A stretch of 62,420 nt of DNA, the filler included, from Sphacelaria rigidula (taxonomy: Eukaryota), in NCBI GenBank assembly GCA_964200075.2. It is 4 parts of 4 records of this genome, joined end to end, with 100 filler letters (N's around TTAATTAATTAA, not from the genome) between each part and the next. Parts side by side here need not be neighbours in the genome. Positions count along the whole stretch, not along the records: positions 31,264 to 46,792 come from CAXNAA020001710.1; 3 more parts are not named here. The stretch is one strand, 5' to 3'. The notes under the pieces were generated by a model that made no database searches, was not told the origin of the DNA, and saw only the letters and a list, made by a program, of their open reading frames with translations. Shown piece after piece: positions 1 through 62,420 of this stretch (position 1 is its first letter; each line of letters starts with the position of its first letter). A program made the position numbers and the translations under genes.

Positions 1-65
1 GGGGCGGGGCGGGGGCGCGGGGCGCGGGGGCGGGGGCGGGGGGGGGGGGGGGGGGGGGGGGGGGG
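1..65 (+). repeat. G-rich low-complexity/poly-G tract at the contig start (G-quadruplex-capable)
   Basis: Seen directly: GGGGC/GGGGGC units followed by a long G run. Probably caused the contig break. Confidence 0.85.
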
Positions 66-689
66 TAGTGTGGATCCAATTTTGTTTTTTTGCCCACCCT
101 CGTAGTAACTCGCATTATTGTTAATATTCAGCGTGGTACTTTTGTTTCGAAGTCCGTAACCATCAAGCATCTATCTACCCTTCCGCGCTCCGTGCTGTCA
201 CTTAGGTTACTTCCTCCTGTACTTATTGTTACCGCGTCATTCTTTCTTGCGCGCGGGCATGCCCACCCTTTCTCATATGATGACCATAGAACACACACAC
301 GGTTGTTTGATGTCCCCACTACTATTTCTCACCCTTACACCGACATCGCCATGGCCACCACGACCAGTACGCAGCGACCACCACGTGAGTAGATAGGTGT
401 CCCAGGCGGACAATTGCTGGAAAGCACCCCTTCTACTATGAGCAGTGTAATAACAAGTGGCTAGTGGCACCACGGAACCACGAGAAGAACATACTATCTC
501 TATTGAACGTAGGGTGACTATTTTGAAGCCCGTATTCATCAACAAGCAATCACATAGTTTGTCTTTCAAAACCGCGGGCATCTACCACGTCCTCTGCAGG
601 TGTTATTATTGCTTGACATTCGGCCAAAACATGGCCCCCATCACTCAATCGATGTCGCCCGACCGACGCCACAAGGTCCCGTTTCCTAC

Positions 690-3500
690 CCCACTTCACT
701 TCACGCCTCGACTTCTATGCCCCCCCCCCTCCCCCCTGGCCTCACTCGCGGCCCTTCTCGTCGCCAAGACCTTAGATGAGATCTTCTTCCCTTTGCCGAT
801 GAGTGCGCTGAACGTCGCAATAATTCTAGATATGGGCTTCCAGCTGGATTCCTTTTCCCGCTTCTGCTTAGAGCACCCCCCGCTTCCACAAGTAGTCTCA
901 CAGAACACGTAGCTTCCCGCGAACGCGACCTTCCCGTACTTGTCGAGGCTCATGGATGCGGCACGGCTAAGAATTGCATCGCGGCACGGCCCTAGCTAAT
1001 GCAGATCCACCGCCCTCTCTCCGTCGTCGCAAACACGCTTCGCCAAAACCTCTCCTATGATGAAAGGTGCCTCCATGGTGATGGATAAGGCAAAACAATA
1101 TTCCTCGACAACAGGTTATCGTCTCGTGTTGGACGTCGCCCAGTCGTATCACTTATTCTACGCCGGCCCCGTTTGCCGCCACCCGGTTCATCGTCGTACG
1201 TGCTATCGCTCTTTGCATCAGAGCATGAAGAGACAGGGGATTAGCCGCTGGCAGTCATACTCTTAGAACTCGAACTCGAAAGCGTAAAACTCATGGTGGA
1301 GTACTGGTGGTCAAAGTCTCGTGTAAAGTCCATACCCGGACATTCGGAGATGTCACTGGCTGTGTGACGCGTTTCACCCGCCTGCAAGTAGGGAAAAGGG
1401 GAAACAGCTGATAGCGAAAGGGTCATGAGGCACATGATGACAGCTCCACACAACAAAATTCACAATTCACAATCTGTCGAGCACAAACAAATGAGACGGA
1501 ATCCAAATGACCGGTACAAGTGCATCTACACTCCTGATTTGACCCAAACGCTGAATGAGACTCGTGTTTTGTTTCACAAAAAACGTTCCACAATACTGGA
1601 TCGCATCTCTTCATAGCTCGGCTGGTGTCTTTTCACTCAACCTCATGTCGTGCCACCACCGTCCCGCTTCCTAGGTATCAAATAAATACTGCCATGGGTG
1701 GGGGCAAGTGGGCCGGGGCGGGTAGGCTCATTCATCTGCACACGTTTTTTGTTTCTGATTACCATCATTCGGTCATACTCATCGTAGGACTCCTGCCGAG
1801 ATAGCCCCCCCACAAAACGTGTGCAGAAGACCGTCCGACGGACCGGCGTAGGGTGCCATTCTACACGCGGTCGTTGGTTTTAGAACAACGGGTGAGTCAC
1901 TCAACGATAGGGGGGGGAGAATTTCGGGCCACTTGTGGCACGAAGTTCCAAGTAAATTTAGCTTTGAAAGCAGCAATGCTTGTTCGAGCGAGCCTCCAGT
2001 AGATAAATAACGCTTATTTGTACTGCTTGGCACCACTTTGAACCGGATTCAAGCGCACAGCGAGTGTGGCAGGTCGTCTGAGGCACCTATGAGCCACGTT
2101 TCTCGGGAAACCAACCCCCCCCCGTCCTTCGTAGGATGGCTGAAAACCATACCTCTGTATTGCTGTGGGGTAGGCCCAGATTTCTGGATATGATCAGGTT
2201 TCAAATAGTTGCAAGAGCGGATGAGCCACATTGGGGTTACGTGCCGAGGGTGTGTTGAAAATCAGATGCAGCAGCACATAGCCTATGGAGGAAGAAACTT
2301 GCAGTTGAGAGGAATATGGCTGTATCGAGAACCAAACTCTGGAAAAATAGCCCTGCATGTGCAGCACTTGGTGACGCTGCGACTGCCCCACCCACAAACA
2401 AGTGCCCCGGAGACGGTCCATCAACGGGTGACATGACGTGTGTTCATCATATATGTCGATGTGGTAGTTTCGGGCCTATGTGCTGGTTCGGGACAGGTGT
2501 GTTGGGCTCGCCATCGCTTTTGCGAAACGGGATATATTCCTCCAGACGCCGTTGGTGGTTGGTTTCGAAACCGGGTCAGCCACATAGTCGCACTGAGGAT
2601 ATTTTTCTTAAACCTGCATCACCCCCTGCATCGCCACGCGCTCGTCCGGCGATGGTCGCGCATATATCAAGTTTTTCGACGTATGTGCCATGTCGAAGTA
2701 ATCAATGAAATGAGAAGAGGGTAACAGCATAACGAACCTTAGAACACGCAGAAATGTCGTTAGTATATAGTAGCGTGCTGTGTATGTGCCCTGCTTCGTT
2801 GTTGTCGGGTAGTCATGCTGTCGACATTACACTATTTGAGAGGGGATTTCATTCACACAGCATTGCACGGGTGTGACAAATCGAGATGTACACATCACCT
2901 GGGCAGCTGAAATGCAGCTCGAGTCGTGATCGCAATCACCGATGGTCCAGAAGCATCCGCTGAACTGCGCCCTCGTCGATCATGCCCTCAAGACCCGCTA
3001 AGGCTATCTCTGTTGGCGTACCCCCGCTCCATTTTACCTCGTATGAGTACCGGCGAGATTTCGCGTCGAAGTGTTGCCCCAGAATCTCCCCCGCGAAATG
3101 TTTGGCCCCTTCCAAGCTGGCCTCGCACGACGTTGGCCCTCTATGTACACTGTCGGTGCACGAATCTTCCTCTGTAACAACGTTCCCTTGGGGTATATGC
3201 CGCGTGCGAGGACGAGGGCTCTGTGGGTATCGGATACCTCGAGAACGACCTCAGCATGGTTGATGAAGGCCTGTGAAGGATTCCAGGACATCAATACGGC
3301 GATGCGGGCATTCTTGATCGCTGACGTCTTCATCTTCCATATCGAAGGATTCTTCGTGCTCTGCTTCATGTATGCAGACATGGGAATCCCCAGGGCGGCG
3401 ATGGTCGCTAGGGGGACGGCTCGCTGGTTGTCGTTGCTCACGGTATCAGACGACACACGGAACCATGGCTCTTGTCTGTCACTCGCCATTGGATGCATAT
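690..3500 (-). pseudogene. Decayed coding segments downstream of the Sola2 transposase; possible C-terminal exons
   Basis: Protein-like minus-strand segments broken by stops, e.g. APFIIGEVLAKRVCDDGERAVDLH*LGP...SLDKYGKVAFAGSYVFC at ~1080-890, and ORFs 3034-3498 and 2194-2424. Same strand as the transposase. Membership of the same gene is inference. Confidence 0.35.
1894..2142 (+). mobile_element. MITE family A (GAG termini), degraded copy
   Basis: Begins GAGTCAC..ACGATAGGGGGGGG and is colinear with 35536-35784 along its length (TTGAAAGCAGC, ATAAATA.CGCTTATT, TACTGCTTG.CACC). No TSD left. Confidence 0.75.
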
Positions 3501-6500
3501 CGTGAATACCGTCGGACGAGAACGCCCTTTCCCATGGGTATGGCGATCTTCACGCGATCACAACAGGTACAAGGTCCCGGCCCCCGTTTCGCTAGGATTA
3601 ACGCGCATGAGCGCGGTAGAACCGTAAGCCAGGTGACACTGCATTCGCCGGAAAGTGCCTTCCAGTTCCAGCTCCCGTGTACTGACTGGCTCATTCTGGC
3701 CTGTGCGCCGCGCCCATTCCACTGGTGCCGCAATCACTCCTTGCCGGATCAGTGGACACATGTGCCCCTGGCCAGTGCAGCATCTATGGCACATTCTCCG
3801 AGAACAGGGAAGCAGTCAAGGTGGGTCGAGTGGTCCTCAGAGTCAGTAGGAGTCCTCCTGTTGTTTGTCTGTTGATAGCAAGTGACGAGAGATAGTTGCT
3901 ATTCACGGATAGCAGCCCATGTGCTCTTTGTGTGGCGCCCGGTTGTGGTTGCTCTTCGCCTAATCTCATTTACTAGTCGACACAATTTCCTACCTACTAT
4001 TCATCACGTCATCTCAGGCAGAAACGTTTTGTAGCACATCCCCTACGCTTCTGTGGCTAGAGTCTCACCCGCAAGATAGCTGGTATGCTGCCACCACTCC
4101 CGGGGTGGACGTTGCGGCGATCCGAGATTGCGACATGCAACCGGTCACGTGGATGGCCCAAAGTGGAGATTGTGCAGATGGGCGTGTTGCCGCTACATCC
4201 GTTTCTTGGACGAAGATCATCTTCCGTCCGAGGAGTGTATTCTTCTGTTTTTTCAGCGCGAATGTTGTCGTTTCGTCGTTGGGGTCGTTCGCGCCCTGAG
4301 TTGCACATACACACGAGCAGACAACACGGGGTGTATGATTGGGATCAGTGCAACTTCATATAATGATGGTACTGTCAATCAAATGGCGAGGCTTTGGGTC
4401 GTGCACGGCCTTTCGCATCACTAATGCACGTAATACGCACGTGAGCGCTACCACGCTACGGAGTCGTACTTCATGTGCAGAAATGCACGGCATTGTACCC
4501 TTTGCAGCAGGCGATGTGACAATGACACTCACCTTTCTAGTATTCGCCATCAGCAGCTGCCCACCACCTATCTTCCCGGAGAAGTCCTGCGCTGTAGTCT
4601 TGTCGACTTCTCGAAGCTCGAAGTCTAGCGCAGGCGCAAGTTTCTCGAAGAGATCGAAGGAGCTCGGGATCCGCACTTGCCCTGTGAGGACCTAATTCCT
4701 GGCGAATGTCTTCACCACGCCGCCTTCGCTGTCCGACACGCTCTTGCCGTGGCAGGCGGCAAAGTAGTGCGCTTCGATGTGGATACGGCTGCCCGGTTGG
4801 TCGATGACGTACACTTTACAGTCACCGATGTGCCCGAATGACGTCGCACACCTGAACCGTTTCCCGCAATGATCCGTCACAGCAGTCACACGCGTCATGG
4901 GTGTGGCTCCAACTCTCTCAAGTATGGATGGTATTTCTGTCTGTAGTAGTCGGGTGAAGGTGTGTTGCACCTAGGCATTGTCTTGCGATTTGTTGTGACT
5001 CAGCACAACAAACGAGTATACCCATACCTTACCGTTGAGCTTGAAAAAAACTGGGACCGGAAACAGCGTTGTGGAATCGCGATTCCAGTGTTGGGATTGA
5101 ACCTCATCCTGCTCGTGATGTGTATAGCGCTCTTGGAAGTCTGCCACCATGATCACGTGTCCATCTTCGCGAGTCGCGATCAACTCATTGATGGCCACAC
5201 GCTGGAGCTGGGTTTGTCGTCGATGAGGGAATAGGCGTTCCGCAGTGGACCTCACATCCTTGAACAATTCAGTCACAGAACCACTCCTCCACACCACCGC
5301 ATGATTCGACCAAAGAAAGTTCACAGACAAATGGTATGTGGTAGAGACGATCGTGAGATGGGTTCCAGTACGTTCGTTTCGTAGAACGGGGTCTGCAGGA
5401 AATGTGTACCTCACTTTATCATCGTTCACGGTAACCGCCACTAAGGAAGGGATTGCAGCTACGCTTCTTCCATGTTCATTTTCGCGGTAATTTATGTCGA
5501 TCTTCACGTGTGATGTCGTCATTCCCGGTTTCGAAAACTAGCTTCAGGGGGGTAAGCTGGGCGAGCGGAAACGTTTTGAATGACTACAGGCTTGGATGAC
5601 TTTGATAAATGCGATGTATGTGGTGATTATGTGTCGGACTATGCACTGCATTTGTTTTCCTTATTCTCAGTGGTGAAACTCGCGAGATACTAAGCGAGTG
5701 GGAATACGTATATTTGGTGATACCAACATGCATTATCGACAGAGTCTGGATGCGATGAGTGTTGATCTACGTAGTGAATTTGGTCATGCGGGCTATTCTC
5801 GACAGATACCAAAGGAACGAATATTGCTTGAACGATCGGGGGTGGTGACGATTGTTTCCCTCGACGGGTGGCTGTCTCGAGCATTGGTGCGTGTGACGAG
5901 ATTTGGAGTGGTCACTTTTGAAGGTCTACAATTGATCCGTCCCAGCGGCTGCGTAGCAGCGGTTTACACATTGTGATGACACCATCGTATGTGGAATCTT
6001 ACTACGAAATGGGGGTGAGGGTTGATGGCATGGCAGAACAGTCTCATGTGTGTGGCTGACGACCTGCAACACTCGCGGTGCGCTTTTATTCGGCTTTAAG
6101 CGGCGTATATGGATGTGTGCATGCGCGTTGATCAGAAACGATGAGGTCAATAATCTTCATACCGTTGCTGCTGTTGAGCACGGTTCGACGTTTGTTTTCG
6201 TGAAGCAGGAAGACGCCCGAGAACCCCCCCCCCCCTTCTCTATCGTAAGATGACTCTTTCCATCTGGATCACATTGACGTAAAAACACTTTTCGAGATTG
6301 TGTTTGCGGCCCCGTTCCTTGAGGCTCCCATGAATCATCGCCGTCGTTATCATCGTTGGCTCGGGGACGTCTGCCCTACCGTTGCGGTCGCCGAATCTCG
6401 TTCCCCTTCTCATCCACAGGGACGAACGCCTCCCATTTTATTTCTGATCTTCGAACGATGTCCGGTATACTCTCCACACCTTCCGCAGACTGTCGATGAC

Positions 6501-8318
6501 GAGGGCAGTCGAAGAAGCGCCGTTGACGTTTGTCGCATTCTCCGCATGATCCCATTACACATGCGTTCAAGTGTGCTGTGACCTTACTCCCTCCCGTGGT
6601 CTTGTATAGCTTCTCCTTCTCACAGAGGAGCTTGTCGCAGAGCTTTCCCATGCTGTGGACGTCTTTTCCGCTCATGATTGACAGGAAAGCTCTACATCCG
6701 CCGTTGGCGCAAAGTTCACACCGGCATGTGCATGACGACCCAGCAGTCTCGCCGCAGTGAAGTCGTGGCCACATTCTCACGAGCGATATCGTGATCAGCT
6801 TACCCTTGTAGCAATGTGGACACAGACAGCATCTCGCAGTCTGTTTGACTACATTGAATGGCATCAACTTCGCGAAGGTAGATCTTGATACGTGACCAGT
6901 CTCCACTTTTTCCTCCCGGAACTATGTAGTCATCGCGGAGGCGGCAGCGCGGGACAGTAACAGATGTTTCACATGAGGTCCGCGGCGGGAGGGCTGGTCT
7001 AATACGGTGTGACACTCCTTCCACGCGGGTTAGCATATGATAGACTCGCAGGTCGGGTGTCACATGCTGCTGCGTCAACTCTGTTAAACTTTGTTACGTA
7101 GTAGTAAGCTCGTCAATGCGTTGTGGACATAGGGCGTCCTATCCTCGTTCACAAGTGGAATGTCGACACTAAGCTGCATTCTCATACGCTCCGGAGCGAA
7201 TAACGACGTCATATTTGATATCGGGCGGTGACGTAGAATGTTACAAGTATGCTGCACTGTATATGTTCTACGTGATGAATATGTCGAGCTTACCGCCTCT
7301 TGTAGCGAATTGTTACATTTCTCGTGTAGGTCTGTCTTGGAGCCCAGCAGAAACCGCATGCCCAACGTAGGGCATCTATCGGGTTGGAGGTATTGGAGGG
7401 ACCGGTCTACAGGGGATCGGCGATGCTGTCCTGCACTGAAGTCGTGTTTCGTCTTCATGTCACAGGGAGATGGTTGCGTGTTATCGTCGATGACGTCGGC
7501 TATCATCGCTGTTGCCTTGGGATTCCGGATGTTGAAGCAGTCACAACGTCTCCGCCGTTTCCCCGTCCTATCGCGAATGAAGGGGGTCTTTTTGAGGAGG
7601 TCTATATACGATAGATAGTGAGAGGAACAATGCCGTTGGCATGATACCGAAATACAGCTGATTTATCTATTGACGAGCGTGTACATGTCATGGGTGGCCG
7701 TCGCTCGCATCGACCTCTTTCCACACACTCGCCACTCTTTCCGTACGCGATATCGGATGCCGCTAGTGTATATCTTTTGTACTTGCACTTACAATCCAGC
7801 GGCATCTCCGACAGTCAGTGCTCGTTTTCTTCTGGTTGAACACTCTCCCACGAAAGTTTTCTGTAGTGGCCCGATTGCTTGGGTAAGGCTCCGTGTGATA
7901 CTCCACTCGCCGATATTGTTGCGCCGAGTACTCGACGAGCACGTGACCCTACCTTAGAGGTTACAATGGCAGGAGTAGATAGCCATTGGTTTATCTCCTT
8001 GATGGCCTCGACGATCGCCACCATATCTTCATTCGATGGCCCATCGGCATAGACTACACCGTTCTTGCGAAATTTCTTAAAGTATCTGTGGTCGATGAGC
8101 GTCTTGATAACCCTATCTCGGATGGCATAATTCTCCTCTGATTCGCCATCCTCATTCCTTTCACTTAGGGTCATTACGGCGTTGTCGATATATTCCAAGA
8201 TTGTTCGCTGTATAGCATCGGGTCTAGAATGTCTCCGTGTTGGTGCGGCTGATGACGCAGGCTCCATACTGCGTATATGATGTCCAACTGCAACAATATT
8301 GGGTAACTGATGCATCAT
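3500..8318 (-). pseudogene. Degenerate Sola2-type DDD transposase (intron-split, frameshifted)
   Basis: Sola2-type motifs in order: SRSTFAKLMPFNV..CCLCPHC and Cys clusters (6376-6906); VADFQERY..QDEVQSQHW..TTLFP..LSHNKSQDN (4971-5522); TDHCGKRF..HYFAACHGKSVSDSEGGVVK (4692-4970); C-terminal RKMIFV..VTG..QLSCG / CHRC..C (~4290-3750). In-frame stops present. Confidence 0.8.
5994..6256 (-). mobile_element. MITE family A, degraded copy inside the Sola2 transposase locus
   Basis: Termini GAATCTTACTACGAAATGGGGG (5994) and CTATCGTAAGATGACTC (6256) match the ends of 35536-35784 in reverse orientation. Confidence 0.65.
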
Positions 8319-11300
8319 GTTTGTCTCGTCGTCGGGTTTGCGAACCAGCGTTTGGGTGGTAGGTTCGTCTTGGATTTCACGACTCGAATGATGTGCGATT
8401 GTTGGTGGATGTTAATTGCATTCTGCTATCCGGTGTAATTAGTCCAAGTTAATATATGGGGATTCATGTTCATAAATGCTGAGCGATGTTGTGCTTCAGG
8501 TCGATGTGGACATGTACTTTCAAATACTATTTTATATACGCCGTGTACTTCTATTCTTATATCATTCTCTTATTATCGCCATATCGTATTCGGTTCGAAC
8601 CGTGCGCTGTAAAAAATGATCTCGGGCACTGAAGGGAGCGGGTCCACCACTTCACAGTCGGCTTATCATATTCACCAATGACGGCAACCAGTGTCACTCC
8701 GAGCTATGTCGGTGTAATCATTTTTGGGTCGCTGTGATACGCATGTGGTAATAGTTACTTTGTGGCCTTTTGCCGGTTCACGAAACTGGCCATTTGTCTC
8801 GTTGTCCTTGGGGGCCCAGAAGTTACCATGTCTTACGTGATGGAGCGTTTGTCGATTTTTGTATGTTGTCCGGCGATATATGGTATATTCTGAAACAATT
8901 GGGTGAATGGCTGCTGCGATGTAGGTTGTGACATATGATATGCGTTGCTTCTCATCTATAAAACTAGTCAATTTGTCAAACCGGATCCTTGCTACAGTCT
9001 GGGTGATTTCTTGATTGATTTGGTTGATAGTGTCGCCTGCACTGACCCTTCCCGGATCCGGTCGTGTTCATGCGCTGTATGTATACATAATAAGGCCGTC
9101 AAAATATTCCGCGAGGAAATTAAATAACTAATTGATGTTAAATAAGCAGCTGGGTATAAGTATATGGTATACTATTATGTGGGAAACAACATTGTGAGAA
9201 GTAATTGTATAGGAATATAGGAACCGAATGAAAGTAGAATAGCATTAAATTGAAGATGTAAATTTTTAATAAAGATTATACAGTTATGTTCCCCTCTATT
9301 CACGCTTGTTGTCTGGATTGCCGAAATGTTTTTAGGCCCACTCCTATGTGCAGTACATTCTTCTTCCGTAATGTTGAGCTTCCGGCTGGATGTCGCAGAC
9401 GCATGTTTGACCTTTGGACAATGAGGGTAGTCTAGGTTGGTTACGGCTTTTTTTTCGCTAGGCGACATTGATGCTGGTTCCCCAGATTGTCTATATCCGC
9501 CGTGTGTGTGTAGTCCATCTCAGTACTATATTTCTTTCAGGAGAATACTGAAGTTCATCCAGCGTGTGGCCTCTCGTGGTGGTGAACGGGAGGGTGGCTA
9601 TATGATTGTTGGGTCAAGTGCGTTTTTGATCTGGTAGAATTTGTGACTGGGGAGAGTGAGATCCTCCTCGAATATTAATGACATGATTGTCGTGTACGGA
9701 ATATAAATCAAGATCTTTAGTTGGCCTACGCTCCAAGCGTGCTTCTAGCATGCGCATAACGTGTTTGTACCGACACCTATACCTGTAGCGCCGAGTTGAG
9801 TACTTGCGACGCACACACTGTGTGGGAAACATGTTTCACCCCCTTCCCCGGGGTATCTCCGGATGTCTTGGTTTGGGGTCCGGGTTGTGGTTGGTGTTGC
9901 GGTTAAAGTTTGGTCGGAAATTTAGATATCCGAGAAGTTCCTCTCTCTCCCAAACGATGAACTTATCTCTTCCTATTTCCGGCCGCCTTCATTTTTTTCG
10001 TTTTCATACATTGTACGGCAGTCAGGGAGACGCGAAGCCATGCAGGAGGAGGTTCCAAATCCTCAAGCGCCTTGTATGGATCCGAAACTGTTGAATGTGG
10101 GTTGATTTCCCCATGTTTGTCTCTCATCGGTTTTGAACGTTATATCAGTGCACGATGGTTACTATTCATATGATGTTGGCATCTGACCTTGGAACGACTT
10201 GTGCGAACATCGTGTTCTCGAGCGTGTCAGAGTCATCCCTATCCTCATAGAAAGTGTGTTTCCTTACACCATCGGCGCTCGTGCGCTGTTTTCGGGTCTA
10301 CCAATACTCGCTTCCTACAGACTACGCGTTAGTCAGCACACCCCTGCTACATGTGGACTGGTCCGGGGTCAGTGTTGAGGTTATCATCGCGATTGTGATT
10401 CCTCCGTCTTCTTTGGTTTTGTATGCGGACAATTGTCGCGAGGGTGACTCCTGTGGAATGGGAGTTACAGACCGTACTGTTCCTCCGTTGGATTGGGGTA
10501 ACATGCACTGATAAAACGACTGGCCGCGTTTACAGAACAATTTCAGCGTACACGTAAACCAGCGGTAACCGAAATGTGTACACGCTATCCTGTGCTTTTC
10601 TCACAGACCCCATACCCTTTGGGTGTCGTGCAGGTCGTTTCTACTCATGTTGGGTGAATTTGACCCCGAAGTATAATGCTTCGTCCGTTGTGGTGTCTGA
10701 TTGTGTTGGGTCGCATGACCAGGAATCCCCAGTTCCTCGTGCTAGTGTGTTTGTTTGGAGTTAAAGGGAGGTGGGATCAACGTAATGTGTACATTTTCGT
10801 ACTGTTTTCACCTCCCCATCCATCAGCATCGCAAAGAGTTACGTTTGCAATGCACAGCCTGTGCTTGTTCGGTAGTACAGTCTGTAGCACGAAGTTACTT
10901 CTTGAAGACTGCTGTCTGTTGTTAACTGCTGTATGTTGTTTACTGCTGTCGTAATAATCGAAGTCCAGCCACCCAGGAATACACAACGAAAAGAAGTCAC
11001 TGCGGCTTCTCATCATGTGGCAGTACCGTACACGGGAGCATCTTTCTTCTGAGTTGACGGGTGCAATACAAGTACAGTTTCCGCGTAAGTGCTACACGGT
11101 GCAGCCTGTGACACCGCAGTTTTGATAAATGGAACGGGGGGTGCACGACACAGTACAGTACATTAGTTTTCGCAAAGTAACTACTGAACTACAGAACGGA
11201 TAAAGGCTGTGCTTTGCAAACATAGTTTGGACCAGTCATACCGTCATTTGTTGGCGGGGCGGGAGAGGCGGGAGGCAGCCTCGCATTTCAGGATCGTCCT

Positions 11301-12751
11301 GAAAGGATATCAGCATGGGATGACAACAAACTGTGAAGATCCGAAATGGGGGTTCTTCTAAAATAGTTGAAAAGTTCCCGTCTCGTCGTCTCTGATTTTG
11401 GCATCTACAGTATGTCTTCCCGGTGCAGTATTCCCTCTGAATTGCCCATATTTCTCGATCAAAACTCCGTCTTTCCTGGGAACACCGTGTTGCTCGTAGT
11501 TTGATGAGGCGAGGTGTATCTTCTCGCAACCCCGTAGCGTCTGTGTTTCCGTTCGGTTGTATTTTTCTGTAGGATGTGTATCGAAGGTAGGGTTAGGAAT
11601 GTGTGTGGTAAAAACACGCGCTGGGTCAATAGAGGAAATATAGCAATGATGAAAAGATCGCGTTATCTACAACTTCCCAGCTAGTCACGAGACGGACCCC
11701 TCGATGTCGAACGCCGGGACAAGTATTCTCGTATCTGTTACCCCTGGATGTCATGGGGGATTGGGGGGGGGGGGGGGGGGGGGGCTATGTTGCTGTTCAC
11801 AGTACTATTGCATTGATCTCGTGTTTCAACAGTGTGTATCGGCCGCGAGGGAGGGACGTCATGTCTCCAGACGAGCTCAGAGATATTGCCGCTTGTCGCC
11901 AGTGATAACATCCGCAACAAGCGATCTTAACCGCTGGGCATGTCTTGCGTGCTTGCTTCCTCTCAGCCTATGACGGTGGTGCCTCGCAGTCCGCGTTGTG
12001 CTGTACTGTACGAGCCTGCGGTATAATAAAGAAACTCCTCATACAGTGCCAATGATTTGTTGGTGTCTTAAAACTCACCTACATGACATAGTCGCGTGGA
12101 CTCCGCATCAACGGGATATATGCCATTTGCTAGCACACGCTCACCGCCTGCTCTCCTTTGTCGACGCCAAACCCTATTAGCTCCCCCGCTCCCCTCAGAA
12201 ACACGTATGTCAACCTGGTTCTTACGGCGCGGCAACATGTCGTCTACGACTTCGGTCGCAAACAACGGCTGATCTGGGCGACTACATATTGGACCGTAGA
12301 TAGTTCTGAGAAAATGCATGGACTGGGGCAAGTGGGCATTGGACCCAGATCCTCCCGGGCGTGTTTTGGTCTCAAATCAGCGATGTGCCGTCGACTTGAG
12401 GTCTACCATCTAACATTTGCCTAGGGGGAGGTTGTGCATCCCCCATGCCGGGGGATATCGTGCGTGTTGGGTTGGGGTTAGGGTTGCGGTTAGCATTGGG
12501 GTTTGAAAATAGTCGAAAAAGCAACAATTGTTCTCGAACAAAACCAGAGGTTACCTCCATGCATAACCAATAGAATCGGACTTCAACCACGGTGGTTTTA
12601 ATATCAGCAACGTATATTTTTCTGTGAGAAAAGTCCGATGGTTATCTTTGGTATCTTCTACTGTAGGAGCTGATCCCAAGCCGACAGAATATATCCGCTG
12701 TCCTTTCTGAGCACATCTACGAGGAGGATTACCCTTCCACGGCTCGGTGAT

Positions 12752-15260
12752 ATGAACGCCGATGAACGTTACGACGGAGCGGTGGACGGAAATAACCAAC
12801 AACCGCGCGGAAGGCCGCCGATTTCAGTCCCCGCATTGTTCACGTTGTCAGCATATGACCTGGCCTATGTTGTGAACAATGCTACGCTGCGTTGTGGGTG
12901 TTCCAGTCATGGATACAACACGAATATTCGGGGATCATCACGGCGCTTGTTAAACATTGCTGAGGCTTGGAGCGAGGAGGGTATCATTCCCGATGCCGCA
13001 GCACCTATACTGCTGTGTCCCGCCAGCAATAATTTCGGAACTCCGAGGAGTTTCCTAGAGGCTTTCATTCGGCACACCAGAGATCGCCTCCAGGAAAGCG
13101 GCGCAAACAGAGACAGAGAGGTAAGAATTTCTGTTTGAGAAAGAAGGCCAAGGTGAATACGTGAGGCGTTTATGTTTCACGAGCGCCGTTATTTGAAGTA
13201 TATCGGCTCTGGTTTGCCGAACCACTGAATCTCCAGCATCGACTTGCGCGCAATATTTTTCTCGCATTATCGATCCTGCTGCCGCAGCACTATCCGGGGG
13301 TGGGGGGGGGCTTGTTCGTACAAAATAGAGAGTAAAGTCCCCATTGAAGAAGAAACGGTTGGTCGAACGAGCGTTTCACTGATAAGCGACGCTTACTCAT
13401 ACTGGTTGCCTCCGTCTAGAAACAGAGATAAGGTCATGACTGCGGCTGAGCAATTTCTCCTGAATTGCGTTTGGTCCCATGTTCCACCGCAACTCGCAGT
13501 TATTATCGTCAAATTAGTTCTGTCGCAAATGGATGTCAGCAACAACGGCACGTGCATCGCCGATCATTGAAATACGCAAATGCTGCCTGTCATGTGTGCA
13601 TCATCACTCAGGGGGGATCAAACGCCCGGGCACTGCTGACCTACAACCGCAAAGTCACGGAACTTTTGAGAAGCAATGTCATAACATGGGAAGCAGCCCT
13701 GAGATGCACGATGTGGGTAAGCATCCGTCAGTGTGAATGGTTGCGAGTCCGAACTTGATTACGTCGTTCTTTGCACACAGTTTGCGAAAATGTGACCACA
13801 TGCAACACAGGGAGGCGGGAACGACGACCGTACGAGACGTGATGATGCTGTCATGCCGGAATGTGTGAGAAAAAACTATACACTGGCCGCACAGGACAAA
13901 TGGCACCGTTCAGGGCGTGGCGGTGGCATTGACCCGGGTCCATTTGTTTCACGCGCGGTCCTACTGTGTCGTCAATACAGGGTAGCGAGAGTTTCGGACG
14001 TCCGCCTAAGTCATTTATGGAGGACAAGCCATGCCTCATTTCTATCCAAGGCCAAACAAGGAGCGCATTGTTCATGATGGTATACAGCGTGGATCTGAAC
14101 CTCCCGCTACACTGTACTGGCGTTCTTGAGGGAGCGCCATCGCCCAGCACTGGAGGTACGAAACTATGATGAAAAAGTAGTACATCACTAGCTAGCGCTA
14201 GTACTTCCTCTGTGTTTGTGGCAAATACCGGAAACCACAACAGTAGCCCTATCCCGGATAAGTTGCTGGATGTCAGAAGGAGATTTCAAAACCAGTACAC
14301 ATCTGTTTTTGGTCGAGAAAACTGGCTGATCTGGATGACGGCGGCAGTACAAAGATAAGCAGAGACAACATGGATCGTTGAACGTAATGAATAACCACCC
14401 GCATTTAGCTCAAACCGGGTACCCATACATAGAGCTTCATGACCGTCATCGTGGGTGCCTGCACGATCGCCGCCATCCATTTATGTTCATCTCGCGAAAA
14501 CAGAGTTGGAAGGATTGCGAGAGGAGATGAACGCTACCTCAGGAGACCAGCAGCCAGGGATTTCCGTGAGGGTATATAATTCTATGTCCCACGAGGAAGC
14601 GAGAGCGGTAGGGCACGTGCAACATGCTGCGGAGGAACCGTCAAAGGCGAGTGGGAAAAGACACGTGTATGCTGAGAAATGACGTTGCACCGCAGATCGG
14701 ATATGTCCACGGAACAACAATTTACGTTGTGCAATTTACATGTGTGTTGGTTTCCCAGCCGTAAATTATTTTTTATTGTGATATTGTAAAGATAGATTTT
14801 TGATGGACGCAATACTGTTGAGATGTTTCCCCCTGCGTTGGAGGAGTATCGTGCCCTCGCGCCACAAGTAACGTGATTGTACTGTACGTACGCCTCAGGC
14901 CACGATTTGGTATGTCCCAAAGCACGCAGGCAACAGAACGGGCGGTTTGTGACGACAAAGCCAGAGACTAACGTCATCGCAATAACAGCAAATACCACGT
15001 CTATGCAATCAGCAATAGCATTCCGACTGGTGAAGATCCCCCGACACCCACCCAGATTTCTCATATTCGAATCTTCCAATCTACGATGCGGTGGGGCATA
15101 TGACCAGCCGTACCCATGACATCGGTCAATCCTAACAGTGGCATCAACCGTTGTCCGCAATACAAGGAATCCCAAGGAGTACCTTATATTCTCGATCGGT
15201 TTCAAAACCGACGATCGACGATTGTCGTGGTGCATATCCGTTTCGAAGAAGGGTTAACAT
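12752..15260 (+). pseudogene. Multi-exon gene or pseudogene of unknown function
   Basis: Plus-strand protein-like blocks (12752-13120, ~13570-13716, ~13980-14155, ~14455-14660, ~14880-15255); the first three end at donor-like GTAAG (13121, 13717) or GTACG (14156). Internal stops. No family recognised. Confidence 0.35.
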
Positions 15261-15283
15261 CTATGACATACAAAGGCCGATTC

Positions 15284-15533
15284 GACACTTTCCACGATAG
15301 CCCCCCCCCAAACAGTGCATGGTTTTGGGAGGCAAAATCTTCACGTGAACCGAAATGGGAAAAGCTGAGCACAACGAGAAGCTGGGAATTTCCGCGCTTG
15401 GGTTCGTTCTAGCCAATGTCGCCAATATGAGGCGCTTCATGTAGCCTGAACCCGAACATCAGGCGCTGTATGGCCACTTTTTTCGTGACACTCATAGCTG
15501 GTTTTGGGGGGGGGGGGCTATCGTAAAAAGTGT
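15284..15533 (+). mobile_element. MITE family B (GAC termini), truncated at the contig end
   Basis: TIRs GACACTTTCCACGATAGCCCCCCCC / GGGGGGGCTATCGTAAAAAGTGT. The body matches 60302-60570 (GAGGCAAAATCT, ACGAGAAGCTGGGAATTT, GCCAATGTCGCC). Confidence 0.85.
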
Positions 15534-15633
15534 NNNNNNNNNNNNNNNNNNNNNNNNNNNNNNNNNNNNNNNNNNNNTTAATTAATTAANNNNNNNNNNN
15601 NNNNNNNNNNNNNNNNNNNNNNNNNNNNNNNNN
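15534..15633. other. Artificial contig spacer N44-TTAATTAATTAA-N44
   Basis: Identical 100-nt spacer occurs three times; the 12-mer gives stops in all six frames. Confidence 0.98.
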
Positions 15634-15759
15634 TCTTAAACAAATAACCTTTTCAAAACGCCACCTCGATATGCTGCCCGCGATACACCCCCCCCCCCCC
15701 CCCCCCCCACGAAAAGTGCCCAAAAATCACTTTGAAAAATTGATTTTGTGACACGGACT

Positions 15760-15875
15760 GGTCGTCCCGGTGGCTCAGGTGGTAACTTCGAAACCTTCCG
15801 ACGGTTGGGTCGTGGGATAAAATCTCGGAGCGATCTGGGATTTTTCTCACACAATGCCCAACCGTCCAGTTATGG
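15760..15875 (+). repeat. Dispersed repeat containing a ~75-nt hairpin
   Basis: GACGGTTGGG...CCCAACCGTC plus inner GTGGGATAAAATCTC/GGGATTTTTCTCAC pairing. The 5' part matches the reverse complement of 60208-60250. Confidence 0.6.
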
Positions 15876-16749
15876 GTGGGAGTGGGGGCCAATTTTGGGT
15901 TCTATATTCATGGAAAGTGCAAGCTGAACGCTACATGCGTAAGAAGTGGTCCGTAATCCAACGAGTCATATCAATGGAAAATACACGCGTCACCTACAAA
16001 TGACGATTTGTCTCATGAGAAATAATCTATATGTCTATATATTGATTCAAGCCTGGGATTCATCAGTCTTGAGCTGATTTTGTTCCTCCGGAAAGCTCGC
16101 TCCACATCAGTAGATGGACAATCTTGTTGCCCTAGCTAATAGTGTCCTGCTTCTGTCTGTACCACTCGGGAAGCACACGCCCGCAAGCCGCCACCCCACG
16201 TTTACCGTCATTACGAAGGTAAAAAAAACAAGAGCACGAACAGTAGCTGTTGTGGCCGCTACACACCAACGTAACTGCAGTGGAAGGCGTGCCTGACATA
16301 GTGCTAGAACGAGAAAGTACGGAAATTTGGAGATAATGAGCAGCAGCGTCGCGCATCCGAAAACTACTGAGAACGATGCTGATGATGTTGACGATCAAGA
16401 TTTTCACGCGGTGCGGATTGGCTACGCGCTGCATGTCCTGCACACAGCTATGATTGCGGCATTGGAGAGTGGATTTCTCATGGGCCCCATGGGGTCAGGG
16501 TCATGGCGTGAGTCGAAGGAATTCCATCTTGTCAGTCGCTTGAGCACGGTCTGGTTCTCTCTGTCCAGATCAACATCTTCAACGTCAATTTTCCCCCTAT
16601 TTTCAGTATGTACAGGCTGTCACTTGGAACATTGTGGCTCTGCTGACCTAGGCATACATGGTGCGCAGTCTGAAATCAAAATCACTTTTCGCGCCTTGGC
16701 TTCTCCCCTGGAACCCTCAGACACAACAGCCGAAGTTCATGTGTGACCT

Positions 16750-17226
16750 CGCTCTCTGCAACTCAATACATGAAGGGTACTCGCTGTTGAAAGGCGAATT
16801 TGCCCTTTGTGCACAGCCGTACAGAACAAAGCAGCACCTGGTGGCACGCCACAAAGTCAAATGCCATCCGTCACACACTGCTGGCCGCAACAAAAAAAAC
16901 ACGCAGCCCAAAACGAACCTTGTCGAACATCGCATAGATTGCATCTCATTCTGATACTATTAATAGTATATACAGACAGTTACTAAATACATAACCGCGG
17001 TCGCCAGCAGATGTAACGCACATACTCGTACTAAGATCGCTCTCGACGCCTTGACTTCTGCATTGGAGCCCTGACATGAAGCAGCCGCCAGCTTTGTCTT
17101 TCTTCCGTCAACTCTCCCTCTGTAATTCGACGCTTGCAAAGGATACTCGCCGTTGAAAGGTGAATTCGTCCTTTGTGCACAGTCGCTCAGAGGAAAGTAG
17201 CGCCTGGGGGCACGCAACCAAAGTGC
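16750..17226 (+). repeat. Two diverged ~105-bp direct repeats (~16750-16857 and ~17117-17226)
   Basis: Shared core TACTCGC.GTTGAAAGG.GAATT.G.CCTTTGTGCACAG...CCTGG.GGCACGC. Confidence 0.75.
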
Positions 17227-18519
17227 ATGTTGTCACCACTTGCTTCCGGAAGGAAAAGTAGTATGCGCACCGACCTCGAAAGACGCTACTTATCCTCAAG
17301 TCAAAAGTGCCGATCGCGCAACGCTTACAACTCGACACCGAAGCGGGGGATTGGACTGCGGTTTCTTGCGTGCGCTTCCCACACACCCAAGCTATGTCGC
17401 CTAGTTTGGTTTTCGCGTTCGAGCGCGATGCTGACTCGCAAATAACCCAAAAATACTAAAATAAGGTGTTTTTTGCTCTGGGAGAGGATTTTCGGGACGC
17501 TGACGCTACGCCAGCAAAATATCAAACTAAGTCCCCTAGATCTTGTGTGTATGCGGGGGGCTGTCAAGTGCTGTGGACCGGCTTGCTTCCTGTGTCGAGA
17601 ACCGCGCGATCTCCGGTGCTACAGGTTTGCTATACTAGACAAAGTGAGTAAGTGATGAAGCATGTGTTGTGTCCGTGAGGGCCTCGGCACAGGTCCGACC
17701 ACCTACTGACGTATTCATGATTACTCCGCGTTATCTTTTATTTTAAATCTTGTGCCGGGTTTTGGGCGTTAGGGTCCCCGTTCCTACCCATACCAGTGGA
17801 GAGCAACTATGTCGTGGGTACTCAACAATCGACTCGATGGTCGACGAGAGAAAGGGACTCCTGAACCCCTCTCGCGATTAAAAAAAAAGGCAAGCACCGC
17901 GAAAGGAAGATGGAGAAGTAAAACAAACACAAAGAAAGCACTCCCGTGTTGGCCTTCCTCCCGCGTGATTCCGGCTGGCATGCCCACATATACCAAAAGG
18001 TGTAGACCGAGGTCCAGAACAGAAGGGACGACAACACCTCAAGCGGAAACATAAAACGTCCCGTTGACAGGGACATATCCGAAGTCTTGACGGACAAGTC
18101 AACACGATCAAACGTGAGCCTGAGGATCGCATTGCCCTCGCAAGCCAAAACACACCGCTCCATTCGTTGCTGCTCAAAGAGCGGAGCATGCTCTGCGTGA
18201 CCTCGCTCAAACCGGGTTCAGAATTCAATTAGAAATGATTATTTGGGTGATGACGCGCGCACAGCACACGCTCACAAACAGGCAGCAACGGCACGTTTTC
18301 GGTTGTATTTGACACGCACGCGGCCGCCTCTCATTCAATACTGGACGGATTTAAGGCCAACAAAGACTGCCGTGTGTAGATTAGTGAGAGCTAACGCTTT
18401 AGCGAATGCGCGTGTTTGAGATACCTCTAGTATGACCATGAAAAATCCCCCTCTTCCGGGTATATACCGCACAAAACGCAGCAATTAAAGTTCAAATTTG
18501 TTGACTGAGTTTGTTGGAC

Positions 18520-18653
18520 GAAAGTTGACGCGGTGTGGGAGTGCTGATGGTCATGATCCAATCCGCGAGACCAAAATGCAAGGCGTGTACCGGGCGGGGA
18601 GAGATGGGTTGATCCCTCGAGACCACGGACTCTTCCCGAGGAAGGAGAGGGGT

Positions 18654-18713
<60 letters not shown>

Positions 18714-20065
18714 CCGTCACATTCAAAGGGCGTAAAAAAGATGAAAACTCGGTAGCCGAGCCTCTGCACGCAAGAATCGGACATCGTACGGAGATCGGAC
18801 AGGAGATTGCAACACATCGTCGTATTTTTGGACGAGTCCAGGGGCCCTGTCAAATGCAGGCCAGGAGTCACAGCCCCCCAATTTGAGGAAAACTCAGGTA
18901 TTTGAGATCCTTGGAACCCAGCACGAAAAGGGTACAATTCCCGTCGGGTTGGCGTACAGTAGTAGAACGTTCAGGTATATAGGTAGATTGGTGAGAAATT
19001 ACGGCGGAACTGAGGTACTTTTCCACTGGCCGGATGGCAGGTATTCCGGGTTTTCGTTTCGAAGTAGCGGCGTCAGGGGAAGAACCTGAAGAACGTTCCC
19101 AGAGTGACGATCAAACTCGGGGAAACCACACCCCATGGAGATCAGTGCCAAGAAGGATAGCCATGTACTGTAACCAGCCCTGGAGTGAAGGAAATACGGT
19201 AGCAGGGTTTGGCCATTACACCCGCCGTAGACTGTCATCCATATGCGAGATATTTAGTACACGCATCGGGCAGAACAATCTTAACAGGGTGCAGGTCTCC
19301 CCTGATGCGACTCGCCGAACACATGACGGCCCTTCGCGCTTGGTGATCGATTGCGAGCCTGGTCCGGCGGAAACCCTTGCGTGCTCCGTCCCGACTTTGT
19401 AGGGATTCGAGGTCTGTGGTCATATGACCACGGCATGCAAGATTATGAGCACACCTCCCTCCTTGATATTTATCGTAAAAAGCATGTTTTCCTATGCCTA
19501 CGTCGCGCCTTCGTTGTCGTGCCGACCACAAGAACCATGACATCATTTTGTTCTCTTTACTATTCTTGTAAGTACCAGGGTGTCGTCCCTGCCTCAACAT
19601 GCCTTCACGATATGCGGCAATCGATCGCCCTCCCGCATGCTTCGTGGACCGTTCTCGTGAACTGGATGTTTCCTCACCTCGACGGCACCTTCCATTTTCC
19701 GTCACGAGAGTGTCGTCATGCTCCGAAGATGATACAGACCATAGGTCTCCCCCCCCCCCCCCCCTCCAGTCAGTTCTCCTCATCACCGGTGACTAGGGCT
19801 ACACGCACATCACACTCGAGAACGAGCCTACAACGTCGCCCAGGAGGTCACTCCACCATGACCCACGAGGTGACCACCCCCACAACTCGGGGTAATAAAT
19901 ATCAAGGTTCCCGTATGATATGTTGTCGGGCTCTCGTTCAACCCCTCCCCTTCCTCGAAACGAGTCCATGTCTCAAGGGGTCAACCCATCTTTTCCCCCG
20001 GGACACGCCTTGAAATTTGGTGCGAATCACAGATTGGATCGTGACTCCCGCACGGCGTCGACACT
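18520..20065. repeat. Pair of diverged ~130-bp inverted repeats (~18520-18655 and ~19938-20065)
   Basis: The reverse complement of the left arm (AACCCCTCTCCTTCCTCG..TCAACCCATCT..ACACGCCTTG..GATTGGATC) aligns with the right arm. Confidence 0.7.
18656..19330 (-). mobile_element. Probable non-LTR retroposon 3' fragment with a (TAA)n tail
   Basis: (TTA)n at 18656-18711 abuts minus-strand TTTGAATGTGACGGA; the same TTTGAATGTGA motif precedes the (CAA)n tail at 61570. The 5' boundary is a guess. Confidence 0.5.
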
Positions 20066-21444
20066 TATGATATACACTCCAATTTTTTGCCGCTCACGTT
20101 GTCGTGTCTCCTGACTGATGCCGGGAATGGCGGCATCACTCTTCTGAGAACAAGAAACCGAGTAACATGTTCAGCATGTGCCGGGAACCGAGATCCGCAT
20201 TTCTCGACCTCATTTATTTTTTCTCATTCTACTCCCCCATGATACAGGTATGAACCGTTCCCGTGCTTTCTTACTTGCTATTGGTAGTTTCCGCATGGTG
20301 CTTTCGGGTGCGCTCCACCTCGCCGCCGCTTCAATATCAGCCCTCGAACAAATGCATAAATTAGGCGGTCCGGTGTATGGGTAGCGACCAAGGCACGGGG
20401 TATCCCCCCCCTACCACCACCCAGGTAGTCGCGGACCCGGATGATGAATCATCCAAGCTTGTGTGTGTGTGTTCCTTGAGGGGAGGAGGAAATCTGACCC
20501 AACATTTACCCCGCGAGCGGGTTCGTGCGCCGATTACCCGGAGACTCCGCTAGACCACCGTGTGGCGATCACATGGAGTAGGCACCTCGAGCGCTCGGAA
20601 AGCGTTGCTCAAGACGCAGTGTGGGGGCTTGAACCCACTAAAATTCCTGGTTGCGTTCCCCAGGTATATACCCGAAACTGAAAGAGCGTTTACTTTGTGT
20701 GCGAAGCCATACCGAAAGGGGTACCGGACATTCTGATATGGTCCGGCAGGGGTATCGAGCCCTGGTCCGAACAATCTGGTATGCTTTCGAAAGGTATTTC
20801 ATTTACAGTACAGTACCGAAAAAAGCAGAATACCTCGTTTGCACTTGTTCAACATACCCCGATTCTTCACCCGGTATGCGCCTACAGAACATAACCTTGG
20901 TATTATTTCTCACTGAACAAACCTCGTTGCGGTGTCGCCCACCTCGACTCCATACACGAGTCACCCTACCCACCTGGACGTTGGTGCTCATTTCTCGGCC
21001 TCATGGTGACTAGTTGTAGCATTACGGCGACCACCACTTCGAGCTTGGTGTCCACGTGCGACTGGGACGTACATACTTCATAAGAGTCTAATTCGTCGAT
21101 TATTTTAAAATAAAATCACCACACCCCGGACAACAGGTTACACTGTCAATGTTTACTGCGTACAATGTGGAGTCTTTGTTTATATTATTGCAGTAGATGC
21201 AATAATCGATACTGTACGCAGCACACTGTATGACGTTGTGATCTATTTGTCATTGTCCAGGGTATGGTCCAGTAATCACCCCAAAAATTGGAGCTTTCTG
21301 TGCGAACTCGTGATCTTGCTTTGTATGCAAGGACAGATGGGAAGAGATGGAGAGGAACGGGTGCGTATGCTCTCGTACGGCAAAAGAACTCACGTTTTTG
21401 TGTTTTGTTCGTGCCGCGCACAGAGCGATGAAAAATTCCCAAAT

Positions 21445-21476
21445 GTACAGTACAGTACAGTACAATACAGTACAAT
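21445..21476 (+). repeat. (TACAG)n microsatellite
   Basis: TACAGTACAGTACAGTACAATACAGTACAA seen directly. Confidence 0.8.
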
Positions 21477-21772
21477 ATTGTACGGTAAATGACAGCAGAT
21501 TGAGATCTGCAAAGATACTGAGCATTAGTTTTTAGGCGTTATTTGCACAGAAGTCCAAGAGTCGGATGGGTCATGGCTGGTTCCAATCGTAAAATCTATG
21601 ATTTCTGAGGTCTGAGGGCTCGAAAGAGACAAACAACGTCGACGGCGGTTCAAAAACGCCTCTGCACATTTGTTTTTGCGTTATTTCACGTGCCTGGCTG
21701 GGGTGCAACGCTGACAGCAACGCGTAAGGGATTGATTCGTACGGCACGAATCAATCATGCTAAATGTAAAAA

Positions 21773-22257
21773 CGTGATTCCTCGACAGACACTTGTGTGA
21801 GAGTGTTCCCTTCCACGTGGTGGTTCCCACATCACCTTCCCCCCCGCCCCTCCTTTTATGATCGTCTTCTTTCCTTCTTCTGACGAGAAGAGGCTGGTAG
21901 GAGTATCCGATTTCGCCGGCTAGCGGTGAGGATGTACACCAATTTTTCACATGTCTTTCTACGTGTGTTGAGTCCCCAAGCCAACAATCTCCACAGTTGA
22001 CTTGAAGACTGTCCCGTGAGTCTCTGCACTCTCCTTCGAAGTCATGCACCAGTCGTGTGGTTCTCCACCATTTTCACGACTATCTTGTCCCGACTTACCT
22101 CAAAATCGTTTTTTTTTGTTGGAGCCGGGAGTCGAACCCGGTACCTTCAGTTTTATGAGGCGCAGGAGCTACTTCACTGGTGTTGCCGATATGAAAATGT
22201 GATTCCTCCCTGAACACTTGTGTAGAATTTTCCCCCTTTTATGTGGTGGTTCCCACA
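21773..22257 (-). mobile_element. TRIM-like or SINE-like unit: ~60-bp direct repeats around a tRNA-like core and a purine tract
   Basis: Repeats at 21773-21831 and 22198-22257; on the minus strand the latter reads TGTGGGAACCACCAC...GGAATCACA (the former ends ...GGAATCACG). The purine run AAAAGGAGGGGCGGGGGGGAAGG precedes the downstream repeat. Confidence 0.45.
22117..22190 (-). pseudogene. Decayed tRNA-Met(CAT)-like sequence (pseudogene or SINE head)
   Basis: Perfect T-arm CCGGG-TTCGACT-CCCGG (22125-22141) and anticodon loop CTCATAA followed by ACTGAAGGT, as in elongator tRNA-Met. Acceptor and anticodon stems no longer pair. Confidence 0.55.
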
Positions 22258-22527
22258 TAGAAAGCAAGTTTTTTTTCAGGCGAATTGATTGTTCTTCGTT
22301 CGACTCTTGCACAAGTCACGCGGAAGATGTGTAGAGGTGGTATGTACCATTATCGCTCTAGAAGGTAGGCTGTTCCGTGTCGAAAAAGCACAGAGCAGGC
22401 AAAGCAGCTTGCTTGTGCCGAGTGCGCCGACGCGACGGCGCAAACCATGCTGTTACAGTATCTCGGGGTGGAAAAAATCTTCATTTGTTTTATCGTGGCA
22501 CATTAAACGATACTCCGTGAGACTCAG

Positions 22528-22592
22528 CGGTGGTCATTGTCCACAAGATGGACGTAGAGAATCCGGTGGTCATTATCCACAGGATGGACGTG
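22528..22592 (+). repeat. 36-bp-period tandem duplication
   Basis: CGGTGGTCATT(G/A)TCCACA(A/G)GATGGACGT occurs twice. Confidence 0.8.
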
Positions 22593-23710
22593 CAGTACCC
22601 AAGGTGAACAAGACATGAATACTCGCTAAAAAAAGGAAAGGTTTGGGGGTTGGGGGAAGTAAAACAAACGAAGGAGATCTGACAGAAAAATAATAGAAGC
22701 AATGACAAAAGAGAAGAAGAAAATAAGAAAATAGTAGGCAGAAGCTAGCAGGAAGGGAAGGGGAGGGAAGGGGAAACGGAGGGAAAGGAAGAGAGCTTAG
22801 AACTCCTAGAAAATAAACAAAAAACAAAAGTGATGAAGTAAAATTGATTAACAACGAAGTAAGACTAGAAATGGCCGGCCCCTGCAGCACGGCTTCAAGT
22901 GAAGAAGGCCGTGCGCATAAAGCGCGTGTACCCGTACACAAAACAAGTACACAAGGCCGTGTGAGGGAATTGCGGGGGCTCGGCTATTTCGGACCATACT
23001 CTTTGGGTATGAGCTCTCCCCCATGATTCCTACGGAGGCAAGGCAACAAGCTGCCTCTGTATGTAAAGTTATATATGCTTATACCCGAAACACGAAGCAA
23101 GCACGAAGCATGATCAGCCCCACCTAGTTGTTTTGTTCGAAATAGGGAAGGGGGGGGGGGGGGGGCACTGTATGTCGATTGATCTCTCGTCTAATATCAC
23201 ACGTCGGACCGCTCATAAGCTATCTAAATATTACGCCTTACTGCTGCACTAATCATGAGCCCATATTAGCTCCCTACAGCGCGCAACGCTGAGGACACGG
23301 AGTAGCGCAGAGGTTGCGCTTTGGCTTCTCTGACCCCGCGGTCAACATGCTTTATGGTTTTGGACCAACGGGTCCGAGAATCTTCTTTGGCTGTTAATGT
23401 TTATTTCAAGTAGTTCGTGAGCTGTCCGACGTGTAAAAATTGTGCAGTCATTTGTTTTTTTCGTCTGTTCCCCGGGTGTCTACGACGTAGCGGCCAAACG
23501 CTCTCATCCCATCCACCCGAACCAGTACCCCCCCCTCCCCCTCTCCTCCCTGGGCACAAGGTCGATAGAGGCCAATGGTCTTGTGACTACGGCATGCAAG
23601 ATCATGAGTACACCCCCTTCTGGGCACACAAGCAGCAATCCAGTGCACTACTCACTCGTGCTTTTTTGTGCTCGGTGTATGTGTATGTATGTGCCGGGTA
23701 ATTAAATGCA

Positions 23711-26484
23711 GGGACGCCATCAGAAATAGTTCTCAGCAGCAACAGTGTCGTCGCCCGCATCAGCGCCGACCCTCCAGGGGAGGAGCAGCATGGGGAAACA
23801 GCGCTCACAAATCTCTGCTCTCGGGGGGCGGCGTGATGAAGATGGCCGTCCTTGTGTCCGCGGGAATTGTCATGGCGATGACCTTGGGCACCGTCCGGGT
23901 GATGTGGAGGCGACATGGCGGAGGATCTTTTGAAGAGATCCCAGCGAAAGATGGCGAAGGATCTCTTGGACAGGTCCGGATGAAAGACGCCGAGGGATCT
24001 TTTGCGCGGAGAAAAGGCGGTCGTGAAAGATCTTTCGGGGAGACGCGGATAAAAGACGGCGGAGTATCTCCGGGAAAGACGGCGATGAAAGACGGCGGCG
24101 GGTCTGAAGAAGTCGTGGAAGCGGAAATATCGGAGTACGAGGTGTGAGAGTTGATTGATGGATTGATGGATCGATTGATTGTCGCACTGTGTGGCAGAAA
24201 TGAAATCAAGAAAGCTCGACGCAGTGTTATGCCGAAAAAAAAAAAAACATGATTCGGAACAGAACCCGACATATTTTCGCCCCGATACGCACGCACACAC
24301 AACGCAACCCCAGATTCAGCAACATGATGTTGTTGCCTATGGTCTACATGACATGCGGGCGACTTGTCAGCGCATAAAAGTGCCGACGGCACGTGCACGA
24401 CCGTGCCTTCTGAATTGAGCACCTCTACAGACGAAAGGAAAAATTGCACCGCACAGAATGTCATGATCCAGAATGTGTGCCAATACAGATCGATGTTTGT
24501 TTGACGGCGCAGAAGCTGCGTCGTAGGTCATGATGCGGAAGTGAGCGCACCCGCGTGTCAACATTTGCATCCACCGATGTCTCACGCAGTCTGGGCATAA
24601 CCCAAAATCCGTGTTCGATCTGTGCTTCATGCGTGCTTCCCATCACGTGCCGCCGAACAGCGTATGTGCTTTGTGTGTTGTGCTGCAACTCTGTGCCAAG
24701 TCTGAAGCCTGATGGTGTGGACACGGTGGAGAAATCCACAAACAAAGGAACGGTTCGAAAGTGGAAAATAACTTAAAATGCAGTACTGAACCGTCGAAAG
24801 ATACACGAGGTGCAGTTACGCCGCATATCACAGATGCGGTGAGTTACCACCGTCCTCTTTGCACCCCCTTCGTTCACCCGCCATCCAGTACGATGGCAAC
24901 TGGTGCGGGGGCCGCGAACGCGTCGGGTCTTGGGTGCGATAGCTCACCCTCCGATGGTTCCTCGTGCCAATGGTGTGTAGAGCAAGAAGCACTGCGGGCT
25001 GAGGTATCGCGAAGATGCGGAGCTGCACCCCAGTGTGGGTATGAGTCCCCGCCAAATATTCAGTCGATGTCGTCACAAAGGTCGGGTTTAAGAAACGCCT
25101 CTTTGTCGCATTCCTTTGTCGTACCCACGGAAAAAGAAGTATCTCGGTGGAAATCGCCTGTTTCACCCTCTCAAATTATCCCGAGCATGACGTTTAGGCG
25201 GAGGTCGACACCTCGGAACGATCGTATCTCTTTGGTGATACTGTTCCGCAGCGATTTTCCCGTTCAAGGGTTATGTCACGGTTCTAGTCGCGGGCGACTT
25301 GCTATCTCAGCAAGAAGTAGTCAACCCAATAAATAACATACATGAAGCAAAAAACAAATCGATCTTGCTTTCAGCAAAAAAAACGAAGTGTTTCGAACAA
25401 CTTGATCGTTTGTTACTGGAATTGAAACTCCGGCCGTGAATGAAACTGTCGCGTACACGATACGCGAAGGTGCTCAGGTGTTCATTTTTCTTGTTACGTG
25501 ACCGCCCCTGTTATGGACGGTGCGGGTTCGGCAGGACTTTCGGCGGGCTTTGTGAAAAATATAACGTGTGTCGGAAATTGCAGTTCCGCAATAACTAAAA
25601 CACGTACATGGAGCAACCCCGGCGAAAAACAGTCATCGCGTATTTTTTTCCAGACGATACCAGCCCCGTTATAGTCGGGGCCTTCACTGCATACATCCAC
25701 GAAATTCACGCCGAAGACAAGATGAAGCCCAAAAAATCCCATGATATGACATCGAAAGAGGTCACGTCAATGATACTTTTTTGGGGGGAAGGAGAACGCA
25801 TGACTCTCGCAATCTAGCGCCGAATGTTTTTGCTATTTCCAGAGAGTAACATATTGGAGGAGCCTGCACAAGTACCGGTATCCCTTGCAGAACGCACAAT
25901 GTCCGTAGGAAGAACATCCGCCCTCAACACTCAATACCCTGATGGTATGACCACTGCATCCTTCGCAGCGGCGGACGGCTCAGGCAGCAAGATAGTTCGG
26001 GAAAATGTCGACCACCCACATCGATACGCACGATGCGCCGGCATCGTCCGATACCCAAGAAATCTTCGGACTTCCTATGGTGAAAAAAACGAGAGCAAAT
26101 CGCACCCGTTGACCCCTCCACCGCCGCCGCCGCGGGCACATCTGCAGATATTGCACGGAGATGTCAAGCGCGTAAGGTGAAGGACAACCGATCCTTTATT
26201 GAGCCCACATTACATCCTACGGTATACATGGTCTCCATCCATCCGCGATGCAGCCCGTGGCAGCCTCACGGTCTGGGTTCGCCGCTGTTGATGCACCTGA
26301 GGCGAAATGTAGCGCACACGATGATGAATAGACGTAGAGAGGGTCAGCGAGCCTCAGTCGTGTTCTTTTCGACCCCGGGGGGGGGGGGTATACCTCACGA
26401 TACCACGGGAAATGGGACGGCGTCGCCGCACAGCATGACCGATCGGCATAAGTCGGATGCAGCATGCTCGCGATACTCCCACGA
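23711..26484 (+). pseudogene. Multi-exon pseudogene: TM segment, ~12-13-aa repeats and Cys-rich exons
   Basis: CAG/GT-bounded blocks: ~23711-24141 (hydrophobic MAVLVSAGIVMAMTLGTVRVMW, then KDG(E/G)GS-type repeats), ~24314-24500, ~24834-25038 (YDGNWCGG, CQWC..C..C), ~25654-25760, ~25890-26079, ~26434-26484. Stops and frameshifts present. Confidence 0.35.
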
Positions 26485-26780
26485 GGTCTGTTTTCCCGTT
26501 GCTCATTCATTCACCGACGGCCAGCTTCCAATACCATGTACGACAGCCACATTGTGCTCCCCTTATCCAACAAAATCACAGATCGCAACATTAAAATTAC
26601 TGCAACCCCACCGCAGCCCCATCCACCCAACATCATATAAAATAGAAGAAGAATTCTCCGAGATTGCGGTCGATGTACGGGCCTGGGGATAATAATAAAT
26701 GAGGGGGGACAGAGGCACATGGCTAATGACGCGAACCTGCCTCGCCGAAGCTCTTGGTATCATACCTGTGCGTTGACCAC

Positions 26781-27790
26781 TCACTCTCTCACACAGTTCA
26801 TCCCGTCCAAGTATAATTCCAGCACGTCCTCGCCCGTGTCTCCGTACGAAGCATATGACTCCTCCGATGACGTGCTGCTACGGCACTCGCAGTCTTCATC
26901 CGAGGTCGCCTTTGCTTCGTCGCCGCTGTCACCCCCGGGATCCACTTCGTTGGCCGTCACCAATTCCAACCCTTCGCTCACCGGTACGTTTTGCGCGTCG
27001 ATATCCGGATCGCACCGCCGGTTGCACCCACACAGTATGGGATGGCAATCCTTCCCAAGCTTCGCGCATTTGCAGTTGCGTTGTGTGTTTCTCGGCCACC
27101 AATGAGTTACGCCCGCACAGAAAGCGATTGATCCTCCCCGTGGGGTCGATGCGCGCGTGTTCCTATAAGTTGACAACAACATTGGCCTTCGTCATAGGCG
27201 TTTGCGCGTTTTCAGACGTCGTACCCCAAACGCGATTGTTGAACTCCGCGTGCGCCATGGACTCCTCCATACCCCCCATCCAATATTACAACACAGCTGC
27301 AGCTCGCTGCGCTTGGAAGCGAAGCGCATCCGCGGGCGGCACGAGGTCTGTTGGCCTCCTGCCGCCCAACTTCCACCTCAAAAATCTCACCCAATTCACG
27401 GAGAGTGTCACTTTGCCCCCGCCGCCAGTTTGTGGAGGATATACTCCGCGCTGGTGCCGGGCGTTGAGACTCTGATTGCTTCTTATAAAAGAAAGCGACC
27501 CCCCAGAAACTTCACGACTTCCTCCTCGTCTACAGACACCACCTGGCCTTCAGTCCTCACCAGGGGCCTCGGGAAAAGACCCAGCACGCGCAGGCCTGTA
27601 AGGAGCGCGTTCCACATAGAGGGGAAAGGTAGCCCGTGGAAACAAGGTAGAAAATCACAGCTGCTCAGCAAGTACACCAGCACAAACAGGGCGACCCTCG
27701 TGCGGGGAGAGTCCTTAACCCACGCTGCGGTCCCTTCCCACGCGCCGTAAGGGCCGTCTTGGAGTTCAATGATCGATTCGTACACACGGT
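26781..27790 (-). pseudogene. Remnant of an H3TH (FEN1/XPG/PIN-like) nuclease + CXC-domain protein, probably TE-associated
   Basis: LVYLLSSCDFLPCFHGL (~27630-27680) resembles the H3TH 'L.GCD...F.G' motif. It is followed by LVPPADALRFQAQRAAAVL*YW (~27280-27345), then NCKCAKLGKDCHPILCGCNRRC (~27015-27080) and an acidic tail. Confidence 0.6.
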
Positions 27791-28836
27791 TTACGTTCAG
27801 GTCATCTGTCGAATCGGCATCCATCTCGCCTCAAATATCAATGCATAACCCAGGTGATCTACATTATCCTCGCGGTGAAGGGGTTGACGTACCCCCCTCT
27901 CACGAATCAATGTCCTTCCATAACCGTTGAAAAAGAAAAGGAAGGATTTGAGTGAAGCTTTTACTTTTCATACCATATCGTCTACGCCGACACCTCTGTT
28001 GACATATTGGTCTCGAGAATTGGACCAGCACTGTCGCAGACTCGCCATAAGTGGCTATTTGGTGTACCGGTTTTCTCGCTCATCGTCGCCGTCTTTTCAG
28101 CTATGATGTTGCGGAACTTGACAGTGGAGATATATGCCAATGCATCGAAATACTCCACGAGGAACAATTATGTGCTCTGCTGCCGCTTCATGTCAATTTG
28201 CTCACCTTTTCACAGGTTGTGGCAGGCTTTGACGCATTGTCAGAACAGTTTATATATACATATATCATTCTTATTCCGTAGTTTGTCCGCATTCCGAGTA
28301 CCTGGACGCAGGTGCAACAATCACGGGGCCTGACAGCGCAGCATTCCTCCGATTTCCGACGCACCAGCGGCCAGTATTATTCCGTTCATTCTCTCCCGTG
28401 TTTTGGGGGGGAATTTGCCCTATATCCACACCTTCCCGTTTCCATTCGCGGAATTTGCCCGTTTCTCCGCGAAATTTACTCTGGGACCAGTGACTTCCCC
28501 AGCCACCAAAATCTGACGTTTCCCTACTCGGAATTACCGCAAGCTGTTTCCGTGGCACTTTTCACTTTACTCTCCTCCTGGCAATTCAACGCGCGGAACC
28601 TCCAACATCAGTGGCGCGCCGAGCCGTTAGACGTTTCCCTCATGAAAACCTAACGCACCTTATTTCCCCGGAACCAGTGACCTACTTTCCCCCCGTCAAC
28701 GCAACGGAACCTCATTGTCTCTCCGGTACCAGTGACGTTCTCAGCCGTTTGACGCAGTGGCTTTGGCGCTGGTCAGTTTCACCAGTCAATCCGGAATCTG
28801 TCAGTGTGGCTTCTCGGCTTTTGCGTAGTCGAGTTG

Positions 28837-29530
28837 CCGTGGTCGGCGGAAGTGCCCGACGCCGGGCACGTTGACAACAATTTCTTCTGCACATCTTATC
28901 AGTCGCCTGCCTGCTGTGCTGTGTACGGCTGTATATGACTCATGGTGAACAACCGCCGCGGTCAAACGATTGATTCTTTGACGGCGAGAGTAGTCATCTG
29001 CTGAATCGGCATCAATTTGACCTGAAAATGTATGCTTGATTCCGTTGACCGATCCTTGCAGTCAAACGGTCAACCCTTTGACCACGAGGGTAGGTCACCA
29101 GCTGAATCGGCATCAATTTCACTGGGAAAAGTATGCGTAATCCAGATGAACGACCGGCATCGCGGTCTGAGGGTCAACCCTTTGACCGTAGTCAGATAGC
29201 CGTGGTCGGCGGTGATGCGCGACGCCAGGCATGTTGACAACGATTTATTCTGCACACCATGTCAGTCACTTACTTGCTGTACGGCTTTGTATGGCTCTAT
29301 GACCCATGGTGAATAACCGCCGCGGTCACACGGATAACCCTCTGACGGCGAGAGTAGATCCTCTGTTGAATTGGCATCAATCTCACCTGAAAAAGTATGC
29401 TTGATTCCGATAACCGACCCGGTCACCTGCTGAATCGGCATCAATTTCACTGGGGAAAGTATGCGTGATCCAGATGGGCTACCCGCATCGGGGTCAGAGG
29501 GTTAACCCTTTATCCGCGAGGGTAGGCCAT
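28837..29530 (+). repeat. Two diverged ~360-bp tandem units with internal GCTGAATCGGCATCAATT and AACCCTTTGACC motifs
   Basis: CCGTGGTCGGCGG...GTTGACAAC...CATGGTGAA.AACCGCCGCGGTCA...TGACGGCGAGAGTAG recurs at ~28837 and ~29200. Confidence 0.8.
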
Positions 29531-29607
29531 CTGGGCCATTGGCGATTCATTAGATGATATCTTATATATGGTGGCGGTCAAAGGGTTAGACTATTTCGCA
29601 TCATTAA

Positions 29608-29769
29608 CCCTTTGGGGACCGGATTCCCAGAAGCATGCGGTTTGCACGCAGCGACCTTCTTGTGAATCAGCACCATTTTTACTTGAAAACGAGTGAAAAT
29701 GATGCCGGTTCACAAAAAGGCCCCTGAGTGCAAACTATTCATGTTTCTGGGAATCTGGTCCCAAAATAG
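29608..29769. mobile_element. piggyBac-like foldback MITE (162 bp) with TTAA TSD
   Basis: TTAA|CCCTTTGGGGACCGGATTCCCAGAAGCATG ... CATGTTTCTGGGAATCTGGTCCCAAAATAG|TTAA; the interior is also self-complementary. Confidence 0.8.
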
Positions 29770-30194
29770 TTAATTAACACGACACATTCACCAGCACAAT
29801 ATATCCACGCATCTATATCCGAGCGCACCGACTAACCCTTGGCCACCACGCTCTTGGGGACAGTACAAGAATCGTTCAGTGAGGCGAAGCAAAAATGGCA
29901 CAGTACTCCAGTACACACGCAGTTGCAAACAGTGTAGTGGTACACTGTGTTCGAACATCAATTGCCAAAAAATGGAATCTGTCGCGTTGAATTAAATTAT
30001 CTAATCCACCAGTCGTTTTCTGCGTCACGGAGAGCATTTTGTTTTTTCAACTACCCGGAAGCAGCTGTGACTTGGTGCCGAACACATGGGGCAAACCTTT
30101 CGATATATGTACGAGCAGTTCAGCCACGAACCAAAGCTTGAAAGGATTCGCTCAACCCTTTGACCGCGAGGGTAGGTGCGTCATCTGGCTATGA

Positions 30195-30592
30195 TAACAT
30201 GTTTGCGACATTCAGAACGGGTTTTGCTTTCGGAACGGGAGGTTTTTCGTTATTTATAACAAGGCGGTCTAACCGCCCGGAACGGCCTTCACCCCCCTGA
30301 AGGCCCGTGATCTGAAGGGAATTCAGCGCAATCAGATTTAAAATCGCGGTGGCGCCTTGCATGAGATACGGCTAAAAATGTGCATTTGTTTTCCCCCGTA
30401 ATTTGGACACGTTCTTCCTTATAACTCTGTACTGACAAGGTCTATTTAAAATATTCTTGCACCACAATTTCCATCAGATTACAGGCTTTCAGGGGGGTGA
30501 AGGCCGTTTCGGACGATTCGACCGCGTTGGTGTAAATCACGAAAAACCTTCCGTTCCGAAGAAGAAAATTCCTGATACCACAAACATATTGT
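30195..30592. mobile_element. ~400-bp foldback element/MITE with >100-bp imperfect TIRs
   Basis: TTCGGAACGGGAGGTTTTTCG...ACGGCCTTCACCCCCCTGAA versus TTCAGGGGGGTGAAGGCCGT...CGAAAAACCTTCCGTTCCGAA. Confidence 0.8.
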
Positions 30593-31163
30593 TTTATGTG
30601 TTCATTACGTATCTATACTCGTGGTGAAAGGTTTGATATTGGAAACAGGTGGAGTGCTGTAGATCGTTGTACTGTTACTCGTGACAACGTTTGGCGTATT
30701 TTTTTCTCTGAAGATGGAGAAAATGCTTTGCGGAACTTCTACTCGGTGGTGGTGTTTGCTTCCGTCTCAGATGCTATTGGCCGTTTGTTTGGATGATGGG
30801 TGTTCTTGCGGGATTTGCATCGTGTTTTGGCTCCGAAGAAACATTCGTGATACAAGAAGACCTACTACCTGCACTGTATCGGCATGTAGCTGATGTGCGG
30901 CAAGAATGGGTCACAAAATCGTCGCGCGAAAATTCAAGTGAAATTTTATCAGGGGTATGAACACAATTTCTCCAAAAAAGTCCAACGTAGTACTAATACA
31001 AATTGTTATAACGTTTTCGTGAGATTCAGAGTAGAGTGCTGATTGAGAGTGGCTTTGATCATTCGCTGTAACTTAGCCAATTTTTTATTCCGCGTGTGTT
31101 TTTCTTTGCCTCCATCATTGGCGTGTGCTTACAGCTACTCGTCGATATCCCACTCAGGGATAT

Positions 31164-31263
31164 NNNNNNNNNNNNNNNNNNNNNNNNNNNNNNNNNNNNN
31201 NNNNNNNTTAATTAATTAANNNNNNNNNNNNNNNNNNNNNNNNNNNNNNNNNNNNNNNNNNNN
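31164..31263. other. Artificial contig spacer N44-TTAATTAATTAA-N44
   Basis: Same 100-nt spacer. Confidence 0.98.
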
Positions 31264-31730
31264 GCCGTTGGGATATTTTGGGTAGAACCAACGTGCAGAA
31301 CCAACTTAGTGAAAGCACAAAAACACTCCGGGGTCGCCGGGGTCATTCAGACTGACAGCAGAACAATAGCCCGGTGATCTGCAAATAATTCTCCGAGAAT
31401 CCGATAAGTAAAGAGGTACGAAACGCATGACAACCGACAGAAATTGATTTATTTCCTGATAACCATTGTTTACGTACAAATCCTCAGCCCTACTGCAAAA
31501 ACCTTCCCCCCCGACCACTGGGAACCCCTGGATGCCTCGGGACTGTCCGCCTGTACAACTGTTCCGAGGCGACGCTCGTCGTCTAAGGGCTTCTCTCACG
31601 CGACCGCTGCGTTCTGCCATGGATCCTTCCCCACATACCCGACAAGTGGGCAACATCCCGATACAGACAGTATGTATGTGTTTGTCGTTGTTTTGTTGTT
31701 ACTAATGTTGTTGCTTGTTCTTGCTGTTGT

Positions 31731-31771
<41 letters not shown>

Positions 31772-31772
31772 G
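31731..31772 (+). repeat. (TTG)n microsatellite
   Basis: Seen directly; degenerate TTG-rich flanks. Confidence 0.95.
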
Positions 31773-32340
31773 GTTTTGTTGTTATCGTTGCTCCCTTTCT
31801 TTCCTTTCTGAGGCCGTTGCTTCTGGCTTTTTCTGTTCCGTTTTTTCTTTTTCTTTTCAGTTTTTTTTTGCTGCTCCTGACCACGGGCTGGATAGTTGCA
31901 ATCAGCTAATGTGAGATAATCAATCAACCAACCAACCAATCAATCAATAATATATCACGAAGACGCATATTAGCCTGTTTTCATGCCGCTTCAGACCCGT
32001 TGTCTAGTCTGAATATTTGCTTTCTGGTATCCCGGTGTCCTAGACTGCAGGCCTGTTCAGAGGTGGTCTGGTACGAGAGTGACCTTGTATATTGCAGAGG
32101 TGATGTCTGCTTTGTTCGTCCCAGCACGAACAAAGCTCCCACCCTCTGACACTACCATCTTCTACCGTTCTCCAGCAAAAGAAGTCTAAACATCGGTGCG
32201 ACTGATTGACTGAGCGTGAGGTTGGGTTGACTGGTTGGATACGGGAAGCTAGAGATGAGATAATAAAGAAGAAGAGAACTGCGCGTGAGATCTTATCCTG
32301 ACACGCTGTGTGAGGAGCTGTGCCGGACTGATCCGTCTAT

Positions 32341-32597
32341 GAGTGATGCTGCGATAGGGTCAGCACTTATACGGCCTGAGAGTAGAATTGTTAGGAACCC
32401 TTTATCTCATCCAAACCACGACTTTCGAAATAGGTGAGAGTACGCCAGGGTTTTTCTTCCAATTTGTGAGGGATATCCCGAATGAATTTGCAAACGGGGA
32501 TATCCTGACCCATATTCTTGTGTAGTTCCTAATTTCAGGAACCCCTGAATCAGGCCGGTTTTGGCCCAAAAGGGGAGACCCTATCGCAGCATCACTC
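32341..32597. mobile_element. Sola2-like MITE (257 bp) with perfect 21-bp TIRs and 4-bp TSD CTAT
   Basis: CTAT|GAGTGATGCTGCGATAGGGTC ... GACCCTATCGCAGCATCACTC|CTAT; absent from Gypsy copy 2. Confidence 0.92.
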
Positions 32598-33063
32598 CTA
32601 TCGTTCACTTGTCTTGTAAGCCTGTGCTTGGATTGTAAGCCTGTGCCTTGCTGTAACAGTGCCTCATCCTCATTGCATTTGGCGTTTGACTATGGAGCTT
32701 CATATTTTGCAATTGCGTTTCCCTTCTTGACATCGATCTGCATCCCTACTTGTCGAGCTGCACGCGCGCAGCTTTTCTGACCAAATTTTTTCCCCTCGTG
32801 TTTTTGTTTGGTCTAGGTACAGAAAGTAGTCAAATCTATCGCTTCTAGCTCTTTGCGGCTTTTTTTTATATTCAGCTCTTAAGCTGCTGTATTACAGTAA
32901 AGCTTCTGCCCTGTGTGTCCCCTCGTACATAGTACTCGTTACTTGCAGCTCTTGCTGCCTGCTGCTTGCTGCAGCGCTTGACTGCACACCTTGTGCCACG
33001 TTGGGTCAATGCGAATCGCACGCAAGTCTCGCTGCTGTGTTTCTTGTGTCTTTTTGTGACATA

Positions 33064-33667
33064 TGTTGAAACAATTCGTGTTCGTAGCACTGTCCTTACG
33101 ACAGGCCAACGATCGTTCAGCAAACAGTAGTACACAGGTTGCACCGGGGTTGATTAGACCACTTTCTTCCGCAGCTTCAGAATATAATCAGTGAGACAAA
33201 TGGTTGATTGGGCTCTTTATTCGGCCAAGAAAAGCAGAACTCGCAGTTTCCTCTCAGGACGGAGAACTGATGGTGTAGTAAAAGGAGAGTGATCATCGAG
33301 GGCAGTGAGAACCACCGACTACAATTGCTCAATCCTTGGAACAAAAAACAAAGCTCTACACGTACGTAGACTAAAACGCGTCCTTGACACTGACGGGGTG
33401 GTTTGCCAGCTCATAGACTGGATTCTTACTCAAGCTACGACACTCAAAAACAATGGCAGCACACTGCCTTATTCTACGAGCTTACGTGGCAAGTCTGACA
33501 GGATATTGAACTCAAGTGTCCATATAAAAACAGTACTTGAACCCTTGGCCAATATTGGGTGGCTCCTAGTTGAACCAGAGCATATTGTCCCGCAAAATTG
33601 GCTACAGAGTAAAACCTCACACACAGAAGATAAACAGCTAGATTGCTGGCTGTATAAATTTCCAACA
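33064..33667. mobile_element. Solo LTR (604 bp) of a second LTR family with 5-bp TSD ACATA
   Basis: ACATA|TGTTGAAA ... TTTCCAACA|ACATA; absent at the equivalent site of copy 2; homologous to 46893-47084. Confidence 0.92.
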
Positions 33668-35001
33668 ACATATACACCTGCACGTTGCACTGTGGTACGT
33701 CCCACATCCAAAATGCAACATCCCCTTGTGATTCAGTACAGCACGATCACACGCCCAGCCAACCCTGGCTCGCGTATTTGGTCTTGTTGCCCCCTTCTAC
33801 CTGTCAGGGCAGGTCTTCTACTACAGGTTTGTTACAGACCGCCAGTGCACAGGGTGCACTATTGCCCATAATCAGCCCCTGTTCCTGACCTGAGCTCCTT
33901 GCCAAGTCAACAATCTGCCGTTTCCATATTTCAGTATCGGATACACGGCTGTTGCATCTTTTGTTCACGGGTCGCTGAGCAACACAACCCGTACTCCCAA
34001 AACAGGTGACAACGGACATCTGCACACGAGATTTGTAACCGTTCCAGCACTTTCGCTGCGTCGCGATCTACGTCACTCGTAGCTACTTTGTTGTTGCTCT
34101 TCTCTTCTGGTGTGCTTCGCACAGCTGTAGAGCAGCACTGTACATCACCGCGGTAAGTAACAATACACAGCACAACGGACTGTGACGTCTTTCTCATTGA
34201 CCCCCCTCTCGGCAAGATAATAGTTAATTGTTCCGAGATAGTTTCGTCACGATAACACTCGTTTGTAACATTCCAGACCTACGTTACGTGCTCACTTGGA
34301 GACGGCACTCGAAACCAGTGCCCCTTGCCTGTGTACTACGTTTCCCGGCACCCGTCCTCAGCGTTGCCCCTGCTGCGCACAACTTCAACTTTGTTTAATA
34401 TACGGACGTTGTCCCAACTTCATTGTGTAGCAAGCTTTTGCCCTGCACTACGCAGTCCGATCTTGCGGTCAAGATCCCAAGTTTTGGAGAAGCTTCTGTG
34501 CTGCCCTACGCAGCACGACCATTCGGTGCTCACTTAAATTTTTCAGTGAACACCGCCAGTTGTTTCTCAGCTTGTGCCGGGATAATACAGTTATAGTCTG
34601 TCCTTGACGCCACAACCGGAACACGTGTGAGTTGTACTACTTTCACGTACCAACGCTGCTACAGGCAATTGGATTTTCGCCTTCTTCGACGCCGAACGTC
34701 TGTTCTGTGCGCTATCCCGAGCTTCCGTCGATAGCTATTACCGCCAAAACTTAGGTAGTTGTATTGACCAGACCCCCGACATTGTTGTTGCATACAATAA
34801 TTAGCTTGAATAATAATCCTCGAGTTCATCAGGTTCCCAAGGTCCCCCCAGGCGCTATTAGGCTTCATTTTCACGTATTTCCGGATACAAGCTTCGGCCG
34901 TTGCACTTAGAATTTCTTGGTGTCGCGCTCCTTTGATTAGAGCCCGGCGACCAGACACACTGCCCGTGCATTTTTAAGCACAAAATTTGCGTACGACCAT
35001 C

Positions 35002-38000
35002 ATGTCGCACAGAAATAACGCTGGCTCTTCCCCTCAATTGGGAAATCAATCGCTTCGTCTGACACGGAGTCAAACCACTGGCGGTTTGAAATCTTTTGAT
35101 ATGCATGTCACGTCACCTCCAACTCTTCGACGCACGTGTGCGAGCGTTGTTCGATCTTCGGGATCTGAAGACCAACCTTCGAGCGATGCTCGTTCTTCGA
35201 GGCTTGAAGAAAAGACTATGACGCCGCGACCTGTTCTCTCATGTACCGATTCGGACTTAGAGAACAGGCTTGTGCCACTGGCTGAGTTATTGGCTCCTGA
35301 CGGACATGTCAGTGAAACCATAACGGTGGATTCCGTAGCACCCTCCTCGCTGCGGCCTGTTCTTACGAATCCCAATGTGGAATCCGAAGTCAGGATTGTG
35401 CCCCCAGCTGAGTCGTTGCCCCCGGCCACACGTGTCCGGTTCGGCCCTGTAACGGTTGCTTCAACCGTGGCACCCAGTCGTATGACGGCTGACACCTCTC
35501 GAGACGACTCAGTCTCCACGAAGCGTATCGCTTCTGAGTCATGCTACGATAGGGGGGGGGATTTTGGGCCGCTTTCTCCCACGAAAGTTCACTTCATTCG
35601 TCGTTGAAAGCAGCCAACGATTGTTCGGACGCGCTTGCGCTCAATAAATAGCGCTTATTCATACTGCTTGACACCGCTTTTACCCAATTACACGCGCACC
35701 GCAAGCGTCTTAGGTTGTTTGACGCACCGATGAGCCCATTTTTTGGTGGAATCAACCCCCCTTCCCCCTTTCGCAGCATGACGCTCCTGGAGCAAGAGAC
35801 TGTGTCACGTGGGCTGCTCCCGTTACGGACCCCTACCGCACGACTCTCGGTAGTCCCGTGCGCCCTACTGCGCAGTCCAATGTCGGACCAGCAGTCGCGA
35901 CCATGCCTTCTGCTCTGAAGACTATGCATCGCACTTCATCGGCGTTGGCGCACTCGCCAGCCTCACCTCTCATCGAGGCATTCACGGCTTTTTGCCAGGC
36001 CACGCTCCAAACCAATCGGCATCTGCTCACGTGCAATTCAACGATGATTCTGCACCTGCCACGCCCACACCCGTACGTTTGGCGCCCCGGTCGGCGACAT
36101 CTCGTCCTCCGTTTGTCACTCATGAAAAATTTCACGAACATGAGGCCAGCCCCTCCTCGACGTCGAAGCAGAGTCTTGCTCGCGCTCCTGACCGGCGCCG
36201 CACACCGAAGTTGATCACCACCACGTCACCCGTGCTGGCAGTTCAAAGGATAACTGCCAGCAAAGCTTGAATTCATGGCGTATTTTTACACGCCCGAAGA
36301 ATGTTGCTCATGGTCGTACATATAACCGTAGCTCATGCCACACTTCCAATTTATCACGCGCTCAGAAGCGCCCGGTGAATGTCAACCGTGACCGTACTCA
36401 CGAGGATGATTCGCGGTACAGATCAAGCTCATCGCGCGTTCACTCGCGCTTGAAGAACACCGATCATGCAACCGCGCGCACCCCTCCTGCTCTACCTCCG
36501 TCACGCCGCCGTTATTCACCCGATGATAACATCGTACATGCGGACGATATTCAAAATATATTGTCAGACATGTCACCGGCTCTGGAATCCTCAATTGAGG
36601 GATCCGGTCGCACTTCATCGTAAAACCGACGACCCCGCAATGACCGCGACCCACCGTCCCGCTCCCACGCTGCGATTATTCTTTCGCTTCGACAACGATT
36701 GACAGATCTCGAGCGACAACTATCAACAATGCCGACCTCAAGATCCACTGCCGCCGTCGCCAAGACCACGAAGAAGACCCCCGGCGTTACTGCAGCTACT
36801 GTTGCCGCTACAACCGCCGCTGCCGCCGCTGCTACCTCGGCCGCTGCGCATTCTGCCGCCCCCACGACGGCCCCGACACCCGCTGCCGCCCCATCTGCGG
36901 TTGATACTGACGCAGGTAGTGGCCCATCCACTGGCACAGTCGCGGGTGCCCCCCGTGCGCTCGCCCCCGTCTCTGGAAGATCTTCCTTCGCTCGGCGACG
37001 AGCATTGCCCTATCGGGCTGCTGTTGAGGCTTTTCAGGGACCACCCCCGTGTGAAACAACTGGAACTCATGAACGATTATGCCTCATATGCGCCGGCGCT
37101 GGCCCACGACGTCCTCGAGCAACAGAGGGAGGCCGACGCCACTGCGGCACGCGTCATCGCCGAAGAACACGCTGCCAAGCATCTAAACCTCCAGCGCCAG
37201 GCTTCACGGGCTCAGGCTACCAACTCCGCGGCTCAACGCGCGCTACATGAAGGTTGGCGGCTTAGCAGCGCGTTCAGGACCTCGAGGAGCATGCCCGCCG
37301 AACTGCAAATGACGCGGCCACGTCGGTGGCTCGTCGCTCACCATCCAGTCTCTCCGCCGTCCATCGGCAACACGCCCGGTGGTCGCTCTCACCGCCGGCC
37401 AACGGCCAGTACGTCTACGTACGTCATCCCACGCAAAACAGACGACACGTCGTATGCCGCGGCTAGCTCGGTGGCCGATGCCCGCCTGACGCTAGGTCTG
37501 CAACTGGCGCCTCGCGAACGAGTGTGGCTTTCTCGTTCCACGGCCGATCATACCGCCTACTTCCACAGAAGAAACCCCCTCCACTGCCCCCGCGAGGCCT
37601 GGAACCTAATTTCGCAACGCATGCTCTTCGCTGTTAGTGTTTACGTGGAGCAGGGAGGCTTCTTCCCCGACGAAGGCGTATCGGCACTCACCTTGGGCCA
37701 ACTGGTCTTCCAAACGACTATCGGCGATCACCCGGATCACCAGTGTTACGTCGCCGCTGTCACCGATCGTTTTGCGGCGTTACGCGCCGCTTACAACCCT
37801 GATCCCGGCGCCACCATCGCTGACGATGACGAAGATGAAGGTGGGTGGACTTCCGCAAGTACCAACTGCCGGGGACATAAGAAGAACCACCGACGGGATG
37901 ACGACGACAACGATGGAGGAGACTCACGCCGCCGCCATGGTGGTAGAGGATCTCTTCGGGCGGCTTCGCACCAAACCGCCCGGCTCGCAACCCTCGCGGC

Positions 38001-39646
38001 CCGCCTCTCAAGAACACCGGAGGTGATTCTTCTGGATCTTCCGCGACAGGCTGGAACCGGTCTGGTACAGACCTGCTCCCCTCGGGTCCGGCGACACCAA
38101 GGCAAGTGATCCCTAAATTGGCTGATATTCCGGCCTGCATTTTAGGCTTATCTGATTCGGACACACCTGACCGTCCATTATCTTCTACTGCAGCCCCCGC
38201 TTTAGCAACCGCTACGGCTGACAAAGAACGCTCCGAAGCTAGTAAAAAAGCAGCTTCCAATAGAGCCGAGTCTGCACGAGTAGCTGCAATACAGAGACAG
38301 TATGTTCAGATGGATGGGAAAAAGCTCTGGCACATTAAAACCATGCCTGCTGCGGATAACGAAGATTCGGGCCAGTTTACTTTTGCCCTCATCACGTCCA
38401 TTCGCCGCACTGTTTGTAACATCCTTCACTTGGCGGATGCAACTGGCACACAACGTTCCGAAGATTCCGATTGGGTAGAGGGTGACAGACTCCCTTGCAT
38501 AGAGCATTGCATCGATCCATCAGTCGCCGCTCTCCCGACATCGCTGCCTCTTTAACACAGATCCTCGACGGCTTCCCCGCCGGAATGGATCCGGATCGTG
38601 CCGAGGGGAAGACAGGCCCGGTGTTGCTCTCTGATTTGGAGAGGCGTTTAACAGGCTACTTTGGCAGAAGTGACCAAGCCAGCGCCATCCAGAGGGTGAG
38701 GTTTTTGCTGTTGCATCGGATGTCCCCTTCGCGGACTATCTCCGCGAATTTAAGCTTTTGGTTTCTGGTACCACGGGTGTCGGACGCCAAAACGGACCGA
38801 GCGATGCAATGTGTCAGACTTACGTTCGCAATAGCGCTGCTCAACAGTATCCGGCTCCGATGCCGTCGTTGTTTCTGGGTGTCTTGGCGCATCGCGAGGT
38901 GCCTTACGCCTCTGTTGATACTATGTGGTCTGCTTTCGTACACCAAGAGGGTAATCTAACGCCGGTCATACGCTTCTACGTCTATGCGTTCACAACCTAC
39001 GGTCGTATCCTCCGCTCATGCTCAAGGGGCTCGCGGCAGGAATTCGAGCTCATCTCGCGCTTCATGGATCCCCGACTCGGTCGCCGGTTCAGTTGTGCAT
39101 GCTCAGAGTGCCAGAGATGCATCCAGTGCGAGTTTCGATGGATGGTCGTTTTCCGAGGAAACTTGGGATGATATTTGTTTGACTTCAACAACGGCATTCA
39201 TAGCCGATTACCCCCATTTGTGGAACCCACTTTTTTCGTCTTCCGCTAGACGTAATGCCTTCAGCAGTCATGTCAACAGTTGCATCAACTGTAGTGTTCA
39301 AGGCCACAGCATGCGCGACTTTGACAGTCCATGCATCAATGCCTTTGATCTCATGAACCCTGAATTGCAGGACAATAAACCCGCGTGGCGCCAATGGCAA
39401 AAACGCATACGCGACTACTGCCCACCTAATCGAAATTACCGTAACCATTCGAATCAACGTGGAAACAAAAGCTCTAGTCGCGGTCGCCGACAAAACAACA
39501 ATCACGCAAGCCTTCGCCAGAATGAGAAACATTCTGGCGACAACAAACGTTCCGCTGATAGACACCAGCGGACGGGACCGACACAAAGCCCGAATCCCAA
39601 CACCAGAAACCCTGGTACCTTCACTACGGATCACCTTGATCCATGA
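35002..39646 (+). pseudogene. gag: Gag polyprotein (very long, disrupted)
   Basis: ATG context shared with copy 2 (MSHRNNAG). Capsid-like VASDVPFADYLREFKL segment near 38710-38760. Zinc knuckle CINCSVQGHSMRD(F) at 39281-39322 with the last Cys mutated. Frameshifts and a MITE insertion. Confidence 0.8.
35536..35784 (+). mobile_element. MITE family A (249 bp) inserted in gag; 4-bp TSD TTCT/TCCT
   Basis: TIRs GAGTCATGCTACGATAGGGGG / CCCCCTTTCGCAGCATGACGC. Copy 2 shows the empty site ATCGCTTTTGGAGCAAGAGAC (minus strand, ~57480-57500). Confidence 0.9.
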
Positions 39647-42600
39647 CGTGCCAACGCTGGCATTCTCCGGTCTTCCACGCCGCCGATAGCACGAGCGAAG
39701 ACTTTCTCAACACAGTCCGCGGAGTCCGTGTCTAAAATTGCTCACTCGACTCCCCCGGCACAATCCAGGAGCGTAACTGATGGCCGTTCAAATCGACCCC
39801 CGTTTCCAACCTCCACACACTTTTCAATACAGCCCGCAGAGCCCGCGACTAGGATTGTTCGCCCGGCTCTCCCGGCACTATGCAGAAGCGCAACTGACGA
39901 CCGTTCATATCGACCCCCGTCTTCACCCCTTCACACACCGCCTAACACTTCTTTCACCCCACTACTCAGACCTACACCCGGCTTTGAACCTAGTCCTTCA
40001 GTGCCATGTATAAGCCTAAGGTGTGGGAAGACCAATCGCCAGTCCCTGAGGCAGAGGCTTCCCTCAGCGACCGCACGCACAGGTAGTAGCAAGCCTTCTT
40101 CAGCTGACCCAAGTGTTGCTGATTTGAACTTGACCACATCGCATCATGCAACTCCCAATCAGTTGGATCGAGCTCCTTCCCCGCGATTGTCAACACGCAC
40201 AGACCTACCTTCGGTCGGTTCTGATAACACCCGCCCTAACATATCTTCGGCTATGACCCAACAGCCAAGCTTGCCTACGGAAAGCAGCCCACAAGTTTCG
40301 ATCCGTCATGCCCCGATGCTGACCCCATCCGCACAAGTGGACGCAGTTGTGGTTTCATCCAAAAATGTTTTGGAAGTTCCCCGACCTTTGTCGCGGCGAA
40401 AGAGAAAGCCCCGTAAGCATGACCCCAAGGACGCGCGCGCATCATCACGTACACCTCTTTCGAGCGGAAATCCTCGATCTCAACCTCTCCAAAATTGCGA
40501 CGACTTTGAGTTCGGCGGTTCTATCAAGTATCCCGGAAGAAACAAAAAAAAATTCTGACGGCACTACTTCCTCAATCGACAACTCCAGTTTCGCACATTC
40601 TGGATCCCCCTTGGTCGGTGATCCCTGTCAACCAAAGACGATCATTTACGACATCGCCAATGGCCATTCTGACCGTGCCACGCCTGGAAATAATATACCG
40701 TCCACCCGCTTCTCTGGTGAGACATCTGACCCACCAGCGGACCACCCGCCGTGCGTTTTTGCTGTCAGCCCCGCTGATCCTGACCAGTGTACCTTGCCGG
40801 AATACGGTCCGGGTTTTGTCGGTGGTAAAGTGTCTGTAGATTCGGCCACTTTCACTACGCGCGTTGGGATCCATTGCGGTCCGAACGCTATCATGCCTGC
40901 GAAGTGCGTATCCTTGTTGGACAGCGTCAGCCCGCAAACATTTGTTCGAGAATCAACATGGGAACACATAAAACAGACTGGCGCTGCTACTGACGCTTGC
41001 GAAACCACCACCCAACCTCGAGTATGGGGCGGTTTCGGTGATTCTGCCGCACCACTGACGACACGTAAACCCGTACGTCTCAGTGTACAATTTTTTCACG
41101 ACACCACTCGATCTGCCAGCCTGGCAGTCTGGGCATACATTGTCCCCGACAACACAATGCATCACGCCATATTATTGGGCTGAGATAGCTATATGCGGTT
41201 TCATAAAGGCACCTACCCCACGTTTCCACCACTAGCGCCACATTCCACGCCTCGTGGAGAATTCAACCTCGAACACTTTGGTACTCTCCACGGCGCCTGG
41301 CCCACCAGGAGAATACCCAAGCAAACGGAGCTGCTTACCACCTACGTTACAACGGTAGCGTTGATATTACACTCTCCGACGGCCCCCAACTTCTAGAAGT
41401 TGCACTAGTTCGCCGAAATGGCATGCCAGCACTTACGGGCCACTATCTTGCCGAATCGTTACCCCCTATTGGCGCACCAGTCGACACAAAACATCTTGTG
41501 TCGGCGGGACAAGAACTCCCCCCTCTTACGGGTCATGCTAATTTGGAACCCAGCGATGTTTTAGGAATCGCCGCTGCTCCCTGATGCGCATCCCACTTGA
41601 GATGTGAGTAACAGAGTCTGCCGCGCCAAACGCCACATCTCCGGCGGAGTCAGTCCATTGTGTCGATGAACCTTATTTCGACCTCGCCTCTGCGACTCCA
41701 CCCCAGGTTCACACTGTGGATCTTGCCCAGTCAAATTCCGATCCTCTTGCTGAAGTGCTTCAACGCTCATCACCGGATTCTCGGAGAAATTTCTTGCACA
41801 TGTGGAACCAACTGCCGTCACACATGCGCGACATCAAATTTGACATTCATGGGCCCGGCTGGAAACCGGAAGTCATCAGAGAACTCGGTGATGTCCTGCT
41901 ACAGTACCAAGACCAATTTTCCCGATCCAAGACGGATCTTGGGCATTGTAAAGCACTGCCCTTTGAGGTTACCCTCCAACCCGGCGTCTCGCCGATTTCT
42001 TCTCGGCCATACCGAACAAAGCCGATCCTTACCAAGAAAGTTGACGCCACCTTGGATGCGTATTCGGGAGCGGGAAGGATACAACATTCCTCTTCTCCTT
42101 GGACCTCGCCCCTTGTGGTCGTCCCCCAAAAGGATGGAAACATACGCATAACCGTGAATTGTCAACGGTTGAGCCGGGTCACTGTGGTCGGGTCACTTCC
42201 AATTCCCCGCATTGATGAACTCTTCGACTCCCTAGGCGAAAGGAAAAATATTCGGCACCTTCGACCTCGCTTCTGGATGTTTCCAGAATACCATTCACCC
42301 TGTCACAGTCCCAAAGACGGCCTTTTGTACCTCGTCCGGACTTCACCAGTGTCTCCGAATGCCACAAGGCGCCGCCACTGCCCCGGGATGCTTTCAACGC
42401 TTAATGCAAGGCGCCATCGAGGGCCTCGAGCACATCATGATGTACCTGGATGACGCTATCGCTTTCGATGCCGCACCTATTGCACACATACGCACTCTAC
42501 GAGAATTTATCTCTCGCCTACGCACGCACGATCTGAAACTGTCTCCATCCAAAGCTCGCCTTGGCGCGACTGACTTGGGTTCCTTGGGGCATTCCTTTTC

Positions 42601-45600
42601 TCCAGCAGGCCTGCATCCGGACACAAAGTCAAAGCGATGGCTGACTTGCCGATGCCAACTAACATTTCTGAACTTCGCTCATTGTTGGGCGGGCTACCCT
42701 AGTACCGAAATGTTTTGCCGAATTTATCGAAACGGATTCGCCCCCTTACTGAGTTACTCAAGAAAGGAGCCGTGTTTTCCTTCACAACCGAAATCGAGAA
42801 TATTACCCGCGAATTACTCAAGACGCTTACCGGAAAGCCGGTTCTTTGCTTTCCGGATTGGCGGGCAGTACAAGATGGGTCCCGTCTTTTCCAACTCCAT
42901 ACTGACACCAGCACGAACGGGTTTGGACGAGTTTTGGATCAACTTCAGGTTGATGGCTCCGTCCGACCCATCCTCTATATTGGCCGCGCTACCCTGCCCG
43001 ACGAGGCCAATTGGAGCCCGCTAGAACTGGAAGGCGGAGTATTCACTTGGGCCATCCAGCGCCTTCGACAATACCTGTTTCACGCGCCCTTTGGCATATA
43101 TACGGATCACGGAGCACTCGAAAAACTCGCCAAGGTTGGCGAACACAACCTGTGTGTACAACGATGGTTGGAGTGTTTAACAGCATATCAGTGTACCATT
43201 AAGCACCGTCCAGGCAAAACCAACGGAAACGCTGATCTTCTTTCTCGCCTTCTCCTGCCGCCTACGGCCGCAGATTCCAGCCCGGCTTGCGGTTTAACGG
43301 AACCCGATAAGCCCAGAATATACGCGATTAGACGTTTTTCAACGCCCGTTTACGCCCTCGACCTCCAGTGCCCGGAAACCGGTACGCATTTGGGAGGACC
43401 TCGCCCTCTACCATATGACGCCATCTTGGGTGGGTTAAAGCCCACTACCTCCGATTTTGTCGATTTCCGCACTTTCGGTACTCGCGTGCAGCTCTTCGCG
43501 GAGACACCTCCAGTCACCCACCATATCTCTGACAGCACCCGCTCCCTGTCTGCCGCCTGCACCACACCGAGTGCCCCGCCGCCACCGATAACACCTGCAA
43601 CCTCTACGAGCCACCCAGCACAAACTCCACGGACCAACACGCCACGCTCAGTGAAACGTTCTGCAACGTGCACCACGCGCCGGGGACAGTCTTCGCCGCG
43701 CGCTGTTACAGCCCCGCCGCCTATAACGGCGCCGCAAACATCTACTGCTCCCGAGCTCGGGACTGGCGAGTTAGCTCCTGCGCCCGCGACAGATACTGAC
43801 GTCCGCATTTCTGCCCCGTCGCTTATTCCCCCGCCGCCTACCCCGTCATGTTTGGTCGGCTCGTCAGCGGAAGGTCAACTACGCGAATTTCTCACCAGCT
43901 ACTGTCACCGCGATTGGGCTCGCGAACAAACCGCAGAATCGCTATGTCGCGCAGCCATGCGGTACTTACAACTCGACTGTCCAGTCCCTTTCCCATTCAC
44001 ACTTCTGGCCCCGGTTGGCACACTGCCACCACGAGTTATTTCTGACGTATACGAGCTCGTGCGTAAAGGCACCCTTTTTACTACGGATGAAGGTGTGCAA
44101 CCACTCGTGCATTGGCCCACGCCTTTGACAGGCGCAATTTCCGCCTCAACCACGGGACGCCACGCATGAATACTCGATGACGAACCAACGCGCATATATG
44201 TGCCATTATTAATGCGTCCCTGGGTCATGAAAGGCTGCCACACCGACTTGTCATGCCACCTTGGCGTCCCCCGCACCCTCGCACTCTTGGAACGCTTCTA
44301 CTGGTGGGATGTCATGGAAACTTCAAACCACTTCCGGATTCGGCGATGCTTCAAATGCCAAGCCCGAAAAACTTCACGACAGACAGTACGCTGGCCCGTC
44401 ATCCTTACGGGACTCCCCGACGAGCCCGGCCACGTTGTGTCCTTTGACTACTTTGGCCCTCTACCGACCACAGGTCGCGGCAACGCCTACATCTTACTTC
44501 TCACTGACCGCTTCAGCCGCCACGCCTCCATGTACGCGGTAACCGCCGCAGATTTCACTGCCGCCGGAACGGTCGACATATTGGTCCACGATTACACTAC
44601 GCACTATGGTTGCCCAAAGCGACTCCTTTTAGATAATGGTCGGCAATTTTGCTCAGATCTCTCTGAGGAGCTTTATAGGCTCCTGGGCGTCTGCAAAATT
44701 GCCACGAGCGCCTACAACCCGAACGGTAACGGTGATACCGAAAGAGTTAATCACACCATGGCCCAAATGCTCTCTATCGTTGTAAATGGTCGCCAAAATG
44801 ACTGGGACCTACATCTCTCGCACATCATGTTGTCCTACAACAACTCGATTAACGCCGCCACAGGCCTTTCTCCGAACGAACTACATCTTGGACGTAACCC
44901 TCGGCTGCCCATCACCGTGTTTGAGCGCCACACGTTCGACGACCACCAAGGATTGTATCAGGATCAGATATCCTACCACGAGCTAGCGCATGCACGACAA
45001 CGCAAAGCGTTTGCCATCGTGCGCGAACAACACGCTATCAACATCTCGCGCCTAGAGAGATCTACACTGCTCTCTACGACCTCATGCACAAACGCCCTAA
45101 CTGGAAATTTGGTGATTGGGTTTGGATCCACAACAACTTGTTGACCATCTGCCAAGGCACCAGCAGGGCAGCCAACGAGACAATTTTGAAGACAAATTGT
45201 CGCTCAATTGGACAGGACCATTCAAGATCCTGATAGTCGGACCATCGTCATCATCCCCAGATGATAAACCAGTTGGTAACAAACTTCTATTTCTCGACTT
45301 GCCTCGCGACTTCCAGGGCAAGGATACCAAACCCCGCGTCTCCGTGCACAGATGCAAACCCTGCACGAACCCGCATGATGCAAGTGACATGCCCAAGTAC
45401 CTGCCTGCCGGACGCACACAGTATGTTCTCAACAGCTACTCGACCAGGTCCCCGCCCTACCACGTGACAACCGACGACGTGACAAAACAGCCCCTTCGAT
45501 TGACCGTGTCCACCATCTCCGGCCACAAGATAAACCGTGGTCGAGGTGGCAAACTCACTGTCACGTATGAGACACACTGGCACGGTCTTCGGAGAGCGTC

Positions 45601-46102
45601 TTGGGAACGCGAATCCGACCTTCAATTGCACCGCCGTGCAATTCTTCTGTACTGGATGCAATCCCAACATCAGCATCTTGCTCACAACAGGAAATATCGC
45701 AACATGCGTCGTGGCGTAGCAGCCCATGAGCTTCACCGCCATCGGGAACTACGCTTTGTCGCCGATGGCTACGAACTTGTACCCACCAAGACTTGAAAGA
45801 CAAAGTTCTTTGCAACCCAGCGAATACTGCCCAAGGGCAGCTACCTTCGGTTCAAAGGCAGCGACAGCCTCTGGTGGTTGGGCCAGACCCACTCCGCCAA
45901 CCTCGTTTCGGCCGACACATACCTCGTGCGCTTCATCGATGACCCTGGACCCATACAGCTTTATCTCCGGCCAGCATTATACACCACCAGCCCATCTGCT
46001 CCACGCGGATACTGGTGCCTCCAGCACCTTAAGTCCAAAGGAATTAGCCGTGGTCTCCAGCGCAACATCGGCCACACCCACGACGTCCACGCCCCGCTTT
46101 GA
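39647..46102 (+). pseudogene. pol: Pol polyprotein: aspartic protease, RT, RNase H, integrase, chromodomain, Tudor-like domain (disrupted)
   Basis: LLDS(V)SPQTFV (~40915); YLDD (42443-42454); LHTDTSTNGFG..LELEGG..YTDH..NADLLSR (42890-43250); HHCC and DDE core FDYFGP/LDNGRQF/ERVNHT (44200-44900); WTGPF (~45208); chromo (~45495-45630); Tudor-like (~45830-46030). Confidence 0.95.
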
Positions 46103-46329
46103 ACTACGCTCCCTTGCCGCAACTGTCCCCCCCCCCATTTTTGTAGCATTGCTTTCCCCCCCTTCTCCACCAGGACCCTCTTCTACGACGACATTACAAC
46201 CGCGTGACCTACATCGGACGACGATCAAGAAGTACTGAGACGACCACCATCTACGACTGCTACAGCTTTAGTATCCCTTTGCGGCTGGCGCTCGATCTCG
46301 TCAGATCACCGACGTTCAGATCTCTGCTC

Positions 46330-46720
46330 TTGCACCTTTTTTTGCACCTTTGGATTCCCCCAGGTTGAAGGTCTGCTCCCTGTTGTAACTTTGAATTTCC
46401 TCAGGTTGAAGTTCTGTTCCCTGCTCTACCTTTGGCCTCCCCCACGTTGACGTTTGTAGATCGCTAGCACGCAGAAGCAGTTTGTGCTTCCGCGTTTCGG
46501 AGCAGAAAAACCTGCTCCGAAACGCGGAAGCACAAACTGCTTCTGCGTGCTAGCGATCAACGAAGAAGGACAAATTGCTTCGGCGTCCTAGCAAAGACTA
46601 AGGGGGGGGAAACGGGGAGGTACAACAGGGAGCAGAGCTTCAACCTGGGGAAATCCAAAGTTACAACAGGGAGCAGAGCTCCAACCTGGGGGAATCAAAA
46701 GGTGCAAAAACAAACTGCAA
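46330..46720. repeat. ~390-bp foldback: perfect 47-bp stem (46459-46505 / 46512-46558, loop AAAAAC) inside inverted arrays of a 41-bp repeat
   Basis: Stem checked base by base. Outer arms carry CTTTGGATTCCCCCAGGTTGAAG..CTGCTCCCTGTTGTAA units and their reverse complements. Confidence 0.95.
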
Positions 46721-46792
46721 GTAACAACAAATTGTGCGAATTGAGGCTTAACTCCGAGCTGAGGTTCAAGCCTAAAACAGTGCTTTCCCCAC

Positions 46793-46892
46793 NNNNNNNN
46801 NNNNNNNNNNNNNNNNNNNNNNNNNNNNNNNNNNNNTTAATTAATTAANNNNNNNNNNNNNNNNNNNNNNNNNNNNNNNNNNNNNNNNNNNN
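46793..46892. other. Artificial contig spacer N44-TTAATTAATTAA-N44
   Basis: Same 100-nt spacer. Confidence 0.98.
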
Positions 46893-47084
46893 CGTGGCAA
46901 TACCAACAAGATATCTAACTCAAGGATCCATATAAAAGAGGTACTTGTACCCGGAATCTCGGGTTAGATTTGTGCTATTATCCGACTACCCGAACCGTCA
47001 CTAGTTGTCCCGCGAATTTTCTACAGAGTAAAAACTCACACAAAAGATATACCGTTAGATTGCTGGCTGTGTAAATTTCCAACA
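46893..47084. mobile_element. Partial LTR of the same family as 33064-33667, inserted in the 3' UTR of Gypsy copy 2 and cut by the contig start
   Basis: Ends TAGATTGCTGGCTGTGTAAATTTCCAACA, like 33639-33667. Gypsy homology to copy 1 (CATCGGACGACGATCAAGAA) stops at this point. Confidence 0.9.
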
Positions 47085-47222
47085 GTTCTTGATCGTCGTC
47101 CGATGTAGGCCGTGCTATTGTTGTGTAGTAGAAGAGAGTCCTGGTGGAAAAAAGGGGGGGGGGCACAATGCTTACGGGAAAAAAAATGGGGTGGGACAAC
47201 AGTCGCGACAAAGAAGCGTGGT

Positions 47223-50200
47223 TCAAAGCGGGGCGTGGACGTCGTGGGTGTGGTCGATGTTGCGCTGGAGACCGCGGCGAAGTGCTTTGGAGTTGAGGCG
47301 CTGGAGACACCAGGATCCGCGTGGTGCAGATGGGCTGGTGGTGTATAGCGCTGGCCGAAGCTTGAGCTGTATGGGTCCAGGGTCATCGATGAAGCGCACG
47401 ATATATGTGTCGGCCGAAACCAGGTTAGCGGAGTGGGTCTGACCCAACCACCAGAGGTTGTCGCTGCCTTTGAACCAAAGGTAGCTGCCCTTGGGCAGGA
47501 GTCGCTGGTTCGCAAAGGACTTCGTCTTACAAGTCTTGGAGGGTAGAAGTTCGTAACCATCTGCGACAAAGCGTAGTCCCTAGTTGCGGTGAAGTTCGCG
47601 AGCTGCTGCGCCACGGCGCATATTGCGATATTTCTTGTTGTGAGCAAGATGCTGATGCTGGGATTGCGTCCAGTAAAGGAGAATTGCATGACGGTGCAAT
47701 TGCAAGTCGGATTCGCGTTCCCAAGACGCTCTTCGAAGACCGTGCCAGTGTGTCTTATACATGACAGCGATCTTGTCTCCTCGACCACGGGTTATCTGGT
47801 GGCCGGAAATGGAGGACACAGCCAACCGAAGGGGCTGTTCCGTCACGTCGTCGGCTGTGACGTGGTAGGGTGGGGACTTGGTCGAGTAGCTGTTGAGAAC
47901 GTACCGTGTGAGTCCGGCCGGCAGGCACTTGGGCATGTCGCTTGTATCATGTGGGTTCGTGCAGGGTTTGCATCTGTGCACGGAGACGCGGGGCTTGGTG
48001 TCTTTGCCCTGGAAATCGAGAGGCAAGTCGAGATAGAGCAGTTTGTCACCAACGGGTTTTCCATCCGGTGATGATGACGATGGTCCGACTGTCAGGAGTT
48101 TCCTGTCCAATTGAGAGACAATTTTGTCTTCAAAATTGTTTGGTTGGCTGCTTTGCTGGTGCCTTGGCGGATGGTCGACAAATTGTTGTAGATCCAAACC
48201 CAATCACCAACTTTCCAGTTAGGGCGTTTGTCCATGAGGTTGTAGAGAGCAGTGTTAGATTTCTCCAGGCGCGAGGCATTGATAGTGTGTTGTTCGCGCA
48301 CGAGGGTGAACGCTTTGCGTTGTCGTGCATGTGCGAGCTCGTTGTAGGATATCTGATTCTGATCCAATCCTTAGTGACCGTCGAACGTGTGTCGCTCGAG
48401 CACGGTGATAGGCAGCCGAGGGTAGCGTCCAAGATGGACTTCGTTCGGAAAAAAACCTGTGGCGGCATTAACCGACTTGTTGTAGGACAACATGATGTGC
48501 GAGAGATGTAGGTCCCAGTCATTTTGGCGGTCATTGACAACCATAGAGAGCATCTGGGCCATGGTGTGATTAACTCTTTCGGTACCACCGTTACCGTTCG
48601 GGTGGTAGGCGCTCGTGGCAATTTTGCGGATGCCCAGGAGCTTGTAAAGCTCATCCGAGAGGTCTGAACAAAATTGCTGACCATTGTCTGAAAGTAGTCG
48701 CTTCGGGCAGCCGTAGTGCTTAATGTAATCATGGACCAGTATGTCGGCCGTTCCGGCGGCAGTGAAATTTGCGGCGGTTACCGCTTACATAGACGCGTGG
48801 CGGCTAAAGCGGTCAGTGAAGAGTAAGTATAGGTGTTGCCGCGACCTGTGATCGGGAGAGGGCTGAAGTAGTCAAAGGACACAAGGTGGTCGGACTCGTC
48901 GGGGAGCCCCATAGAGATCACGGGCCAGCGTACTGTCTGTCGTGAAGTTTTTCGGGCTTGGCATTTAAAGCATCGCCGAATCCAGAAGCGGCTTACAATT
49001 TCCATGCCCACCCACCCGTAGAAGCGTTCCAAGAGCGCGAGGGTGCGGGTGACGCCAAGGTGGCATGGCAAGTCTGTATGGCAGCCTTTCATGACCCAGG
49101 GGCGCATTAATAATGGCACATGTATGCACGTTGGTTCGTCATTGAGTAGTCGAGCGGTGCTTCCCGTAGTTGAGGCGGCAATTACGCCTGTCAAGGGCGT
49201 GAGCTGACGTACGAGTAGTTGCACGCCTTCATCCGTAGTAAAAAGGGTGCCTTTACGCACGAGCTCGTATACGTCAGAAATAACTGGCGGTGACAGTGTC
49301 CCAACCGGGGCCAGAAGTGTGGACGGAAAAGGGACTGGACAGTCAAGCTGTAAGTACCGGATGGCTGCGCGACATAGTGGTTCTGCGTTTTGTTCACGAG
49401 CCCAATCACGGTGGGAGTAGCTGGCGAGAAACTCGCGTAGTTGGCCTTCCGCTGGCGAGCCGACCAAACATGGTAGGGCAGGCGGCGGGGGAACAGGCGA
49501 CGGGGCAGAAATATGGACGTCAAGATCTGTCTCGGGAGCAGGAGACGAGGCGTCAGTTCCGTGCTCGGGGGCAGAAGATGTTTGCGGCGCCAGTATAGGC
49601 GGCGAGGTTGTATCAGTGCGCGGCGAAGATTTTTCGCGGCGCGTGGCGCACGGTGCTGAAGTTTTTGCGGAGCTTTGCGTGTTGGTCCGTGAAACTTGTG
49701 CTGGGTGGCTCATAGATGTTGAAGGTGTTATTGGTGGCGGCGGGGCACTCGGTGTGGTGCGGGCGGCAGACCGGGAGCGCGTGTTGTCGGCGATAAGGTG
49801 GGTGACTGGAGGTGTCTCCGCGAAGAGTTTCGCGCGAGCACCGAAAGTGCGAAGATCGACAAAATCGGAGGGAGTGGGCTTCAACTCACCCAAGACGGCG
49901 TCATATGGTAGAGGGCAAGGTCCTCCCATATGCATACCGGTTTCCGGACACTGGAGGTCGAGGGCGTAAACGGGCGTTGAAAAACATCTGATCGCGTCAA
50001 TTCCGGGTTCATCGGGTTCCGTTAATCGGCAAGCCGGGCTGGAATCTGCGGCCGTAGGCGGCAGAGGCAGGCGGGAAAGAAGATCCGCGTTCCCGTTGGT
50101 TTTGCCTGGACGGTGCTTAATCGTATACTGATATGCTGTTAGAAATTCCAACCATCGTTGTACACGAGGGTTGTGTTCACCAACCTTGGCGAATTGTTCA

Positions 50201-53200
50201 AGTGCTCCGTGATCCGTATAGATCTCGAAGGACACGTGAAACAGATATTGTCGAAGGCGCTTAATGGCCCAAGTGATTACTCCGCCTTCCAGTTCTAGCG
50301 GGCTCCAATTGGCCTCGTTGGGCAGGGTAGGGCGGCTGATAAAAAGGATGGGTTGGACAGAGCCATCAACCTGGGGTTGATTCAAAACTCCTCCAAAACC
50401 ATTTGTGCTGGCGTCAGTATGGAGTTGGAAAAGGCGGGAGCCATCTTGTACTGTCTCCCAATCAGGAAAGCAAAGTACGGGTTTTTCGTTAAGCGTCTTG
50501 AGTAATTCGCGGGTGATAGTCTCCATTTCTGTGGTGAAAGAAAACATGGCTCCTTTCTTGAGTAGCTCAGTAAGGGGGCGAATCCGTTTCGATAGATTTG
50601 GCAAAAAATTGCGGTAGTAGGATAGCCCACCCAACAATGAGCGAAGCTGAGAAATGTTAGTTGGCATCGGTCATAGCCTTGATTTTTCTTGTATCCGGAT
50701 GCAGGCCTGCTGGTGAAATGAAATGCCCCAAGAAATCCAAGTCAGTCGCGCCAAGGCAAGCTTTGGATGGAGACAGTTTCAAATCGTGCGTACATAGGCG
50801 AGAGAGAAATTCTCGTAGAGTGCGTATATGTGCAATAGGTGAGGCATCGAAAGCGATAGCGTCATCCAAGTACATGATGGTGTGCCCGAGGCCCTCGGTG
50901 ACGCGTTGCATTAAGCGTTGAAACCATCCCGGGGCAGTGGCGGCGCCTTGTGGCATGCGAAGCCACTCATAGAGTCCGGACGAGGTGCAAAAAGCCGTCA
51001 GTGGGACTGTGTCAGGGTGTATAGCATTCTGAAAAAATCCAGACGCGAGGTCGAAGGTGCTGAATATTTTGCCTTCGCCTAAGGAGTCAAAGACTTCATC
51101 AATGCGGGGAATTGAAAGTTTACCGACGACAGTGACGCGGTTCAACCGTTGATAATTCACGGTGATGCGTATGTTTCCATCATTTTTGGGGACGACCACA
51201 AGTGGCGAGGCCCAAGGAGAGGAGGAATGTTGGATTAGTCCCGCTCCCAAATACGCATCCAAGATGGCGTTAACTTTCTTGGTAAGGATTGGGTTGGTAC
51301 GGTATGGCCGAGAAGATATCGGCGAGACACCGGGTTGGAGGGTAACCTCAAAGAGCAGTGTCTTGCAATGCCCAAGATCCGTCTTGGATCGAGAAAATCG
51401 GTCTTGGTACTGTAGCAGGACACCACTGAGTTCTTGGATGACTGCCGGTTCCCAGCCGGACCCATGAAGGTCAAAATTGATGTCGCGCATTTGTGGCGGC
51501 AGTTGGTACCACATGTGCAAGAAGCTATTCCGAGAATCTGGTGATAAGCGTTGAAGTACTTTAGCAGGACGATCGGAATTTGACTGGGCAGGATCCACGG
51601 TGTGGACCTGCGGTGGAGTAGCAGAGGCGACATCGAAGTAAGGTTCTTTGACACAATGTACTGACTCCGCCGCAGATGTGGTGTTTGGTGCGGCAGGCTC
51701 TGTGACGCACGTCTTGAGTGGGATGTACATCAGGGGAGCAGCGGCGATTCCTAAAACATCGGCGGGTTCCAAGTTAGCATGGCCCATAGGAGGGAGGAGT
51801 TGTTGTCCCGCCGACACAAAATGTTCTCTGTCGGCTGGTGCGCCAATACGGGGTAACATATCGGCAAGATAATGGCCCGTAAGTGCTGGCATGCCATTTC
51901 GGCGAACTAGTGCAACTTCAAGAAGTTGGGAGTCGTCGGAGAGTGTGATACCCACACTACCGTTATATCGTAGGTGGTAAGCAGCTCCGGTTGCTTAAGG
52001 ATTCTTCTGGTTGGCCAGGGTGCCGTGGAGAGTACCGAAGTGCTCGAGGTTGAATTTTCCATGCGGCGGGGAATGTGGCGTTAGTGGTGGAAGCTTGCGG
52101 TAGGTGCGTTTATTAAACTGCATATAGCTATCTCTGCCCAATAATATGGCGTGATGCATGGTGCTGTCGGGGATAACGTATGCCCAGACTGCCAGGCTGG
52201 CAGATCGAGTGGTGTTGTGAAAGAGTTGCACACTGAGTTTACGGATTTATGTGTCGTCAGTGGTGCGGCAGAATCACCGAAACCGCCCCACACGTGAGGT
52301 TTGGTGGTGGTTTTGCAAGCTGCAGTAGCAGCGCCGGTCTGCTTCATGTGTTTCCATGTTGATTCTCGAATAAATGTTTGCGGGGTACCGCTGTCGAACA
52401 AGGATACGCATTTCGTAGGCGTGATCGAGTTTGGACCGGAATGTATCGCAACGCGAGTAGTTAAAGAGGCCGGATCTACAGACACTTCACCGCCGACAAG
52501 ATCCGGACCATGTTCCGGCAAGGTAAACTGGTCAGGATCAGCGTGGCTGACAGTAAAAACGCATGGCGGGTGATCAGCCGGTGGGTCAGATGTCTCACCA
52601 AAGAAGGGGGTGGACGGTATATTATTTCCAGGTTTGGCACGGTCATTGACGATTTCGTAAATGATCGTCTTTGGTTGACAAGGATCACCGTCGAAGGGGG
52701 ATCCAGAATGTGCGGGGCTGGAGTCGTCGATCAGAGAAGTAGTGCCGTTAAAATCATGTGATTTTGTTTCTTCCGGGATACTTGATAGAGCAGTCGAGCT
52801 CAAATTCGTCGCATTTTGGAGAGACTGAGGTCGAGGATTTCCGCTCCAAAGAGGTGTACGTAATGATGCGCGCGCGTCCTTGGGGGCATGCTGACGGGGC
52901 TTTCTCTTTCGCCGTGACAAAGGTCGGGGAACTTCTCAAACATTTGGGGATGAAACCACAACTGCGTCCAGCTGCGTGGATGGGGTCAGCATCGGGGCAT
53001 GACGGAGCGAAACTCGTGGGCTGCTTTCCGTAGGCAAGCTTGGCTGTTGGGGCATAGCCGAAGATATGTGGGGGCGGTTGTTAGTAAAACCGGCCGAAGG
53101 TAGGTCCGTGCGTGTTGAAAATCGCGGGGAAGGAGCCCGATCGAACTGATTGAGAATTACATGATCCGATGAGATCAGATTCAAATCAGCAACACTTGGG

Positions 53201-53661
53201 TCAGCTGAAAAAGGCTTGCTGCTACCTGTGCGTGCGGCCGCAGAGGGTAACCTTTGCCTCAGTGACTGGCGGTTGGTCTTCCCACACCTCAGACTTATAC
53301 TCGGCACTGAAGGACCAAGTTCAGTGCCGGGTGGAGGTCTGAGTCGCGGGGTGACACAACTGTTACGCGGTGTATGGAGGGATGAAGACGGGGGTCGATA
53401 TAAACGGCCGTCAGTTGCACTCCTGCATAGTGTCGGGAGAGCCGGGTGGACAGTTTAAGTCGCGGGCTCTGCGGGCTGCGTTGAAAATTGTGTGGACGGT
53501 GGAGACGGGGGTCGATACGAGCGGCCGTCAGTTACGCTCCTGGATAGTGCCGGGGGAGTCGAGTGAGCAGTATTAGACACGGACTCCGCGGGCTGTGTGA
53601 AGAAAGTCTTCGCTCGTGCTATCGACGGCGTGGAAGACCGAAGAACGCCGGCGTCGGCACG
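47223..53661 (-). pseudogene. pol: Pol polyprotein: PR, RT, RNase H, INT, chromodomain, Tudor-like domain (disrupted)
   Basis: LFDSGTPQTFI (DSG at 52387-52395); RT ORF 50657-51955 with FSTFDLASGF and YLDD (50861-50872); RNase H to HHCC ORF 48778-50667; chromo ISGHQITRGRGDKIAVMYKTHWHGLRRASWERESDL; Tudor-like at ~47300-47500. Confidence 0.95.
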
Positions 53662-56600
53662 TCATGGATCTAAGCGATCCGAAGTGAAGGTACCAGGATT
53701 TCTGGTGTTGGGATTAGAACTTTGTCTCGGTCCCGTCCGCTGGTGTCTATCAGTGGAACGTTTGTTGTCGCGAGAATTTTGATCATTCTGGCGAGGGCTT
53801 CCGTAATTGTTGTTGTGTTGGCGACCACGATTAGAGCTCTTGTTGCCCCGGTGGTTCGAATTGTTGCGGTAATTTCGATTTGATGGACGATAGTCGCGCA
53901 TGTGTTTTTGCCATCGGCGCCACGCGGGTTCATTGTCCTGCAATTCAGGGTTCATGAGATCAAAGGCAGTGATGCATGGACTGTCACAGTCGCGCATGCT
54001 GTGGCCTTGAACACTACAGTTGATGCAACTGTTGGCATGACTGCTGAAGGCATCGCGTCTAGCGGAAGACGAAAGAAGTGGATTCCACAAATGGGGCTCA
54101 TCGGTTATAAATGCCGTTGTTGAAGTCGAATAAATGCCATCCCAAGTTTCCTCGGAAAACGGCCAATCATCAAAACTCGCGCTAAATGCATCTCTGGTAC
54201 CCTCAACATGCATAACTGAACCGGCGACTGAGTCGGAGGTTCATGAAGCGCGAGACGGGCTCGAATTCTTTCCACGAGCCTCTTGGGTATGAGTGGAGGA
54301 CACAACCGTAGGTTGTGAACGCACAGGCGTTGAAGGTTTGCCACGTATGGCAAGCGTTAGATTACCTTCTTGGTGTACAAAAACAGACCACATAGTATCA
54401 ACGGAGGAGTAAGGCACCTCGCGATGCGCCAAGACACCCGGAAACAACGACGGCATCAGAGCCGGATACTGTTGAGCAACGCTATTGCGGGCGTAAGTCT
54501 GACACATTGCGCCGCTCGGTCCATTCTGGCGTCTGACACCCGTCGTACCCGAAACCAAAAGCTTAAATTCTCGGAGATAATCCGCGAAGGGGACATCAGA
54601 GGCGACAGCAAAAAAACTCAGCCTCTGGATGGCACTGGCCTGGTCACGTTTATCGAAGTAATCGATCATACGCTTCTCCAAATCAGAGAGTATTAGGGGG
54701 CCTATCTTCCCCTTGGCACGGTCCGGGTTCATCTCGGCGAGGAAGTCGTCGAGAATCTGCGTTAAGGAAGCAGCGAGGTCCGGAGAGCGGCGGCTGATCG
54801 ATCGGTGCATTGCTTTGTGCAAGGGAGTCTGGCAGCTCTCTACCCAGTCGGAATCTTCGAAACGTTGTGTGCCAGTCACATCCGCCAAGTGAAGGATGTG
54901 ACAAACAGTGCGGCGGACGGACGTGATGAGGGCAGAAGTAAACTGGCTCGAATCTTCGTTATTCGCGGCAGACACGGTTTTGATGTGCCAGAGTTTTTTC
55001 ACATCCATCTGAATATACTGTCTCTGTATTGCAGCTACTCGGGTAGACTCAGCTCTATCGGAAGCTGCTTTTTTGCTAGCTTCGGAACGTTCTTTGTCAG
55101 CCGCAGCGGTTGCTAAGGCGCGGGCTGCAGAAGACAGGGGACGGTCAGGTGTATCCGTATCGGACAAACCTAAAATGCGGGCCGAAACATTAGCCAACTT
55201 GGGAATCACTTGCCTGAGGGTCGCCGAGTCCGAAGCGGGAAGATCTGTGTCAGACTTGTTCCAGCCGGGTGCCGATGAACCGTAAGAGTTACCTCCGTGG
55301 TTTTTTCGGTGCGGTTTGCGAGGCGGGAGGTTCGGTTCGGAACCGCCCGAAGAGGATCCCCACGGCGTGAATTCCCTCCATCGTTGTCGTCGTCGTCGCG
55401 CCTGTGATTCTTCTTCTGACCCCGGTAATTGGATGTTACGGGAGTCCACCCATCTTCATCGTCGTCTCCGTCGATGGTGGCGCCGGAATGAGTGTTGTAG
55501 GCGGCACGAAGCGCCGCAAAAAGTTGGAGGACCGCGTCAACGCAATTTTGGTGGTCCCGGTGATTGCCAATGGTCGTCTGCAGAACCAGTTGGCCCAAGG
55601 TGAGCACCGAGACGCCCTCCTTGGGGAGGAAGCCGTTCTGTTCGACGTAAACCCCAACAGTATAGAACATACGTTGGGAGATCAAGGCCCATGCGTCTTG
55701 GGAACAGTGGAGGTGGTTTTGGCGGTCAAAAGAACCGGTGTAAGTGGTCACAGGACGAGAAAGCCATTCTCGTTCGTGGGACACGAGTCGCAAGTTTTGC
55801 GCCGAAACGGGGCTCGGCACCGAGCTAACTTCTTGCGGTGGCGGTGTCGGAGGCGCCGTGGCGGCGGTAGCGGTCGCAGCAGACGACGTCCGGTCGGACT
55901 TACGTGGAATAACGTAAGTCGATCTGTTGGGCGCCGGCAGGTGGGTTCTGAGAAAGTTGTTGGCGGAAGGCAGAGAGGCTTGATGGTCGGATAGGCGCGC
56001 CACCGACGAATCCGCTGCTTGGGCTGTCCGCTAAGCATGATCGTCTAGCTCGCGGACCCGTCTTTGGGCCGCCATGGCCGCAGTAAGGCCCTCCTGTAGC
56101 GCTCGTTGTGCCGCCGTGCTCGTGGATTGAGCGTGGGAGGCCTGCCGCTGGAGGTCCTTCAGCATTTCTGCGTGCTCCTCTATAAAGAGGCGGGCAGCGG
56201 CGGCGTCAGCGTCACGTTGCTGACTAAGTATGTTTTGCGCCAATGCAGGCGCCTGAGATGTATAGTCGGCTTGCTCCACGCGGGGTCGGTTTGTGAACGA
56301 CCGTAAGAGTAGGCCGGTCGGGCATTGCTCGTCGCCGAGCGGAGGGAGGACCTCCACGGATGGGAACGGGCGCACAGGGGCAGTTGTGGAACCACTATCG
56401 GCGTCTGTGTCGACGGCCGACGGAGCGGCAGCGGCTGTAAGTGCTGTCGCGGGGGCGGCTGAAGGCGTAGCGGCCACAGTAGCGGCAGTAGTAGCTGCGG
56501 GGGCGCGGGTGGGCTTCGTGGCGGCGGCAGCGGATATGGAGGTGTCCATGGTGGACAGTTGCCTCTCAAGTTCTGTCAAGCGCTGTTGAAGACAACGAAT

Positions 56601-58032
56601 AAGCGCAGCATCGGAGCGGGAAGGTGGTTCGCGGTCAGTGCGTAGTCGTTGGGTTTGCGATGAGGTGCGGCCGGATCCTTCAATTGAGGATTCCGGAGCC
56701 GGTGACATGTCCGAAAATATGTTTTGGATATCATCAGCATGTACAGTGTTATCATTGCGTACATGGCGGCTGTGTGACAGATGCGGAGCAGGAGAGATGC
56801 GCGAGGGTGATGATCGGTGTTTTTCGAGCGCGAGTTAACGCGCGAAGAATTTGATCTGTGCCGCAAGGCATCCTCGCGAGTACGTCCACGGTTAGCATTC
56901 ACCGGGCGCTTCGAAACGCGTGATGAGTTGGAACTGTGACGTGAACTACCGTCGTAAGTGTAGCCATGAGTGACGTTCTTCGGGCGTGTAGAAACGCGCG
57001 ATGAATTCAACCTTTGCTGGGAGTTACCCATAGAACTGCCAGAACGGGAGACGTGGTCGTGACTAAGTCTCGGTGTGCGGCGCCGGTCAGAAGCGCGAGT
57101 ATGGCTCTGCTGCGACGTTGAGGAAGGGCTGGACTCATTTTCGTTGAATTTGTCATGAGTGACGAACGGAGAGCGCGATGTCGCCGAACGGGGCGCCAGA
57201 CGTACGGGTTCGAGCGTGGCAGGTGCAGAATCATCATTGAATTGCACATGAGCAGACGCCGATTGATCTTGGATCGTGGCGCGGCAAAAAGCCGTATGTG
57301 CCTCGATGAGAGCTGGCGCTGGCGATGTCGACGACGCTGATGAGGTGCGATGCCGAGTTCGCATGGCAGCATGCATGGCCACAACTGCCGGTCCGACATT
57401 GGACTGCGTAGTAGGGCGCACGGGACTATCGAGAGTCTTGCGAAGGGGGTCCGTAACGGAAGCATCCCGTGTGACAAAGTCTCTTGCTCCAAAAGCGATG
57501 CGCTTTGTAGGGGCAGAATCGTCTCGAGAGTTGTCAGCCGTCAAGCGACGGGGTGTCACAGTTGAAGCAACCTTTACAGGGCCAAGCTGGACTTGTGGAT
57601 CCAGGGGCGACTCAGCTGCGGGGGCACAATTCTGACTTCGGGTTCTACGTTGGGATTTGGAAAAACAGAACGCACCGAAGGGGGTGCAACGGAATCCACC
57701 GTTATGGGTTCACTGACATGTTTGTCAGGAACCAATGACTCGAATCACTCGGCCGGTCGCGCTACCATGTTCTCTGAGTCCGGGTCGGAACGTGAGAGAA
57801 CAGGTGTCGGCGTCAAACTCTTGTCTTCAAGACTTGAAGAACGAGCTTCGCTCGAAAGTTGGTCTTCAGATACCGAAGATCGAACAGTGCTCGCATACGT
57901 GCGGCGATGAGTTGAAGGTGACGTGCCACTCACCTTAAAAGATTTCGAACCGCCAATAGTTTGACTCCGGGTCCAACGAAGCGGTTGGTTCCCCAATAGC
58001 GGGGAAAAGCCAGCGTTATTTCTGTGCGACAT
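53662..58032 (-). pseudogene. gag: Gag polyprotein (disrupted)
   Basis: MSHRNNAG start; FFAVASDVPFADYLREFKLLV; intact CCHC knuckle CINCSVQGHSMRDC (~53986-54027). Confidence 0.85.
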
Positions 58033-60301
58033 GATAATCGTACGCAGCGTTTGTTTCTGAAAAGGCAGGTGCAGCGTGTCTGGTCTGCGGGCTCCAATCA
58101 AGGGAGCGTGACACCAAGAGATGCTACGTGCAAAAGCCGAAGCTTGTATCCGGAAATACTGGATAATGAAGCCTAATAGCGCCTGGGGGGATCGTGGGAC
58201 CTGATTCACCTGAGTATTTGATTCAAGCGAATTGCTGTATGTAACAACTGTGTCCGGGGTCTGGTTGATACAATTGTATTTAAGTTTTGGCGGTAATAGA
58301 GGTCAGCGGAGCTCGGAATTGTGCACAGAACAGACGTATGTCGTCGAAGAAAAGCAAAGACTCGATTGTCTGTTGCAGCGTTGGTACGTGGAAGTCGTAT
58401 AACTTAACGTGTTCCGGGTGTATCGTCACGGGCAGACTATAACTGTATTATCCCGGCACAAGCTGAAGGATGACTGGCGGTGTGCAAATGGAAAATAAGC
58501 ATCATTTTCAGATGGGCACGAAAATTGTGCAGCGTGAGGCAGCACAAAAAGCTTTTACAAAGCTTGGGTTGTAGACCGCGAAATCGGACTAGGTAGTGCG
58601 GAGCGAAGGCTTGTTACCCGACGGAGTTGAGGCGATGTATGTATGTGGAACAAGGGTGACGTGGTGCACAACAGGGGTAACGCTGAGAGCAGGTGCCGAA
58701 AAACTGTAGTGCACAGGCAAGGGGCACTGATTTCGAGTGCTGTCTGTTCAAATGGGCACGTAACGTAGGTTGAAATGTTTCAACGAGTATTATCGCAACG
58801 AAACCGTCTCGGAATACTAAATTTGTTCGTTCGAGAGGGGGTCAAAGGAGAAAACCTCACAGTACGTTGTGCTGTGTATTGTTGCTTACCACGGTGATGT
58901 ACCGCGTTGCCTTACGGTTGTGCGAAGTACAGAAGAGGGCAACAACAACAAAATTGCCACAAGCAACGAAGCTAAAGCTACAACAACAACAAAGTAGCTA
59001 CGAGCAACGAAGTTCAAGTGCCGGAACGGATCCAAATTTCGTGTACAGATGTCCCTTGTCACAATGTGGGAGCACGGGTTGTACTTGTTCAGTAATTTCG
59101 TGAAGGAAAGATACAACAGTTGCGTACGATCGATACTGAAAAATAAGAGCAGCAGCGTGCTGACTTGGCAGGAGCTTAGGTCAGGAACAGCGGCTGGCTA
59201 TGAACGACAGTGCGCCGTTGTGCACTGGTATTTTGTACAAACCTGTAGTAGAAGACTTCTTCAGCAGAAGGAAAGGGGGGCGAAACAAGACCGAATACAC
59301 GAGCCAACGATGGCTTGGCGCGTTGATCGTGCCTGACTGAAGGAATCACCAAGAGATTCGCCACGTGAGGTCGGAGCTGATGCCGTGAAACCTTGTGCAG
59401 GCGATGTCCAAATTGACAGCACGGCAAAAGTAGCAAGCAGTGCTCGTTGATCCCACGTAGCACAAGATGTGCAGTCAAGCGCTACAGCAAGTTGCAAGTA
59501 GCAGGGCACGAATATTCTTCACCAAGGGACACACGGGGCAGAAGCTTTAGAATCTACTGACCATCGAAAGCGATAGATTCGACTATAACTGTCCCGAAGG
59601 AAACGGAAGGGGGCAAAATGATCACAAAGCTGGGGTTACGCAGCTGGGCAGCAGAGATACAAATCGGTATCAAGAAGGAAACGCAATAGCCACAGAAAAA
59701 GCTCCTTAGTCAAACGCCGATGTAATGAAGAGCAAGCGGTAGTATATTGCAGGGACGCAGCTTGCAACCCAGGGCACAAGCTTACAAGGCGAGCAAACAA
59801 CCGACAGGCTGCCATAGCTTGTAAAAGCCGCACACAAGCTCAGCGTCCGAATATCAGACAAGTAGCTCACGCGGTGGTCCTTTTAACTTCTACTTGATTG
59901 CCTTGGTTCTAACGCCAGTACCCAATCAATCAATCCAATCCAAACCAGTCAATACGTCTCACCGATGGTTAGACTTCTTTTGCTGGAAAGCAGTAGGGGG
60001 GCAGTTGGTAGTGTTCGATGATGGGAGTTTTGGTCGTGGTTAGCGACCAAAGCCAGTATCATCCCTGTAATTATACAGGTTCACATTCGTACCCGATCAA
60101 CCTTTGAGCAGACCTGTAGTCTTGGCTACTGAAACAAAGCAAATAGCCAGACTCGACAGCGGGTCTGAAGCGGCATGACAATCAGGCTAATATGCGTCTT
60201 CATGACACGACCCAACCGTCCATATGTTCCGAGATTACCAACCGAGCCACGGCTACCGGCTACAATGTATACCTGAAAGTAGTACGCAATAATGTACAAC
60301 A

Positions 60302-60570
60302 TCCACTTCCTGCAACAGCATCCCCCCCCAAAGTGGCTGTTCTGAGGAGGCAAAATCTACACGTAAATCGAAATGACACAAGCCGACCATGACGAGAAGC
60401 TGGGAATTTTCCACGCCTGGGTTCGTTTCTGCCAATGTCGCCCATATGCAGCTCTTGATATGAAGCGCTGAATGCAGCCTGAAACCAAACGTCAGGCACT
60501 GTATGACCCCTTTCTCCGTGACAATTTCAGGCTACCTTTGTGGGAGGGGGGGGCTATCGCAGAAATTGTC
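60302..60570 (+). mobile_element. MITE family B with 4-bp TSD AACA
   Basis: Flanked by AACA at 60298-60301 and 60571-60574. Right TIR GGGGGGCTATCGCAGAAATTGTC; left TIR degraded; body matches 15284-15533. Confidence 0.8.
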
Positions 60571-60821
60571 AACAGCAGATAGGGTGGAACCCTAGGGAGG
60601 TATCGGGATATACAAATGGCTTCACCAAAACAGCACAAGAACCACAGTCCCCCGTCCCCCGCATCTACCCCAGTGCGACCACGACAAGAATCGCCATAAA
60701 AAAAGATGAGGGTTTTCGTTTTTCCGACTACTGTACTAAACTCCAGCTGGTTGGGGGGATACGACTCGTGGGGTTAAGTTGGTGGGGCCTTGGGATATAT
60801 ACGTATGGTAATCCGATCTTT

Positions 60822-61152
60822 TGTTGCAACCGGCGCTCTGCTCGACATACTCGCTGTGCGTCGGGGTATACTCCTTGTGTATGAGACGTACAGCATGGTG
60901 GTACAAGTCTCGGATGAGGCTACTCCTACAGTACTGCACGGTGACGTCCTGCCTGTTTGCTGCTGGGTGCACGGCCGGGTGGGGCGCGGGCGCCTTGTTC
61001 GGGCCGAGCCGTGCTATTGCCGTTCTACAGTTTAAATCGGCGTTTTGTTCAACGCACCTCTTTTGCACTGAGGCATGCACCTTGCGTATGCGACATGCAA
61101 CCTGGCGGTACAAGTCGCATATGAGGCTACTCATAATGCAGTTCTGCACGGG
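60822..61152 (+). repeat. Two diverged ~125-bp direct repeats about 205 bp apart
   Basis: GGTACAAGTC.C..ATGAGGCTACTC...CAGT.CTGCACGG at ~60900 and ~61107. Confidence 0.7.
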
Positions 61153-61154
61153 AA

Positions 61155-61570
61155 AGGGATGGTTTGCTTCCGTACTTAATTGCTCTGCCTGGGCTGTGTT
61201 ACGGTAGATTAGAGAAAAAGGATGCTTCATTCCGATATATTATCATGTCTATGTCCGAGCTGTGTTATGGTAGGATAAGGAAGGGGGGTGCTTGACTTCG
61301 TCTGACTTCGTCTGACTTCGTCATTCCATATCTATGTCTGGGCTGTGTTATGGTAGGTTGAAGGACAAGGATGATGAGGTTTTTTACTTCATGTGTGTGT
61401 CCGTGCTGTGTTACGTTAGCTGTTAGCTTGGAGATAAAATATGGTCAGCTCCTTTTATTCATGTCTGTGCCTGGGCTGTGTCACGGAAGCTTAGAAACGA
61501 AGATGAGCAGCTTTGTCATTTCATATCTATGTCTGCGCCGTGTAATGGTAGGTCAAAGAAGAAGAAGGAG

Positions 61571-61607
<37 letters not shown>

Positions 61608-62340
61608 CTTCACATTCAAAAGCGTTCCGATATCTGCGCGGTACATTCATACTGGACATCTGATACGGACGCCTTACGTGGTCACAGGCTTGCTACCTAT
61701 AATATAAGGTACGAGGAAATCAAACAAAACCCACAACACAAAATAGACACGGATACCTTTGATATTTCATGTCCACGTCTGAGCTGCGTTATGGTAGGTT
61801 AAAGAAGGGATGGTTAGCTTCCTTACTTCCCCGGGCTGTGGTATGGTAGCTTAGACAAAAATGATGGTCTGCTTGTTTACTTCATGCCTACTTTCGGGCT
61901 GTGGTACGGTAGGTTGGAGAACATTATGGTTAACTTCTTCAGTTCATGTCTGTGGTCGCGCTGTGTAATGGTGGGTGAAAGAAAAAGGATGGCCAGCTTC
62001 GTCATTCCATGTCTTCGGCTGGGCTGTGTTCAAGTAGGTTGGAGGAAAAGGGTACGTAGCTTCGTTACTTCATATCTATGTTTGGGCTATGTTATTGTAG
62101 GTTAAAGGACAAGGAGGGTCAGCGCTTCTATTTCATGTTCATGTCTGGGCTGTGTATTCGTAGGTTCGAGAAAAAGGATGGCAGCTTCGTTATTCCATGT
62201 CCATGTCTGGACTGTTTTATAGTCGTTTGACGAAAAGGATGGTCAACTAATATATATCATGTTCATGTCTTGGCTGTGTTATAGTAGACTACAGGAAAAG
62301 GATGGTCAGCTTCTGTATTTCATGTCTTTGGTCGGGCTGT
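61155..62340 (+). repeat. Diverged ~59-60-bp tandem satellite (roughly 16 units)
   Basis: Recurrent CATGTCT..GGGCTGTGTTATGGTAGGTT...AAGGATGGTCAGCTTC with a period of ~60 bp. Confidence 0.92.
61570..61760 (-). mobile_element. Short retroposon (LINE/SINE 3' end) with a (CAA)n tail inserted in the satellite
   Basis: (GTT)n at 61570-61607 followed by CTTCACATTCAAAAGCGTTCCGATAT.TGCGCGGTACATTC; the satellite resumes near 61765. Confidence 0.65.
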
Positions 62341-62420
62341 TGTTGTTGTTGTTGTTATTGTCTTCACATTAAAAAACCGTTCCGATATGTGCGCGGTACA
62401 TTCGTACTGGGCATCTGATG
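62338..62420 (-). mobile_element. Second copy of the same (CAA)n-tailed retroposon 3' end, cut by the contig end
   Basis: (GTT)n-GTCTTCACATT...CGTTCCGATATGTGCGCGGTACATTCGTACTGG matches 61606-61664. Confidence 0.7.

Follow-up and report, generated by a model that had tools for sequence, protein, structure and literature searches.

Stimulation of gag-terminator readthrough by RNA structure is established for gammaretroviruses; the retrotransposon cases are structure-free as described or are reporter failures. In the available parts of the reports, the type III gag-pol signal of MuLV comprises UAG-G, a purine-rich 8-nt spacer, and a compact H-type pseudoknot (PMC3159437, PMC2194720). Readthrough has been inferred for the fission-yeast Ty3/Gypsy chromoviruses Tj1, Tcry1, and Tosmo1-3, in which gag and pol are separated by an in-frame TGA with C as the next base, and transposition of Tj1 requires the stop, as far as the consulted sections go (PMC10085805, PMC4600332). 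The initial annotation of the locus described here, which held that Ty3/Gypsy elements usually use frameshifting or a single open reading frame (ORF), understated this precedent. The passages cited on Tca2 of Candida albicans describe a UGA between gag and pol, an 8-nt spacer, and a predicted pseudoknot, and its 300-nt junction gave no readthrough in S. cerevisiae reporters (PMC2194720). Type II signals of alphaviruses and tobraviruses, in the section cited, combine UGA-CUA/CGG with a 3' stem-loop after a spacer of 8 to 9 nt (PMC3159437). Among brown algae, Ectocarpus Gypsy lineage IV, e.g., Gypsy-12_Ec32, is described as about 14 kb long, with "gag & pol ORFs" and a chromodomain; the available text of that article and of five of its supplements makes no mention of a stop codon or readthrough (PMC12477816).

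In a Ty3/Gypsy lineage of the brown alga Sphacelaria rigidula, gag and pol share a single frame interrupted by one UGA, which is probably bypassed by readthrough, most likely with the assistance of a pseudoknot. It resembles the fission-yeast elements in belonging to Ty3/Gypsy and in having an in-frame TGA-C between gag and pol. It differs from them in host kingdom, in a predicted 60-nt structured block, in a linker of about 400 codons before the protease, and in a Gag of about 1,480 codons. Whereas the available accounts of the fission-yeast elements report only GAA-TGA-CT (8 nt) as conserved and describe no structure, the alga has CCA-TGA-C with variable positions +2 to +5. With MuLV the algal element shares a Gag terminator, an 8-nt spacer, and an H-type pseudoknot with conserved loop nucleotides, the algal one being predicted. 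However, its UGA-C and C-rich, variable spacer depart from the type III consensus of UAG-G plus a purine-rich spacer as described in the sources, and MuLV is a retrovirus rather than a retrotransposon. The likeness to type II signals, as far as they are described, lies in UGA-C, structure after 8 to 9 nt, and extended synonymous-site conservation 3' of the stop, but UGA-CUA/CGG is replaced by CGU, CAU, CAC, or CGC, with only the +1 C kept, and the long stem-loop by a predicted pseudoknot. Tca2, in the passages available, is a Ty1/Copia rather than a Ty3/Gypsy element and lacks evidence of conservation across multiple subfamilies; its reporter result would count against readthrough in the alga. 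Length (about 14 kb), gag and pol ORFs, and a chromodomain (a weak signal in the alga) recall the published description of Ectocarpus lineage IV, which differs in having NADAR at the Pol N terminus where the algal element has a low-complexity linker. Kinship to lineage IV is possible, given NADAR in relatives. In-frame gag stops in Ty3 elements (Tj1, Tosmo) and pseudoknot-dependent readthrough in MuLV are already known; the combination of in-frame gag stop and pseudoknot in brown algae was not found in the literature.

The window, i.e., the whole 62,420-nt stretch of S. rigidula DNA analyzed, holds two decayed copies of an element of about 13 kb (Metaviridae), and all other copies compared are likewise decayed. 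Copy 1, of subfamily A, occupies 33732..46231 on the plus strand, its limits being those of homology to copy 2 (47086..59341, minus strand; gag ATG at 58032); self-BLAST aligned copy 1 with 59341-47086 at 77 to 84% identity. Neither window copy has a terminal direct repeat, and no compared stretch spans the whole element. ORF1 (gag; about 1,480 codons; 35002..39643, plus strand) is broken in copy 1, and its opening ATG is common to all 17 covering copies. A capsid-like region of gag resembles Retrotrans_gag (Atlas score 0.90, a lead only) and had no match in Pfam. Translations reveal a Cys/His motif of CCHC type, which we take to be the zinc knuckle of Gag, at 39281..39322 (plus strand; last Cys lost in copy 1) and, intact, at 54027-53986 (minus strand) in copy 2. 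The peptide motif NPNxRxPG[TS]F (39593..39622, plus strand) lies near the Gag C terminus, seven residues ahead of the stop, in all five subfamilies. The Ser/Pro/Thr-rich linker downstream includes two copies of a 117-nt (39-codon) unit (39704..39928, plus strand) that is single in subfamilies B, C, and E. An aspartic protease region follows (approximately 40800..41200, plus strand; catalytic-motif position near 40920), with features of retroviral aspartyl proteases (Atlas score 0.92) and no Pfam or PDB sequence match. Reverse transcriptase (RT), RNase H, and integrase zinc finger and core (Pfam RVT_1, RT_RNaseH, Integrase_H2C2, and rve) occur in that order at 42242..44721 on the plus strand, and the order PR-RT-RH-IN is that expected of Ty3/Gypsy (Metaviridae). 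Copy 2 gives a chromodomain signal below the cutoff near 47819-47670 (Pfam Chromo, E 0.071). NADAR (PF08719) is absent in protein P0001 and present in a relative, P0030, and no tRNA genes were found.

The junction reads GAT CCA TGA CGT GCC at 39638-39652 in copy 1, with the in-frame UGA at 39644..39646 (plus strand, context CCA-UGA-C), and the same in copy 2, with the UGA at 53664-53662 (minus strand). These readings of the initial annotation, and the positions of its other motifs, were confirmed, as was its view that both copies have this stop in common, whereas those between it and the protease are copy-specific: TAA at +207 and TGA at +726 of copy 2 each occur in one of 40 copies. In the subfamily A alignment (40 copies; 10,017 core columns; about 9,800 aligned bases), a shared stop was defined as a column with at least 20% stops. 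Frame 0 has one such column from −4458 to about +5300; the counts across the entire alignment are 88 in frame 1 and 190 in frame 2. All five subfamilies, A to E, which are 65 to 79% identical, have CCA-UGA-C at the junction, and in each the UGA is the sole shared frame 0 stop from −600 to +1250/1450, except for column +1158 in subfamily D (n = 4). Copies with UGA number 40/42 in B, 27/28 in C, 4/5 in D, 8/8 in E, and 65/74 in A, where the count includes eight non-TGA copies fetched deliberately. A search pattern leaving the codon free gave 99 matches, comprising 91 TGA, 1 TAA, and 7 sense codons (counted by eye), each of the seven being one base from TGA; the reversed control pattern gave none. 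Copies L173 to L176, L178, and L179 were chance pattern matches without gag or pol. The stop is real and family-wide, and its recurrence exceeds chance.

The frame continues beyond the stop. From the UGA to the first in-frame ATG common to all subfamilies, at about +550, some 180 to 220 codons are open in frame 0 in every subfamily, and each other frame has 5 to 12 shared stops. Modal lengths from the stop to an anchor are 294, 177, 174, and 165 (159 in two copies), all multiples of 3, and variants of ±1 are scattered private indels. The earlier statement that both window copies continue in one frame toward the protease holds for 3 of 42 long copies (L040, L038, and L035; 764, 619, and 431 codons) but for neither window copy; copy 1 meets no other stop in frame, yet a frameshift near 40550 closes its open frame after 303 codons and leaves its protease region out of frame with the UGA, a shift confined to copy 1. 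Shared variants within subfamily A show a third-position excess in gag and from the protease onward, and none in the first 900 nt 3' of the stop. Pol is thus, judging from these variants, under purifying selection, and one shared stop in the same frame as a functional pol is shown comparatively.

Comparison of the subfamilies also shows that constraint on the nucleotides themselves peaks just 3' of the stop. At +3 to +63, identity between subfamilies at four-fold sites is 0.88, whereas amino acid identity is only 0.53 and four-fold identity in gag is 0.42 to 0.56. An extended zone 3' of the pseudoknot (39710..40105, plus strand; to about +330 in B numbering) retains four-fold identity of 0.74 to 0.80, with a weak fold signal (z about −2.1). 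C is present at +1 in 154 of 157 junctions, and +2 to +5 and +7 vary among subfamilies. The constraint analysis and the helix scan took in 34 copies, and 48 of the 157 junctions entered alignment A2.

The model that fits every subfamily is an H-type pseudoknot behind an 8-nt spacer (39647..39654, plus strand), or one of 11 nt if a 2-bp stem extension does not form. Predicted stem 1 (39655..39685, plus strand) pairs 39655-39663 (+9 to +17) with 39677-39685 (+31 to +39) in 8 bp with one 1×1 mismatch; its energy ranges from −10.0 to −11.6 kcal/mol among six natural copies, and RNAalifold chose it unaided. Predicted stem 2 (39670..39702, plus strand) pairs 39670-39675 (+24 to +29/30) with 39697-39702 (+50/51 to +56), crossing stem 1; across 1,561 columns, no other helix of at least 6 bp with no more than one G-U can pair in every one of the five subfamilies. 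Stem 1 is paired in 95.8% of cells, the model having been drawn from the same sequences. Private changes at +12 and +16 damage stem 1 in copy 1; in copy 2 (53606..53664, minus strand; pseudoknot 53653-53606) all stem pairs are intact. Only 2 of 28 stem positions vary, both preserving pairing, versus 19 of 29 other positions (Fisher P = 5e-6), and a count limited to bases new in C, D, and E gives 1 of 28 stem versus 14 of 29 other positions (P = 1.6e-4). The 3-nt deletion of subfamily C falls in loop 1. Covariation, the further check proposed, did not exceed that of shuffles (141/500), because the stems are nearly invariant; there is one double change among 45 distinct rows, U-A to C-G in stem 2 of two related copies. 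RNAalifold and single-sequence folding yield either a single stem or different, nested structures; the unbiased scan recovered stem 1 only in a 5-bp register shifted by 3 nt, and no crossing pair at the 6-bp threshold. Rfam gave only subthreshold miRNA-like matches to a hairpin.

Two of the three stems originally proposed did not survive. The A-U to G-C compensation at +7/+12 occurs in one of 70 subfamily A copies, copy 1 itself, with single-sided changes in seven, and the +3 to +16 hairpin loses two or three of its five pairs in subfamilies D and E. These pair counts kept 149 of 157 junctions; six with indels in +1 to +57 were dropped, plus L059 and L072. For the CGTGC/GCACG stem at +1, just 62.7% of cells are paired, and 11 of 45 sequences form the first base pair. 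Both, starting within the ribosome footprint and not conserved across subfamilies, were rejected. Of GGTCTTC/GAAGACT, the part GTCTTC/GAAGAC is conserved as stem 2 of a different pseudoknot, without its original partner CGTGC/GCACG. The main proposal, a functional in-frame UGA-C bypassed by readthrough, has strong comparative support that the initial annotation lacked: a sole shared stop in five subfamilies, an open frame, triplet indels, and purifying selection on pol.

Bypass of the UGA is most probably ribosomal readthrough. Most ribosomes would halt at the UGA and release a Gag of about 1,480 residues; a minority would insert an amino acid there, translate the low-complexity linker, and go on to make protease, RT, RNase H, and integrase, and such occasional bypass would keep the ratio of Gag to Gag-Pol high. 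The leaky UGA-C context would help. Given readthrough, it is moderately likely that the stimulus comes from the H-type pseudoknot that begins 8 nt beyond the UGA; its site of action would be the mRNA entry channel, the place suggested for MuLV, and the conserved zone to +330 possibly contributes alongside it. No earlier recoding signal from brown algae appears in the literature searched, so this would be the first, and the "gag and pol ORFs" annotated in large brown algal Gypsy elements may be one readthrough unit. Because the compact signal exists in five natural sequence variants and its stems are predicted exactly, the way retrotransposons bypass an in-frame gag stop becomes directly testable. 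More speculatively, and with considerable doubt, the clade may have independently evolved a gammaretrovirus-like, pseudoknot-driven UGA switch that, with NPNxRxPG[TS]F and the extended 3' element, forms a composite peptide-plus-RNA control of termination; if true, such control has not been described for any retrotransposon.

Readthrough might instead need nothing more than UGA-C, distal RNA, or the nascent peptide, with the pseudoknot a packaging or dimerization element or not formed. We consider this unlikely, though far from negligible: covariation does not rise above shuffles, alternative folds of the junction RNA are similar in energy, and the fission-yeast elements, in the report as available, conserve only 8 nt around TGA-CT (PMC10085805), but constraint peaks exactly on two crossing stems at the MuLV distance of 8 nt from the stop. 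Such structure-free readthrough shares its first step with the pseudoknot-assisted mechanism. It is scarcely credible that the UGA arose as an old nonsense mutation in a non-autonomous, trans-mobilized lineage or that it serves here as a sense or selenocysteine codon, a reading largely refuted by the comparisons. All copies are indeed decayed, and the stop codon, kept in 62 of 64 copies, fares no better than its neighbors (57/64 and 60/64); however, the stop is older than the five subfamilies and is not a lesion because pol downstream is under purifying selection, without shared stops. A sense-codon subfamily appeared in none of the searches. Two related older copies (L052 and L057) both have TGC at the stop and share 17 doubleton alleles, the second-highest pair, so a small sense-codon lineage may have multiplied. 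Only one shared TGA occurs in about 3,250 codons, which excludes UGA as an ordinary sense codon, and an Rfam scan of 31264-62420 gave no SECIS-type match.

Inefficient splicing could remove the stop, from a GT donor at −29 to YAG at +41 to +43 or from a farther donor to CAG near +180, but this is improbable. The GT and a phase-matched YAG are common to all five subfamilies, and the intron ending at +43 would be 75 nt (72 in C) and in frame; a phase 0 CAG preceded by 62 to 81% pyrimidines lies at +177 to +189 in all subfamilies; synonymous constraint reaches +330; and positions +40 and +42 to +45 are conserved yet unpaired in the pseudoknot model. However, the donor context is poor (GTACC, GTTCC, or GTTCT, all subfamilies lacking G at +5), and GT has given way to GC in 7 of the 33 copies of B and 5 of the 27 of C (background, 3/99 and 1/81), these copies often being nearest neighbors. 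An intron would need neither an open frame nor triplet indels inside it, and removal of this one, with its GT in the Gly codon of PG, would cost the conserved PG[TS]F motif its last residues. Three runs, only guessed to be RNA, gave contigs that span the stop ungapped, and no stop-removing joint is among 15 of their 62 joints, which argues weakly in the same direction. Separate synthesis of Pol, from an internal promoter or by reinitiation at the ATG near +550 or at the AUG overlapping the stop (CC-AUG-A), is more improbable still. The AUGA overlap and the ATG at about +550 (B numbering), upstream of the protease, are common to all subfamilies, the unexplained conserved DNA to +330 could be a promoter, and Tca2 carries a minor junction promoter. 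Against this, the 180 to 220 codons before the shared ATG are open in frame 0 alone, free Pol would need its own route into particles, a point made in the consulted part of PMC2194720, and the overlapping AUG is in the −1 frame, which ends after 30 to 45 codons, or after two in E; this immediate closure in E led us to reject AUGA stop-restart as the route to pol.

Two other candidates were set aside. To get past the UGA by frameshifting, ribosomes would have to change frame twice (stops at −8/+43 and −52/+89 in A), and an overlapping antisense gene faces shared stops in two antisense frames, the third, with zero to two stops, mirroring the coding frame.

DNA of relatives in other species was found neither in viral contigs nor, by protein, in metagenomes, and a pattern search of metagenomes gave 119 loci, none with gag or pol similarity. 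In searches for more distant families in the same genome, identities reached at best ≤60% with P0007, 44% with P0126, and 38% with P0128, and the contigs recognized belong to the same clade. No fused Gag-Pol protein was found among candidates of 677 to 2000 amino acids (aa), a weak result as a fusion would be about 3,600 aa; P0242, the only gag-plus-RT match, has 392 aa and no protease and looks like a deletion. The nearest RT relatives with NADAR domains are 48 to 50% identical. NPNxRxPG[TS]F recurs in 13 of 150 distant Gag proteins, all 13 of which terminate 3 to 11 residues after the motif, and P0003, a protein of unrelated source, terminates at the same Asp-Pro.

The window carries four contigs of the 244-Mb assembly, on two of which lie separate, decayed copies of a ~13-kb Ty3/Gypsy element: copy 1 (~33732-46231, plus strand) and copy 2 (59341-47086, minus strand), with 77 to 84% identity to each other. 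Both follow the Ty3/Gypsy order of reverse transcriptase (RT), RNase H, and integrase; among RT homologues with a named source, the closest belong to Sphacelaria rigidula (82%) and Ectocarpus (44 to 46%), which makes a brown algal host the working assumption, and a search for LTRs of the two copies found none. The in-frame gag-pol UGA (39644-39646 in copy 1; 53664-53662 in copy 2), its context, and the accompanying motifs are present where the initial annotation placed them, with a CCHC knuckle ~360 nt upstream and a protease-like domain ~1,270 nt downstream. ORF1 starts at an ATG 4,434 nt 5′ of the UGA, common to all 17 covering copies. The gag ORF (35002-39643) is unusually long (~1,480 codons, with ~1,000 residues preceding a capsid-like region) and has no Pfam family; two distant Gag relatives, P0160 (1,507 aa) and P0292 (1,484 aa), are of the same size.

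The UGA is real and selected. Searching the genome for relatives of the element (subfamily A) found subfamilies B, C, D, and E, plus a sixth, F, represented by two members, with identities around the junction of 65 to 79% among A to E and 63 to 73% for F. Among 157 distinct junctions, TGA occupies 65/74 in A (eight non-TGA A copies having been fetched on purpose), 40/42 in B-like copies, 27/28 in C, 4/5 in D, and 8/8 in E; the following base is C in 154. In the tree, most non-TGA copies adjoin TGA copies. Two older copies (L052 [G000:C9259] and L057 [G000:C19640]) are related and both have TGC (Cys) where the stop would be, and they may therefore represent a small sense-codon lineage. A pattern search with the stop codon left free gave 99 matches (reversed control, 0): 91 TGA, 1 TAA, and 7 sense codons, each one base off TGA. 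Among 64 B and C copies that were not selected, 62 retain the codon intact, but its neighbors are nearly as intact (57/64 and 60/64), and these counts alone thus show just that the source elements had TGA.

From −600 to +1250/1450 (nucleotides upstream and downstream of the UGA), the UGA is the sole frame 0 stop common to half the copies in each of A to E, except for one column in D (four copies), versus 17 to 39 such stops in each other frame. In an alignment of 40 of 42 long stretches (10,017 core columns; the two set aside form a divergent subfamily), only four gag-frame columns have stops in at least 20% of copies, namely, the UGA and three that lie 5′ of the shared ATG, against 88 and 190 in the other two frames. 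Measured from the UGA to an anchor farther 3′, the modal distance is 294 nt in A and D, 177 nt in B and E, and 174 and 165 nt in C (two C copies have 159 nt); every value is divisible by three, and the 293-nt variants within A reflect separate private deletions. Variants common to at least three copies favor third positions in gag and from protease through integrase (e.g., 2, 1, and 15 at +4200), so pol was under purifying selection in UGA-carrying lineages. The first 900 nt 3′ of the UGA have no third-position excess, and the frame is nonetheless open there; it is unbroken from the UGA past the protease motif in 3 of 42 copies. An old lesion is excluded as the origin of the UGA because pol is under selection.

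Two other routes past the stop were weighed. Splicing is formally possible, since a 75-nt in-frame GT-AG intron that removes the UGA can be drawn in all subfamilies, but its donor is weak and is replaced by GC in 7/33 B and 5/27 C copies, against a background of ~1 to 3%. Contigs from three runs also span the UGA ungapped, which is weak evidence because their RNA status is a guess and the listing covered 15 joints, with 47 more beyond it. Internal initiation could supply Pol but would leave unexplained a stretch of ~200 open codons that precedes the first ATG shared by all subfamilies. Bypass of the UGA by readthrough is the probable explanation.

Two of the three RNA pairings proposed in the initial annotation did not survive the wider sample. 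The proposed stem (+1 to +5 with +43 to +47) is paired in 62.7% of cells and the hairpin at +3 in 83.6%, with whole subfamilies broken; the putatively compensatory A-U to G-C change occurs in 1 of 70 A copies, copy 1 of the window, versus seven single-sided changes. An alternative predicted pseudoknot fits all subfamilies: stem 1 pairs +9 to +17 with +31 to +39 (one mismatch), and stem 2 pairs +24 to +29/30 with +50/51 to +56, crossing stem 1, with loops of 2 to 6, 0 to 1, and ~10 nt. The model was drawn first from A and B but written down after C to E had been seen and is not a registered prediction. It pairs in 93.1% of cells (slid controls, 28 to 58%). Differences between A to E fall at 2 of 28 stem positions (U-A to U-G and G-C to G-U) versus 19 of 29 others (P = 5e-6), and bases new in C, D, and E fall at 1 of 28 versus 14 of 29 (P = 1.6e-4); the deletion of subfamily C lies within loop 1. 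In a scan of 1,561 columns, stem 2 is the sole helix of at least 6 pairs with at most one G-U common to all five subfamilies, stem 1 appears just as a shifted 5-bp helix, and no crossing pair reached threshold; RNAalifold chose stem 1. Two related F-type copies have both partners of a stem 2 pair changed (U-A to C-G), alongside five and three single-sided copies. Covariation over the new model, another proposed check, did not exceed shuffles (141/500). Synonymous sites are conserved: fourfold-site identity between subfamilies (non-independent pair counts) is 0.88 at +3 to +63, where amino acid identity is 0.53, versus 0.42 to 0.56 in gag; the identity reaches 0.77 in the last 60 nt of gag and, 3′ of the UGA, remains at 0.74 to 0.80 out to +330. 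Folding of this distal zone is weakly better than shuffles (z = −2.1). Given readthrough, the corrected pseudoknot is somewhat favored as a model.

We propose that the majority of ribosomes would stop at the UGA to yield Gag and that a few percent, by analogy with murine leukemia virus (MuLV; 5% [PMC2194720]), would read through to yield Gag-Pol, with the predicted pseudoknot placed where mRNA enters the ribosome, a position proposed in connection with the 8-nt spacer of MuLV. The junction would work like a gag-pol readthrough signal, combining a type II stop context with a predicted MuLV-like pseudoknot (for the classes and the MuLV structure, see PMC3159437), and judged by sequence it is a member of neither class. 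Fission yeast Ty3 elements have in-frame TGA-C gag stops, and transposition of Tj1 requires its stop (PMC10085805, PMC4600332); Skipper and RIRE2 are cited as further gag-stop cases (PMC10085805, PMC2754532). Tca2 has a UGA, an 8-nt spacer, and a predicted pseudoknot, but in yeast no readthrough was obtained from the Tca2 junction (PMC2194720, PMC7175516). The accessible part of PMC5009743 covers frameshifting alone. For brown algae, PMC12477816 lists Gypsy families of 13 to 14 kb as having "gag & pol ORFs" and also describes a NADAR lineage; the terms "stop codon" and "readthrough" do not occur in its text or five of its supplements (60 of 83 Gypsy mentions covered), and its FASTA supplements may show the junction. 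ECR-1, of another lineage, is described as a single ORF (PMC11541908, bioRxiv 10.64898/2025.12.07.692804). We found no report of readthrough in brown algal or other stramenopile retrotransposons in the literature searched, most subscription papers and Repbase notes lying outside it.

The end point of Gag recurs outside this genome. The protein P0003 has the same Asp-Pro C terminus. Profile searching retrieved 460 relatives of Gag, known as proteins alone; among the 150 listed, NPNxRxPG[TS]F is present in 13, each of which ends 3 to 11 residues beyond it, and another nine proteins of the P0130 cluster, from contigs as long as 1 Mb, share this end point. The motif (39593-39622 in copy 1) is conserved right at the C terminus of Gag tails that otherwise diverge and are of low complexity, and it may serve as a nascent-peptide signal, protease site, or binding motif. 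The nearest pol relatives in other assemblies (P0030, P0038, P0041, P0048, and P0050) carry a NADAR domain, matching Ectocarpus lineage IV (PMC12477816); the corresponding region of the present family is a linker rich in Ser, Pro, and Thr.

Copy 1 gag contains a ~245-bp insertion (35536-35782) that other copies lack at that site; related sequences (69 to 81%) occur at 1893-2120 and, at different positions, in L033, L074, L083, and L158, and the insertion is a small mobile element. Copy 1 carries at its 3′ end, close to the contig end, an inverted duplication of ~400 bp (46300-46710) that may be a foldback, a head-to-head insertion, or an assembly artifact; central to it is a near-perfect ~85-nt hairpin (46465-46552) with subthreshold miRNA family matches. 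The joins between parts (15534-15633, 31164-31263, and 46793-46892) consist of 44 N, a 12-base spacer, and 44 N, and a degenerate tandem array of ~13 copies of a 62- to 63-bp unit occupies 61153-62361.

Follow-up and report, generated by a model that had tools for sequence, protein, structure and literature searches.

Introduction

Fusions between an integrase and a chromatin reader are the clearest natural cases of integration targeting that is encoded by the mobile element itself. The chromodomains of chromoviruses steer integration in cis, while for HIV the PWWP domain of LEDGF/p75, a Royal-family barrel, acts in trans by linking the integrase to marked chromatin, biasing integration. To our knowledge, nearly all integrase-reader fusions carry a single chromodomain.

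Group II chromodomains are stated, in the relevant passage of PMC3605345, to be known from plants only. Regarding brown algae, the main text of PMC12477816 places the Gypsy lineages that bear chromodomains outside the chromovirus clade. One Ectocarpus Gypsy published there in 2025, Gypsy-10_Ec32, has a C-terminal Tudor domain identified via InterProScan or HHpred, and three other Ectocarpus Gypsy lineages have chromodomains (PMC12477816). In the same account, Gypsy-12_Ec32 exemplifies the NADAR lineage as well as the C-terminal chromodomain, with Gypsy-10_Ec32 forming a separate lineage (PMC12477816).

Results

Two decayed copies of pol

The window analyzed here, a stretch of 62,420 nucleotides of Sphacelaria rigidula DNA (filler included), appears to hold the 3' end of pol from a Ty3/gypsy LTR retrotransposon family in two dead copies, the features of which are listed in Table 1. 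In copy 1, pol is split over several frames, as recovered with the tblastn queries P0159, P0160, P0203, P0228, and P0196. Copy 2 contains fewer breaks than copy 1, with a single frameshift near 48101, located within the GPF motif. Both domains of the integrase piece of copy 1 were detected by Pfam (Integrase_H2C2, E = 5.6e-10; rve, E = 6.1e-08). The WTGPF motif of copy 1 is presumably the GPY/F module of Ty3/gypsy integrases, belonging to the C-terminal region of the enzyme. It should be noted that the side-by-side inverted layout of the copies is an artefact, since each comes from its own contig, the two being connected by an N44-TTAATTAATTAA-N44 linker. No direct-repeat pair representing LTRs was found in either contig, the ends of which lie approximately 0.2-0.7 kb from the pol stop. 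Both copies being dead, there is no sign here of current activity at this locus.

The C-terminal stretch of pol was read as 45116-46099 on the plus strand (copy 1) and 48203-47226 on the minus strand (copy 2). Its order is identical in both copies: integrase, a chromodomain-like stretch, a connector of 57 aa, for which the earlier note had given approximately 70 aa, and a tail of approximately 90 aa that runs to the same final stop. In copy 1, WTGPF, chromodomain, connector, and tail occupy one frame, that of 45116. A single in-frame stop interrupts this stretch in each copy; the two sites are not homologous, and at each of them the other copy is open. In the natural relative P0005 (237 aa, 73-78% identity), no stop interrupts the frame between the chromodomain and the C-terminal end, which coincides with that of the window copies. 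The earlier claim that the stops differ between the copies (45794 versus 47582), leaving the consensus as one open frame, is thus borne out.

Table 1. Positions of the pol features in the window, with the basis for each.
Feature	Coordinates	Strand	Basis
Copy 1, decayed pol (protease region, RT, RNase H, integrase, C-terminal module)	40704..46102	+	tblastn of intact relatives; Pfam RT_RNaseH
Copy 1, ORF piece with integrase H2C2 zinc-binding domain and rve catalytic core	44170..45141	+	Pfam
Copy 1, WTGPF	45209..45223	+	translation
Copy 1, divergent chromodomain (predicted fold), cage L-W-L	45488..45655	+	family profile; AF2 model of P0005; dN/dS
Copy 1, basic conserved connector	45656..45826	+	translation; in-frame TGA 45794-45796
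Copy 1, predicted Tudor-like five-stranded barrel and short C-terminal tail	45827..46099	+	final stop 46100-46102
Copy 2, decayed pol	47223..52620	-	tblastn; Pfam RVT_1, RT_RNaseH, Integrase_H2C2; ORF list
Copy 2, divergent chromodomain (predicted fold)	47670..47837	-	translation; Pfam Chromo sub-threshold
Copy 2, connector	47499..47669	-	translation; in-frame TAG 47580-47582
Copy 2, predicted Tudor-like barrel and C-terminal tail	47226..47498	-	final stop 47223-47225

Selection and intact relatives

Between the two copies, the tail differs by 17 synonymous changes over 84.5 sites and 17 non-synonymous changes over 263.5 sites, which gives a dN/dS of 0.29 (Fisher p = 6e-4). The chromodomain has a dN/dS of 0.31, the connector one of 0.22. 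The C-terminal module is genuine coding sequence under purifying selection.

The 118-aa ORF of copy 2 (47223-47579) served as the query in searches for relatives, and as the sequence folded for the tail model described below. An exhaustive profile search returned 333 representatives at E <= 1e-3, 138 of them at E <= 1e-10, and relatives at 30-50% protein identity retain the frame and the motifs. Chromodomain, connector, and barrel stand in that order at the C-terminus in 22 of the 34 proteins of at least 705 aa found with P0008. Among cluster members of at least 1500 aa, 12 of 13 possess all three elements and end 11-30 residues past the barrel. One 90%-identity cluster comprises 197 members, and intact polyproteins reach 2338 aa. 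The module is therefore part of Pol in intact relatives, which run on to the end of the barrel and do not stop after the chromodomain. One of the intact relatives originates from Ectocarpus sp. CCAP 1310/34, and the element family is of brown-alga type.

In P0203, P0228, and P0196, which are 2075-2338 aa long, the domain order is NADAR, RT, RNase H, integrase, and C-terminal module. NADAR was detected in P0178, P0203, P0228, and P0196 with E-values from 1.9e-40 to 3.6e-49, but it was found in neither window copy, either by Pfam on the ORFs examined or by tblastn with the NADAR-bearing relatives at E <= 0.01. Pol identity between the window element and intact relatives is 41-60% across the tblastn pieces, mostly 42-50%. 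The window element may have lost NADAR or may never have possessed it.

The barrel also terminates two proteins that are not integrases, P0037 and P0035, which are mutually 29% identical over approximately 650 aa. The N-terminal parts of P0037, P0035, and P0072 have no match in the window, and so do not represent the gag of the window element. For P0037, the ESM Atlas provided no usable match. As a separate observation, P0010 illustrates that barrel fragments have already been fused into host gene models in brown-algal genomes.

Chromodomain and connector

The chromodomain is divergent at the level of sequence. With a cut-off of 25.1 bits, the Pfam model Chromo (PF00385) reached 12.4 bits in copy 2 (E = 0.15) and had no match in copy 1; the best score among relatives, 17.1 bits in P0008, was likewise below that cut-off, and at E <= 0.01 Pfam detected no Chromo domain in eight intact polyproteins. 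A single-sequence phmmer search of solved chains with the chromodomain of copy 1 returned chance matches only (ribosomal protein eL15, E >= 0.3), so that a family profile was needed to reach solved chromodomains. The profile of 11 family chromodomains matched MPP8 (E = 0.0046) and Swi6 (E = 0.006), the next match having E = 0.77.

Structure prediction points in the same direction. The AF2 model of P0005 (237 aa; pLDDT 81.5, pTM 0.72) places strands at residues 40-50, 56-64, and 71-74 and a helix at 75-90, a predicted chromodomain fold of three-stranded sheet and C-terminal helix. Residues 35-96 aligned with chromodomains at Z = 6-7.1 (rmsd 1.8-2.5 over 50-57 residues; VIA-align), and the model matched Polycomb 1pdq with a TMt of 0.79 (Foldseek). 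The domain is located C-terminal to the GPY/F region in the same frame, an order maintained in intact relatives.

In both window copies the cage positions read L-W-L, which does not match the canonical Y/W/Y of HP1. In the profile alignment, the second cage Trp is matched by W and the Tyr of the MPP8 'KGY' by L, while ungapped extension of the Swi6 alignment places L opposite the first cage Tyr. These residues are taken here as the aromatic cage of Swi6 and MPP8, in agreement with the 'YWY' passage of PMC3605345. Across the family, an aromatic residue occupies position 1 in 7% of 15 sequences and position 3 in 6% of 36; W stands at position 2 in 24/34 and L at position 3 in 20/36. Leucine at the first and third cage positions, as originally proposed, is thereby confirmed against MPP8 and Swi6.

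The connector is predicted to be structured rather than floppy, with helices at 101-118 and 133-141 and a strand at 128-130 in the P0005 model (pLDDT 88-95). Its pI is 10-12 in five relatives, and three arginines are near invariant: R107 (81/97), R113 (86/100), and R117 (90/103). When the chromodomain of P0005 (residues 30-98) was predicted in complex with connector and barrel (residues 99-220), the score was 0.08, against a mark of 0.34, a value uninformative as to whether the domains pack together.

Fold and cage of the terminal barrel

The AF2 model of the tail (mean pLDDT 82.5, pTM 0.71; 90-94 in the barrel blocks) has strands at 33-37, 43-51, 58-63, 69-73, and 90-95, and in the P0005 model the barrel strands are 152-156, 162-170, 177-182, 188-192, and 209-214. 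A five-stranded beta-barrel of Tudor/SH3 type is thus predicted with high confidence. The top Foldseek rows were the Tudor domains of PHF1, PHF19, MTF2, TDRD3, Spindlin, and SGF29 (TMt 0.6-0.7, rmsd approximately 2 Å over 45-49 columns), although for both models all Foldseek E-values exceeded 1e-3. By VIA-align, matches to the tail spanned Z = 5-6.9, including the RDM15 Tudor (Z = 6.4, rmsd 1.9 over 56 residues) and PHF19 (Z = 5.8, rmsd 2.0 over 56); all Z-scores were below 8, a range which, according to the tool, can mean merely a common arrangement. Over both tools, Tudor chains superposed on the tail at rmsd 1.9-2.1 Å across 45-56 residues. Generic SH3-like barrels scored beside the Tudors, namely a TraI domain (Z = 6.9), R67 DHFR (5.4), and NusG KOW (5.1). 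The idea that the barrel is a retroviral-type integrase C-terminal domain gained no support: no integrase chain appeared among the 50 VIA rows for the tail, and the viral library BFVD gave only uncharacterized phage and giant-virus proteins (E >= 0.013), although neither outcome argues for different folds. With the tail as query, every ESM Atlas score was below 0.9. The highest, 0.86, belonged to the N-terminal domain of KIF2A, and several clusters of Tudor, Agenet, and Spin/Ssty type scored 0.79-0.81; all of these are leads only.

Sequence profiles narrowed the comparison. The barrel profile matched PHF19 among solved chains at E = 0.0021 with alignment A3 and at E = 0.1 with A2, and PHF1/PHF19 Tudors made up 9/10 of the profile matches with A3 and 3/3 with A2. 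The motif D-G-L-W-W-L-G-K-I of the barrel parallels D-G-L-Y-Y-L-G-K-I of PHF19, the common pattern being G-x8-D-x-L-W-W-L-G-x-I ... Y-x-V-R-F-x-D. The Tudor pattern drawn up in the earlier note, G.....D..W.......Y.V.F.D, fits in its Y.V.F.D part, the remainder not agreeing letter for letter. Pfam gave no Tudor match in the window copies at E up to 10, and no Tudor-type model above threshold on 60 members of A2, in which the sub-threshold matches were SH3_VIII-1_N (6), Agenet (2), PWWP (1), and Tudor_2 (1). A candidate origin of the barrel as a duplicate of the chromodomain was rejected, since comparison of the two profiles found no support (hhalign probability 0.1). The proposal that the integrase ends in a chromodomain and a Tudor-like domain therefore holds on the common order in both copies, the predicted folds, and the intact relatives, with Tudors as the best structural and profile matches of the predicted barrel.

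The cage of PHF1 is formed by W41, Y47, F65, and F71, and binding by PHF1, PHF19, and MTF2 is weaker when the cage is incomplete, as given in the pertinent part of PMC7492083. In the barrel family, the position of PHF19 Y56 (PHF1 Y47) is W in 118/137 and that of F74 (PHF1 F65) is F in 117/148, while W50 (PHF1 W41) is replaced by Ala, Gly, or Ser and Y80 (PHF1 F71) by Pro. The PHF-type four-residue cage is thus incomplete, with 2/4 positions aromatic. The earlier note proposed that the Tudor-like domain may supply the aromatic cage; at the homologous positions, this barrel would offer two aromatics out of four. The barrel conserves aromatic residues at eight positions, and the conserved W154, Y155, W162, and Y178 might stand in spatially for the absent cage residues.

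Discussion

The reading that we favor, with a probability of roughly 0.6, is that the locus represents the 3' end of a brown-alga-type Ty3/gypsy pol, the integrase of which carries chromodomain, connector, and Tudor-like barrel as a putative chromatin tether. The conserved module of approximately 200 aa after the GPY/F region comprises a divergent chromodomain with aliphatic first and third cage positions, the pattern of plant chromovirus group II, a basic and probably structured connector, and a Tudor-like barrel, the nearest known relatives of which are probably the Tudors of PHF1 and PHF19, both Polycomb-like proteins. Judging from fold and position, the module would tether the integrase-cDNA complex to chromatin, leading to biased insertion of new copies. 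Both cages are incomplete by canonical rules, implying that the ligand may differ from trimethyl-lysine in a classical cage. Furthermore, H3K9me1/2/3 and H3K27me3 are reported in the main text of PMC12477816 to be absent from Ectocarpus, in which H3K79me2 and H4K20me3 are associated with repeats. The reported absence of H3K9 methylation and H3K27me3 means that the classical ligands of chromodomains may not exist in such hosts.

A bolder proposal, which we regard as unlikely, is that chromodomain, connector, and barrel act as a composite reader of brown-algal repressive chromatin, for example nucleosomes with H3K79me2 or H4K20me3, steering the lineage into silenced regions. Two half-cages, or the extra aromatics of the barrel, would then create a non-canonical pocket, and a large, recently active retrotransposon lineage would be directed into regions that are already silenced. 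If this were true, the barrel on P0037 and P0035 would mark a wider, undescribed brown-algal reader family.

The barrel could instead be an additional SH3-like domain that binds nucleic acid or nucleosomes or mediates multimerization, in a role comparable with that of the integrase C-terminal domain, rather than a reader of histone marks; the basic connector would then provide contacts with DNA or the acidic patch. Such a role is consistent with the two missing aromatics of the PHF-type cage, the connector pI of 10-12 and its near-invariant arginines, and the generic SH3-like barrels that equal the Tudors' scores in VIA-align; moreover, a Tudor domain in which DNA binding overrides methyl selectivity is reported in the abstract of a 2026 paper (PMC13285377). 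However, PHF1/PHF19 Tudors, readers of methyl-lysine, account for nearly all sequence-profile matches, the barrel conserves eight aromatic positions, the element already has a GPY/F region upstream, and within Pol the barrel is always preceded by a chromodomain. On balance, this alternative is considered rather unlikely.

That the tail is no functional domain at all, its conservation reflecting either chance read-through or nucleotide-level constraint from the polypurine tract or the LTR edge at the 3' end of the element, is hardly credible and has largely been ruled out already. It would account for the stop before the tail in both window copies and for the lack of a Pfam match in the tail, but not for purifying selection on the tail, the retention of frame and motifs in distant relatives, the confidently predicted fold, or the presence of the same domain at the end of unrelated proteins; the stops, moreover, differ in position between the copies, and intact relatives are open. 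The barrel might also derive from the same acquisition as the Tudor of Gypsy-10_Ec32, in which case only an overlooked degenerate chromodomain in front of it would be new. A C-terminal Tudor has indeed been published on one Ectocarpus Gypsy lineage (PMC12477816, main text), and the window family is also brown-algal; against this, the relatives found here have an N-terminal NADAR as in Gypsy-12_Ec32, Gypsy-10_Ec32 being placed in a separate lineage, and a common acquisition is judged quite improbable.

On the predicted folds, a whole brown-algal Ty3/gypsy lineage possesses two Royal-family domains in tandem. This raises the question of what a retrotransposon reads where the usual heterochromatin marks are missing, and whether the Tudor-like barrel is the answer. 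In addition, Pfam does not yet cover the sequence family to which the barrel belongs, and a model of it would improve annotation of brown-algal genomes.

Comparison with known systems

The plant group II chromoviruses (Tekay, Reina, and Galadriel) resemble the present family in that their Ty3/gypsy integrase has a chromodomain fused at its C-terminal end. Their chromodomains also lack the first and third cage aromatics, according to the relevant part of PMC3605345. Chromovirus integrases end with the chromodomain, whereas in the present family the connector and the Tudor-like barrel follow it.

By domain content, the relatives found here correspond to the NADAR lineage. As in Gypsy-12_Ec32, they combine NADAR in the N-terminal part of Pol with a C-terminal chromodomain, for which lineage the main text of PMC12477816 names the chromodomain alone and makes no mention of a barrel; the two window copies differ from Gypsy-12_Ec32 in that no NADAR was found in them. 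In Gypsy-10_Ec32, too, a brown-algal Gypsy Pol ends in a Tudor-type domain, but this element is described there as a separate lineage with a Tudor and without a chromodomain, which sets it apart from the window family. The earlier suggestion of novelty consequently fails for a C-terminal Tudor on a brown-algal Gypsy, published in 2025, and survives for the tandem, which the main text of PMC12477816 does not mention; chromodomain and Tudor-like barrel in tandem on an integrase seem not to have been described as such.

The Tudors of PHF1, PHF19, and MTF2 share with the barrel five strands and the motifs D-G-L-aromatic-aromatic-L-G-K-I and V-x-F-x-D. Identity is nevertheless only approximately 18-26%, the barrel lacks an aromatic residue at two of the four cage positions, and, unlike those Tudors, the predicted barrel is extended by a strand and a helix on its N-terminal side and by a helix on its C-terminal side. 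The Tudors of PHF1, PHF19, and MTF2 belong to PRC2 accessory proteins, while the barrel belongs to a transposon Pol. Finally, LEDGF/p75 is supplied by the host and works in trans, whereas the barrel lies within the integrase polypeptide itself.

Organization and conservation of the C-terminal module

In both retrotransposon copies, the integrase is followed after WTGPF by a divergent chromodomain, a connector and a predicted Tudor-like barrel tail, located for copy 1 in the table below. Copy 2 (- strand) carries the parts in the same order and closes at the homologous stop 47225-47223. One in-frame stop is present per copy, within the connector, at 45794-45796 in copy 1 and at 47582-47580 in copy 2. 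These sit at different places, each of which is open in the other copy, in agreement with the earlier note. The linker it placed between the two domains is present but measures 57 rather than approximately 70 residues, and the second half of its quoted Tudor regular expression fits while the first half does not. At the level of folds, the earlier reading is correct.

Positions of the module parts in copy 1 and in the database relative P0005
Feature	Position	Strand	Remark
Copy 1, start of frame	45116	+	reads through GPF to the module
Copy 1, WTGPF	45209-45223	+	translation
Copy 1, chromodomain-like stretch	45488-45655	+	translation
Copy 1, connector, 57 aa	45656-45826	+	translation
Copy 1, tail, 91 aa	45827-46099	+	translation
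Copy 1, final stop	46100-46102	+	
P0005, chromodomain	residues 40-90		three strands and a helix, predicted
P0005, connector	helix 101-118, strand 128-130, helix 133-141		structured, predicted
P0005, barrel			same barrel as in the copy 2 tail model, predicted

The feature is real and conserved. Between the two copies, the tail displays 17 synonymous changes in 84.5 sites and 17 non-synonymous changes in 263.5 sites (dN/dS 0.29, Fisher p 6e-4), with dN/dS values of 0.31 for the chromodomain and 0.22 for the connector. A word-based search returned five relatives, one of them from the brown alga Sphacelaria rigidula, and an exhaustive profile search, run over 1.84 billion representatives, returned 333 proteins at E<=1e-3, 138 of them at E<=1e-10. 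The relatives that are named are all brown algal, namely from Nemacystus decipiens, Ectocarpus sp. CCAP 1310/34 and a eukprot record whose identifier is apparently that of Undaria. P0005, another of the five relatives from the word-based search, is a 237-aa ORF in which chromodomain, connector and barrel are read without interruption up to the C-terminal end seen in the window copies.

Contigs and element copies in the window

The window is made up of four contigs of approximately 15.5 kb each and contains more than one locus. The N runs 15534-15633, 31164-31263 and 46793-46892 each hold an N44-TTAATTAATTAA-N44 gap, a six-frame stop linker, and the neighbourhood across these gaps is therefore artificial, including the inverted arrangement of the retrotransposon pair. 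Copy 1 lies on the + strand of the third contig and copy 2 on the - strand of the fourth, with 83.7% identity across 10.5 kb (35782-46231 versus 57497-47086) and weaker similarity upstream of it; the similarity spans approximately 14 kb in total. Reverse transcriptase (RT), RNase H, the integrase zinc-binding domain and the integrase core were recognized by Pfam in Ty3/gypsy order. Both copies are dead; pol is broken across several frames in each, and in copy 2 the GPF motif is interrupted by a frameshift near 48101.

No LTR pair was found within the third or the fourth contig, and searches of the window did not return the NADAR domain, which lies ahead of the protease region in intact relatives. 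Both copies share long ORFs on the upstream side of pol (36703-40700, +; 52700-57709, -), which gave no match in Pfam. A tandem duplication of approximately 118 bases is also located in this region of both copies (39701-39938, +; 53371-53598, -), its units being about 79% identical. A same-strand match of approximately 190 bases with 72% identity connects 33485-33667, upstream of copy 1, with 46893-47084, just past the 3' end of copy 2; its orientation relative to the elements is opposite, and it may belong to an LTR or to another repeat. Self-comparison displayed degenerate tandem or dispersed repeats at 61154-62419 and 28824-29529 (fourth and second contigs), with units 62-87% identical. Furthermore, a perfect hairpin palindrome at 46459-46558, whose arms measure 47 bases each and whose loop measures 6 (DNA fold -70.1 kcal/mol, z -19), lies approximately 240 bases short of the third contig end. 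It could be either a genuine inverted repeat or a fold-back artefact of the assembly.

Predicted folds and sequence profiles

The tail of copy 2, modelled by AlphaFold2 with 60 aligned sequences, reached a mean pLDDT of 82.5 and a pTM of 0.71. A short strand and a helix precede five strands (33-37, 43-51, 58-63, 69-73 and 90-95; block pLDDT 90-94), and a further helix lies behind them. When this model was compared with the PDB by Foldseek, no match reached E<=1e-3. The best row was PHF1 (E 0.014, TMt 0.62, rmsd 2.0 over 48), followed by PHF19, MTF2, TDRD3, Spindlin, SGF29 and Tudor-SN; 32 of the 34 rows listed, all with E above 1e-3, were Tudor domains, the exceptions being a PWWP domain and a designed SH3-like barrel. 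The predicted five-stranded barrel and these rows support the Tudor-like fold suggested in the earlier note. With VIA-align against 48,161 chains, Z values of 5-6.9 were obtained, with Tudor, PWWP and Agenet chains prominent (Spindlin-4 6.5, RDM15 Tudor 6.4, PHF19 5.8), together with generic SH3-like barrels (a TraI domain 6.9, R67 DHFR 5.4, NusG KOW 5.1). The P0005 model (pLDDT 81.5, pTM 0.72) consists of three parts. Its residues 35-96 scored Z 6-7.1 against chromodomains, with TMt 0.79 and 31% identity to Polycomb 1pdq, and residues 133-215 scored Z 5.2-6.2 against Tudor-like barrels.

In Pfam, neither the chromodomain nor the barrel rose above threshold. Against the sequences of solved structures, the barrel family profile matched the PHF19 Tudor at E 0.0021, nine of ten matches being PHF1/PHF19 Tudors, and a profile from a second alignment gave E 0.1 with all three matches to PHF19. 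The barrel motif D-G-L-W-W-L-G-K-I parallels D-G-L-Y-Y-L-G-K-I of PHF19, and V-R-F-L-D parallels V-T-F-E-D. The chromodomain profile matched MPP8 (E 0.0046) and Swi6 (E 0.006), the next match being at E 0.77. Fold models and family profiles agree, and thus provide two independent pointers, each of modest strength, to the chromodomain and Tudor families.

The module in intact elements and outside integrase

Each module part was scored with its own profile among 34 longer relatives (705-1998 aa) of the database protein P0008. All three parts, in order and C-terminal, were present in 22 of the 34; three had the chromodomain alone, and nine, which match only part of the query, had no module part. 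Ten 90%-identity clusters contain 13 proteins of at least 1500 aa; 12 of these have the complete module, their C-terminus lying 11-30 residues past the barrel. Intact elements therefore continue past the chromodomain, in line with the earlier note. In P0203 (2184 aa), P0228 (2338 aa) and P0196 (2075 aa), NADAR, RT, RNase H and integrase are followed by the module. One 90%-identity cluster has 197 members, for which reason the lineage looks recently active.

The barrel is also found apart from integrase. The relatives P0037 (828 aa) and P0035 (612 aa), 29% identical over approximately 650 aa, have no integrase and both terminate in the same barrel, from the G-Y-x-L-V strand on. P0072 (626 aa) carries all three module parts behind an unrelated N-terminal part. 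Together with the strand and helix on its N-terminal side, the barrel thus behaves as a module in its own right. The N-terminal parts of these three proteins had no match in the window; P0037 and P0035 had none in Pfam, and P0037 none in Atlas. P0037, P0035 and, as an 832-aa member of the 90%-identity cluster of P0037, presumably P0156 are Arg/Ser-rich proteins of 612-832 aa that lack an integrase. In P0010, a Nemacystus decipiens gene model, TIMP and WSC domains are joined to the connector and barrel of the retrotransposon module; it is probably a chimeric gene prediction that took in a transposon fragment.

Aromatic cages and proposed function

In the chromodomain, the second cage position retains Trp in 24 of 34 family sequences. 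Positions 1 and 3 hold aliphatic residues, which in each window copy are Leu; an aromatic residue occurs there in only 7% (n = 15) and 6% (n = 36) of family sequences, respectively. This is the pattern by which group II chromodomains are defined, which PMC3605345 reports from plant chromoviruses alone. The PHF1 Tudor cage comprises W41, Y47, F65 and F71, and MTF2, one cage residue short, binds weakly (PMC7492083). In HMMER alignments, Y47 corresponds to Trp in 118 of 137 barrel sequences and F65 to Phe in 117 of 148; W41 corresponds to Ala, Gly or Ser, and F71 to Pro. Other conserved barrel aromatics (P0005 numbering) are W154, Y155, W162, Y178, Y198 and W209, each approximately 80% or more aromatic. 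With two of the four PHF1-type positions aromatic, and with further aromatics that may or may not line a pocket, the alignments so far lend no support to the idea of the earlier note that the barrel may supply the aromatic cage.

The module is a conserved, selected C-terminal integrase extension with predicted chromodomain and Tudor-like folds. A tethering or targeting role for chromoviral chromodomains was reportedly proposed by Gao and co-workers in 2008. Here, the module would tether the integration complex to chromatin and so bias the choice of target, a reading to which, on fold and position, we give a probability of about 0.6. That the barrel would read a methyl mark directly is considered less likely than not. 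Ectocarpus reportedly lacks H3K9me1/2/3 and H3K27me3, and its repeats are associated with H3K79me2 and H4K20me3 (PMC12477816); a degenerate chromodomain cage with an added barrel would suit a switch to a different ligand. This could just as well be DNA, the surface of the nucleosome or a host protein; the connector is basic (pI 10-12), which is in keeping with the nucleosome surface.

Comparison with published elements

In kind, the feature is an integrase fused to a chromatin-reader-like module, whose function we infer. A survey of fusions between chromatin domains and transposons lists mostly Chromo and PHD, then SNF2_N, SET and others (bioRxiv 10.1101/2021.11.30.470311). According to the main text of PMC12477816, Ectocarpus has four Gypsy lineages, of which three bear 'putative C-terminal chromodomains', one of these being the centromeric ECR-1. 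The fourth, Gypsy-10_Ec32, has a C-terminal Tudor domain and is called the first TE with one; full-text literature searches returned no further paper on a Tudor domain on a retrotransposon integrase or on a chromodomain-Tudor tandem. One of the four lineages has an N-terminal NADAR in all families, exemplified by Gypsy-12_Ec32, which also serves as an example of the C-terminal chromodomain. The literature thus already includes a Tudor domain carried by a TE, as well as the chromodomain found in the NADAR-type lineage, but, going by that main text, not the tandem module with its incomplete cages in a host that lacks H3K9 and H3K27 methylation; interest is therefore moderate. The domain alignments and consensus sequences in the supplements of PMC12477816 could show that its authors had already noticed the barrel. 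The relatives described here carry NADAR and therefore correspond, by domain content, to the Gypsy-12-type lineage, for which the main text names the chromodomain alone, whereas these relatives add the barrel.
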